A stretch of 64,000 nucleotides of DNA from Curvularia clavata (GCA_023920165.1 CP089278.1:248001-312000), one strand, 5' to 3'; shown: positions 1-64,000, counted from the first letter of the stretch. Translations and numbers: made by a program. The notes: generated by a model not told the origin, from the letters alone.

Positions 1-60
1 GACAACAAGCAAGCCTCACGCGAATCTCCACCACTGTAGCTGATTCTCGTATCACACATT

Positions 61-1129
61 ATGACGACTCAAAAGAAAGCTGGAAGCGACACGAAGCTCG
101 GTCCTGCGCCGACGCGACTTCGCCAGATTGCACTAACTACGAGGGACCTAGAGAATACGAAGCTGCTGCTTGTAGGGTCACGACTGTCAATAAGCCATTG
201 AAAAGCTGATGGAGTGACCAGACATACATCCTGGGTGTAGATGTTGTTTTCGAGGATGATGCCGTTGAGCAATGGGGATTGAAGAATTTCCTAGGTTTGC
301 AGAGGCCATGCATCACCAGAGCTTCGTACACTGACAAAGCTGCAGTTCCGCTAGGAGGCGACTTTATCGAAGTCGTCGCGCCAACGAAAGAGGGCACGAC
401 GGTTGGAAGATTGCTAGACAAACGCGGTGAGGGCGGCTTCATGATTATCATGCAGACTGGCGACGCAAAGAAGCGGTGCGACTACATCAAGGAGAACAAT
501 TTGGCCAACGTCATCGTCGAGCACGAGTACCGGGATGCCATATGCATCCAGTACCATCCAAAAGGCATCAAAGGTATGTCTGCCCCGCGCTTCGCGTTGT
601 CCCCCAAACACGCGCCAGCAAAGTGGTGGTGGCGCAGGTGTGGTGGCTGATGCGCAGACCAGGCGGCATGATGGCTGAACTCGACTCGCACACCCCTGGG
701 CCAACTAATCCAGACCCCGTCGGGTCGCGTTTCTCTCCATGGCACGCATGTGGCCCGGCTGATGAGAGTTACATCCGCGGAATGGAACGGACGGGTCACT
801 TGGCGCTCGAGGGCTGTGTATTGCGCCTACAGCCAGGCGACATGGGCCACGAGGCAGCTGCACGACAGTGGGAGGAGATCTTTGGCGTGTCACGAAGCCG
901 AGATCTGCTCGCTTTTACCAACGCACGGCTGGGCTTCATTCCGGGTGAGGCAGGCCTTGCAGAGGGCCTTGTGTCGATCACGGTCGGCGTCAAGGGCAAG
1001 GAACATTATGATGCGATACTAGAAAGAGCACGGACTGCAGGCATCTGTGGAGATGGTTGGATTCAAATGTGCGGTATCAAATGGTACTTCTCGCTAACGG
1101 GCCACGGCGAGGACAAGGGCAAGCTCTAG
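61..1129 (+). CDS. Glyoxalase/VOC-superfamily (Glyoxalase_3-like) protein, 4 exons
   Basis: ATG at 61. Splicing GT-AG introns (about 172-221, 295-345, 574-662) joins RLRQIAL...TYILGVDVVFEDDAVEQWGLKNFL-VPLGGDFIEVVAP...GEGGFMIIMQ...IQYHPKGIK-GGMMAELD in frame. Stop at 1129. Confidence 0.75.
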
Positions 1130-2570
1130 CTGAATGGCTGTTGGGCGTACTTGTCGGCCACGACTTGTGCCACGTAGTCCGACGACGCCTATCGACGAAA
1201 CAGCCAACAGGAGCGAGGTGGGCACGAAGTGCCCCGCCTACCCATGTGTATTCAAGTTGCAATGAACTGCTACTCTCTCATGAAGAAATCCACATTCAAG
1301 TCCTGTCGACTGTTCTCGACCCCTCGCTTATCGGATTAATAGGATCAATTCCACTGGCTGTCCCGCCGGGGAACGCGGTGCAAAGTATGCCTCCCACGAC
1401 GTCGCCGGAAGCATGCAAGCTATTAACAACTCTCGCCAACAACAACAGCAACAACCCTCTCCGGGACATGATCCGAATCGCCAGAGCCGACACTGCTTTC
1501 GCCTCCATCCATGTCGACTTGCCACGGAAGCATGGAGGCTTGGCTCATGACGGCTGTTTTCCAGACGAGCAGGCCGAGTTGGTGCCTGGAAACGCCTTGA
1601 GGACAGCCTCGTACCTACGCACCATTCGTGCATGACACGCCCAGATACTCACTGGCAACTGTACGCGACAGGCCGGGCCTTGCACTTCGCACGTTTGCAC
1701 GGTCCTCCGCCCACAACATGTCGCGCTGGCTGTACCCATGTCGTAGTTCGAGCACCCGCTTCCGCGCCACCACTACAACTACTCTACTTTGGGAACAGTT
1801 TGCAATTCCGTACTGATCGATCCGAACAATCACGTGCCCTGAGGCCGCACGACTGCACACATACAAATAGTATGTCGTCACGCCCAGTGCCCCCCGCCCG
1901 CCCGCGCTTGGTGCCCCGGTGTGCCCCGGTGTGCCCCCTCGTTGCCAGATCTGATGGCTATTCATTTGCCCAGCATTATAAAAGTCGAGCTCGGCTATCA
2001 AGTTCATGTACTCCCATTCTCATCACGACCTCCTTCCCGTATACCCCACACCAGTACTAGCCTAAACGCCATCGGCCATCATGTGGAGAAGCTCGCGCTC
2101 GGCGAGTGACAGGCGCTATGATAGTGCAACCTCTCTCATATCGTCTTGCCAGTACAGCGGCAGCAATTCCTCACCCGCTCCTGGCTCTCTTGTCCACGAT
2201 GAAGTTACAAAACCTATTATCCCGTCACGCCCTACTGAGGTAAGTCAAGGAGGAACACCACTTTCACCTAACTAACCAAGAATAGACTGCCTCGCGCCTG
2301 TCATCTCCCTTCTCTCGTGCGTCGAAAGCCATCTACCGTCGGCCTTATGCGTCTCGTTATCTCAACACTGTCTTTCCGTTACTCGGGTCGCCCTTTACTA
2401 GCCGAGCACACCTGTCTTCGGATGATACTTCAAGTTCGGCCTCCCCAGATAAATATACAAGCGGGAATACCGACAGGCTGTCTTGTCAACTTTGTGGTAC
2501 CGTTTTCACGGGAAAATATGGGCGTGGAAATCGTGGTCGACACATGCGGCAATATCACACCCAAGCTGCA

Positions 2571-4605
2571 ATGACCTCTTTCAAATGCCTGGTGGATGAA
2601 TGCCCCAAAACTTTTGCACGTCAAGACGCTCGCCTCAAACATCAGCGTACGCATCATTCGGAGTCCCAGCCCAATTCCAATACCTGTCCTGTCAACCTGG
2701 GCGAGGTACATGTTTCTTTTTCAACTGCCCTCTGCAACATGCGCACAAAACTGGATGACAAGACGTACTCGCGGCTTTGCGATATGTTCCTGTACTTGTT
2801 TCCACGAATAGTTCAGTATCTCCGAGACACAGGGTAGGTCGTCTAGTCAAGTGGATAATCATTGTATATTAACATTCACCAGGTCTAACACGTATGGTAT
2901 ATATATGGATGTCCTTAAAGAAATTCTTATTGTTGTTGATGCAAGCGAGTCTGATTGGAACCAAGTGATGGCTGATCCTGCGTTGTTCAGTCGCCTTCAT
3001 CACAATGGAACAGCTTCCTCCAGTAAGGGAAAAGGTTCTGTGATTAACCTCGGGCCAAGCAGCATGTCACGAACAAACTCGAACCATCCATCTAAAGGAC
3101 AGAAGCCCGCTCATCGACGCGAGACTGGCAGCCACAAGGTTTCTAGGAGCCATCAAAACGGGAGCTCGCAATCGAGGCTGGTTGATTGCCCGGATCACAA
3201 GCATCACATGATGGACCGCGACTCCCAAACATCACCTTGTCATGGCTGTAGAGTGAAGAGTATGGCTCAGGTTCGGCACCATCTAAGACGCATCAATCAT
3301 CAAGGGCGTCCTGGCACTTGGAAATGTCCTCTTTGCAAGAAGGATTTCAACCACGAACAAAGTATGAACGAACATATTAAAGCAAAGAGCTGTCAGACTC
3401 AGGTGCAGTCAAGAGGAGACATCGTCAAACCATGGGCAATGCTCTATCTGACGCGCCATCCTGACGCTCGATGTATACCAAGCCCATGTAAGTAGAGTTT
3501 TCGTTAAACTCAACTCATTACTAACATCTTCTCCATAGATTGTGATGAGAATACATGGCTGCCTCAATCGATATGGGAGGAATGCCGAGCCTCTCTTCAG
3601 GATACTCCAACCCCCGTTCAAGATACCCCGACTTCTGCTCGGGATAGCTCAACCCCTGTCCAAGAGAACCCGTCCTCTGGACAGGATACCATGAACTTCC
3701 TTCCGGATACCTCGGTCCCACTCTTGGGCAACACAGAGAACGCAACGAGAGACCAGGGCCATGGAATGACACGTGACGCTAACAGCGTTCCGATTGAATC
3801 ATATCAAGCCGCTGTACACTTCGCAATCCAAACTTTGAACTCGATAGCTTCATCCATGACCAACATCCCCTACGCTGCTCTCGCGGGCAGTTCTACAGCT
3901 GGCTTCAACAGTGACCAACCACTTGATCAAAACTCACTATCAAATCACATTGTGAGGTGGCATAGCCTACTCCTTCACAACGTTGCGGAACGCTTAGAGT
4001 CTCTTGCTTGGGCTTTGGAGCTTCAGGTACAACCAGCAGTGCTTGTGGACATGGGATATTTATCATCCATCGCCAATGGTGCGGAAATGGCAGTGAATAA
4101 CACAAATACTCACAATCAGTTTCGAGCGCCCCATGTTCAGGCTCAAGGTCAAGAGGACTCTAACGCCGCCTCAAATTTGCCTGCCGAATATTTCTTCGGG
4201 TCTAGTAACATTCAAACGTCAGATCTCTGGCCCGAACAGCATGAGCCAATCGAGGAGGGGTCTTTTCAATATTCGACTCCAACTTTGAGCACGCACTCGA
4301 GCCAAACCGATGTGCCCACTAGCTCCTTCCATACACAACCATCTCCAGCAACAAATCCTTCATCCGCATATGGACCGCCAGACAGGATGTTTCTGAGTGC
4401 TGCGAACTCGCCTCATCATTTCCGTCGCGGGTCAGGAAACTCGGATGTTTCGGATTGTCTCATCCCGCCCAGAATACAGCCAGATCCCGTGGGTTTACTT
4501 GGGACAAACTCACAGTCTGAAGACTCTCGGTTTATCGAAGCAGAAAGGCCTCAACCCTTTCGGATTGAGGATTACATCTACACCGATCCTGAGAAGCGAA
4601 CGTAA
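2571..4605 (+). CDS. C2H2 zinc-finger protein with low-complexity S/Q/P-rich C-terminus, 3 exons
   Basis: FKCLVDECPKTFARQDARLKHQRTHH is a classic C2H2 finger; WKCPLCKKDFNHEQSMNEH is a second finger. Introns at about 2833-2882 and 3488-3538 (GTAAGT..CTAAC..TAG) join ORFs 2544, 2851 and 3691 in frame. The start is uncertain. Confidence 0.7.
3597..3720 (+). repeat. Degenerate 21-bp coding tandem repeat (QDTPTPV / QDTPTSA / RDSSTPV / QENPSSG / QDT)
   Basis: caggatactccaacccccgtt / caagataccccgacttctgct / cgggatagctcaacccctgtc / caagagaacccgtcctctgga. Confidence 0.65.
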
Positions 4606-5061
4606 CCACGGTATCATCGCCGGTCGATGACTGTATGCCGAATGTTGAAACGGACGACTCACGATTGCAGACTTTACTAGTTTTCTTCTTCTTCTTTTTT
4701 TTCTTGAGCGCTGTTGCCGATTTGCTTCTCGTCCTCTATGTTCGTGCCGGTTGTGGATGTTCTCGATACAACTCTTGTCTTCCCTGTTACGTTTCTACGA
4801 CGGGTTGGTCATGGCTCTGAAACCATTCCTTCAATTCATTAGACTTCTTGATTCAGTTCAAACGCGAAAAGAAAATACCCAATCGAAAGAAATCAATAGA
4901 TTTTACGTTTTTCTAGTTGCAAAATATAGCCGTGTGTAGCAAGCTTGGTTTACAGTCTCTTCAGTTATCCCCGTAGGAGTTAGAAGACGGTTAGGCCAAA
5001 TGTAACAAATAAATCAACATTTTTGAACTACAAACTCCTCCTAGATATACGGTCATCCCGT

Positions 5062-6500
5062 CTAAAGACGACTCTGAATCTTCTCAAGCGTATCACCGAG
5101 CGCATATTCTGAAGCTACAGTCTTACTCCTCACCTTGTCGCCTTCCTCCTTAGTTACATAGCGGGCCTCTACTGCCGGATTATACGCGAACTGGCTTGCC
5201 CGTTTGACCTCCTCATCGCTCATCTTGACGTTCTTCTTACCATCCGCACGCTTATACACATTGATAACGACAGCTCCGCCCAAGCCCAGGTTGTGCTGTA
5301 GCGCTACATCCGCATTCTCGACAAGTCTGTTGTTTGCCCAGCCACGAAGCTGCCATGTTAGCTCTGCACATTGCGCGAGACCCGTTGCGCCGAGGGGATG
5401 ACCTTTGCTGATGAGGCCACCAGAGGGATTGATTATGGGACCTTTGCCTCCATAGGTAATGTCACCGTTGCGAACCATTAGGTGTGCTTTTCCGGGCTCG
5501 CTGAAGCCCAGACCTTCGAGCAGGATGAGCTCGTTTGCGGAAAAGCAGTCGTGGAGCTCGGCGACTTTGATGTCCTTGGGGTTCACACCAGCTTCCTTGA
5601 GGGCGGCTTGGGCTGCCCGCTTCGTCATGTCGTATCCGACGAGATCCATAGATGACTTGGAGTAGAGCTGCGGCGTATCTGTCGTGAGGGCCTGGCCCGC
5701 GATGAGGATTGCCTGGCTCTTCAGATGGGGTCGGGCATCTAGGAACTTTTGGCTGACAAGGACAGCAGCACCTGCACCGTCACTGGTAGGGCTGCATTGG
5801 AGCTTTGTCAGCGGGTAGTGGATCATGGGCGACTTTTCAATCTGCTCGAGCGTGTAGACGTCGCGGAACTGGGCATACGGGTTCCGCTGGCTGTGCTCGT
5901 GGCTGATCCTTGCTATCTCGGCAAAGTCGCGCGCTTCGGCGCCGTATTTCTCCATGTACTCGAGACCGGCGTTGGCAAAGTACTGGGCGTTTGGTGGTGA
6001 CTTGCTGATACCACGCGTATCGGCCATCATTCGCATCGAAAGACCCATGGGCGAGGGTCGATCGCTCCATGCGGACTTGATGGAACCGGGTTGCATCTGC
6101 TCGAAACCAATCACGAGGGCGCAATCAATGGTTCCATTCTTGATGAGGGTTCGCGCAAGATGCAGCCCCGTACTACCGGTCGCACAAGCATTGTTGGTGT
6201 TGTAGATAGGGATGCTATTACGAGTCAGTGGAGCCGTCTCACTAGGTGAAGATGATTGCGCGTAGTATCGTACCCACTCATGCCAAACTGATAGAAAATC
6301 CTCTGGCCGCTTGTTGTGTCACCATAGCAGTAGCAAGCGACTCCGGTTTCAACATCGTCGTAATTGATCTGGGCGTCCAGCATGGCCTTTACGCCAGCTT
6401 CGTAGCCCATTTCGGGGTAAGCTCGCGTCTGCCGGGGCTTAATAAACTTGGTGATGCCTACACCAAGCACATAAACTGGGATATCGTTCTTGGACGCCAT
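5062..6500 (-). CDS. SCP2/SCPx-type thiolase (nonspecific lipid-transfer protein family), peroxisomal, no SCP2 domain, 2 exons
   Basis: Motifs NNACATG, CSPTSDGA, ELHDCF, SKGHPLGATG and LQHNLGLGG. Intron about 6215-6273. C-terminal PTS1 -SRL. Confidence 0.92.
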
Positions 6501-7987
6501 CTTGAATTATCGGTGTGAATTTTTTGCAATCTTGAAAAGATATTATGGATGCACCGACGAAGTTGCAGTTCGTCTTGTTGTACAGAGAGTACGCACGCTT
6601 AATGGTTTCCCAAACGTCGGAATGGACCGAGGTTCATGCCTACCCCACTCTGCACTTAGCCGTCCTCCTCATTGCTCGACGTATTCGACGTCGCCATACC
6701 GACGGTATACCGGTGCAGAAATCGTCAACAGATGAATGGAGTCGATGTATCTGCCCGCCCCATCATTGCAATCTATGTCATTACCTTTTGACAGACGTCC
6801 AATAGACCCACGTATCCACATATCCCCAGAAATTGGAAATTAACAACCACCTAGTCACTTCTGTCAGATATCTAGATACCTGCCATTTGAGCTGTGAACG
6901 GATGTAGGGAACTGATTACGCTAATTGAGAACAGGCGAGCCCTAGCCCTGATGTATTGAGCCTTGCCGGTTAGCGAACGTACACATGGCGATACGAAGCG
7001 ATGGATCGTGATAGGGCTAGCTATTCCGGTAGGCTATGGGAAAGTGAAGCGGCATTGAATGCGACACCCCCTGTTGGCAATCATTAGCTACCATAACATC
7101 GACTCTGACCAGCACGTTGCGATCGCGGCGCGGTTGCGCAAAGACTTTTCTCTGGCTCCCGTTGATTCTTTGTTCCGAAGAAACGCCTAGAGTTGGTCCG
7201 GTAACTTCACGGCAGCCCAATGCGGTTCCACCACTTCATCTCTTTTCATCTCCACCATTCATATGCTCCTTCGAGCTGGTCGTAACGGCACCAACTGCGA
7301 TAGAGCCTGATTCTTGCAATGAGTGGGCCGGCCAATAGATGACGCGCATTATCAACGGAGGTCTAATCTATGGGAGATGGTGTTTTCTTGCAGTGGCCCA
7401 CAGGCAATTTCCAAAGGACTGCGGTTTCTGTCTCGGCATCTTGTTTCGAAACGGCTAGACTCCACTGCCGCGACGTCAGTAAAGTACCGAGCGGACGTTG
7501 AAACATGGAGTCCAACGAATCAATTGTGAACTGTGGACAAACCGTGCACCGGCCTTTTGTTCGCTGACTAGGGATGCAATCAATTTCCCGCAGTGGTGGA
7601 AGCGCCAGGAACCATTTCTGACAAGCGTAGCGCTGCCGAGGAACCATGATCCCGGACCACGACAGTCCAGAATGTTGGTTTCGCATGACCACAATGCTGC
7701 AGCATGAGCTTGTTCGGCGGGTCGAATGTCGGAGATGGGGTTTGTTCCTTGGACACGTCGGATCGAGGCATCCTTGGCTCACCCGCAATACCGCCTACAT
7801 ATAGAGAAGGATGCTGCAATGCCCATTCTGGCACACACGCTCTTCCGCTCTTCCATTTTCGTTCTTTTCTTGCTCGTTCCTTTGAACGTTGCTATCCACT
7901 CATTCTCCAAAGCCTTGAGGGCTCCATACAATCTTGTTGGCAGTGCCACATATCCACTCTCCTTTAACATCCCACACAGCCTCAATC

Positions 7988-10639
7988 ATGGCTCGTTCAT
8001 TCCTTCTTACTTCTGCCATCTTTGCGCTCCGCGCTGCAGCCCAAACATCCACGGGCTTTACCGATGAGAAGACTGGTATCAAATTCCAAGGTATCCAGCA
8101 CGACTCTGGCTACAGGCTCGGTTATGCTGTCCCAGAGAAGCCTTCGACCGACTTCATTGCTCAGATCCAAGCACCCATCTCAAATGCAGGCGGATGGGCT
8201 GGTCTCAGCATGGGTCAGTCCATGGTTGGCAACCCGCTCATCGTTGCGTGGCCCAACGAGGGCAAGGTCATCTCGTCCTTCCGTCTTGCTGATGGCTACA
8301 CCAACCCCCCTGTGTTGACTACTGGCAAGCAAACCATGAAGACAATCCCCGATGGTACTTTTGTCAACGATACAGCCTTTTCATACACTTTCCTGTGCTC
8401 CAACTGTCTCAGTGACGACTCGAGCCTCGGCCTTGTCATCTCCGATACCCTCAACATCATGGGCTGGGCCTTTTCGAACAAGGCTTTGACCGACTCGACT
8501 AAGGCTTCTGCTGCCCTCAACTACCACGATGCCGGATTTGGTGCTTTTGGTATCAAGATGTCCGACGCCGCGAGCGCCGATTTTGAGAAATGGGCTGCTC
8601 TTGCCGTTGCAGACGCCCCAAGCGGTGGCAACTCCACCATTCCTAGCCCTGGAGGAAACTCCACGACGCCAACAACCCCAGTCGTTGGCAACTCTACCGC
8701 AATCGTCGCCAACGAAACATACGACTACATCGTTGCCGGAGGTGGTGGTGCTGGAATCATTGCTGCTCAGAGGTTCGCAGAGAGCGGCGCTTCTGTCCTT
8801 CTGATCGAGCGTGGCGGTCCTTCGTACGCTTTCACTGGCGATGTCAAGACCCTGCCTTGGAACGACACTGTTTCCATGTACGATGTTCCCGGATACGGTT
8901 ACTACCTCAGCGACGTCGGCAGCCCTGCTTACTGCGCCGATACTGCCGACATGGCAGGCTGTCTGCTTGGTGGTAGCACTTCTGTCAACGCCATGATGTA
9001 CGTCAGGCCTCAGGCGCGCGACTTCAACGACAAGTGGCCTGCTGGCTGGAAGTGGGCCGATGTTTCCGCTGCTGCTGAGCGCCTGTACGAACGCAACCCG
9101 GGACAGACTTACGGCTCCCAGGACGGTGTCCGCTACGACGATGGTGCTTTTGATGTGCTTTCCAAGTTCTTCGCTGCTCAGGGCTGGACTGAGACCGACT
9201 TTGTCAAGAACCCCAACAACAAGGTCGATGTCTACGGCCACCCGACCTGGAACATCGCCAATGGTCTCCGTTCTGGCAGTGTCAGGACTTACCTTCCTCT
9301 TGCTCAGAAGCTTGACAACTTCAAGCTCATGATGAACACTGACGTTGTCCGAGCTGTTCGCAAGGGCTCAGCCGTTTCTGGTGTTGAGGTTAAGACGGCT
9401 GATGGCAAACGCGTCATCTACAACGTCAAGGCTGGAGGCCGCGTAGTCCTTTCCGCCGGTGCCATGTCAACTCCTCGCATCCTCTTCAACTCTGGCATTG
9501 GCCCCGCTGAGCAACTCAAGACCGTCGCCAGTGGCAACACTGGTGTTCAGCTGCCTGAGGAAGCTGATTGGATTGACCTTCCTGTCGGAGCGGAGATCAA
9601 GGACCACCCCATCTTCACTGTCAAGTTCAAGACCAGCGCACCCCTTGCTGCCACCGACAAGAAGGCTCTCATCACTCCCAACCAGACCACCATCGACCTC
9701 TTCGCCAAGGGCTCTGGTCTCCTTGCTGAGTCTGGTCAGCGCCTGAACTGGTGGTCATCTGTCAACACCACCGACGGCAGCGAGGTCTTCTTCCAGGGCA
9801 CATGCAATTCTCCTGAAGATGACACTGTTCAGATGAAGGTCTACATCACCCACGGTTTGAAGTCTGTTGGTAGCCTTGGTATCAACGCCGATGGCGCCAC
9901 CACTTTCCTCACCAAGCCCCACATGACTTCCAAGGTCGACACCGAGGCTATCACCCTGATGATGGACCGTCTCATCAGCATGACCAAGGGCGGAAACTCG
10001 ACTTTGTCCATCATCCCTCCCACCGGCGTCACCAACGTCACCAGCGCGGACCTCATCACTTCCTTCAAGTCCGGAAGCCACTACGTCGGTACCGCGAAGA
10101 TGGGCACCAAGGGCGAAGCCGGTGTAGTCGTCGACACTGATACAAAGGTCTACGGCACCGACAACCTTTTCGTCGTCGACGCCTCAATCCACCCGGATCT
10201 CCCCACCGGAAACACTCAAGCCATTGTCATGGTCGCCGCCGAAGCCGCCGCTGCCCGTATCCTGAAGCTCTCTGGTACTCCTTCCAAGCCATCCACTCCA
10301 GTAGCCAGCGGTGAAGCCTCTCCCGCTTCCTCATCCGCTGCTCCTGCTGCTGCTTCTTCTTCTGCTGCTCCCGCTGCTTCTTCCGCTGCTCCTGCCCCCT
10401 CTTCTGCCGCGCCCACCGCCGTCCCCGTCGAGACTCCGGCCCCAACCCCCACCCAGTCTTCCACCCCAAGTGCCCCTGCCGAGTCCGCTCCAGCTGCCAA
10501 GCCAACGTCTGCTCAGCCCAGCACCGCAGGCAAGTGGGAGCGCTGCGGCGGAATTGGCTTCACTGGCCCAACCACCTGCTCCGATGGCTGGAAGTGCGTC
10601 AAGCAGAACGACTACTACTCGCAGTGTCTGAGCGCTTAG
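7988..10639 (+). CDS. cdh: Cellobiose dehydrogenase: signal peptide, AA8 cytochrome b, AA3_1 GMC flavodomain, S/A/P linker, CBM1
   Basis: Signal peptide [18 protein letters not shown]. Cytochrome [11 protein letters not shown]...NYH (Met/His ligands). [15 protein letters not shown] motif, [21 protein letters not shown]...TGN catalytic His/Asn. C-terminal [32 protein letters not shown] is CBM1. Single exon. Confidence 0.95.
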
Positions 10640-11275
10640 GTCCTTTCTGCGGGTCGACATGATAGCGAGACAGAGTGGATATTCATGTACATATAAAAAG
10701 CCCCTTTTGTTTCATTTCGCTGGCTGCGCCTTGCGCTGTAGAATATTAGATGCATCTGTTTTGTATATAGTAAAATATGAGTGGCATTGAGTTCATCATC
10801 ATTGCATCTTAGGACTTGAGTGAATACATGTTGTTTTACGACCATTTTTGGTACTAAAGAGTATGTCATATATGCCTGCGCTTTTTTTACATAACAACCT
10901 GGTGGTGTTCTCAGCGCCGACTGAGTGAACACAAATCAAAAACATAAGTCAGTTCAACTCCACAATGCTATGGAGTATCACGAGTGTTTTTTTTCCTTTA
11001 TGCAAATTCACGAGACTCAACAACATTTAGCAGACAGGAAAATTATATATGCATTCCTGGCAAGACTATCAGTAACGCATCGAGTGCCGACCAGCAAGAA
11101 CCCAAGTGCGTAAACTAGATAGAATGCCGTGTATAGAGGTATAATCTAGAGGAACGGGCTGAAGGAGCACCGCAGAAAGAAGGAAATATTACAATGGTAT
11201 ACGGTAGGTAAGAGACATATGCATGTCATAATTCTCATACATGATCGCCATCATCATTGCCTTCTAGACCGTAGT

Positions 11276-14200
11276 CTACTGGTAAGGAGGGGGTGATGGT
11301 GGTGGTGGGAGGGAGAGCTGTTCTTGATCTGCAGTAAGACGTTGAGCCGTCCGTGTGCTTTCAGCAATGGCTTCATTGTTGAGCTCAGCGAGCTGGGTCA
11401 AGGTCTCTTGCATGGCTGCCAACTGCTAGAAATGTATTAGCTCTCTGGTCTTTGTTGCCTAGCAAGAAAAACAGATAATGCACGTACGGGATGTGGGTTC
11501 AACTCACAGTACCGACAACATCTTTCGCGGCACCGTTGCCGTTTAGTTTGTGTCGTTGAAGGCCAGATGCGGCGTACCCATCATCGCCTTCTTCGTCCTC
11601 GTCTTCTTCGGCTAAAGTGTCGATGCGTCGCCGCTCACCCATGGTAGCAGCGGCACGAGCGACCCTGTCGCCGGCAGCAAGGATTGCTTCAAGACGCTCA
11701 ACCTTGTCATGAAGAGAAGCGTTTTCTTTCTCTAGAGGTTCGACGCGGGCCAGGTGCTTTCGCACGACTTCACCCTTCATAGTTTCGATGCGGTCTTCGG
11801 CTTCTTCAGCAGCTCTGATGGCTTCATCGCGCTCACGTTTGATTGCGTGAATCTTTTCTTCTAGAGCCAACGCCGTTGCAGCTCGGGCATCAATATCGGC
11901 TTTGAGAGTGGCCTCTTTGATGTGAGAATCCCAATACATGTCCCGCTGTTCGGCGGCCTCTCTCTTTGCAGCTTCAAGTGCAGCAGAATGAATTGACTGT
12001 GCTTGTTCAAACTCAGCGGTAAGGGCATCGTACTTTTTGCGCAGTTGTTGTAGTGCGTCATTCGTGCTAGCCTCCATGCCAGCCATAAGCTCTGCGATGG
12101 CTTCCTCGTGTGCCTGATCCATGGATGCCTTTTGCTCTGTGAGATCCAAATGCTGTTTCTGCACAGCCTCGAGTTGATGCCGTAGAGCTTCCATGGCATT
12201 CGAATGACCGGTCTTCAGCTCGTGTTTCAAAAGCTCCATGGCATCACTATGTGCTTGATCGGCCTTTGCCATTTTGTGCTGCAATATGTCACACTCAGAC
12301 TGCAGTTTGGACAAGGCTTGCTCATAATCTGCCTTCAAGGAGTCTCTGAGCAAGCTGATAGCATCTTCATGCTCCTTCTCAGCGGCGGCCTTCTCGGCTT
12401 GGAGAGCCTCGTACTTGCTTGCCATCTCAGCAACTTCCGACGCGTCAGTCTGAGGTGCGTTCCGGAGTGCATCAATTTCCGCATGCAATTCTTTCTTAAG
12501 AGTTGCAAGTTCATTGAGTGCGGATTGCTTGCCTGAAAGCGCGGCTGTCTTCTCTTGCTCCAGTCGTTCGGCGTCGTTCTGCATAATCTCCAACAGATTT
12601 GCATATTTTTGCTCGATCTCAGCGTGTTGGGTTTCAAGCGCCTTCGCATGACTCTCCTCAATTGCGAGCTGTTTGGCGATGCTGTCTGCATGTGTTTTCT
12701 CAAGTTCTACAACCCGTGTAGAGAGATCATCCCGTTGGCGCTGAAGATTCTCGATTTCGGCCTTCCTAGCCTCTTCAGAACCACTTATTTCTTGCATGGC
12801 GGCCTCGTACTTCGTCTGCAGGTCACTAAAAGCCTCTGAGGTGTTCTTCATGTCTTCGTGTAGCCTGTCGTAGTCGGCTTGAAGTTCCACAAGAAGTTGC
12901 TTTGATGTAGTATCGGCTTGTTCCTTGAGCGTGGCGATGGCGTGACTATGTTCACTATCTGCGTTGGCCTTCTCTTGCATAAGTGTGTCGTACTTGGATT
13001 GGAGCTCTGCAAGTGCTGATTTGGTGGATTCCTCCGAATCCGCTTCCAACGCTCGCAGTGTTTGCATATGGGTGGTCTCCATAGTGCTCTTCTCATCAAG
13101 CAGTGCGTCGTATTTGGCCTGGAGTTCGTTCAAAAGTCGCTTTGATGTGTTGTCCGACTCTGCCGAGGCCTCGAGGACATCTTTGTGCGCCGTTTCGATT
13201 GCACTCTTCTCTTCTACAAGCGAGTCAAACTTGGACTGCAGCTCTTCAAGAGCATGCTTCAAGTCGCTTTCTGAATGCTGTCTTAGGTCTTCAATAGCAC
13301 GGCGGTGCTCATCTTCGGCGGACTTCTTCTCTTGAAGGAGGAGATCATACTTCGACTGCAGCTCTGCAAGAAGTTGCTTCGACTCATTCTCAGAGTCTTG
13401 CTTGAGGGCCTCGATAGCCTGTGCATGAGCATCCTCTGCAAGCGTCTTTGCCTCCAGTAGAGAGTCGTGACGGGCCTGCAGGTCGGCAATCACAGATTGA
13501 GACTTTGCGTGAGCATCTGCCACAGCACTCTTCTCCTCTTGCAAAGCGTTCAGTTGAGCTTGCAGATCTTCACTACCGGTGAGGTCCTTGCTCATTGTAC
13601 TGATACGGTCTTGAAGATCCACAACCAATGCCTGCGAAGTACTGTGAGCTTCCTTCAGAGTCGCCATTTCGTCTTCAGTCTCTTTGAGCTTGGCGAGTGC
13701 ATCCTCGCTGCTGCGAGTTGCCGAAGTAGAGGTGTCCCGAAGCTCATTGATTTCCTGCTTGAGAGCGTCGATTTCGCTGGACCGTTCAGAAAGTGCTTTC
13801 TCGTGTTCCTCTGAGTGTGCCTTTTTCTCGGCGACAAGAGCATCAAAATCCGACTGTAGAGTGTTCAATCGCCTTGATGCATCTCCTTCAAGGTCAGCTC
13901 TCAGTGATTCAATCTCGCGTTCGTAATCTTCGCCAATGACACGCAAGTCTTGCTTGTGCCTATCGTGTAGCGTATCAAGCTCGGACTTGTAAGTATCTGC
14001 CTTCTTGTTTGCTTCGTTCAAGTCAGCTTGGATTTTGGCAATTTCAGAAGCGTGCTGCGACTCTAGCTGCTGCGAGGCCTTTTCGAGTGTGTCGATTGTG
14101 CTTCGCAGGCTAGCTGCCTCCTCTTTCAGCTGCTCTAGCTCGGCAGCATCGGTCGTAAGCTGGCTATTCAAGGCATCCATCTGTCGAATAAGCTCGTCGT

Positions 14201-16367
14201 TTTCGTCAGTCTTGATTTTGAGAGCAGCTTCATGGGCGTCTTTCAGTTCCTCCATTTGCTTGTGAAGCTGCTCAGCTACGCTGGCGCCATCCGTTGAGCC
14301 TTGCTGCAGGGCCATGATCTCTTGCTGAAGGTTGTCAATAGACTTGACATGTCCTGACAACTCTTCCTCTTTTGTACGCAGCTCTTCGCTCGCGGTTTTC
14401 TGGATCTCGTCGATTTTTGCTTGCAGTTGTTCGGCGTGTGCGCTGCGCTCTTTCTCAAGGTCTGCAGAAGTCTGATCCGCACGCTCTTGTAGCTTTGCAA
14501 GGTCCTCTTGGAGCTGTTTCTGGGTTTCAGATTGGGTAGCAATCATCTCCTCTTTTGCGCGCAATTCGTCAGTGTGCTGCTGGTGTATTGTTTGAAGCTC
14601 AGTCTGGAGCTGCTCGACGAGTGTCAAATGCTCAGAGGCCTTCGCCTCAAGTGTTTGTTGTGCTTCCTGCAAAGCTTCTTTATGCTGCTCTTCTGTGGTT
14701 GCAACCTGCGCCATATATTCATCGACAGTCTTGGTAAGCTCAATGATCTTATCATCGCGCGAACGGAGGTTATCTGCTTGACTTTGTTCCAGCTCGGCAA
14801 ACTTGGTCTCAAGGTTTTCCAATGTCTTTTTGGCAATGTCAAGCTCCTGCGAGAGCTTGTCGCGCTCATCCTTCAAGTTGGCGACTTCCTGGGTAAGCTC
14901 TTCGATTTGGACAGCTTGCTCAGCCAGCTTCTTCTTTTCTTCATCCCATTGACGGCCCTGCTGCTCGAGCTCGGCATTCAAATCGTCCAGAACCTGCTGT
15001 AGCTCGATAGCCTTGGCGGCTTCGGCGGCCTCTCTCTCCTGCGCGGCCTTCTTCTCCTTCTCCAGCTGATGACTCTGTTCTTCCAGTTGCTTGGTCTCTT
15101 TGGCAAACTTCTTCTCCATATCTTCAACGGTGGTGTCATGCGCACTTCGCTCGGAAGACGTTGGAGCATTGGAGCCGCTTGCGATGAGCTTGTCCTTCTC
15201 AGCGATGGCTGCCTGTGCTTCAGCCAGCTGACTTCGTAGCCTCGCTTTTTCCTGTTCCAGATTATCTACTTCTCGGGTGAGGTCGTCACACTGCTCCTGC
15301 AGCTTGTCACGGAGGCTAGTTTCCTTGAAGAAGTCTTGCATGATCTGCGCGCTCCGCCTTTTCATTTCCATATCCACCTCGGCAGAGCCCGTCGGGGCAG
15401 TGTCTGGGCGCGGGGAGTCCTCGCCGAGTTTCGCCAGTGCAGCTTTAACAGGTCCGAGGGCGCGTTTGCGGTTCTCAACTTCTGCGTCGGAGGCAGCCTT
15501 CTCTCTGGAAGCGACATGGCGGCTTTCGGACGTAACGGGGCTTTCCCTAGTAAAAATTTCAGTATGCATCATATCTGTGGATGGTTTAGACTGGCCATAC
15601 ACTTCTTCAGCTGTGTCTTCGGGCTCTGAAGTCCCTGGTGGGGGAGGAGCAGGAGCAGAGACAGATGGCTTTTTTGCCTGTCCTACTGACGCTTTTGATA
15701 CAGTGGCAGTCGTACGCGCAGTAGTAGTAGCAGCAGAGGGGCGTGTTGTCGCTGGTCTGGTGGAAGAGGCGAGAGAAGTACGGGGCGCGCGGGTGGTTGT
15801 TGTATCGGTAGGTGGGCGCGTGGTCGAAGGTCGCTTCGCGGTGGTTGTCGCCGTCGCTGTCGAGGATGAAAGCGAGGGCCTGGATGATGGCTTGGCCGGT
15901 GATGGTCTTGTAGCTGTACTGGCTGTGACAGGGGGTTTCCGTACGGTTGTTGGCTTCTTTTTGCCCTCCTCACCGGACGTTACTGAGGACACATCTGGCT
16001 CTGCATCGGAGGCCGTCTTGGAGGAAGAGATTGTCCTCCGCGCGGCGGTTCCAGGCGCAGGACGTGCAGCCGGCTTGTTCAGAGCAGATCCTACGGTGCT
16101 GGTGCGTGAGGTCGAGCTGGAGGTGGGTTTCGCGGTGCTCGTTGTGGTGCGCGTAGTGCTCGTTGCGGGCGCGACGGGCCGGCGAGCAGCCGCTGCAGTG
16201 GTGCTGGTTACAGTAGGCCGACGAGTTGCAGCAGCATCTTTGGAAGCGGGAGAAGGGCCATTCGAAGCCATCTTGCGCCTTACAGACGATGTGGGAGTGG
16301 AGGGCGCGGGTAGCTTTTTTGGCAAAGTACTGCCGGCGGGCAAACTTTCCGAGGCAGCGTTCTCCAT
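11276..16367 (-). CDS. Very long coiled-coil protein (about 1670 aa) with basic S/T/P/R-rich N-terminus
   Basis: 1622-aa ORF. Intron 11423-11507 (GTGAGT..CTAAT..CAG) adds the last exon LAAMQETLTQLAELNNEAIAESTRTAQRL...PPPYQ*, stop at 11276. E/K/Q/L/A-rich helical composition. Confidence 0.85.
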
Positions 16368-17393
16368 GCAGAGGGTATGGGCTCAGGGGCCGGCGCTGAT
16401 CAGTGCGCTATGCGAACGACTGACCTTGGAAGCGGGTAAAAAGAATGCGGAGACGATGGAGCGAGCGACAGAGTTGGAAATGCTAAGTTGGGCTGGACAG
16501 CATGCAACTCGAGAAGCTTGTCGTCATGCTAGTATGGGCCGTGCTGTGTGCACACGGACAATACTAGTAGGTGGGGAAGGGTCTCCCATTCTCGCCCATG
16601 TCCATACCACACCTCTCTTGTCCACTCACCGGCGCACACGTCGCATGCCCAGTTCTGCATGGAGAGTAATATATCGAGCTTGTGACGCGCCTTGTCTCAA
16701 ACTGCACCACATCCACTGAGACGCCAGCATTCCATTTGCACGTATGGCGCGTCCTGCACCCCACTAAACCATCTGTAGTCAGGAACATTCTCCGCTCATC
16801 TGCTCGCCTAATGCAGGTAATGTGCTCTAGCCCTGATTAGACCTTCCAATGTCTCAGTCAGTACATGGACATTCATTCACGTGACCGTGGCTGTCTTGCC
16901 CTGATAAGTCTCCGACCAGGTTCCTGAGGTGTCTGTCACGTGAGTTATATTCGTGACAAATGACTCTCAATCGGATCATATTGAGACACAAAGGGATATA
17001 TATGCAAAGATTTATTGTGGGTAGTCGTGGCTGAAGAATAGATCTGATAAATATGCAACCCGTATCTTGCTTTTACTACGATTACCATGATCCACACTTC
17101 AGCAGATGGTGACCTGTAGACAAAGATCAAACTTTCCAAGTCGTTTGATGTCTACTTTGTTAACAAAGCTCAGGGAACCATGCTAGTACCGAGCCCTGCC
17201 AAGTATCAGCTCTAATTACATGGAACCGTTAGCTTAGGCGAACGTTACGGGGTTTTCTTCCTGTGTCGCAGCACGGCTCTATTGCACCATCTGCATGATC
17301 ACAAGGTGTCGATCAAGATTTCCCCAACCCATATTCTTCTCTTCCCATAACAAAAGCAATTACGCCTCTTCAAGCTCCACTAGTATTCTCCAA

Positions 17394-18288
17394 CTATTTC
17401 TTCCCTATTTTTTCCAAACCAGACCCCATGGACATCGCTTTATCCTGCAAATGGTAAGTTGAATGTCAATCTCTCAACATCTATCAAGGGCCTTACAATT
17501 ATCGGTAGGGGCAGCAGCGTGGTGCACCAATAAATGATTGAGGCCATCCGTCCCCTCCAGATCTGTCTCTGGGCGCCGCCCAGAATATCACGTACAGCAT
17601 TTCTAGCAAAGACATCAGCGGCCATGCGGGGGCGACCATCTTGCCCAGTAGCCAGAGCGATCATCTCCTTCTCGGCAGGTTTGAAAGGGGACGTTTCAGA
17701 AAGCTCTGGAACCGGCCCATTGCTCATAATGTGGCTAGTGACAGCTCCTGGAACCAGTGTGATGACGCGGATGCCGAGAGGAGCCAGTTCCAGACGCATG
17801 GTCTCAGTGGCCATCGAAATGGCCGCCTTGGACGCGCAGTAAAATCCCATATATGGAGCATGCACATAAGCAACCATGGACGAGACATTGACAATGGTTC
17901 CCTGAGAAGCGGCGACGAGTGGGATGAACGCTTGACAGAGAGCCATTACGCTAAAGATGTTAGTCTCAAACATAGCGCGGGCAATATCGAGATCAGCTTC
18001 TATCATTGGCGTGATGTACTGGCGACCGGCGTTGTTGACCAGGAAGTCCAAGAAGCCGCTGGTGTACTTGTTGACTTCGGCAACGGCAGCATCGATGCTG
18101 GCCGTCGATGTCACATCAAGTTGCAGTAGAGTGATCCGGTCTACGTTGGCCAGATGCGTCATCTTTTCTAGGTTGCGTGCTGTCGCGAAGACGTGTAATC
18201 CGCGTCTTTGGAATTCCAAGGCCATCGCTGATCCAATTCCTCCATCACTGCAACCGGTGATAAGGACTGTCTTAGGCTGAGATGACAT
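17394..18288 (-). CDS. Short-chain dehydrogenase/reductase, Ayr1 (1-acyl-DHAP reductase)-like
   Basis: LITGCSDGGIG cofactor motif typical of Ayr1-like SDRs, LVNNAG and YCASK. Intron about 17445-17496, last exon DKAMSMGSGLEKIGKK*. Confidence 0.88.
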
Positions 18289-20681
18289 GAAGGTGGTTAA
18301 GAGGTGTCAGAATCAGAGTGTTGTAAAGTGGAGGTGGATGACGAGCTAGCGAAATATGAGAGACCGGTGTACTATACATGGCAACAGTGGTTATGAATAT
18401 TTATATTCGTTGACCCATACGCACATCTTTCAGCCCGTTGTTGGTCACTACCAAAAATAAGGAAGTCGGGGCGAAGCAAAACGCGGCGTAGGTCGGGCTC
18501 TAAGTTGGTCCGCTTTAGCGATGGGTGTATGTGTTACCCCGTCTTGGCGAACAGTCCATGCACCACCGTTTTATTGGCATATTGGATTTAGTCTGGAACT
18601 ATATATACCCTGAATTCCCTGGAAGAGAATAGTGCTCTTGCCAAAGTGGTGTTAACCCCTGTTGTAATGCGGATACGGACAACAAACGCCCTGGTAGGAT
18701 CCTCATACAATTAAAATATCTTCGCTATCAATTTGCTACTCAATATTGTGACAACGAGAATCAGTTTCAGTCGAGTAGAGTCCAGGTTGCGATTTCACTA
18801 TTCGAGAAACTGCCAGTCATGGCTCAAATTTACTTTGGCAAAGGCTGGCTATCCTGTATAGTCTTGTGCACCCTACCCACACCTTTGCACTCGTCAAAAC
18901 TGCAATTTACTCTGGATACCTGTATTCCTCATTATTAAAGGCCTATATAGTTGAATTCACATTGTTGGTGGTCTATAATATAGCACCACTTCCACTAAAT
19001 GCAATTGCACCACGCCATGCACCACTACCCTACGGGGTGTCAACATACATACAATCACTCCGTCGAGTAGTACCAACATTATAAGCACGGCTATATCTTC
19101 TGATGCTTCCTGGGCTAACTCCGCATAAGTGATTTTTTCTTCTTGATGCAGGTGTAGTTAGAGTGTAGCTTACGTATTCATAAGGAATGACTGTTAGCAC
19201 GGAACTCTAATTGGGCCCGTACCCTGCAGATGGTTTGCGTATGCAATACGATCGCATCGAGAACTAGGCCTTTTAGAGTTAGGCTCAACAAGAAATTCTT
19301 TTAATCATCCATCTACATGATTATAAGGTTTTTGGCTCTTTGGTTCAAATTTCCATAGGAGATCGGCAGACTGAACAACACCTAAGTAATGGTTGCACCC
19401 TTATACAGTCTGGGAACGCATTCGACATTGTCCACTTCCTCTAAAGAAGGCGTTTTTAGCATGGCGTTTCTTTCTGTTCTTTTTTCTTTTTGGCATTCTT
19501 TTAGGCGATTAGGAGGTTGACGGCTGCTCTCGAGACATCGTAGAGGTTGACACGGTAATACTTGACGACGACATAGGTGTATGATACTTTCTCTAGGCGC
19601 ACACCTTTTCTTGGCCATCCATGCAAAGAATGTATCATATGTCAAGATGCGCCTTTTCTCTGCTGCGTTCCGACAGCTTGGGGCAGATTCTGGACTAAGC
19701 CACTTGACACTTACACTTACGAACAGTCGACAATTAAGTAGATGCCGTATCTTTTGGATTTGCCAATCAGCTTTCTACCAGCATCAGCCTCTCATATGCA
19801 GGGTCCTGTGCCTTCCCCAGAACACTCGAGCCAGGTGTTATAGTATCTGCTTTGATAGGCAAGGATAGTCTTTGCAGGGAAAAAATGGGTCAGCACGATC
19901 TCTTTATACACAGCCTTGACAACCAATCACACGAGATCTTATCGGCAGCAAACAAGATATGAAATGCCGGCCATCAAAACTCTCTTCAGAAATCATACGA
20001 AAACGGAATCAATTTTGGGAAACAGTGATATCCGTGACACTTTGCTAGTGTTGTCTCTTCAGAAAGCCGATATTGGAAATTCTCGTCGATACCTCAGAGC
20101 TTTCGCCAAGATATATAACTGGCTCGCATGATTGTATGCCGCAAGTATTGGTCCGGTAGCTACAGAGAACAACAAGGTGCGCTGGCAGCTCGCTGTGGCC
20201 CATTGGCCTGCTAAGCGTTAACTGCCGAGGCTTAAAAGCGTCAAGCTTCGCCGTTCGCACGCTTAACCAGGCTTGACGTACCGCCTCCCCCGCTTTCCAC
20301 CAATCAGCATATGTTGAGGCTCCGGACGAAATCGGCGTTGTGCTAGCAGCTTGTGTTTCGAGCAAACGTTCTCTTAAGGAAATGATCATTGTGCGGGGAA
20401 ACATGGGGTCACTGGGGTAGCGTAGCCGAAACATCGAAAAGTGCCTCGAACCGAGACTGGAATGACGATGATACAGTCGAGACGGCACTGGCGTGTGGCG
20501 TCCATTACGTCTCCACTACGACCACTCCGGGTTCAATAAAACCCCCGTCACCTCCTTATAATAGCCTTCTCATTCTTGTGCTTCATTATTAGCTGATAAG
20601 TGTCTTCAATTCGGTTGTGTTATATTTGCTCGTTTTCAGAATAAGAGATTGGTGTCATTGCTCATGTCAGATACGTCAAGA

Positions 20682-21687
20682 ATGGATCACGAAAAAGTTG
20701 AGAGCAACGGCGTAGAGATGACAGAAAACGGCTCACCTTTGAGCCGTCAGCTGACCGTAGCTTTAACTCCTGAGCAGTACGAGCGGCTCTTCTTCCAGCC
20801 GTCGGCTCCTCGTCGCGGTGATCTAGCCAAGAAATTCGGTAAGATCTCCCGTGTATATTGAGCCTGTAACTCTGGAGATTGACATCCCCGGTAGCCAATC
20901 CAACTCTGCTTGGCCTGATTGGGTTCCTGGTACCGTATACCTCCACGATCCTCATCCTTTGCGGCTTTCAGGGATCTGTCGCTCCACAAAGTCTAGTTGG
21001 ACTTAGTGCAGACTACTACTTCTTTGGAGCCCTTGCTATGAATCTGGCTGGAATTGCAGAGTTCGTACTTGGCAATAGTACGTTTTTTATGCAATTACAA
21101 TCCCTTCAACTTATGGAACACTAACTTTGATGAAGCGTTTCCTATGGCTGTTTTCATCATCTACGGTAGCCATTGGGGTAGCTTAGCATATCAACAAGAT
21201 CCAATCCATCAGACCACATCGGCTTTCGAACAATTGGGAGGGGCATATGGGGCCGCTTACAACTCTTCGCAGGGGTTTCATAACGTTGCAATGTAAGTGC
21301 ATACGCTCGCCCCAGGCACAGTCATCACCAGTACCTTGCGTTAGCGCCTAACAAACCCTCAGGGTCCTCGCCAGTTTTGTATTTCTGATTGGCACGATTC
21401 GTGTTAATTTCCTCTTCACTCTGACCTTCTTTGGCCTCGTCATGCTGTTCTCGTTCATTGCCGCTGCAGACTTTAACCTTGCTTCTCATGGGGCTAAGGC
21501 CGACCTTGAGCATATCAATATGCTGTTGCGAGTTGCCGGCGGTTTTGGCTTCCTTGGGCTAATCTCTGGGTGGTACCTTGCCATTCTTACAGTCTGTGAG
21601 GCTGTCAGCATTCCATGCCCATTACCTGTGTTCGACTTGAGCAGTAAGGTTTTCCCAAAGAAAGAAAAGACTAGCCAAGGCAATTAA
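20682..21687 (+). CDS. GPR1/FUN34/YaaH (Ato/Ady2/SatP) acetate or ammonia transporter, 4 exons
   Basis: ANPTLLGLIGF (variant of NPAPLGL), AGIAEFVLGN-FP, hydrophobic TM segments. Three GT-AG introns link ORFs 20649, 20879, 21054 and 21442. Alternative ATG at 20664. Confidence 0.85.
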
Positions 21688-22159
21688 GGCAGGGATGTGT
21701 GTTGCCGCCACAGACTTTAAATGAGATGTAGGCTTGGTGCATCAAATACGGTATTTAGATTGCGACGATGTTGTACATAGAACATGTATGCTCAACCTGT
21801 GAAATTTGGAGCAATCTTTCCAAAAAGCTTCCATTGATGGAATTCTATGCATCGTGATGTGATACGTGCGTCATGTTCTGTTGAACCCGGTGGCTGAATG
21901 TCGTTTATTTCCCCGGGTTGATCATTGAATAACATTGTGGAGATCTAAGGTCTATATGCGCGGGGTAACAGGGTATTTTACCTTTCCAACGGCAAAAGGC
22001 GGAACATGGTTTGATCAGGAACGAGATGGATCTTCCCCATGTGTATTTTGCCGATCAATTAATATCAGTAAGCTGTGCGACAATAGCTCATAAAAGGGTC
22101 GACCACCTCTTGTGGTATGAATCCCGTCAAGCTGCAATAGTGTGAACTCTTCAGCCACG

Positions 22160-24485
22160 ATGCGCTTCCCTTCTACTGCCGTGGTTCTTGGAGCGTCATT
22201 GATATCTACGTCGTACGCAATTGGCCCTGATTGCGTTCGTGGACCGTTGAGTACCAATGCCATTTGCGACGTCAATGCATCGCCTTCCAAGAGGGCTGCG
22301 GCTCTTGTCGCAGCCATGCAAACACAGGAGAAGCTGGACAATCTCGTCAGGTACGCGTATTAAGCAGCTCACCGAAGAACTTATATCTAATTGATATAGC
22401 AAATCCAAGGGCGTACCTCGCTTAGGTCTCCCAGCATACAATTGGTGGGGCGAGGCTCTACATGGTGTGGCAGGTGCACCAGGAATCAACTTCACTGGAG
22501 CCTACAGCAAGGCCACATCCTTCCCCATGCCACTGATGATGGCGGCTGCTTTCGACGATGATCTTATCTACAAGGTCGCCAATATCATTGGAAATGAAGC
22601 AAGGGCATTTGGAAATGGTGGCGTCGCCCCTGTAGACTACTGGACTCCGGACATCAACCCATACCGCGATCCTCGATGGGGCCGTGGCTCAGAAACTCCT
22701 GGAGAAGATATCCTCAGAATCAAAAAGTACACCAAGAGCCTGCTCGCTGGCCTTGAGGGTGACAAAGCCCAGAGGAAGATTATTGCAACCTGTAAACACT
22801 ATGTCGGTTACGATATGGAGGCCTGGGGTGGTGTCGATCGACACAACTTCAATGCGAAAATCACAATGCAGGACTTGGCAGAGTATTACATGCCGCCGTT
22901 CCAGCAATGTGCCCGAGATTCAAAGGTCGGATCGTTCATGTGCAGTTACAATGCAGTCAACGGTGTCCCAACGTGTGCCGACACCTACGTTCTTGAAACA
23001 ATTTTGAGGGATCACTGGAACTGGACGGATAGCAACAACTACATTACTAGTGACTGTGAAGCTGTTGCCGACATCTCTCAGAACCACAAATATGTCAAGA
23101 CTCTTGCGGAAGGCACAGCACTTGCTTTCACTAACGGCATGGACCTTAGTTGCGAATACTCGGGGTCATCGGATATCCCAGGAGCTTGGAAACAAGGCCT
23201 CCTCAATATCTCTGTTGTAGACAGGGCCTTGAAACGACAGTATGAAGGCCTTGTTCATGCCGGCTACTTCGATGGCGCCAAGGCAACTTACTCGGGGCTG
23301 AGCTCCAAAGACATTAACACACCCGAGGCACAGCAGCTGTCACTTCAAATCACAGCAGAAAGCTATGTTATGCTAAAGAACGACAAGACGCTTCCACTAC
23401 CGCTCACAAAGGGATCGAAAGTGGCCATGGTCGGTTTCTGGGCCAATGATTCATCCAAGCTCCAAGGAATCTACAGTGGTCCCGCTCCTTACTTACGTTC
23501 GCCTGTGTGGGCTGGTCAGCAACTGGGATTGAACATGGCCATTGCTAACGGTCCCATGAATCAAAACTCAAGCGTTACCGACACTTGGACTGCCAATGCG
23601 CTGAAGGCAGCACAGGCTTCCGATTACATCCTGTTCTTTGGTGGCCTTGACTCGTCAGTGGCGGCAGAAGGCTATGACCGAACAGACATCAGCTTTCCTA
23701 AGGTGCAAATTGATCTCCTCACTAAGCTATCCAAGCTTGGAAAGCCACTCGTTGTCACCCTCCTGGGCCATATGGTGGATGACTCTCCTCTCATGGCCAT
23801 GAAAGGTGTCAACTCGATCATCTGGGCGAACTGGCCTGGCCAGGATGGCGGGCCAGCGTTGATGCAAGTCATTTCTGGAGCGACGGCCGTTGCAGGTCGT
23901 TTACCAGTAACCCAATACCCAGCGAATTACACCAAGCTTTCTATGCTTGATATGAGCATGCGACCCCATGCAGACAGCCCTGGCCGTACTTACCGTTGGT
24001 TCAACCAGTCTGTCCATCCATTCGGTTATGGCCTACATTACACCACCTTTGATGCCAAGTTTGCAAGCGAGAAAGGCCTGACCTACAATATCGAGGATGC
24101 AATGAAGAGTTGCAAGCAAGAGTACCCCGATCTGTGCGAGGTCGCACCACTTGAAGTTACGGTGTCAAACAAGGGTAATCGAACATCGGATTTCGTTGCG
24201 CTGGCTTTCATTAAGGGTGAAGTTGGACCTAAGCCATACCCTCTGAAGACCCTGATTTCGTACACGAGGCTACGAGGTATCCAAGGCGGTAGCAAAAAGA
24301 TGGCATCACTTCCGCTTACACTCGGAAACCTGGCTAGAGTGGATGAATCAGGCAACACTGTTGTTTATCCAGGCGAATACACAGTTCTTCTCGACGAACC
24401 TACGCAAGCCGAGTTGAAGCTGACCATCACTGGTAAGGAGACGGTCCTGGACAAATGGCCCCAGCCGCCCAAAGCAGCCCAGTAG
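22160..24485 (+). CDS. Secreted GH3 beta-xylosidase (XlnD/Bxl1 subfamily)
   Basis: Signal peptide, GPDC..GPL...ICD, YNWWGEALHGVA, ATSFP, RDPRWGRGSETPGED, CKHY, nucleophile ITSDC, GRTYRW, FGYGLHYT, C-terminal Fn3-like region. One intron about 22351-22399. Confidence 0.93.
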
Positions 24486-25155
24486 AAGGGTCTTCAATCC
24501 TTCCTGGGATGGATGCAGTCTTAGTATAGATGATATTCACATGCCTTTCTAGTTGGCAATGGAACATATGCCTAGCTGCGCTCGCAATGTGAACAAAGAC
24601 ATTGAACCCATGCGTGTGGACGGAAGATTATTGAGATGCTTGATCGAAAACATTTTCTTGCAACGGGGTTCTGGATAGATTGCCATTTTTGGTGGGTCTT
24701 TTGGAACCCCCAGAATAGGCTATTATTGTTTCTGCTCACATGATATCGCGATTTTATGTAGGTAAGCGTGCGCGGGGTATCGTGTACCCAGTACACCCAT
24801 CTCTAACCCTTGCCTCCGCGTCCCTCTACCTTCCACTTCTTACGACCTCTTCGCAGACAAAAGCCCGGACTATCGCCCAACAATACCCACTCTGGAGCTG
24901 TATCCTGGTAATAAAGCCTTGTACTTTGGGTGATCGCTCCTTGAAGCTTTCGTATCATCCTAGGCAATGCAACCCAAGAGTGGAACTTGACGCATGGTGA
25001 CCAATTTCTCCGTCGCCCGTTGCCATGACGCTACTTTGCGTCGTGCCATGCAGCACATGCATCATGACTTTTACCGTAGACTAAAAGGTAGTTAAAGTCG
25101 ATAATGTTAGCGTAAGGATGCGCTCCAGCTACACCTTCAGCAATAGAGCACCACC

Positions 25156-26940
25156 ATGACAGTCGTTTCACTTTTGTTCGCAGCGTCTATGCTCACGCTT
25201 CAAGTTGGGGCGAAACGAGTGCGCTCCCCAACGCCTCCTATGGGCTGGAATTCCTATAACACTTGGAACTGCCTTCCAGACGAGGAAAAGATCCATCAGA
25301 GTGCCCAAGGACTAATTGATCTTGGATTCTCGAAAGTTGGATATAGCTTTGTAACTGTTGATTGCGGCTGGAATTCACGGGATCGAGACGCCGAAGGGAG
25401 GCTCCAATGGAACGAGACGCTGTTTCCTTCCGGTGGCAAGGCACTTGGTGATTTTCTTCATGGCCTCGGACTGGACTTTGGTCTCTACTCTGGCGCTGGC
25501 TATCTACAGTGTGGATCTGAATCACTACCTGCAAGTCTGGGGTTCGAGCGACTGGATGCAGAGAGCTTTTCTGAATGGGGTGGAGACAGCCTAAAGTATG
25601 AAACCATCGTTCTCCTCAGCTCGGGAGTGTCATTAACAGAAAAGATAGGTACGATAATTGCTATTCGACGTCCAATACAACTATGGTCGACTCCAGCTCT
25701 GCCGAGGCACAATCACCAGCTCGCTTTCAGCACATGGCAGCCGAGTTGGATGCTGTAGATCGCGAAATTCAGTACTACGTTTGCCAGTGGTAAGATATTA
25801 CAGCTTTATTTTGTTTGCTCCTGCTGACTATGTGAAGGGGTATCGGAACCAACGTAGGCGAATGGGCTGCTGAGATTGGCAACACATGGAGAATGAGCAA
25901 TGATATTTATAATGCCTGGCGCAGCATCTGGCGCATCACGAATCAGATTGTCCCATATTTCAGGCATACTACTGTCGGTGCCTTTGCCGATATGGACATG
26001 TTGATGTAGGTACTTTACAGGAGTACTCCGAACATCTGCTGACGAACACAGTGTTGGTCTCCGTGCACTTTCTGAAGAAGAGGAGCGCTTCCACTTCGGC
26101 ATGTGGGCAATCAACAAATCCCCTCTGATCATGGGTGCAGCCCTTGATCCAAAGCGCCTCAGCCAAGCCTCGATAGATATCATGACAAACAAAGAGGTAA
26201 TTTCCATTAACCAGGATCCGCTGGCTAAGCAAGCACGACTAGTACAGCGCGATACAGAAGGTGAATGGGATATCTGGCTGGGTGAGCTTTCCGGTTCAAG
26301 GCAAATTCTGGGGATCGCAAATTGGAGAAATGACTCTCAGACTGTCCAAGTGGATATGAATTCGCTGGGCATTGATTCCGCCAATGTACGCGATGTCTGG
26401 GCTGCGAAAGACCTAGGCACTATGTCTGGCTCCCAAAGTTTTGACCTTGCTGGTCATGAATTACGCTTGTGGCTATTGTCTGATGTAGCCACAGCTACTC
26501 CGCTGACCTCCGGGCCATACTATTCTGGCACCGACGCAGCTCTCTCTGGACCAGCGCACACAGCATCTTGTGCTGAAGGGGCATGCTTACCAGCAGGTTC
26601 CAAAGTCCAATACATCGATCGCAGCGCTGGCGTGCTCTTTTCCAATGTCAGTGCTAGCTCCGCTGGCAAGAAGCTTCTAAGCATCGACTTTGTTAACTAT
26701 GACTACGCATTTACTACTGCCTGGGAATGGGGTGATAACACACGAAACATGACGGTTGCTGTAAACGGCAAAAAGGCAAAGAGATGGACATTCCCTCTCT
26801 CCGGTGGAAACTGGGAAGAGAGTTTGGCGCTTAATATTGAGGTGGACGGATTTGTTCAAGGCGACGGGAACACGGTAGAGTTCAGAGGCTACGGAGACGG
26901 ATTTGGGCCGGATTTAGTCGGCTTCCGGGTCCTCGAGTAA
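25156..26940 (+). CDS. Secreted GH27 alpha-galactosidase-type glycosidase with C-terminal CBM35-like module, 4 exons
   Basis: TPPMGWNSYN, VDCGW, FGLYS, LK-YDNC (spliced), WRMSNDI, FADMDML, HFGMWAINKSPLIMG, INQDPL. The C-terminal beta-sandwich has C..GACLPAGSKV. Confidence 0.9.
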
Positions 26941-27203
26941 TTGAGTGGAGCTTGGAATGACTGTAGCTTGATTCCTAAAACTGAACCTATTGAGCCGGCT
27001 GACGATGTTACTGCGGTTGAAAACATTGATTTTCTTGTCCCGCCCAGCATATAGCCGTTCGGTGCTGATCATACCCCAAAGGAGCTGTGGAGAACCCCGC
27101 ATTTGGGGAAGCAGTGCTTGGGCGCGGGTCAAAGACCCCCGAACATATGATGTGAACATTGAGGTACGTTTTTTGCCTTCGACTCCAAGACAACCAAGCC
27201 ATT

Positions 27204-29840
27204 ATGCAGCTAGCATTACATACATCGACGCCGCTCACAACGGGCTGGACGTTCAAGCAAGGTGATCGCTCATCCGCCAATCCCCTCCTACCCGCACATG
27301 ACGCACCGACTGAGGTACATCGTGACCTTGTGAGAAATGGAAAAATCAAGGATCCATTCGACGACCTCAATGAGCTATCGGCACGCTGGGTCGGTGACGA
27401 GACATGGACATACTGTACGACCTTCTCCACGCCCACTAGTCATGGCGGATCGGGTGTAGCTACAGAACTTCGATTTGAAGGACTGGATACATTCGCTTCC
27501 GTCTATCTGAATGGAGCCTTGATTCTCGAATCCGACAACATGTTTGTAGAGTACCGGGTTGATGTTACTGGTAAGCTCAAAGACGGAGACAACTCACTGG
27601 AAATTGTTTTCCATTCCGCGCGGAAGAAAGGACTCGAGCTTGTCAAAGCACATCAAGAGCATCGATTTATTGTACATCAGACTGAGATCTCAAGAGGGCC
27701 GGTTCGCAAGGCTCAATATCACTGGGGGTGGGACTGGGGACCGATCCTCATGACGTGTGGCATATGGAAGCCAATTTCGCTCGATACATGGACAGGTCGA
27801 ATCTCTGACTTGGTAATAAATTATGAGCTTTCGGACGACTTGAAATCTGGGAAAATTACAGTTTCAGTTGATTGGGAGGGGTCCGTTAGCCAAGTGGCTT
27901 TCACCGTCACAAATAGAAGCAGTGTTGTCAAGTGGCACGCTACAATAGACACCGAGCTTGGAGCGCGGCATGGAACTACAAAGGCTCATTTCGATATTGA
28001 AGACATCGAGCTCTGGTGGCCACGGGGCTATGGTGGCCAGGACATGTACACTGTCGAGGCGGAAGCTTATGTGCATTCTGACGCCTCCAAATCGCTAAGG
28101 CTCCACTCCATATCCCGAGATATTGGCTTTCGTCGTGTCGAACTCATCCAAGAGCCGGACGAATATGGCAAATCATTCTATGTCCGTATCAACAATGTCG
28201 ATATTTTCTGCGGTGGCTCCTGCTGGATACCCACAGACTCATTCTTGACGCGTGTCGCGTCTGCTGATTATCATGCTTGGGTGAAGCTCGCCGCTGAAGG
28301 AAATCAAATCATGCTTCGCATATGGGGCGGTGGCATCTACGAAGCCGATGCTTTATATGATGCGGCAGATAAACTGGGTGTACTGATTTGGCAAGACTTT
28401 ATGTTTGCATGCGCCAACTATCCCGCACATCCAGAATATTTGAAGAGCGTAGAGACAGAAGCCAGACAGAACGTGCGGCGATTGAGAAACCATCCAAGCA
28501 TAGTAATTTGGGCGGGCAATAACGAAGACTACCAGATTGTGGAGCGATATGGGCTTCAGTGTGATCCGGACGACAAGGACCCACAGTCGTGGCTGAAAAC
28601 CAATTTTCCGGCGCGCTTCCTATATGAACACTTGCTACCGATGGTAGTGTCTGAGGAATGCTCAAATGTAGCCTATCACCCAAGCTCGCCTTTTGGTAAT
28701 GGCAAATCCACCGTCCTAAAAGTCGATCCCACAATTGGCGATGTTCACCAATGGAATGTGTGGCACGGCACCATGGAGCCTTATCAAAAGCTCCCAGAAT
28801 TGGGCGGCCGCTTTGTCTCTGAGTTCGGCATGGAAGCGTACCCGCACGTCTCTACAATTGAGCGTTGTATAACGAGGAAAGAAGACCGCTACCCAGGCTC
28901 CATGGCCATGGACTTTCGTAACAAAGCCATTGGCCACGAGCGACGCCTCATAAGCTACGTAACCGAGAACTTCCGCATACGATGCGATCTGGAAGGCTTC
29001 ACTCATCTCACCCAAGTCATGCAGGCAGATGCCATGTCATGGGCGTATAGGTCCTGGCGCCGTGACTGGGGCTCGCCCGACAGCCGCAAATGCGGAGGTG
29101 TGCTAGTCTGGCAGCTCAACGATTGTTGGCCGACCATGTCATGGGCTGTGGCTGACTACTATCGCGTTCCCAAGCTAGCTTATTATGCGATCAAGCGAGC
29201 TATGCAGCGCGTGACTATCAATGTGCAGCGCAAGAACAAAAGCTGGACTATGCGACCTGCTGATGAGTTTTGGCAGCGAGACACCGGACATATCGATATG
29301 CAAAGGCTGTGGCAACAAGTTGAGTATGATATTTGGGCTGCTAATAGCACGACTGAAGAGATCAAAGGTAGCGTTGACATCAGTTATGTCTCGATCAAGA
29401 CCGGGTTTAAAGTGGGTCAAGGACCTCGACAAGATGTCCTCATTGCTGCCAATGAAACTACAGAAATTTTCAATCAGCATTTGGCAGATGTGAATATCTC
29501 ACCGCAATCAGACGAATCTTTCGATCGTACCGAAGTTGAGCCTTTCGTTATTCAAGTCGTGCTGGAGGTCGCTGGCCAGTGCATTGCAAGAGACCTGTCT
29601 TGGCCAGAACCAATCAAGTATCTCTCGTTTGAAGATCGAGGAGTAATGGTAAAGTATTCAGATGACTTCGCCACGGCTTTCGTGTCTGCGGAAAAGCCAG
29701 TCAAGGGCTTTGTATTCAGTGAGAGAAAAGGCATACAGCTGAGCGATAATGGCTTTGACATCATGCCAGGGGAGACACACCAGGTGAAAATCAGCGGCTG
29801 CAACTCTAGCAAGCTGGAATGGAGGTATATCGAGATATAA
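27204..29840 (+). CDS. GH2 beta-mannosidase, no signal peptide (intracellular MndB-like)
   Basis: RKAQYHWGWDWGP, RIWGGG, VLIWQDFMFAC, WAGNNE (acid/base), RFVSEFG (nucleophile), VWQLNDCWP. Single exon. Confidence 0.93.
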   Translation: MQLALHTSTPLTTGWTFKQGDRSSANPLLPAHDAPTEVHRDLVRNGKIKDPFDDLNELSARWVGDETWTYCTTFSTPTSHGGSGVATELRFEGLDTFASVYLNGALILESDNMFVEYRVDVTGKLKDGDNSLEIVFHSARKKGLELVKAHQEHRFIVHQTEISRGPVRKAQYHWGWDWGPILMTCGIWKPISLDTWTGRISDLVINYELSDDLKSGKITVSVDWEGSVSQVAFTVTNRSSVVKWHATIDTELGARHGTTKAHFDIEDIELWWPRGYGGQDMYTVEAEAYVHSDASKSLRLHSISRDIGFRRVELIQEPDEYGKSFYVRINNVDIFCGGSCWIPTDSFLTRVASADYHAWVKLAAEGNQIMLRIWGGGIYEADALYDAADKLGVLIWQDFMFACANYPAHPEYLKSVETEARQNVRRLRNHPSIVIWAGNNEDYQIVERYGLQCDPDDKDPQSWLKTNFPARFLYEHLLPMVVSEECSNVAYHPSSPFGNGKSTVLKVDPTIGDVHQWNVWHGTMEPYQKLPELGGRFVSEFGMEAYPHVSTIERCITRKEDRYPGSMAMDFRNKAIGHERRLISYVTENFRIRCDLEGFTHLTQVMQADAMSWAYRSWRRDWGSPDSRKCGGVLVWQLNDCWPTMSWAVADYYRVPKLAYYAIKRAMQRVTINVQRKNKSWTMRPADEFWQRDTGHIDMQRLWQQVEYDIWAANSTTEEIKGSVDISYVSIKTGFKVGQGPRQDVLIAANETTEIFNQHLADVNISPQSDESFDRTEVEPFVIQVVLEVAGQCIARDLSWPEPIKYLSFEDRGVMVKYSDDFATAFVSAEKPVKGFVFSERKGIQLSDNGFDIMPGETHQVKISGCNSSKLEWRYIEI

Positions 29841-29980
29841 ATCCTATAGACATGGCTAGTGTCAAGTATGACGTGGAGGGTTTTATGCACACGCAAATAG
29901 AAAAGCATATCCTTTGAGGAGTAGAATTCCGCATGCTAAGCTTCCCAAGACCACAAAAATACCAAGCACTACACAGGAAA

Positions 29981-31590
29981 TTAATGGCCCCAAAAATCAT
30001 CTTCAGTGTCGTCCTCATCGTCAGAATCAGGGATCTCATCGCTGATCTTCCAAAATGCGGTCGGTCCAGCAGGACCATGCACGTCAAAATCTTTGTCAAA
30101 CCACGTCCCAACAACGCCTCTGGGGCTGCGCAGCCCACCTACTTGAATACCATCGCTGCGCCATCTCTCTTCACCGCTGTCACAAGTCAGTAATATTCAA
30201 CCCAATGATGCACCATAGAGATTCAAACTTACCCTTGAAACACTGAAATCGTTTGCCATCTTACTTCGCCCTCCGCCGTCAAGCGCACTGTACCGCGGAT
30301 TCCAGAGTTAGCATTGGGGTCCCACTGAGCGTCTATGGCTCTCGACATTCCTTTGAAATGCACCACAGGTAGTGCGGGGTTGTCAGATGGTCCTGGGGCG
30401 GTGACATCGGTGACTCGCAAGTCCATGAGGATGTGACGAATGGCTTCGTCGGTGAGGAGGGCTGGTCTTGGCTCGTCGGCGGGCAATCTTCTTGCCTCGG
30501 TGTCGAAGTTAAAATGGTATAGGTTTGTGTAGTCCAAAAAGCAAACAATCTGCATTTTGTTAGTTTGGCCCATGCGCTTTCAGTTCATGGACAACATACA
30601 CGTGACCAGATCCCTTGCACTCTGTACGGATCCTTCATATCGAGTGGTAGGTCTGGTTGCTGTAATAGTGCTATGTAGTCCCGTTGGCCGTTTTCCAGAG
30701 GGTCTTTTATGTCCGGAATTAAGCCATCCAGGGGCTGAAACCAAGGCGGTTGAAGCCGGTAAGGTAGTGCCTGGGGTAGTGTCGTCACGCCAAAGAGAGA
30801 GTTGTATCCAATTACGACCATAATACTTTCGATCATCTCCCAGTCCACTCGCATACTTCCATCATTGCGGAAAGGTCCCCATTTGTTCTTATCAGTGTAG
30901 TTGCGTAGGTCGTAAACCCGTGACCTTGCATACGAGTGTGTGGGGAGACCCTTCTTCCCAACATTTGACGGCGGGAAGCCGAAGAAGCTAAGCAGCTTTG
31001 CGCTTATCTGGCGGCCCTCTTCGTTATCAGCTGGCTTGTATTTGGCTGTTTTCATCCGGCTCCAAAGTGACGAGCGACACATGAAAGCATCGTGATTTTG
31101 GGAAATGTGTTGGAAAAGCTCTGTAATTAGTGCCTTGTTGTGACTGAGGCCCAGGTTGTCATATGACATGGTGGCGATAAGATCATCAACTGCCGTTGTG
31201 ACGAATGTGAACTCTTCTCGCTGCGAAGTTTAGATATGAAATCAATGGGAAAATCACAAACTTTACCTTGAGGTCGTTGTTAGCTGACAACAGTATTTTT
31301 TGGCATCTGACTACTCTGTGCAACTCTTTTACCCAGGCTGGCTCTTGATGTGTCGGTCTTCTTCGGCGAGGATCATCCTAACATACAGTCAGAATACTGA
31401 AATCGCAAGACTTAAGGAAACATCAGCATACGAAATGTTTGAGATATAGAGTCTTGTATATCCGCGTGTTTTCTCGGATGAAGTCACGGAATCCTCTGGA
31501 TGTCTGGATGCAAGCCGCCACATCTTCAGGGTTGATTTCTTCAAGAATCTGAAGAAGGACATCATAACATAGGTCGAGTAACTTTGTCAT
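29981..31590 (-). CDS. F-box domain protein, 5 exons
   Basis: N-terminal LLDLCYDVLLQILEEI...ACIQTSRGF F-box. Conserved C-terminus GEVRWQTISVF-GEERWRSDGIQVGG..S.RGVVGTWFD..HGPAGPTAFWK. GT-AG introns join ORFs 31423, 30585 and 30229. Confidence 0.85.
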
Positions 31591-32066
31591 ATTTCCGAGT
31601 GCGGAGGGCAAGTTTTTAGGCGCTGGTTGAGAGGAGAAACGACGAAGATTGTAAGCCTAATCAAGAGTCTGAATGTCCGGATGGTGATGGCGTGGGGTTC
31701 GGAGTTAATCACCTTATTGCCGAAGATCTACTGGTAAGTGGCTGTAGTTGCAGATGCGAAAAGCATGCAAAGCATCCGACTTAAGGGTAATTATTCCAAA
31801 TGAAAAAACGTGGTGTTTGTGTAACGCTTGGGAAAAGAATGTTGATGCGTAGTAGAGTTGCGTGCAGTGTACGGTCATTGGCACGATAATTAATCAGCAG
31901 GCTTCACTAGCGCGTCAAAATCCACTACCTAATTTCATGGCCGTTTGTCGTTGCTCTTGAGTATAAAATTTGAAACTAATAGTCACGAATACAGTAAGTA
32001 GAGCTGATATTATGAACACTGAAATACATAATATTGCACTGGGGTATCAAAGGCTATATAAAAAAA

Positions 32067-34091
32067 CTACCATTCCAATCGGTCATCACACGTCAGTCGC
32101 ACGTCCCACCTATCTTCTCCTCTCCACACATCGCCACCTTTGTTGTTGCTTGCAATGATGCGCCTGAGATCACTGATCATGCCACCTGGGCCAGAGGCAA
32201 AGACTTCGGTTCCTCCGCGTACCGTGCCTGCAACAAAGTCGCGCACGATCGCGTCAAGGTCAGGTCTAGCCTGGACGTGATCGAGTCCAAGTTCGGATTT
32301 CGACACGCCATGAACAGACAATGCTGAAGAGGCGTCTTGAGAAGAACTTGAGCTTGAACTAGGGTTTATCTCCTTGCTGCAGTCGGTTGCGCCAGCCTTT
32401 TCGGCTACAGCTGGTGGTGGGACTTCAGCTTCCTCTGCGGCGCGCGTAACATAAATGTGCATGCTAGCGCGCAGGTTGCGGCACTTGCGCTTCAAGATGG
32501 CAAGTTCTGGTGCGACCCAATCGATGTCGCTTCTGTGACGGATGGCCCATACCAGAGAAATGTGACGATCGGGGTTTTGTGGTTGGGAGGCAAGATTGAG
32601 AAGGACTGGCAGAACGTACGCAATGCCAGTTCCACCAGCGATACAGAGGACATTGGTAGTAGGGACGAGGCTGTTCAATGTGTGCTCGCCATATGGGCCA
32701 GTCATGACGACTGAAATACGGGCGTCCGCCATTAGTCGTTCGTGGGATTCCTCATGATCCTTCACATGAGCGATTCGTTTCATGGCTAGCTGGGCGATCT
32801 TCTTAGTCTCGCCTTTCCTTGCGCGGAAGATGTACGAGTGTCTCTGGTTGTCGGCACCGAAGACTGGAAGACTGACTGGAGTGAATGGGTGGGATTGCCA
32901 GATGCTGCTGTCCGGGAAAGTGAGGTAAAAGTGCTGACCGACAGCCCATGCGTCTTGAGGATGCTCGTAGTCCAAGCGCACAACGTCACCATTGACGTCG
33001 TCTTTGAAAAGCAAAACATTCGCGGAAGCTGAGCGGAATCCCATGTGGCCTGAAGGCAAGAAGTTGTAGTGTAGGAGGGCGGTTCGCGTAAGCCGGATAC
33101 CACGATCAATGAACCAGACAATAAGACCTGGCAAAAGGAAGACCTTCAACTGCTCCCAGTGGCCCCAGCATGCTCCAATGTACACCATTGCCAGAACATA
33201 ATGGGCCTTGCGGAAGAATTCATAGCCAGTGAGTCTGATGCCCCATGGCGTAGAGAGCAAGACGAGCAATGTCAAGAGAATCATTGCTACCACGCCCCAG
33301 ATCATGTACTCTTGCACAATCCAGGTCTTGGCGACGACAGGCTGAGGTTGGTAGAGACGAATCTCCACCACACACCATGCAATGGTGTGGAGACCTGACT
33401 GTAGGAAGATGATGTATCCGAGCCAGCGATGGAGGAAGTTGAAGCTTTGGTATGGCAGACCAGTGACAAGCGACAAAATGGACTCACGCGTCGCGAGCAT
33501 GACAGAGAGAGGCGTGAGAGCGTATGCGAAGACGCCAATGCGATCAGACCAAGGACCGAGAGTACTGCGGACTTGCGTCTGACCAGGTTTGGTAATGCCA
33601 GGATATTTTTTGGCGGGAACTACCCAGTGGGCCCATATCATACCGACGAAGGAGAAGATGATGAGGTAACCAGTTAGAACTGCAAGAGTCAAAACCTGGG
33701 TACGAGTAACCCGACCGAATATAGGCCTGGCTGCATCCGGAAGAAGATAGCGTCGTGTGTAGGATGGGATAGCTCGTCGAAGGCGGTCGAGTGCACTACG
33801 TCTTTCTGGTACTCCTTCTATCTCTGTCGTCAACTGTACGCCCGAGGGTTGCGAGCGCATAAAGTGTCGTCCAATGGCCCATAAAACCAAGATACCACCA
33901 ATTATGGACCACATAATGCCGCTGTAAAGCATGGAAAGGTCATGATTCTTATAGACGAGGTCGAGATAAATGCAGTCGCCGGGAGTACTGGTACAAGGAA
34001 TCATGCGGTCGGCATATCCCCAATGGTGCTCCACTGCGCTTGCTTCGCTGAAGTTCTGGATATGACGTGGAGCCAGCATTTTGACGTCCAT
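32067..34091 (-). CDS. Ferric/cupric reductase (FRE family) transmembrane oxidoreductase
   Basis: Heme-His motifs LHRWLG...LHT and FRKAH...WGH, FAD motif QSHPFT, NADPH motifs GPYG, IAGGTG and SGP. Likely start M at 34091 or 34079. Confidence 0.93.
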   Translation of the reverse strand: MDVKMLAPRHIQNFSEASAVEHHWGYADRMIPCTSTPGDCIYLDLVYKNHDLSMLYSGIMWSIIGGILVLWAIGRHFMRSQPSGVQLTTEIEGVPERRSALDRLRRAIPSYTRRYLLPDAARPIFGRVTRTQVLTLAVLTGYLIIFSFVGMIWAHWVVPAKKYPGITKPGQTQVRSTLGPWSDRIGVFAYALTPLSVMLATRESILSLVTGLPYQSFNFLHRWLGYIIFLQSGLHTIAWCVVEIRLYQPQPVVAKTWIVQEYMIWGVVAMILLTLLVLLSTPWGIRLTGYEFFRKAHYVLAMVYIGACWGHWEQLKVFLLPGLIVWFIDRGIRLTRTALLHYNFLPSGHMGFRSASANVLLFKDDVNGDVVRLDYEHPQDAWAVGQHFYLTFPDSSIWQSHPFTPVSLPVFGADNQRHSYIFRARKGETKKIAQLAMKRIAHVKDHEESHERLMADARISVVMTGPYGEHTLNSLVPTTNVLCIAGGTGIAYVLPVLLNLASQPQNPDRHISLVWAIRHRSDIDWVAPELAILKRKCRNLRASMHIYVTRAAEEAEVPPPAVAEKAGATDCSKEINPSSSSSSSQDASSALSVHGVSKSELGLDHVQARPDLDAIVRDFVAGTVRGGTEVFASGPGGMISDLRRIIASNNKGGDVWRGEDRWDVRLTCDDRLEW

Positions 34092-34313
34092 TTTTGCTGA
34101 CGCGCTGAGGACGAGGAAGGCGACAGACAATCAGCGGACCGGAGTGGTTGAGACGGTGTACATGTCCGAGTGTCGGTATATCTTTATAAGTGTGGCAACC
34201 CAGACACGGTAGATAGCAGCCATGTTTCCTCGGCATCTCGAGCCAAGCTTCTAGATGAAGGCGAATTCTTTAGATCCGTCTTGACGCATGGGTTTTTGGT
34301 TAGTGCGAGAGCG

Positions 34314-34323
34314 TTTGAGCAAA
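34314..34323 (-). promoter_or_regulatory. Mac1-type copper-response element (TTTGCTCA) in the FRE/Ctr bidirectional promoter
   Basis: The + strand reads TTTGAGCAAA, i.e. TTTGCTCAAA on the - strand, matching the yeast CuRE TTTGC(T/G)C(A/G). A weaker GAGCAA copy is at 34341. Confidence 0.6.
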
Positions 34324-34596
34324 TAACCCCACAGTTTCGGGAGCAATTCCTGCAATCGTCAAACCCAAGACGGAGCCAGACTGGGACCCTGTGCACCGGA
34401 AATGGCTGTATCGCGGACCGTATGAATATCGCACCGCCCGCTATGGGCGGCTCCGCGTGTTCACGTTAAAGACAGCCATCTGGGTCACTGTTCGTCCATT
34501 GGTATTCTTCGCACAGCTTTTACGACATATTTTTTTCTCAACCTCAACCACAACCATTGGCGTGCGAGAATCTACACGCATCCCGTATCCCACATC

Positions 34597-35250
34597 ATGA
34601 TGTCCCACGGAATGTCCGGTATGAGCTCGAACGCGACCTGCGTTACAGAGGTATGTAGATTTTTCCTTTGAAAAAAGGCAAATGCAAGAATGCGGAGAGA
34701 AAAAAAAAAAAAAACTGACATTGCCCAGATGCTGTGGAACTGGCGTGTTAAGGATGCATGCTTCCTCTCCTCATCATGGCACATCACCAACAACGGCATG
34801 ATGGCTGCCAGCTGCATCGGCGCAGCTCTTCTAGTTGTCTGCCTCGAGTTCCTTCGCCGCGTTAGTCACGAGTACGATGCCTTTCTTCTCCGTCAGTTTC
34901 AGCGACAACTCCACGCACAGCAAGCCGCACTAGCAGCTGCCGCGCCCGCCAACTGCTGTGATGGCCCCACGTCGACCCTCGGTGTCCAACACGCGACTTT
35001 CCGTGCTACCGCGTTGCAACAGCTTATACGATCCATTATTCATGGTGTTACGCTTGGTCTGGCTTATATTGTCATGTTGCTGGTTATGCATTTCAACGGC
35101 TACATTTTCATCTCCATCATTTTGGGCGCTACCTTGGGCAAGTTCCTGTGCGACTGGCTCGTAGTCAGGATACCATACAGTGCACCAGAACAAAAAGAAG
35201 AGCGGCATTCATCCATTAGCGCGGCTGGACCGACAGGTTGCTGTGCGTAG
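34597..35250 (+). CDS. Ctr-family high-affinity copper transporter, 2 exons
   Basis: Met/His-rich N-terminus MMSHGMSGMS. Intron 34651-34728 gives C..EMLWNW...CF.SSSWHI. MLLVM is the MxxxM motif, followed by GATLG (GxxxG) and C-terminal CCA. Confidence 0.93.
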
Positions 35251-36549
35251 GAAGACGCCATGGGAATGTGAAGTGTTGAGTAATTGAGATACCCTTTTTA
35301 TGATAGTGACGGACAGCGAATGAACCATTTTACATTTTTGGAACAAACACTGGTAGAAGACTGTGAATGCTTCTCGGAAGATATGTCTCGTGGCGTGGTG
35401 ATGCATCCCAACGATAAATCCCAATACACCGAGATATCGATACCAACACCTTTCTCTCATGTTTCTTGCAATCACTTAATCATGGTGATGTGATCGTACA
35501 CGCAAGCCGCTACAGGTAACTCGCCCAATACTCTCCGACTCCGAAAATGTGCTCGCTGGGTGGGTCTAGCTTTCCCTAGAAACCGGGTAGTGGAGCACGT
35601 AGGACGATTGAACTCCGCATTGGCGTCTGTTGGGACCGGTGAGTTTACCTTTTGGGGTGATTGTGGCAATAGAGCCAAGATGGCTCTTTGTCTTGGTAAT
35701 TAAGTGCTAGCGAGAATGACATCGTTAGATAACAGATCTAGAACATTTCCTGATAGACTGGAGAGTATTTGCTTGGAATTAGGTCTTGGGTCAAGAGCAC
35801 ATTTGAGTGCAAATCATACCGTCTCCGTCATGAGCATCATAAGTCAATCTTGTCAGTCTTGAGTACATCTCGCTACAAGAGCAGAAATAAACATTTTCGA
35901 TACGATGAGACACACCTCTCGCACTAGGTCTTACTTTTCATTTATATTCAAGCCATATGCATTTCTTAGGAACCTAAAATGGATGGTTGCGGACTGCTCT
36001 CACCCGGACCGGGCCGGTCGTGAGTAGCTCAATCTGGGCCGGCATCTCCGGCCGGAGAAAACACTATATCTATATTTCTGTGCGGTGGGATGTTTCACCC
36101 GCGTGGAGGAAGGAGGTTGCGGAACATTTACATCGCGTTTCCGCTCGCAACACAGCGCCTAACAACAGGTTGTTGAGGACTCAGAGCCCAACACGAATGC
36201 CTTAAAAATCTCTTTGTCACTCAGAACTTCCCAAATCAAATACCTCCGCAGATCGCATTTGCAGATCGGTGACTGAGTTGCGTTGATGCCACCACCCATA
36301 CTGTGAGGTAGTGAAGCGACACCAGAATGGGTAACTTCCGGCAGGGAAGTGTTCAGTATAAACGCATTGAGTGTACTCTGCAGAACACCCACTTGTATAG
36401 CCAGCAGCCTCCAGTCTTTATTACGCGCGACTGCTCTTCCTTCATTTGGTGTCGTAGGTGTATCATTCTATCTCTTCGACTTCTTCGCGAATTTAGAACG
36501 CCGATTCCGGTCACGAATGGGATCTGGTCGAGTTCCAATCTACGGAGCC

Positions 36550-37320
36550 ATGTCGTTGTAGAAGTTGGCACTGATTAAGGCAAGCAGAGCGCGAATTTGT
36601 TTGGCGTAATACCTCGGTAGATTTGGACCTTTAATTTTGATGCATTCAACCAGGCCTTTGACCTCGCCAAATTCCAAGTTATTTTATAACGAAACAAGGT
36701 TCAGGGCTTGGGTTTGAGGCTCTTCCTTGCTCCATAAAGCTTCCGAATGTCGATATAGAGCTGCAACTGAAGAAAGGCACCGAGTATACGATGATGTTCG
36801 ACCTGGGACAAGTTGTCAATGCCGTAGCGAGGATACTCCTATCTAGAGTCATAGCATTGCCTACTGCCATATTGAAAGATTGATTCGTCAAGATTTCGGC
36901 ATCGAGTAGGTACTTGCTGAGAAAGGTGAGAGCCTGGCAGGAGCTGTTCACGAACACGTGTGGGCTCTCATCAATAAGATTGCTTACTAGAACTTCCGCT
37001 AGCTGATGTGAGCATAGTCGGTTCGTATGCCCTGATAGTAAGATTGTAGTCGTTAGGGCCTGATATGTAAAGCCCACCAGCGAGACCACGGTATCGCTTG
37101 GCTGCCCTGAACTACGCTTTAAAGTTGCAGCGCACCACCTCTCCAATTATCGGGTGTTCAAGAAGTGTGAAATAAGCTTCGAGATGGTCGTCTATAATCA
37201 TGAGCTCTGAAACATAGCATAAAAACTCAATCAGCAAGTTGAGCATCAGATGCAAGCTATGATGAGTCGCATCGCCAGATCCAGGCACCGCTATCAAAAC
37301 CCTGTTTCTATTCTGCGACA
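36550..37320 (-). pseudogene. Decayed gene of a fungal hypothetical family (LS..E..RI..AF.....Y / E.VE..CI motifs)
   Basis: Manual translation gives ...DSR*EYPRYGIDNLSQVEHHRILGAFLQLQLYIDIRKLY...KP* and then, after a frameshift, NNLEFGEVKGLVECIKI. There are in-frame stops and a residual GTAAGC..CAG intron. The family resemblance is from memory only. Confidence 0.45.
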
Positions 37321-37909
37321 TGGAAAGAGGACATGAAATGTAGTCCTCGTGTACAATAATTATCAATGCCGAGTTGCTTCAGAGCCGACGGATATTGACG
37401 CGAGAATCCTTTTTGTGGGTGGATGAAAAAAGGGAAGAGTTTGTGCGTGATCATGTATACTCGGCCCCAATGATGCGATCTTTGGTACCGAGGAGCAGGC
37501 TACCCACGACTACTGCAATTCAGGAGATACTCAGACGATGACATACTTCCGAGTGGAAAAGAAGGTAATGCTGGACATCGTGTGTTTCTTTTTTCCAATC
37601 ACATCATACACATACAAGATCTCAAGTTAGTGGCCCACATGAGCAGTGTGATGGGTATTTGATAGCTGAACACCATTCGTGACCTTATACGCCTGAGTTG
37701 ATTCTATGGATATTTCTCTTCAAATCAGCGCATATGAGCCTACGGTAAAATAGATACTGCCTAGCCATGACCTTTTTTTCTGCCGCCATCCCGCTAGCAG
37801 AGAGGCGTGCTTTCCCATTCCGCCATCGACTTCTTGATCAACATACAAAGCAAAAGTTACTCTGCATAAGCTGTGCGAGCGATCACGTGAGTTGGAGACA
37901 GTACAGTGT

Positions 37910-39874
37910 TCAACAAGCGCGCCCGCTTGATATCTGTCCCACCACGGTAGCAGATGACAGTTGCCTTGCTGGACGAGTCGTCGCTGTCTCTGTTTTGTTT
38001 ACTGTCGTGCCTATGTCCATGAATACCCCTTCCAGATCATACATTAGACTATCATGTGCATTTTCGACCTCCTCCAGCGCGCCTCGCAATTTTGCCTCAT
38101 TGTATTCATACGTATCGAAGTAGTTTTGTTCAAGACCAAAGCCCTTGAGGGTTTTCTCCCTGTCAGCTGGAGACAGGGTCTGGAGATTCATGCCCCAGGC
38201 CCTAGTCACGAAGCATGCTACTATCTGTTCGAAGAGCGTTTGGTGCACCTTATCAATGTGTTGCTGGGCCTGTTTGACTGGAGGCGGGTTAGTTCTATCA
38301 GGAAACAGTAATGATATTCGACAGGAAGGAATTAGACTCACGCTTTTCGCCTTGTGGACTTTCTTCAAACCATTTCAACGTTAAATAAGGTGCAGTGGCT
38401 GCAGTGACTCCCACTCCGGCGTATGCTGCGCTGACAACAACCAGTGCAGGCAGCATGGTCGTAGCTGCAGTTGTAAGAACGGCTGCAGTTGTAAGCGCAG
38501 CTGTGCCCATAACCGTCCCTAGCTTAACATTTCGTGATTTCCGCCGGTTCTCGAGGATAGTGATCAATGTTTTTGAGCCAACGGTTAGGCATCGTGAGAG
38601 ATTTTGAAGACGCTTTACACTTTGCATGGCTTCATAGTATAATGCGGCTGAAGGAACTTGAGGCGGAGTCAGCGACCTTCTGTGATGACGTTTATCACCA
38701 AGACTTACCGTCCATTACAAGGCAATGGCGGATGCGTGCCATTGCCGCACGATGTGAATCTTGGAATCCAATCCTGAAACCATCAGCGTATTCTACTGCC
38801 TCTACAAGTTCTTGCTCTGTAGTGCCCCCATATGCAGGCGTTTGTATCTGCATCGTTTTGTTAATGGTTGAACTACCTGTTGAATGCTACGCGTACTTAC
38901 CTGCATTCTAACATTCGATATAGCCTTGGCCATGTCCAGTGCAATCTCTTGCCACTTGGCCTTCCGTTCAGGTTGTGATTCTGTGGCCGAAGAGGTAGGA
39001 TCCTTAGGCTCTCGAACGAATTCAGCCACCGCATATAGTGACATGGAAGAATCTGATATGGAAGCATCGTGTGGGTTCATATCAGATCTCGAGAGGTGCA
39101 TAGGTAGCGCGTCTGTCAGACTGAGGCTTGAGACTAACTTACTCATATCCGCAGGTGTGCTTTCGAAAGCCACGTCTTGCAAGACAGCCGATGGACAACG
39201 CGCGATGATTTTGCAACAGGATTCTAGCATGAGAAGGAACGTGTCTAGTGCAAGTGCCCTATATGGAATTAATTCTTAGTAAGTAATGTTGATACTCCTC
39301 ATAGACGGCATAGACTTACATGGAGCTACCTGTGGATAGTTTTGCAACCTCCTCCCCATCAATCCTGGGGTCTATGGTGGCGGGTATGCCTTCAATCAGT
39401 TGTCCAAACGTCAGGGTAGCTTGTGCTCCTGGAGAGTCAACATCTACCGGTAGCATGTTTATCCAATGCATTCGACCGTCGAAGAGCGTCCAAGATTCCT
39501 CGCAGCCGTATCGCTCTAGGAGAACATTCCATAGCTGCCTAGCTTGCAAAACCGAGATAGTTGATGAGTACCGATTATGTTTAGGGACGAAGTAGACCTT
39601 GAGCACAAGTCAGCCTTTTATGTGGAGAAAACGCAAAACTGTCTCTTGCTTGGCATACTGAAACCTCGACCAGCTCAGACTGGGCTTGCACAGCGTGTGG
39701 ATAGCATTCCCACTCGTAGTACGCGCCGCTTTGCAAGTTGTTCAACGAGTGGAGATAATCGATACAGTCCTGTGCAAGCTTCAAATGGTTTTGTTCACAC
39801 ATGCCCACCGGGGCAGTCTGCTGGTATGTACAACAAAAAAGTAGTCTCGCCGTTTGCGTTTGGAGACTTGCCAT
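37910..39874 (-). CDS. Orphan helical protein with a long A/T/V/G hydrophobic hairpin, 6 exons
   Basis: Five introns with good donors (GTATGC, GTAAGT x3, GTGAGT) and mostly CTRAC branch points splice ORFs 39581, 39316, 38802, an exon near 38710-38848, 38298 and 37910 into one open frame. Hairpin GTVMGTAALTTAAVLTTAATTMLPALVVVSAAYAGVGVTAATAP. Confidence 0.7.
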
Positions 39875-40456
39875 AGTTGTTGGGGTTTGTCTTGGAGACC
39901 TCCACCGACGATATTTGGGTGAAGAATAGTACAAGGCCAAGGTTGGGCTGTAATAGGCGCAGCAGTAATAGCGGCAGTAGTTGTAATAGCATTGGTACGA
40001 GGCTACACCAAAGTTTCAAAAGCTGGAAGTTCGGCATCCTCGGCTTCCGGTCTGTCCTGGGCTAGAACATTGCTGGCGTGTTGCATAGCATATTGGGAAG
40101 TACCTAGTCTAAGCCTCCTAGGCGCGTAACGCCACCTCCTGCAGAGGTGGTACGGTGTTTAGAGTTCATCTCCCATGCAGATAGTAGAATGTGATCTCCT
40201 GTGCAGATAAAGCTGTGCGCATGTTGGTCTGTGCGACATCGCTGATCAATGACTACCTAGGTAGGCATAAGCGATAGGCTGAAGCAGCGCAAGGCAACCA
40301 AAGAGACGGATCCCATAGCACAAATTCTCATAGCACACACACACACACATAGCCTCGAGTTCTCAAGGTATTTGTTCTTCTTACCGATTGTCGCATCTTT
40401 CGGCTATCAGTCTCCCAGGCTGTTTCCAGAGCGCTGGACATCAATTGCAACCACAC

Positions 40457-41244
40457 ATGGATGCGAGCGCTTCGAATATGTCGCAACATATCCCGCGCAG
40501 TGATATGGAGCGACCACGCAGTTATGATAGTGCTCGTATTCCATTCCAAGCTGTAAACGAATCAGAGAGGCGCATCTGGCAGCACTTCGAATCATACAAG
40601 CGATCTGCTATCCTTCACGCTGAACAGTATCTACGATATAGCGCTATAAGGAAGCACGATCCAGATTCGTTCATAGATGTCCAACTTTCGAGTTTGAGTG
40701 AATATACCCTCTCCATCATCCCATCTCATCTACGGCGTATACTGACATTCAACAAGTGGCTCCAGGTGTTAAACAGGAATCTCCAATCAACTGGGGTCGA
40801 GAAGCTGCGCAAGACGATCTCTACGATGACCTGCAAGTGCTACAGTCTTTGTCAGATCACATGTTGCATGTATCGAAGAAACGTCTACCAAGATACTATG
40901 TCCTCGTTGCTACCCTGTAAGTACTCAACGCAACAGTAATCCTCCCCGGCTAACGGTTCAGACTCATGACGACAACGCTATCAGGCTCCCACACAAACAG
41001 CAGCCTAAAGAAACTTTGGGTCTCATCACTGGCAGCTCTGAGCGCTGCATCATGTTACACAGGGTACAGAACATTGAAATTCGGTGTGGTTTACCTATGC
41101 TCGCGGGTTATCGATTCTTTACGTGACAGGCTGGATCGAAAGATATTAGACGAGAAGGACAAAGCAAGTTTGGAGGGAAGAAGATTTCAGTCATTGTGGT
41201 GGATATATCATTTGACTGCCTCGAAAACTAGATTGTGTACGTAG
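40457..41244 (+). CDS. Orphan protein with two hydrophobic segments, 3 exons
   Basis: Introns at about 40692-40757 (CTGAC..AAG) and 40917-40961 (GTAAGT..CTAAC..CAG) give an open frame: ...WGREAAQDDLYDDLQVLQSLSDHMLHVSKKRLPRYYVLVATLLMTTTLSG...LWVSSLAALSAASCYTGY... Confidence 0.6.
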
Positions 41245-41953
41245 GTAGAATTCTTACATAGCAGGTGTGCCTCTGTCGGTGCTTACCAGATAACATAGAT
41301 ATCCTTGAATTCGCTTGTCTCTTTGAGGATGACGGTGCGTACTTGAATATATTTTATCGACCTTCAGCAAACTTCTAGCGCAATGTTGACAATAGATCAT
41401 AGTAGGCAGTGCCCGCTAAGACAACCCTTTCAACGAGAGCTCTACTTCGTCCCACAACCATTATGAAAAGCAAAACGTACTGATAAGGCAAGTACCATTC
41501 GACGAGTTTTAGAAAGGTACAGGATAGCAAAATTTTACCGTAATGAATAACACTGGAACAAAGCTATGTGGCTTCAGGCTGAAATACCGACGGATGCGAC
41601 AGTACTCGTATCCTGGTTGGTTGAGACCGCCACGCGACCTATAGCTCCTTGAGACACCAATTCACGTCACTTTCTCGCTAAAATAGGCTAGTGCGACAGG
41701 TACTACACAACTATAAATATCCTTTCATCCTGCCTCCCTCCGTTTGTGCTAAACAATTCTACCGCCTACTGTTGTAATCGATATCTATATTACCTTACCC
41801 ACAACCAACGTACCGATAAAGAATTGCAAAGATAAAACATTGCGATCCAAATCTACGAGTTCACGTAAAGCCCACCCTTTCTCTGCCAAGCAAAGAATCT
41901 TACCCATCAGTTTATATCATACATATCGCTCCACTATCCTACGCTTACACACG

Positions 41954-42112
41954 ATGTCTGGCGAAAATTCGGGAAACAAAAACACAAAACAGAGCTTTTC
42001 TAAAGGGCTCACCATGTTTGGTGTCGTTGTTCTGACGATATCCGCGGTTGGAACTAAACTCTTTGGCAAAAACCCGTCATCGACGAGACAAGCTCGTCCA
42101 CAAAGAGAGTAG
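41954..42112 (+). CDS. Possible 52-aa single-pass membrane microprotein
   Basis: MSGENSGNKNTKQSFSKGLTMFGVVVLTISAVGTKLFG..., with upstream TATAAATA at about 41712 followed by a CT-rich stretch. Confidence 0.3.
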   Translation: MSGENSGNKNTKQSFSKGLTMFGVVVLTISAVGTKLFGKNPSSTRQARPQRE

Positions 42113-43045
42113 GTGGTATATCTTCTTGCCTGAAGATAGAGGTTTCGTGGGATTTATATCGGATAAAGAGGCTACAGATGATGAAACATATGTTCACTCT
42201 TCTGCCTCTGCTACGCCCGTATCATCCTACTTAAAATTGCTAGATATCCCTACATCGCTCTTTCTCATTAGCCCATCGATGCCGTCAGATTTTGTTGCAC
42301 ATGGAATGAAATGTGGCTGAGCACAGTGACTGCGTGACAACCATTTTAATTTTCAGGTTCCGGTTTTTCGTAATACTCACCATGATCCAAACACCTTTCT
42401 GCGAAAAGCTGTGTGGAAGGTTAAGAGTTGATCTCGTAGCTCGCTCGGAGCTGGCAGAATCAAATTGTGATGTCGTTGCTTGTGCAGAAGTCGCTCCTTC
42501 CTATGCCCGCCCCCGTCTCCTCTTTCCGCAACCGAAGTGCCGTTGGTCCAAAGAAAGCAGGTAAATTAAACCTATAAATAGCGTGTTTCTCTCCACTATC
42601 ACATTGCATACTACTCAAGCGAAGGCGCGCGATATTGCCAAGGATAGAGGACCAGTCATCCTTGTGCGGTCTGTGCTATCGCACGAGCCCGCGCGACTCG
42701 AACTACAGCTTGTAGGGCGCAATATTGTGATAGTGGCGCATACGAACGCAAGCTGAAGATGCACCTTCTTGACTCAGCGTTATTGAACCCACAGTTTCTC
42801 CAATCAGTGTGGCTCGATGGTAAGAAGGCAGATGTCAAGGCTGACTTCGCACGGTAGCTTTGCCACCGGTGAAGACCCAAGTATTCGATTGCAGTTGTCC
42901 ACATCCTCACCCGGGTTTTGGCTTGACTTCTGTGCCTGCGACGAACTCCAGATGCGTCCACGTCCCACACATAAAGCAAAGATCAATTTCACTCCTATCT
43001 TTACACCTTCGACCGTTGTACCTGACCGGGGAAACATCAAGCGAC

Positions 43046-45845
43046 ATGCCACCTGATACATCCGAGGACATGTCCGAAACAGCCAACACGAGCTTGGCAG
43101 GTAGTGCTCTTAACGCTGAAGGTGCGGACCACGACGGTGAACATGCTTCTGGCAACCCGAATCACAGCGCGTCTGGAGGGACAGAAAGCCTGGATAGAGA
43201 TCCGGATTTGATGCGTGCCTTACGCTTATTCAAGTTGACTCGAGATATCAGCGCTTGTCATGCAATGGCTGCTTCTGAAAAGGCTCAATCAAAGCGTCCG
43301 ACTGGGGGTTTCGTCACGCCAAATCCGCCAACGGTGTTACGAACAGTTTATCGACAGCCCGTCAAGGGGCTCATGACACATCCAACTTACGATCGGGGTT
43401 TGGACGAGCGCGAGTATGACGAGTATCGTGATTCTGCTTCAGGCAGTGCCATAGAGCTGAAGAAGGATGTCAGGGTCATTCCACCCAACAGTATCTCGGG
43501 AGCTCGATCTATCAACGGTACTCAAGACATCATCGATCATATCGTTTCCGAGAAAATGATCATCCGGTCGCCAGCTCTAATCAAAACCATCAAGTCTGTT
43601 GTTTCTTACTGGCCTAGCTCTGCGTATTACGATAATCAGACCAGACTGGAGTTGAATCGCCCATACCGATCAATCTGCGTTTATCGTGACGAGTTTCAAC
43701 ACGCCCTGGAAAGCGACAAGGCTGCATACGATCGTATCACTGTGAGTGAAAGACGCAACAAGGACGCCAAAGAGCTTGCCAAGTCAATCGAGGAACTTGA
43801 AATGCTTCTTAATGAAGTAGACAAAGTACAGAAAGATCCCATTGCAGAAGAAAAGCGGAGAAACACAGGAGACAAGGGCCGTCAAATCCCGCCGAAAGCA
43901 ACTTTCGATATGTTGTGGATGCTGTACAAACCTGGTGAGCAAGTCTATGTTCAGACTGAAGACTTCGAGGGACTGTGCCGAATTCGCTTGTTGGTATGGG
44001 ATCGCGGCAGAGCCCTCAGTACTGACGCTGAGGACCCCTATGCTGCCGTTGAGCTCAATCTATGGTATTTGGATCATGACGGTGAGTTCTTATGCCACAC
44101 TTAATTGTCTACTTGCTGAGTTCGGGCTCGAGGAACTGGTCTCAATCGACGTCATCATTGTCTCAAGATTGAGCGCTTCCAGGGCGAGCACGAAATCCTG
44201 GAGCTACCAGCGTACCCTATCAAATACATGCCCCTAAGCGCTGGCACTAGCTTTAATCTTACGGAACGAGGTAAGAAGTATTGTCACTGGATTGCGAAAG
44301 GTTTTTCGCATTGCTGGTACGATGGACTTATTTCGAGACATAAGTCTACGCCTTACACCAAGCATATGCACATCGGTGTAAGTAGAGTTCTATCAACTAG
44401 TCACAATTGCTGAGATATCTAGTATCGTGGAAAGGTCGTCATTGATCCAGAATACTATCATCGGGAAAAAGGTCGTGTTGAAGGGGCAAAATGGCTGGCA
44501 ACATCAACATCGACTAGTCCTGCAAATCGCAGACCTGATGCGTTCACAAAGCTCGACCCTGCAGACACCAAAACCTTGGAAAATCCCGATCTGCCCCTAC
44601 TTCCGCAGTGGATCCGTGGATTCACTATTGGAACCCGTGGTGTAAGAGACTGGGGTGAGCACCACGTCCTGTCTGTTCATCTCTTACTAACATGTCAGCT
44701 TGGCTCAACGTGGATCAGTTGAAGGATTGTAAGTAACCCTGCATTCTCCTGGTACTTGGGATTGACATGCTAGACACGTACAAGCACGACCTCATCAACA
44801 CAGTTGCTTTCTCGGATAACAATGACTTGGATCACATTAAAGCCGCCACTAAGGCATACCGAGATACGCCCGAAACGTTCAAACCTGATCACATTGCAGA
44901 GAAAGGAGAAGGCCGTATCATCCTTCTCCACGGCTCCCCAGGACTCGGAAAGACATACACCGCTGAATGTATTGCGGAGTGGTCTGGTGAGCTAATCCGT
45001 TCACTAGTGGATATATGTAGCTGATTGTGTTCAGGCCGTCCTCTACTACGTCTAACTTGCGCTGAGCTTGGTATGTTGAAATGATATCCCGGGCGCAATA
45101 AAAGATCAAGTGCTGAGTGCATCTAGGGATGGATCCAGCAACCCTCGAGGCCAATCTCAATAGACACTTCAGACGTGCTGAACGCTGGGATGCAATAGTT
45201 CTCATCGACGAAGCGGATCTTTTTCTAGAGCTGCGAGACAGGCAAAGATCTCTGGAGAGTGTAGCAGTCGTTGCAGGTAGATTAACATGATCTTCTCACT
45301 TATATACCATATGTACCTGATCTGATATGAGTAGTGTTTCTTCGAGCTTTGGAGTACTACTCAGGCATCATGTTCCTCACTACGAACCGCGTTCAATCCT
45401 TCGACCCAGCAGCACTCGATCGTATGATGCTCATCATTCGCTACCAGCCTCCGGACGAGGAAGTCAGACGCCGCATTCGGGAAAGTTGCATAAAAAAGAT
45501 GAACGAAATGAAGCGCTTCGATTTCACCGCAGATGCTGAAGAGGCCTACCGTGAGATCGATAAGGATAATAAATATGCTTGGTCTGGTCGGGAGATAACT
45601 TCAGGTATGCAGATACGGCAGGATTGTGTAAATTCACTAATATCATGTCAGTCTTGAAGCATGCGTCATTACTTGGGGAGTACGATGGGAATAATGATGG
45701 AGGAGTCTCCAGCGTCAAGATCAATGGAGACCACATTAGAAAGGCTATGAAGAAGATCAAAGACATTGATGTGTACTTCAACGGTATAAAGAGTAAGAAG
45801 GGGACAGATAAGATGATCCGACTGGAGAAAGCTGGGCAAAACTAG
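43046..45845 (+). CDS. Fungal AAA+ ATPase (DUF7025-like N-domain plus classical AAA core), about 9 exons
   Basis: ATFDMLWMLYKPGEQVY, FQGEHEILELPAYP, YRGKVVID, Walker A LHGSPGLGKT, Walker B VLIDEAD, FLRALEYYSGIMFLTTNR, arginine finger LDRM, WSGREI. Many short GT-AG introns. TATAAATA at about 42573. Confidence 0.88.
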
Positions 45846-45967
45846 ATGGTAATGACCCGTAATAACTACCATGGCTGAATGACTGCTTGTCTGGACAACA
45901 TATTTGTTTTCATCAAATATTTTCAATTAAGAATGATTATGCTTGCTCCCTATAAAAACTTCTCATC

Positions 45968-48450
45968 TCATCTCTGCCTACTCTCTGAATCCAAATCATC
46001 TCCCCACATCTCAACGTAACCCCTCATCCCCCCCAAGTCGATCCCCCGTTGACTTGGAATCATGCTCTCTATCTCAACTAATCGATCTTCAGATGCCAAG
46101 AATGTTTTGAAAGTAATGAGCCCATTGCCATCTTCGACACAGCGACCGAGAATAAAAGAGATCATCTCCATGATATGGGTCGTTGGAAAACAGTCTTCGA
46201 GGCCGAGCATGATGACTGCGATTGGCTTTGGTAGAGGACCATATTGCTCGAGTAAATGGCGTAGATCTTGCACGTTGCTCACAAGATCCTTGGATGACAG
46301 GAAAGTGAAACATTTCAGCAAATTTCTGCCGAAGTCGGCGAAGATATCTTCCCCTGTTGAGGTATGGTAGTCGCTGATATCCAGAACGATAACATGGCTG
46401 CCTTCATGTTTGAGCATGTAGGCCAGAATATGTGCAGCGGAATGCAGCCATTCAGATTGATCCTCCTCATAGTCATAGAAGTAGAGCATGGTCGCCTTTC
46501 CTTCTAAGAAATCTTGTAGTTCGTTTTTAGCTTCTTCTGGGATCTCCAAAGCCTCTGGTTGTGGTATGGTGCTGCCCCAAATGCTAGGCGGAGGCGGTTC
46601 TGACTCAACAGTCTTAATACTGAAACCGCGGCGGTCCATTTCGACTTCGTGAACATAAGATGTAGGAAGTAGACTGGACGGTGCGTGGTCTCTTTTGACT
46701 CGCTTTATCTCCAAGTATGACACAATCAGATCATGCCCTGCTTCCCTGGCGAGCGCTATCGGGGTTTTGTTATTGATATCGGTGTCTTCCACCTTCCAAT
46801 CCGCATCTACTAGGCAGACTACGCGGCAGAAGTCGCCGTTCTTTGCTGCACGATGAAGCGGCGTCTCTGCAAGACTGCTACCTGTTTGCGAGCTATGTGG
46901 TACCTGTACAAACTCTTTAGCCATCGAAATTCGATCTGAGTCCTTAGCATCTGGGTGTAAAATATCGTAGAAATCGAGGACCGCCTCCCAAGAGAAGACC
47001 CTAGCACTGGGCTCACTGCGAAGCATTCCAACAGCCAATCGTAAATAGCGCACTAGCTTCCAGGGTTCTGTCTTGTCTTCTAAGTTATGATCTTGCAGAC
47101 GTTCCAGCCATCTGTCCACGACAGGTATGCTGTTATAGTATGCTACCTTCATTCCATCAGACATCACGTGGCCATCCATGTGGACTGGAAATGGTCGGCT
47201 GGATCGCTCCAGATTGCTTCTCTCGTTTCTGAACTTCTGCAACTCAGAACCTTTCCAGCCATAACAAACGATCACTGCCATTTCCACCATGATACACCCG
47301 ATTGACCACATATCAAATGCGCGGCCATGATTCTTAGGTAATACTCGGTACCCTTTCTCATCGAAAGTCTCTGGGGGACAGTATTCGCGCGTGCCAAGCG
47401 CTTTAGTAGAGGTAGCACCTGAGCCATCCTTTACGAGCCTAAGATGAGCCATACCAAAATCCGCCAAGATCGCTTTGTTTTCGTCCATCAGTATGTTGGC
47501 CGGTTTCAGGTCATGATGGCAGGTCCACATCTCATCTTCATGAGGCTTATGGAGATGGGCGAGTCCTTGTAGTACTTGGTATACGAATTCGTACAACTTC
47601 TGCCGTAGGAGCACTTTAGGTGTATCATCGTTAATCCAGGACACGCCTTTGTCCAGAAACCTCTGCATTGAGCAGTTAAACCATGGGCATATGGTGACTA
47701 TGGTTATCTCTGAAGGTGCTGCTGTGTCTGAGCTGCGCCAAGGCTCCGTATAAGAAAGGACGATTGGTATGATGTACTCATGCTTCCGTCGACGAAGTGT
47801 CATGGCTTCTCGTTTTACAACTTTTTCCTTTCTGCCGTAGTCGTCATTGTCTATCATAACTGTTTTCTTTGCGAACAGCTGCCTCTCGTCAGTATTCATC
47901 TCTGGACGTCCGCGAATCCCATTACCTGTCCTGGTGGCCAGCCTTCAACATGGCCATCTGCGATCTGAACTTGTTCAAGTCTACCGAAGGAGGAGCTGTC
48001 GATCCCTGAAGGCTGAGGTTGTACATTCTTGAACAAACTTTTCACCTCCACGTCGTCCGGTGGCTCAAGATGGACGGTGGTATTCCAAAAAGGTGCGAGA
48101 ATCCATTGTGATCTTCTTAGAACACGAACATGGGCTTCGTCTTTGATATGCAGACAACTCTCTGATCCTATCGGAAGAATCTCGTCCGTAGTCTGTGCCT
48201 CATATAACTCGTGCAGGTATTGGGGTAGATTTGCGTATATGAAGACGGCAAATAATTTCAGAGCTTTAGAGGAGAAGAATTCTGTAAGTCTATCCCGACT
48301 TGCAGCTTCAGCGTTCTCTGGACACTCAAAGTACCCTTGAACTTCTTTTTTCGTAACAATATTCTTTAAAGCAGTCGTAGAAACGAATCCGTGTGCTCCT
48401 CTCTCGGCTTCACGGCGCAGCACTTCATAGAGGCTCATTAAATCTGACAT
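45968..48450 (-). CDS. Ser/Thr protein kinase, 2 ankyrin repeats and degenerate NACHT-like C-terminal domain, 2 exons
   Basis: Intron 47879-47925 joins ORFs 47896 and 45968. FAKK (VAIK Lys), REA (alphaC Glu), HHDLKPANIL, DFG, GTREYCPPE, DMWSIGC. Ankyrins TPLHRAAKNG and TPIALAREAGH. C-terminal KPIAVIMLGLEDC and FKTFLAS resemble NACHT Walker B and sensor-1. Confidence 0.88.
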
Positions 48451-49350
48451 GGAAACCAGGAAGAAGCTATATCGTGAGTTTTCAATTTCTTAGCAGTGAG
48501 TTTATGCTAGCGAAAGATGACTGATGAGGCTATAAACTGGGTTGACTGATTGTTGCTCAGCCGCACTCGATTTTCCAACCCCCTGTCTGCCAACCGCGAT
48601 TAGCCTTGGGTATATGCTGCGCCACTATCAGGCACTTTCAGCCTGATGCGTGTCTCTGATATGGTCTCTCGCAAGGCTCCAATCTGAATCTATGATGACT
48701 GCGCATTAGTCAAAAGCCACATGCACTGGCTGAAGACCGCTCACTTTCCAGGCAGGGCTCTCTCCGCTACTCCCTCCCTTTTCGATGATCGTTCCGGTGC
48801 GCCATTTTCCTTGGTTTGAGTATGCTCAGCTCATGCACTGACCAAGGTGATGGTGTCTGTCAGTGGTATATGAACTTACCTCCTAGATAACAGTATACAA
48901 CCAGATTCTCTGATATTATACCATCCTCGGGAGATACACTGTCATCAGGTAGATCGTTAAAGGTAGACATGCTCGCTAGCAAAATTTGTTGATAATTTCC
49001 AAACAGAAAGGGTTTCCGAAAGAAAAGTCGATGGCTAATCCTTAGTACTCGCTTGTTGGTGCAGTGCGCATCATAGCGAAGTTCGGATACCCCGCTCTTA
49101 TACAGTCCTCTTCGTTGTCAAGGCTGAGATCCTTCAATAGTGGTCAACTTTTCTGGTGAAGCGTGCATAAGTTGGGACGCCTTGCATTAATTCAGCCATC
49201 AATCACTGGGAAGCTTCTAGCGGGGCCTGCTTCTATGTTTCGTTGTCATACATATTACTGAGCATATCAACGCGGAAGCCTTGGTCAATCCGCCTTCGTC
49301 TTCCACGGTATACCATCGCTAAGCATACTTTTTATCAGCTTTCGACGCGA

Positions 49351-51428
49351 ATGGCGGACCCTCTTTCGATAGCTGCGAGCATCGCATCACTATTGACGCT
49401 CGGTATCCAGTCATGCCGTTTCCTCAGCAATTTCTTTTCGAAGATCTCCGATGCCCCAGTCGAGGCGAGGCTATATCAGCTATGTTTCCAAGCTATGGAC
49501 GCCACATTTTGTGAGCTTCAGGCAATTTGTGAAAGTTGGCCGGCAACTGGAGAGGTCACCTTCCCCATGGGGTTTGAAGACCGTCTGACGTCATGCATGA
49601 AAGATCTCCAGTCCGTCGATGCTTTCATCAGAAAAGCCCAACCAGACATTTATACGACAACAATGAAAAGGGCCTGGGCCAAAGTAAAATATGCTATGTT
49701 TGCCGATGACCGCCTCGGGAAATTCTCCGTTCGACTGCAGCAATACCAAGCGTCGTTCACACTGGACTTGATAGCCATTAACACGTTAGTTCACATGAGT
49801 AATTTCACTAATAGTTACTCACATATTCGCAGAAAGTTGGCTTTGCTTAATTCTCGTCAACTCACGCAGATAGTATCACAGACGCAAAAGTCCATTGAAC
49901 AGCGCTCACAGTTCACAATGGCCAACGTAACTTCCACGTCCGATTTGATGAGCTTTAGTAAACCTTTGGGCTTTTTAAACCTATGGTCGTGCAATTCAGA
50001 CATGATTTCAGTAGTCATCTACAGACGGCAGGGTGCAAGAGCAGGATTTGGTGGTGTTCGAATCAAGCTCAAGTTCCAGGTTGGATCGTGGATCAGGTTC
50101 GTGTATTTTACCTTCTTCCCCGCGAGGGCCGAGATGGGCTCTGGCATTTCTGCGCATTGCACTCTTATGCTTCCAACAATACTGCCTTTCAGCGCCCAGG
50201 TGTTTCGCTACGCATGTGATGGCAATACAAACACCATACGATCAATGTTTCTCTCGCGCAAGGCAACGCCAACTGATACTACGCCCGACGGTGCAAGCCT
50301 TCTGAATGTAGGAGACATCCACTTGGATTCGTGAAGAACTTTCAATTGACTCTCATCAGATTGCGACACAAAACGGCCACCTCGAGCTGGTTGAGTTCCT
50401 CTTACAATGTGGTGCAGACGTCGAAGCATCCGACGATCATGGCCGGTATTTTCTCATTCTGCATTATGCATGGTATATCCTCACTGATTGCACTTAGCAC
50501 AGCACTACACCGAGCAATGCAAAGCTCCGGACAGATCGAGATATGTAGGGCATTACTCCGAAAGGGGGCCGACCTTACTTGCCTCGACATAGAGCAAAGA
50601 ACGCCTTTACATAACTTTTTCAACGAGACGACAAGTGAATTTTTACTTAATCAAAATGATGTTTTGGAATTGCTTGAACTTGACTGCTACGGTATGAGCA
50701 TTTTACATCATGCAGCATGGTCGAGCCAGAGCAAACCAGAGCACTTTTCGTACTACTTGGAAAGGCAGCCGGCGCTGTACGACCTTCCTGACCACGAAGG
50801 CAGATGTCTGCTACACTATGCTTCTGAACGTGGCAACGTACCTTTAGTAGAATACCTATGCAGCGTCCCGAATGCGGACACCGCCCTTCGAGATGCTACT
50901 GGACGGATGCCCATCCACTATGCAGTGCGAAGTCGACGGGTACAGGTGATCGATGTACTGATCTCTAACGGAGCGGACATAAGCTCAGTGGGCGCGAGGG
51001 GGTGGAACACAATACACGAAGCCGTGATGAGGGACAACGTCGAGGCGATTATCCATGTGTGTACACTCCTTGGAAGTCGGGTAGACTTTATGCTAAAGGC
51101 TATCGACCGGCAAGGTTTGACGCCGCTCGCACTGGCTAAGAAACGTAAAGCAGTGGCTGCACTGGATTATCTGAAGACTCATCATCTTGTTGATGCGCAA
51201 GAGAACCACGCGTCACAAGATAATGGTGATCTGCGTGGGCCGGAACATAGTCTTGTATCTTCACTTGGGAGAAATCAGCCATGCATTCGTCATGGTACAA
51301 TGCGCTGGCATTTTCGTGACCCGGCACACAAGCTTTATTTACGGTTATTTTTTGCGATCGGCTTTCTCTCATTGCTATTCAACTTCAGAAATGGTTCTGT
51401 ACTACTCGAGATAATGCCATATTCTTAG
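49351..51428 (+). CDS. HeLo-like/SesA (fungal STAND N-terminal) domain, ankyrin repeats and C-terminal hydrophobic anchor; no NACHT; 4 exons
   Basis: MADPLSIAASIASLLTL...ISDAP...KRAWAKVKYAM...L..F..RLQQYQASFTLDL is the typical pattern. Ankyrins TALHRA, TPLH, SILHHAA, CLLHYAS, MPIHYAV, NTIHEAV and TPLALA. Introns about 49785-49831, 50308-50359 and 50447-50497. Confidence 0.85.
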
Positions 51429-52344
51429 CGATCATTGGGGGCTAGCAACTTGGCACAAGCATGGTTCGAGTTCAAGTAATTGAGATTCCCTGATGAGGCA
51501 GCTTAAAACCAAGAGGACAAAGCAGCAGGAGCTTCACTCCACGAGGGAGAAAGGAAGCCAAGAATAGTTGATGATTCAGTGGAGGCGTTACCAGCGCGCT
51601 CCTTATCAGGATTACCTTAGTGCACCAAACACTACAGTATCCGTACCTTATTTGTATCGATTAATTCGGGATGTCACTGCCACTTCTAGCAGGGCGAATA
51701 CTAGAACAAGTTCCAGTAATTTAGGAAATACTGTTAACTACCCCAACGCCTACATGTATACGACTTTCACAAAATTTGGTAAAGCAAGCGCCCTGGGAGC
51801 ACAATGAAGGAGGATTCGCTAGATACCCTCTGAGCCGCTAGCTTGAAAACGTGGTTATCCCACCAGTCTAGGCATATCAGCGTCCCACTTTGGAGAGAAT
51901 ACGCTATAGCCTCACATAAATCTCCACCGAGTCTGGCTCACGTATCCTTCGAGTCCTGCCAAGAGCCTCAAGAACAGTCTGGGAGCCTCGGCCTCTTCTA
52001 CTTATTCACTAATTTACTAAGATTCGTCCCTGATTGCAGAGACCCACTGTGTCGCGAGACAGGTTCACACTACGGACGTCCGGAAATGCTTCCTCTCAAT
52101 TCTCTTAAGGTTTAAATGATACCTAATTATTCTCTAGCCACTATTCTTCAAGTCAACTCATCTCCGAATTAGATTGCTGTAGTGCTGGCTAGGCTGCTGG
52201 CCGTTGCGTTGACGTCGTCAATCGGTTCTTTAACGACACCACCTATCCATTGATGATCAACCAGAGCAATAACCACTCGGAGGATTGCAAAGAGAGCACA
52301 AAAGGAAGATAGATTCTTTTAGCTTATGATCTTACTTCGACCTC

Positions 52345-54913
52345 TTAGAAACCAATGCGGCTGAAAGTATACTTCTTGGCAACAGGCTTTTTGGTATTTA
52401 ATGTCTTGATGTGAGCAATGGAATGCATTGCCTTGCCGCCGGTCTCCAGGTCCATCTTCTTCGTGGGGTTCAGCCAGGTTCTTATTTGTTGGCTAAATTG
52501 TTTCTGTAACTCTTTGTAAGACGACGCAGCCAACGTATCCTTATACGATTTTAGAATGGTATATAATCCTGAAGCGAGGATATGCAGTTCTCGTGCCAAC
52601 GCCTTCAGCTTGAGCGGAGCTCCAACTTCGGAGAGGAAGTTGTTGAGTGGTTCAGACCAATTCTGTCGTCTTTTCAATGCGGTTGGAGGGTAAGACACCT
52701 GCTCCCCTCGTATAAACAGCCCACAGCATCAGAGCTGACCCACACAACTTTCTGAGGGCCTGAGTCTCCTTGTTCAGTCGTGCAGCACCCTTCAACGCGT
52801 CGATTTTGGTCACACAATTCTCAATCTGGCATCTGAAGCTTCCAGCGTCCATGTCTCCAAGGATTCCTTTCTCGCCATTCGCCAGGTCAGTCAGCCCCTT
52901 CAAGGACTTTATCGCATTGCGGCGATGAATTCCTACGACTGTATTTCTCTTGATCAGATCTTGTACTTCACTCTCGAAGTACATGTTATCGGTGGCGATG
53001 AACTGAAGGACAGCAGCTCGAGCGGTGCTTTCGGGTGGCGCAGTGTCGGCTGAAGGTATAACCGGAGCAGCTTCGGGAGCAGTTTCGGGAGCGGCTTCTT
53101 GAGTTCCATTGAACTTCTCTGCAGTCGCAGCAAGCAACTTAGAAAACCCGCTGGAGGCGGGTACAGACTCTTTCTGCTGCTCAGTACTAACAGCCTCTGC
53201 GGTTGCAGCAAGAAGCTTTGCAAAACCGCTGGATGCTGGTGCAGAGTCTTTTTGTTGGTAAGCATTTACGGCCTGCGTAGTTGCTTGAACCAGTTTCGCG
53301 AAGCCGCTGCCAGCTGGCGCTGAGGGTGCAGCTGGGACTGAAAGTCCTCCGGAAGGCAAGGTGTTCGGCGCAGATTCGGCCGCTCTGATTGGTAAGGTCG
53401 TCTTGGTTGGTAAAGTCATATAAGATTTGTTGGCGGGGACTGACTTCGGGGCGAGAGGGTCCTGGAACGGAGTGGGATTGGCGATAGCCATGCAGACGAT
53501 CTCAATACCTTGAAGCATGTCGAATGCCTCTGGGAAGAAATCCAGCTTACCTTTGAGACAGAAGTACATTGCTTCGAGACGCTCCAACGGCCAGACACCC
53601 TTGAGCTTATCAGCGCCGACCTCCTCCAGAGGTATCTCTTGCTTGCACTCGGTGAGCAACCCGTAAATGGGAAGCAAGACCTCATTTACCAAGGCTCTCG
53701 TAACACCGGCCGCTTTCTCGCGGTCACCAGTCATTAGAGCAGCTTCGATTAAGTCGATGCCCTTTGTGAGATCGGGAGCATAAAGAGCCAGGCGCTCCAC
53801 GCGATTGATATATCTCTCGCGGTAGTGATTGAGAAGGATCTGAATTCTTAACCGCTCGGCTCCCTCCTCCTCAGCTTGACGTTTTTGCTCTTCTTCCTGG
53901 CGGCGCTGCTCAATTTTGTGTGCTTCCCATTGCTCAAGTAAATAGTTGGTAGCCAATTGCTGATTATAGTCGGCGATGGCAGGATCTATATGATTGTGAC
54001 CAGAAGGAAGAAGTTCGAACTTCATCCGTTCCGGACCAAGGATATTCATGAGCCGCTCCTGAACGTATTTTCGACTCTCTTCGTCCGTCTGGCTCTCGTA
54101 GAAAGATCTGTCATGAGCCAAGTTTAGCGTTGCTAGATACGAAGGCGAAGTCAAGCGCTGCGTATACAAGACCTCAGCTGAAGGATTAGCCGCGGCCCTA
54201 CATAGTGAGATACCTGAAGTAGCCATTTCAGCTCTACATGCTCGATGTTGGTCTATACGCTTTTGGACTGCTGCCATCTGTCTGTACTCCCTCCACAGAT
54301 CTCGGCGCTTTCTTTCCGCTATTCCCACTTTGATCTTCGTTGCATGTTCCCGCTTGATGGAGCATAGCTCGACCGATTGGGGGCTGTAGACAGTCTCAAA
54401 GAGGGCGGGAGTGACACCCTGAGTAGTAAAGACGGGCCCCTGGAGAGTTTGGAATGCATCTGGCTCCCATGCGGCTGGTGATGCTTCAACCGTCTGGGGG
54501 CTGCACGCGTCGTCCACACATGCTGTAGTACCAAAGACGTGGTCATGGAGAGCTTCAAGGGTATCGTGATCTGTCGCAAGTAGCTGGGACTGGAGGTTAT
54601 TCGCACTCTCGACAGGTACTGTAGCGACGCGTTGAACAGAACAGACAGAATGAAGAGTTTGCTGGCCATTTTGCTCTCCTGCAACTAGTGGTGCTGCAAC
54701 CGACTGGGACCTGTAGGCGTTCTCGATACTTGCTACATCGGCAGTGGTAACAGTATGACCATACTCTCGAAGATTTTGGAGGGCTTTTCGCTCTCCTACA
54801 AGAATTTGGGCTCTGATAGACGCAAGTGCTTCCTTGGAGTTGTGTCTCTTTACTCTACCCATGCCAGTGAACTTGCTGACTGCATTGCAGACTGTTTCCC
54901 GGAATCCGCGCAT
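52345..54913 (-). CDS. Intronless orphan protein with coiled coil and tandem repeats; probable frameshift near 52700
   Basis: A 753-aa ORF overlaps a 117-aa ORF in another frame that reads like a continuation. No convincing intron joins them. TATA-like elements at about 55030-55050. Confidence 0.6.
53110..53325 (-). repeat. Three 78-bp (26-aa) coding tandem repeats
   Basis: APAGSGFAKLVQATTQAVNAYQQKDS / APASSGFAKLLAATAEAVSTEQQKES / VPASSGFSKLLAATAE. Confidence 0.85.
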
Positions 54914-56642
54914 GGTGAGTGTTAGAAGTGGTGTGTGGAATTTTTGAATGAGAAGTTAGTCTTTATGTTATGTTGAGTTGAGTTTGGAGATGTTGAATTA
55001 CTGTCGGAGGTTTCTGTTCTTAGGGGTTTTTATAGCTGTTCATATATAGACATTTAAGGTGTCAGACGATTGAGCTGACACTCCTTATGCTCATTTGTGT
55101 GAGGTCTGTGAAGACCTAACCTATTGACGGGGCGTTGTAGAGCACAATTATTTGTGAACTAACAGTTAGTTTGGAGAACAAAGAAAAGCTCCGGTATGCT
55201 CTCTGCAATTACCGTAAGCGAATGCTGAAAAATGAGACAAGCAAATGGATGTTGTAAAATCGGGTAGGACTATGTAAGTGCGGTTGGCCAGAAATTAATA
55301 TACCGTACATGGAGTTTTGTGCTGGTCCTCTCAAAGCAACTGCTTGTGCAAAGTTAGAAGCATCATAGTCCTTGGGTTTGAATGAGGCCGCTGTACACCA
55401 TTGTGTTGTTGCTGCACAGTGCTTAAGACAAGTGTCAACGTCTCGCCTTTCACACTGCGATAAATCAAACACTGATGGACGTGTGTTCTCTGCGACCATG
55501 ATTATGATTTTTGTTGCAGTAGAAGGTCTATCTGCACTGTCATAGGCGCAAATGCAGTGAAGACTGCGTGAGTTTGATGTCAAGGCAAAGGAGCTGGGGG
55601 AAGATATTTGCTGTGAGACGCCGGGGATCAGCCACTCAAACGCAGAAGCCAGGAAGAAGAAGTACTCCAATCATGGGACTTGGGTAGCAGCAGCAGACGT
55701 CTAGAAGGAAAGTCACGACGAGAAAGTGACGTCAAAAACACAGCTGTTTACCACATCTAGAAAACGTCAGCGTCTCCCCGCTAGAAGCCGTGCGCTGCGA
55801 ATATACCGTACTCGCATCATGTTGAAAACGTATCTCAACGCATATCTAGTATCGTGACAGGTAATCTGTACGAGGAATTCTGGAAGGCGTAGGTGGGCCA
55901 GGTGAAGCGCACACCTTTAACTACGGATGGCCATGAAAGAAATCCGTCCTAGCTACATCCTGCAGATTCATTATCTCAAAGTTTAGTGAAATAGATGCAC
56001 ACCAGATGAAAGCAGGGCGAGTGTCAAACCGAGGCATGAACGGACGACAAGAAAGTTGACAACTCCACGAGACAGGACTCAGCTGCAAACAAAATCGACA
56101 TCCACAAGGGCAACGAAAGACTTTCTGGCGCTCATCAAGCCACTCAGGGGAACCCCAACAAGCCCCACCAACGCCACGGCACCTGCATATCCGAATCTTG
56201 GTACAGTGGAAAGCAAACAAAAAAAGCCCGCCAAGACATCCCTTCAACACTGGCAAACCAAATAAAGAAGTGGATGCAGCAAGCCTAGACAATCAATCAT
56301 GCATTCCCCAAGTGTCTGGACCTACACCGCCCAGGAACACCCGCCAGGTACAGCGGGAAAGCGGCAAGGCATCCATAATCCTTCATGCTATGCACTGTCA
56401 GCCTTCCCGATTGCTCCTTTTGCAGCTTTGCACGTGACATCCGAAAATCGCAACACAGCACACGACACACTTCAGCCCCATTGATACGTAGTACTATACC
56501 TTTCTTGACCGCCACACCGCTCCATCTCACAGTTTCCCCCCCTTTCTCCCCCAACATTTCAGACACCAAGACCCTACCTTGCAGAACGCGCAAGCAAAAC
56601 CCCCAAGTCCTCCTCGCACAAGCCCCAGTGTGGCTGATCTGT

Positions 56643-56787
56643 GGCGCGCGGCCTCGCTTGGCGATGTGCCGTCAACCCGTATTGGCGCCAGTGGCTCGGT
56701 CGACGCTTGCACCGTAAACAGTCTAGCATATGAATCTGTATCGTTGGCGCGGATCTCACTGGTGCTGGTGTATCGCTCTCGTACGTC
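56643..56787 (+). ncRNA. Candidate structured RNA: about 145-nt imperfect hairpin (milRNA-precursor-like)
   Basis: Nested stems with G-U pairs: 56643-51/56779-87, 56660-71/56766-77, 56685-93/56757-65, 56699-705/56742-48, 56718-21/56736-39. Confidence 0.35.
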
Positions 56788-57274
56788 TAAACCAAGGTTT
56801 TAAGGCAAAAAAGAGGCCAGGGGGTGTGTGTAAAGGCCAAGTTTGGGGGTTGTTGTGGGGAGACAGAGAGGGGCCGTGTGGTCTTCTTTTCTTAGTGGGA
56901 AGGTGGATATGCATGTGGTGTGGTGTGGTTTTTTTACATCATGCATTGGGAAATGGGGGTGCTGTGCCTTGGTTATTTACTCTGGCTTGTTTCCTGCTTT
57001 TCTTAGCGTCCTGCGTACGTAGTTTCTCTCTTTTGAGGCCCTTTTCGAGGTGTCTTGTTCGTTCATTTCGAGAAATCGCCATTCCCTTCTTTTTACCCTG
57101 CGTCGTCGTTCTTTCTGTTGGAGGAAGAGCAAGTTTGGTACTGCCCTGCATACCTTGCCCCCGATTCCGTTCGCTTTCGTTACGTCGTTCCGTTCGATAT
57201 TTACTTTTGTTCCCAAAGTAAAGGACCAGTTACCTATCGTCCGCATAGCTTAATCCAGTAATAAATCGCCAATC

Positions 57275-58394
57275 ATGAGGATCGGACTTCCCTCCGCCAT
57301 ACTCGTCGCACTCAGCAGCATCGGCCTTGCTCTCGCACAAGAACGCTGCGATGCTCCTCACCCAAAGGTATACTGTAATACGACCGAGATTCTGGCCTAC
57401 CAATCCGACGCCTGCACACCGTTCCATGTCTTTGTTGTTCGCGGCTCCGACGAACCTTACCCTGGCCGCTTGGGAAACCTGACAAAACAGGTATGCTCAG
57501 CCATTGGTGGAACCGATAAATGCGGCTTCGAGAATGTCGAGTACCCTGCGAAGAGCTCAGCATGGTCAGAGACGTCATGGTGCGATTCGGCAACAAAGGG
57601 CGCAAAGAATGGCCAGGAACAGATGCAAGCCTACAGCAAGAAGTGCCCGGACAGCAAACTGATTGTTCTGGGCTTCTCGCAGGGTGGCTCTGTGGCGCAG
57701 GACATGCTAGGTGGAGGCGGAGGTCCAACTTTCAAGTGTGAGCAGGGCGATAATTCAGCTCTAGATGCGAGTGTTGCACCTGGTTCCAAAGGTGAGACGA
57801 GTTCTGCCCGTCTACTTTCATGTCATACTAACGAAAAGTCCAACAGTCATTGCAGCCGTTACATTTGGCGCTGTCTCGCGCTCACGTGGGCAAAACTTCA
57901 CCGTTGGCGCCGGCAAGGACTATGACGGAACTCGGGCCCGTACGCCAGAGCAGCTCCAAGGACTCAACCAATATGCCGATGTTCTCCTCGACTACTGCCA
58001 CTACGGCGACCCAATCTGTGCTGTCGGATCCGAGCCGCAAGACGTCAACGAGCACCTCAACTACTTCTTGAAACACAACACCCAGGTCGTACAATGGGTG
58101 GCAGCCATGGCAAAAGTAAGTACGGGCGATGTGAGCGCCAAACCCAGCAAACCCGTCATCGCTTCCTCGACTTCCACCTCGACTCCGGCTTCAGCTTCGG
58201 CTACCTCGAGCATTGCCGCGAAACCAGCAAAGTCGGGGTCGCCAGACGCGTATCCCACATCCTTGACCTTGGCAAGCGTGACTGACGTGGTGGCGGCTGC
58301 ACAGCAGACTGGTACGACAGGTGCTGCGGATTCTCTAAGGGCTACCCTTGGTTATTTGACCGTATTGTCTGCGGCCGTGGTTGTTTTGTTCTAG
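57275..58394 (+). CDS. CE5 acetylxylan esterase/cutinase-family protein, probably GPI-anchored, 2 exons
   Basis: Signal peptide, VRGSDE, VEYPA, CPDSKLIVLGFSQGG nucleophile, AVTFG, YCHYGDPIC...H. S/T/A linker and hydrophobic C-terminal tail. Intron 57792-57846. Confidence 0.92.
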
Positions 58395-58603
58395 ACCAAT
58401 TGATCTCCAGCATACAGTCAAAGCATCGAGACACGGCGTTCTTTGGGCATTTCCGCGGAAAGCATGGAATTAAAACTCATCTATTACTTTTTCTACAAGA
58501 CCTGTACAGCCTCTAATCATTATTTATCGTGAAAGCGAGGGATAAAAGAAATCCATTTGCATGTAGAGTCCCAGCAAGCATCAAAGGACACAGATGGACT
58601 GGC

Positions 58604-60510
58604 CTACAACAGGCCGACAGTCCGTTGCTTCATCTTCTTGACGTCAACGTTCTGCCACAAGGCAACACTGAAAAGGGTGATGCAGTAGACGCAAACGGCG
58701 GCAATGAGCATGTAGCGCTGGGTCTGGCCGTAGCTGAGGTTGATGGCATCGCGAGTCTCGCTTCCAACCGGGTAGCTGGCTTGCACCGTCATGTCGCCGA
58801 AGATTTTATTAAAGTTCTCCATGGCACTCGCCGGCAAGTTCTCTCGGAGTTTAACTGGGAAAACACCAGTCCAGATGGCACCAGCGATAGTAGAGCCAAT
58901 GGCACTTCCGATGGCGATGATCATGGCTTCGACAGCTAGGAGAGCAGGGAAATCCTGCTGTTTGGACACTGCCATAAGAGTGGTCTGTTCCGAAATGACC
59001 AAAACACCACCGCCAAAGGCAATGAAGATCATACACATGACAATGTAGCCAATGTTCTCGTCAGGCTGGCGGAACTTGATCATGAGGCCAACGCCCAGCA
59101 TGGTGAGCGGCACACCAAAGAATAAGGAGTAGATCTTGAGCTTTCCATAGTAGCGCAACATAACTCCGTAGACAATACAGATAAAGCAACTGCCCATTGT
59201 GTAGATGTTGGCGATCCAGGTAGCGTGCACGGCGGACTGGTTGAACAAGACGACCAGGAGCGAGTAAAAGTACGAGTCCCAGCAGTACCAGCCGATGTAG
59301 AGCGAAGCAGCCATGGTGTAGGTGAAAATGACGGTGCGGTTCTTGAGCAGTGGCCAGGGAATGAAGGTGACGGGAGCACCGTACTTCTCCCAGAGACCAA
59401 AGGCAACCACCAGGAGCGCTCCAAAGATGATGAAGCAGATGATCAAGGGAGATTTCCACTCTTCAGCCTGCTTAGAGTAAATGTTAAAGGCCAAGAGGAA
59501 GATGGAAAGTCCGGCGGCCAGGATTAGAAGACCGATAGCATCGAATTCGCGCAGGTAGTAATAGACGGTCTGTCCAAAGCTGCCCCGGCTTGGTCGTGGG
59601 GTGATTAAGCCTTGGCGGCGTGCTTTGCCCTCGTAGACAACAAAGAGGATGATGAGAGGAGCAACGACAATGGGGGAGAGAATGGCGAAGATGCCAAAAG
59701 CCCATCGCCAGCCGATGCCACCTTTGGCCGTGATGCCATTGATACCGTATCCGTAGATCCAGGTAGTAATGAGCCAAGGAGAAGAGGCATAAGAGATGAA
59801 AAGTCCTCGGTTCTTGAGCTTGGAGGTATCGGCGATGAAGACAGTAATGAAAAAGTTGATGCTGTTGGAGCCGACGTAGAAGAAGGTCTGGGCAGCACAG
59901 TAGGCCTTGACGTTGTTGCAACTGGCCATGAGGATGAGACCAATGACATAAATAGCCACTCCCAGGGATAGACCAAAAGGACGGCCCCAGATGTTGAGGA
60001 TCTTGGCATAGGGGAGCTTCCAGATGCCACTGACGATGGAAGAGATGACGGTAGTCAATGCAGTCAGGGAGTGTTCATTGAAGTCGCTGGTGACATAGGG
60101 CGAGAGAGTGCTTGCGGTGCTCGAGACGTAGGCAGTGAAGAACTGGATAAACCACATTCTGAGACGTGTTAGCGGAGTTGCATAGAGACGATGACAGCAG
60201 CATAGACATACAGGATGTATGCCAGGATCAAGTCCCTCTTCTTCCACACAAGAGAGGCAGCCTGAACTGCTTGCACACCATGCTCGGCGGTAGTATCAAC
60301 CTTGTTGAGCTCTTCGTCGGAATCCTGGCTCAGTGAGGATTCCCTGGGACTGCCGAGCTTCTCATCAGGACGAGAAACTTCCATACTGGTGTGACCTTGA
60401 ACGGAAGCTGGGACATCGGCAATGTCTTTGTGGTCGCCATGGGCGGAAGCAGCGTTGGTGTTGCTCGAGAGAATAGCACTGCTACTCAAACCTTTGAAGT
60501 CGAACCCCAT
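58604..60510 (-). CDS. Siderophore-iron transporter (MFS, SIT/Arn/MirB family), 2 exons
   Basis: GVQAVQA...W, PYVTSDF..HSL, AKILNIWGR, ADTSKLKNRG, GWRWAFG, YPVGSETRDAI; about 14 TM segments. Intron about 60159-60210. Start MGFDFK. Confidence 0.93.
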
Positions 60511-60939
60511 GTTGATGAGGCTAGTGCCGATCAACACCTAGAGCAAGGGTAAGGAGGAGAAGGGTGCAGAGATGGAAGATTGATAAGACAAGTAGCCGGG
60601 CATGCTGCAGGCTCATATACGGAAACGACGGTCCACGGGGTCCACAAAGGCCTTGTCAGTAGGTGGGTAATATGCTCGCACCAAGGATGAATGTGGACTC
60701 GACGACGTACCCCGGCGCCTCAGGCCACGCACAAGACAAGCAATAAAGGTGAGGAAGGGCATGCATTTTCGTAACTAGTGTCATGCAAACGAAGCTTAGC
60801 CTTGCCATTCCCAGTGAAGGTCCGGAATTAAGCTCACCGAAGCCCAGCCCAGCCAGTGAGAGAAATCTTATCTTGATCATCAGCCGGCGCCGTTCGGAGC
60901 GCCGGGCCAATAGGAACAGCCTGTGGCGCGACGGGCGGG

Positions 60940-60977
60940 TTATCAGATGAAAATTTTCCATCTAATCTTTATCTGAT
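60940..60977 (-). promoter_or_regulatory. Tandem SreA/GATA iron-repression boxes (ATCWGATAA x2)
   Basis: TTATCAGAT at 60940-48 and TTATCTGAT at 60969-77 read ATCTGATAA and ATCAGATAA on the - strand, about 430 bp upstream of the siderophore transporter. Extra GATAA sites at about 60581 and 60868. Confidence 0.8.
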
Positions 60978-62047
60978 GAAATCCAGCGACATGCACCCGG
61001 TCGCGATGTGGGGCGGAGCATGTGGCGGAGATGAAGACTGGGAATAGTTCCTTCTTGACGAGCAGTCTTTGGTCTGCGACAACGGAGTTGCCGACGTCAG
61101 TTCCGATTTGAGGTCTAGTTGGATACACGACGCGCGGTGCCAATTCTTGTGATGTTGCAACCCAGATGCATTCCACCTCGTATTGTGGAGGCAAAACTGG
61201 TGGTCAGTGGGCTGACCGCGGAATATCACGCATTCGAGACGCAGGTCTCTGCAGATATTCCGCTCCTGTGCCACGCGAGCGCAGGCGGACGCGTTCAATG
61301 TTGCATTGCACCCCTAGACCAATAGAACCAAACGCCGCCGACTTATTGACGAAGAAATACAGCACTATATCTAGTTATGAAAAATCTAGCAATGATGCAA
61401 GTAGCTCTAAGAAAGCTTTCTAGGCCATGATTTGAATGCGATATATAGTTGTGGTTGATTTGTACAACTACAAGTTTTTGGTCAGTATTTGGGTTTGTTT
61501 GTCTTCTAGGGGACGGTTGTGTCTGTCCCCAGGGATCGGACAAAGTGGGGTTTGAGTATACAAGCCAGCTCCATACTATCCATTGTCCTCACCGTGATGC
61601 AGGTCACGTGCCCGGTACACAGAGTCGGATGCATGATGGGGTACATCTTCCCTTGGCCTTTCTGCCTCATCACAGCTACGAGTTGAAATTGCAGAAGTCT
61701 TCATTTGCTGCATTGCCTTGACTTCATGCACCGAGTACTATCTCTAGCAGAGCAGTTCAGCTTGACGTTTCCTTTCACATGTGAAGATGGATGCTTTAGG
61801 CTTGTGTCGCTGTCTACATCATGGTAGTGCCTGTATATTTCTTTCGGCTCCTGTAAGAGAAGAACGGGAATATAAATTTCAACAATACCAGACTATGCAA
61901 CGAACAGGACTCGGTGAAGAAGACGCTGTTCTGGGCTGTGTGGCTGCATCCGAGACGAGCAGAATGGCGCTAGTGAGGCCCTATCCCGGTCGCGTTCCGA
62001 AATAGCTTGGGGGAGCCCATTCCTTCTTCCAACCTCATCGTCGCGCC

Positions 62048-64000
62048 ATGGACAGCCATCCTTCGTCAATACAACCCATGGACATGGAACGGAGGTCCTC
62101 GTCGCCCAAGCGTAAGAAGGTCCGCCAAAAATACGCGCCCAAAGCTTGTACGTCGCGCCTGCGCGCTCTGCTAACTGCCGCTCGGCACCTCGAGAGCTTC
62201 ACCTGCTGCATTCCGATGGTTCCGTAGCCGCTCAAGACTGCGCGCCCAACCCGACAACACAATGGATCAAAATGAGACCAGCTTACTGACTGAGACGCTC
62301 AGGTGTGCTATGTAGACGCTCCAAGCTCAAGGTACGTCTTGTCCGCTGCCAGTGCCGCGATTGTTGCTGCGCAGCTTCGGCTCCATTTCCGTTCCGAGCC
62401 TCTTTCAGCTTGCCTTACGCTAGACGGCCTCCTCCACGACTCACCTTTATACACTCGCACATTCTGACTGCCCCCCCAGTGCTCTGGAGAAAACCCATGC
62501 CAACGATGCGTCGACAACGGCAAGCGATGCTTCTTTTCCGAAGACCAGACGGCAGCCGAGGCCCTGCAACATCTCAGTCGTCCAACTCCTTCCCTCCAGG
62601 CCCAGACGTCGACTGCCAGCGGAAACGGTACCAATACATCACGCAGGAATCTGCTGCCACATGATGAAACAACACGCAGAACGAGCGACGCCAGCGCCCG
62701 CGGTATGACGATGGAGGCACGTATGGCCCGGGTCGAGGCCATGATGGAGGCCCTGATGCGCGACCGCGGCTTGACCGTGACGCCCATGGGCAGCGTAGAG
62801 CGAGACGATGGAGCCAGCGACGGCTTCCGAGGAGGCGATGCTGCGTTCCCCATCCCGCCATTGGACCCCATCAACCCAGCCCTCGCTTTCATGGGACAGC
62901 CATCGCTCTTCTCTCAAGAGTCCTCCAACCAGACGTCCTCTACCCTGTCCGGACCCGAAGCCTCTTTTACCGCTGAGCCACCCCATCTCGTCCACCTAGG
63001 CAATCAGGCAATGCCATTTCCTAGCCCCGCCGAATACCAACAATACCTGCTGTCCTTCTTCACCGACATACATTTGTCTCATCCTTGCATAGACGAGGCC
63101 GACTTTCGTAATCGCAGCGAACACATGTTGGCCAATCCCACCATCCCGCCCGAGGAACGTTATTTTCTTGCCCTCAACTACATCATCTTTGCTTGTTGCG
63201 ATGTGCTGCTGAACATTTCGCCGGTTGAGGCTAGCAAACCCGCCGGCGGACGTTGGTCAGAGATAGCCGATCATCTCCTCGACAAAAAGTCGTTACTCAG
63301 CGGTAACGGCGACTTGACGCTGATCCAGTGTGTACTTTTCCAGGTAGGCTACATCTGTCTCAAATGCTGTTTCGATTATCAGGGACTTCAGATGCTAATT
63401 GACCAGGCTTTATATTACACTTTCATCGATACGCCTGGCCCGGCCTACAGTAGTATTGGAATTGCTGGTCGGTTGGTGTTTCAGCACTCACTCCATCAAC
63501 AATCCACGTGGTCCGATATCACAACCCAACAAGCGTACGAGCGCATATGCGTGTTCTGGAACGTCTTTATCACAGACCGCTTCATCTCCCTAGCATGCGG
63601 CAGACCGTATAGTATCCACGAAACCGACATACAGGTCGAGCTGCCAGTGGAATTATTTCACAGGGTGAGAACAACCCCAAACCCGATCAGTGACTCGTAT
63701 ACTAATTACTACCAGGCGATGCTCCCCATGCAAATCGACCTTGAAAATGACCCAAGGGTTTTTATCAACCAGTACCTACATTACATGATCCTCTGGGCGC
63801 GTTACGCTGGTGGCTCTATGGAAGGACGCAGCTCGGATGGCCATGCACAACAAGTCATCGACACGCAAATCACACAATTCCTCGAACACGACCTTCCCGA
63901 TTTGCGTGCTCCTTATTCACAACCCGGATCTGGCATTGAAGCACCCATAAAGACCTTCCTCGTACAGAAGAAAACCGACTTGGTTCTCTGGGGCTTTCGT
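62048..64000 (+). CDS. Zn(II)2Cys6 transcription factor with fungal-specific TF middle domain (3'-partial)
   Basis: Exons 62048-62147, 62303-62331 and 62480 onward give KKVRQKYAPKAC-VLCRRSKLK-CSGENPCQRCVDNGKRC. Later FFTDIHLSHPCID and FWNVFITDRFISLACGRP. Runs off the window. Confidence 0.9.

Follow-up and report, generated by a model that had tools for sequence, protein, structure and literature searches.

We detected, in the window (the whole 64,000-nucleotide stretch of Curvularia clavata DNA analysed here), a kinase-ankyrin gene whose product appears to end in a pseudo-NTPase domain. On the evidence of structural models we consider it fairly probable that the last ~175 residues form an AAA+/STAND core, most probably originating from an NLR-type or related ATPase, that would now act as a nucleotide-independent surface.

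Gene model and domain order

Two exons on the minus strand make up the gene. Its product of 811 amino acids is letter-for-letter identical to the hypothetical protein yc1106_06735 of Curvularia clavata. The features of the gene and its product are as follows.

47926..48450, minus strand: exon 1, residues 1-175, N-terminal extension and start of the kinase domain (ORF, translation)
47879..47925, minus strand: intron of 47 nt, GT..AG on the gene strand (spliced contigs; agrees with the public 811-aa model)
45971..47878, minus strand: exon 2, residues 176-811
45968-45970, minus strand: stop codon, ends the exon 2 reading frame
45968..47899, minus strand: ORF holding all the peptides quoted in the first-pass annotation (translation)
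47189..47931, minus strand: protein kinase domain, residues ~174-405, intron inside (Pkinase; motifs FAKK, HHDLKPAN, DFG, CPPE)
46937..47188, minus strand: post-kinase region, residues 406-489 (51-69% pairwise identity)
46694..46936, minus strand: ankyrin repeats, residues 490-570 (Ank_2, Pfam: PF12796, weak)
46541..46693, minus strand: linker, residues 571-621, poorly conserved (15-57% identity; pLDDT <50 at the model start)
46019..46540, minus strand: predicted C-terminal pseudo-NTPase domain, residues 622-795 (AF2 model, structural neighbours)
46454..46477, minus strand: loop YDYEEDQS at the Walker A place, 8 residues, no Gly-Lys-Ser/Thr (AF2 model and sequence)
46190..46222, minus strand: strand b3, IAVIMLGLEDC, at the Walker B place (Leu instead of Asp)
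46088..46111, minus strand: strand b4, FKTFLASE, at the sensor-1 place (strand E168-173 in the AF2 model)
45971..46018, minus strand: C-terminal tail, residues 796-811, short and poorly conserved (10-38% identity; pLDDT <50)

Contigs of run X3 cover 45941-48491 and join 47878 to 47926, which is the exact removal of the 47-nt intron, and contigs of run X7, from a second study, cover 46053-48488 with the same joint. In the DNA run X12, one contig (record 7, 46399-48087) is unspliced across 47879-47925. The spliced contigs of the two studies show that the kinase-ankyrin gene is transcribed as annotated. X3 and X7 are presumed to be RNA; among the runs listed as carrying the gene, none is on record as RNA. 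One X3 contig (record 17) covers 45941-47878 with no further joint and none is reported elsewhere in the spliced contigs, so that the mature message includes the C-terminal domain.

The protein consists of an N-terminal extension, a Pkinase domain, weak ankyrin repeats and the C-terminal domain of ~175 amino acids. The first-pass annotation had proposed this order of kinase, ankyrins and C-terminal domain, and Pfam does find Pkinase and then Ank_2 upstream of the segment that it described. All of its quoted peptides are found in the order given on one minus-strand ORF, at 46058-46522 and thus inside the proposed interval of 46030-46550. The N-terminal extension, within residues 1-175, matched no Pfam family. 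The kinase domain is matched by Pkinase (Pfam: PF00069) with an E-value of 1.1e-25 and 91 bits (cut-off 31.7), and in a second scan with 6.8e-25 over residues 174-399, the two scans giving 88-91 bits; in the ESM Atlas structure search, residues 1-403 and 10-401 align to Ascomycota kinases. Its glycine loop, SSSFGR in exon 1, is degenerate. Judging by the retained catalytic motifs, it is probably an active Ser/Thr kinase.

The post-kinase region shows the highest conservation of all regions in seven of ten pairwise comparisons. The window protein has about 2-3 ankyrin repeats, and its Ank_2 match (E 7e-5 to 1.1e-4, 23.2-23.7 bits) is under the cut-off of 27.3 bits, against which the homologues P0005 and P0003 score 28.7 and 26.6 bits.

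A neighbouring gene at 49171-51428, encoded head-to-head with the kinase gene, codes for a PigL_N-ankyrin protein without a NOD. Only ~100 residues lie between its PigL_N domain and its ankyrins, and no Walker-like motif was found there in a search for a hidden NOD.

Motifs and predicted fold of the C-terminal domain

The segment had been described as a catalytically dead NACHT-like domain, in which acidic residues replace Walker A and Walker B is altered. Both motif observations were borne out. The Walker A motif GxxxxGK[ST] is absent, and the loop at its presumed place reads YDYEEDQS. The Walker B consensus is hhhhD with a following acidic pair; in IAVIMLGLEDC a Leu takes the place of the Asp. 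Neither Walker A nor the Walker B Asp is kept in any of the five lineages of the family, a sequence pattern that supports the description as catalytically dead. The NACHT-looking GLEDC occurs in the window protein only and in none of the four homologues.

In the homologues, the loop at the Walker A place reads YEYVKDET (P0002), WGLNQTHS (P0003), WNFSATDWAD (P0004) and YGVGYDDRS (P0005). This loop after b1 is acidic in four of the five lineages, and the length of Walker A is kept. The most distant member has a G at the first place of the loop and R-S at the K-S/T position, possibly a relic of Walker A. The best conserved motif of the domain is FKTFLASE, of which F, K, F and E are invariant in all five lineages. 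No HD1, lid or winged helix follows the domain, because the protein ends only 16 residues downstream (residues 796-811). The domain is a bare core and not a whole NACHT module.

A single-sequence AF2 model of the domain was poor (pLDDT 46), whereas the model from an alignment of five sequences reached a pLDDT of 65.9 and a pTM of 0.69, which is an intermediate level of confidence. Its topology is a helix a0 followed by b1, a loop of 8 residues, a1, b2, a2, a2', b3, a3, b4 and a4. Searching the PDB with Foldseek gave three matches at E<=0.001, all of them Drosophila ORC3 (best E 4.8e-5, TM 0.44-0.45). Among the matches listed, all are AAA+ or STAND ATPases, namely ORC subunits, Cdc6, CED-4, Rif2, RuvB, Clp, RFC and a wheat NLR.

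We also ran VIA-align, independently of Foldseek, against 48,161 representative chains and considered the best 50. The highest score is that of ORC5 (4xgc_E, 11.6, with 3.5 and 159 as the further values of its row), followed by Cdc6 (7jgr_G, 11.5), archaeal Cdc6 (1fnn_B, 10.7), CED-4 (2a5y_B, 10.3), NRC2 (8rfh_A, 10.0), MalT (8bob_D, 9.9), the Sir3 AAA+ domain (3te6_B, 9.9), ZAR1 (6j5t_G, 9.7) and Apaf-1 (1z6t_A, 9.4); bacterial Avs proteins score 8.9-9.3. All rows with classifiable titles are AAA+ or STAND proteins, 8d8k_W being the sole unclassifiable row. A rescoring of the best 999 chains of Foldseek agreed with this, giving ORC5 (11.9), archaeal Orc1 (11.7), MalT (11.2) and CED-4 (10.4). 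ORC and Cdc6 proteins thus have the top structural scores, yet the domain lacks the Walker and sensor motifs, the lid and the winged helix. Scores within 1 Z unit are ties, so STAND and ORC/Cdc6 proteins are not separable by them. Animal NACHT chains (NLRC4, NLRP3, NOD2) are not among the structural rows listed, which we did not count against NACHT.

The ESM Atlas model, over residues ~606-803, resembles AAA_35, AAA_16/AAA_22 and NACHT/NPHP3_N clusters with TM 0.60-0.66. AAA/NACHT-type clusters make up all ten rows listed, each below the threshold required to name a family. A homodimer prediction, in which residues 18-192 of the modelled sequence were paired with themselves, scored 0.01 and counts neither way.

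Taken from these models, the C-terminal domain is predicted to have a three-layer alpha/beta core of the AAA+/STAND type. Structure prediction had been suggested as a check for a P-loop NTPase fold, and since both predictors give an AAA+/STAND-type core, the earlier reading does not fail for lack of such a fold. The sequence does not show the order of the motifs to exceed chance, and the profile comparison with NACHT yields no more than noise; what raises the observation above that level is the predicted fold.

Family assignment and origin

At the sequence level, neither NACHT (Pfam: PF05729), NPHP3_N (Pfam: PF24883) nor any AAA family matched the C-terminal domain of any of the five members in Pfam searches at E<=10. 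The sub-threshold Pfam matches were CbiA (E 5e-4) and Thioredoxin_8 (E 0.13), each in one of five members. NCBIfam and PADLOC returned nothing relevant for the domain. Sequence and profile searches of the PDB found no P-loop protein, the best match being the b domain of PDI A3 with an E-value of 0.34.

For profile-profile comparison with hhalign, NACHT, AAA_35, NB-ARC and thioredoxin were each represented by a set of 30 domains taken from the genomes of five cyanobacteria. With a Neff of 2.6, the profile of the family aligned to NACHT with a probability of 0.2% (P 0.25) and out of register; this NACHT set is cyanobacterial and not fungal NACHT/NPHP3_N, which makes the comparison weaker than the one proposed in the first-pass annotation. 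The probabilities for AAA_35, NB-ARC and thioredoxin were 1.5%, 0.9% and 1.2%, compared with controls of 99.7% for NACHT with NB-ARC, 95% for AAA_35 with NB-ARC and 82% for AAA_35 with NACHT. Column shuffles (n=69) were uninformative, because the "global" alignments to the P-loop families span only 3-16 columns. The score of NACHT was lower than the mean of the shuffles; NB-ARC, at 8.4, was above all 69 shuffles, but over 16 columns only, and thioredoxin, at 8.5, was reached by two of the 69. No sequence method ties the C-terminal domain to NACHT or to any other family. The "NACHT-like" label therefore stands as far as the predicted AAA+/STAND-type fold goes, and not for NACHT specifically, for which neither a Pfam match nor a profile match was obtained.

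The noise-level matches to PDI A3 and Thioredoxin_8 had raised a thioredoxin-like fold as a candidate. We dropped it because this fold is absent from both lists of the top 50 structural matches and the hhalign probability for thioredoxin is 1.2%.

In the excerpts available to us of a survey of fungal NLRs (Dyrka et al. 2014, PMC4986451) and a survey of Sordariales (PMC12258605), these receptors are built from Pkinase, NACHT or NB-ARC and ankyrin, WD40 or TPR parts, and some of them are reported to have non-canonical P-loops. Since fungal NLRs are routinely assembled from kinase, NACHT and ankyrin modules and variant P-loops have been described among them, NACHT is the most natural source of the domain. 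A more specific reading takes the domain as the decayed NACHT/NPHP3_N of a fungal NLR, and the protein as a rearranged NLR relative in which kinase, repeats and NOD remnant have changed places. We regard this as plausible, at somewhat less than an even chance, because its specific support comes from one search: the Atlas language-model feature search placed NPHP3_N-bearing Ascomycota clusters first (0.95, 0.93 and 0.93), with 14 of the 30 matches of this kind. However, only 15%, 47% and 17% of the members of the three best clusters contain NPHP3_N. The Pfam and hhalign results, the absence of GLEDC from the homologues and of HD1 and WHD from the domain, and the lack, in the searches made, of any relative with an intact Walker A argue against it as well. 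By no defining feature tested, except fold class, is the domain a member of NACHT.

It is unlikely, but less so than the alternatives discussed further below, that the domain is a lineage-specific alpha/beta domain without P-loop ancestry, so that the AAA+-like models would be an artefact of the shallow alignment or a convergent doubly-wound fold. The complete lack of sequence signal to P-loop families is consistent with this, as are the pLDDT of a model built from five sequences only, Foldseek TM values of merely 0.44-0.50 and the weak hints towards PDI A3 and Thioredoxin_8.

The reading that we prefer, a pseudo-NTPase core from an NLR-type or related ATPase, would involve the loss of Walker A, of Walker B and of everything downstream of the core. 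Its source would most probably be the nucleotide-binding domain (NBD) of a fungal NLR-type (NACHT/NPHP3_N-like) protein or of a closely related ATPase. From the acidic loop in four of the five lineages we infer that the domain no longer binds or hydrolyses nucleotide. It would instead offer a nucleotide-independent interaction or regulatory surface, which may recruit partners to the kinase or restrain it. A decoy or scaffold role, as put forward in the first-pass annotation, is conjectural, and the domain would act at most as a pseudo-ATPase scaffold.

Such a role would resemble that of ORC3, the yeast Sir3 AAA+ domain and Rif2, AAA+ folds that are reported to have abandoned ATPase chemistry. 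These proteins, which work in chromatin and replication, retain lid or winged-helix parts, whereas the domain described here has neither lid nor winged helix, shares no sequence similarity with them and is only 7-15% identical to them in the structural alignments. MalT, CED-4, Apaf-1, NRC2, ZAR1 and the bacterial Avs proteins differ from it in having intact Walker motifs and a full NBD-HD1-WHD module.

With fungal NLRs, as the excerpts of the two surveys present them, the protein shares a kinase, ankyrins and a predicted STAND-type nucleotide-binding fold, and it comes from the same fungal group. Their order is effector, NOD and repeats, in contrast to kinase, ankyrins and then NBD here. The NBD of this protein furthermore lacks Walker A, Walker B and HD1/WHD and is matched by neither NACHT nor NB-ARC of Pfam, and thus it cannot serve as a nucleotide-driven switch. 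Full-text literature searches, mostly at the level of result listings, did not turn up any account of a kinase-ankyrin protein that ends in an NBD without motifs.

Evolution of the family and possible role

The family is small. When the C-terminal 204 residues were compared by HMMER with a set of 1.84 billion cluster representatives, four proteins came up at E<=0.001, with E-values of 7e-55, 1e-23, 1e-10 and 1e-4, which together with the window protein gives five lineages. One relative is from Alternaria alternata and the other three are metagenome or assembly proteins. In all four, and in the longer members of their clusters, a kinase and/or ankyrins precede this C-terminal domain. Word-index searches with the C-terminal region, the five-sequence profile and the middle region returned only family members and two ankyrin-only proteins. 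Neither these searches nor the exhaustive HMMER search brought up a relative whose Walker A is intact, and no relative was confirmed at related loci on metagenome contigs when P0006 and P0003 were the queries.

Pairwise identity among the five long members is 46-72% in the kinase, 42-80% in the ankyrins and 26-49% in the C-terminal domain, which shows the lowest conservation among the folded parts. The domain can nevertheless be aligned end to end across the family, with 19 invariant columns and an invariant H, K and E near the old nucleotide pocket. None of the five lineages has a broken reading frame, nor has any of the nine cluster members looked up. The open frame and the invariant columns indicate long-term constraint on the domain; a neutral sequence would not be expected to stay alignable at the divergence of this family.

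DNA runs X12 and X15, from other organisms, carry a diverged form of the gene, and their variant haplotypes contain no stops or frameshifts. The variant counts from these near relatives are small and come from contigs, with 40 of 43 differences listed. Among the listed differences of X12, taken as one haplotype as inferred from the shared contig depth of 6.8, 22 fall in the 522 nt of the domain and 15 in the 1863 nt of residues 1-621 (odds ratio 5.4, p 7e-7), which amounts to a roughly five-fold higher rate of change in the domain than in the rest of the gene. The codon changes are 7 synonymous and 12 non-synonymous in the domain and 11 and 4 in the rest (Fisher p 0.045); in X15 they are 4 and 9 in the domain and 4 and 3 elsewhere. 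Among the changes in near relatives are Q649R in the old P-loop and S677K, T681N and G684W in the loop after b2. As to dN/dS, a check suggested in the first-pass annotation, the ratio in X12 is 0.46-0.57 for the domain, which does not differ significantly from 1 (p 0.16), and 0.10 for the rest of the gene (p 3e-5). The domain is either kept but loosely held, or diversifying, and the data fit both.

These rates, together with the low conservation of the domain, are what one would expect of a functionless, decaying gene-fusion remnant that drifts neutrally behind a working kinase-ankyrin protein. We think this improbable, given that frames are intact in the five lineages and the nine cluster members although the kinases are only 46-72% identical, that the domain aligns end to end with its invariant columns, and that the variant haplotypes are free of stops and frameshifts.

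A more speculative role, to which we assign a low probability, is that the core is a polymorphic "NB-domain ligand". It would dock on the NBDs of canonical fungal NLRs or on the neighbouring PigL_N-ankyrin protein. By this docking the kinase, which would be a sensor or a guarded target, would be coupled to the oligomerisation of NLRs, and the core would need no nucleotide switch of its own. The five-fold excess of substitutions would reflect diversifying selection. A precedent for a lone nucleotide-binding domain signalling to other NLRs is the plant sensor NLR Rx, whose isolated NB domain activates helper NLRs according to the available part of a preprint (bioRxiv 10.1101/2023.11.30.569466). 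The NB domain of Rx is, however, a plant NB-ARC with intact motifs. If the ligand reading were true, the excess of substitutions would parallel fungal allorecognition loci.

Some P-loop relatives function with variant loops. That a non-canonical pocket still allows the domain to bind nucleotide or some other phosphate ligand, as the G..(5)..RS in the loop of the most distant homologue and the invariant H, K and E near the old pocket might suggest, is very improbable in view of the acidic loop in four of five lineages and the lack of Lys-Ser/Thr and of the Walker B Asp in every lineage.

The NBD is generally taken as the indispensable switch of domain-shuffling fungal NLR-type proteins. In the small family described here, no more than the core fold of this switch seems to be left, stripped of its motifs and shifted to the opposite end of a kinase that is probably active. 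Provided that the fold assignment is right, the family would be a clean natural case for a surface function of an NBD without nucleotide. Such remnants would then escape all standard domain annotation, and censuses of fungal NLR-related genes may undercount them.

Sequence variation in the kinase gene

X3 and X7 are two runs whose contigs skip the intron of the kinase gene and whose organism code is that of the DNA runs best matching the window. These spliced contigs differ from the window at three sites in this gene:

46147, G753C, in the C-terminal domain
47331, N358S, in the kinase domain
47663, Q247Q, synonymous

X12 and X15, DNA runs of other organisms with a diverged form of the kinase gene, each contain one contig that matches the window at 46463-46495 only (~33 nt) and is unlike it on either side of this match. 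In the X12 and X15 samples, these contigs may derive from an allele that has diverged much further, or from a paralogous C-terminal domain.

Plant-cell-wall enzymes and other long open frames

Upstream, plant-cell-wall enzyme genes are found in a row on the plus strand (7919-29840), which is usual for a plant-associated fungus:

7919-10639, +, cellobiose dehydrogenase with CBM1
22395-24485, +, GH3 enzyme
25147-26940, +, alpha-galactosidase
27156-29840, +, GH2 mannosidase-like protein

There are also two long open frames on the minus strand, for the first of which Pfam gave no family at E<=0.001 and for the second only weak coiled-coil-type matches:

52652-54955, -, open frame of 767 aa
11499-16382, -, open frame of 1627 aa

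Genes adjoining the kinase gene

The kinase gene lies between two genes with Pfam domain matches:

42845-45800, +, DUF7025 protein gene (DUF7025, E 2.8e-9)
49171-51428, +, PigL_N-ankyrin gene

The DUF7025 gene is positioned tail-to-tail with the kinase gene and ends <200 bp from the kinase stop. An intact Walker A motif, GSPGLGKT (44767-45024), is encoded among its downstream exon-like ORFs, from which the product is predicted to be a fungal AAA-type ATPase.

The PigL_N-ankyrin gene and the kinase gene are arranged head-to-head, with ~900 bp between their starts. PigL_N (Pfam: PF17111) is a domain type seen N-terminally in fungal NOD-like receptors (NLRs). In this product it was detected with an E-value of 1.3e-6 and is followed, after a gap of only ~100 residues, by ankyrin repeats with a strong Ank_2 match (E 2e-25), with no nucleotide-binding domain found between the two. 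The product would in effect be an NLR lacking the nucleotide-binding module (NOD), adjoining a kinase with a predicted dead NOD-like core.
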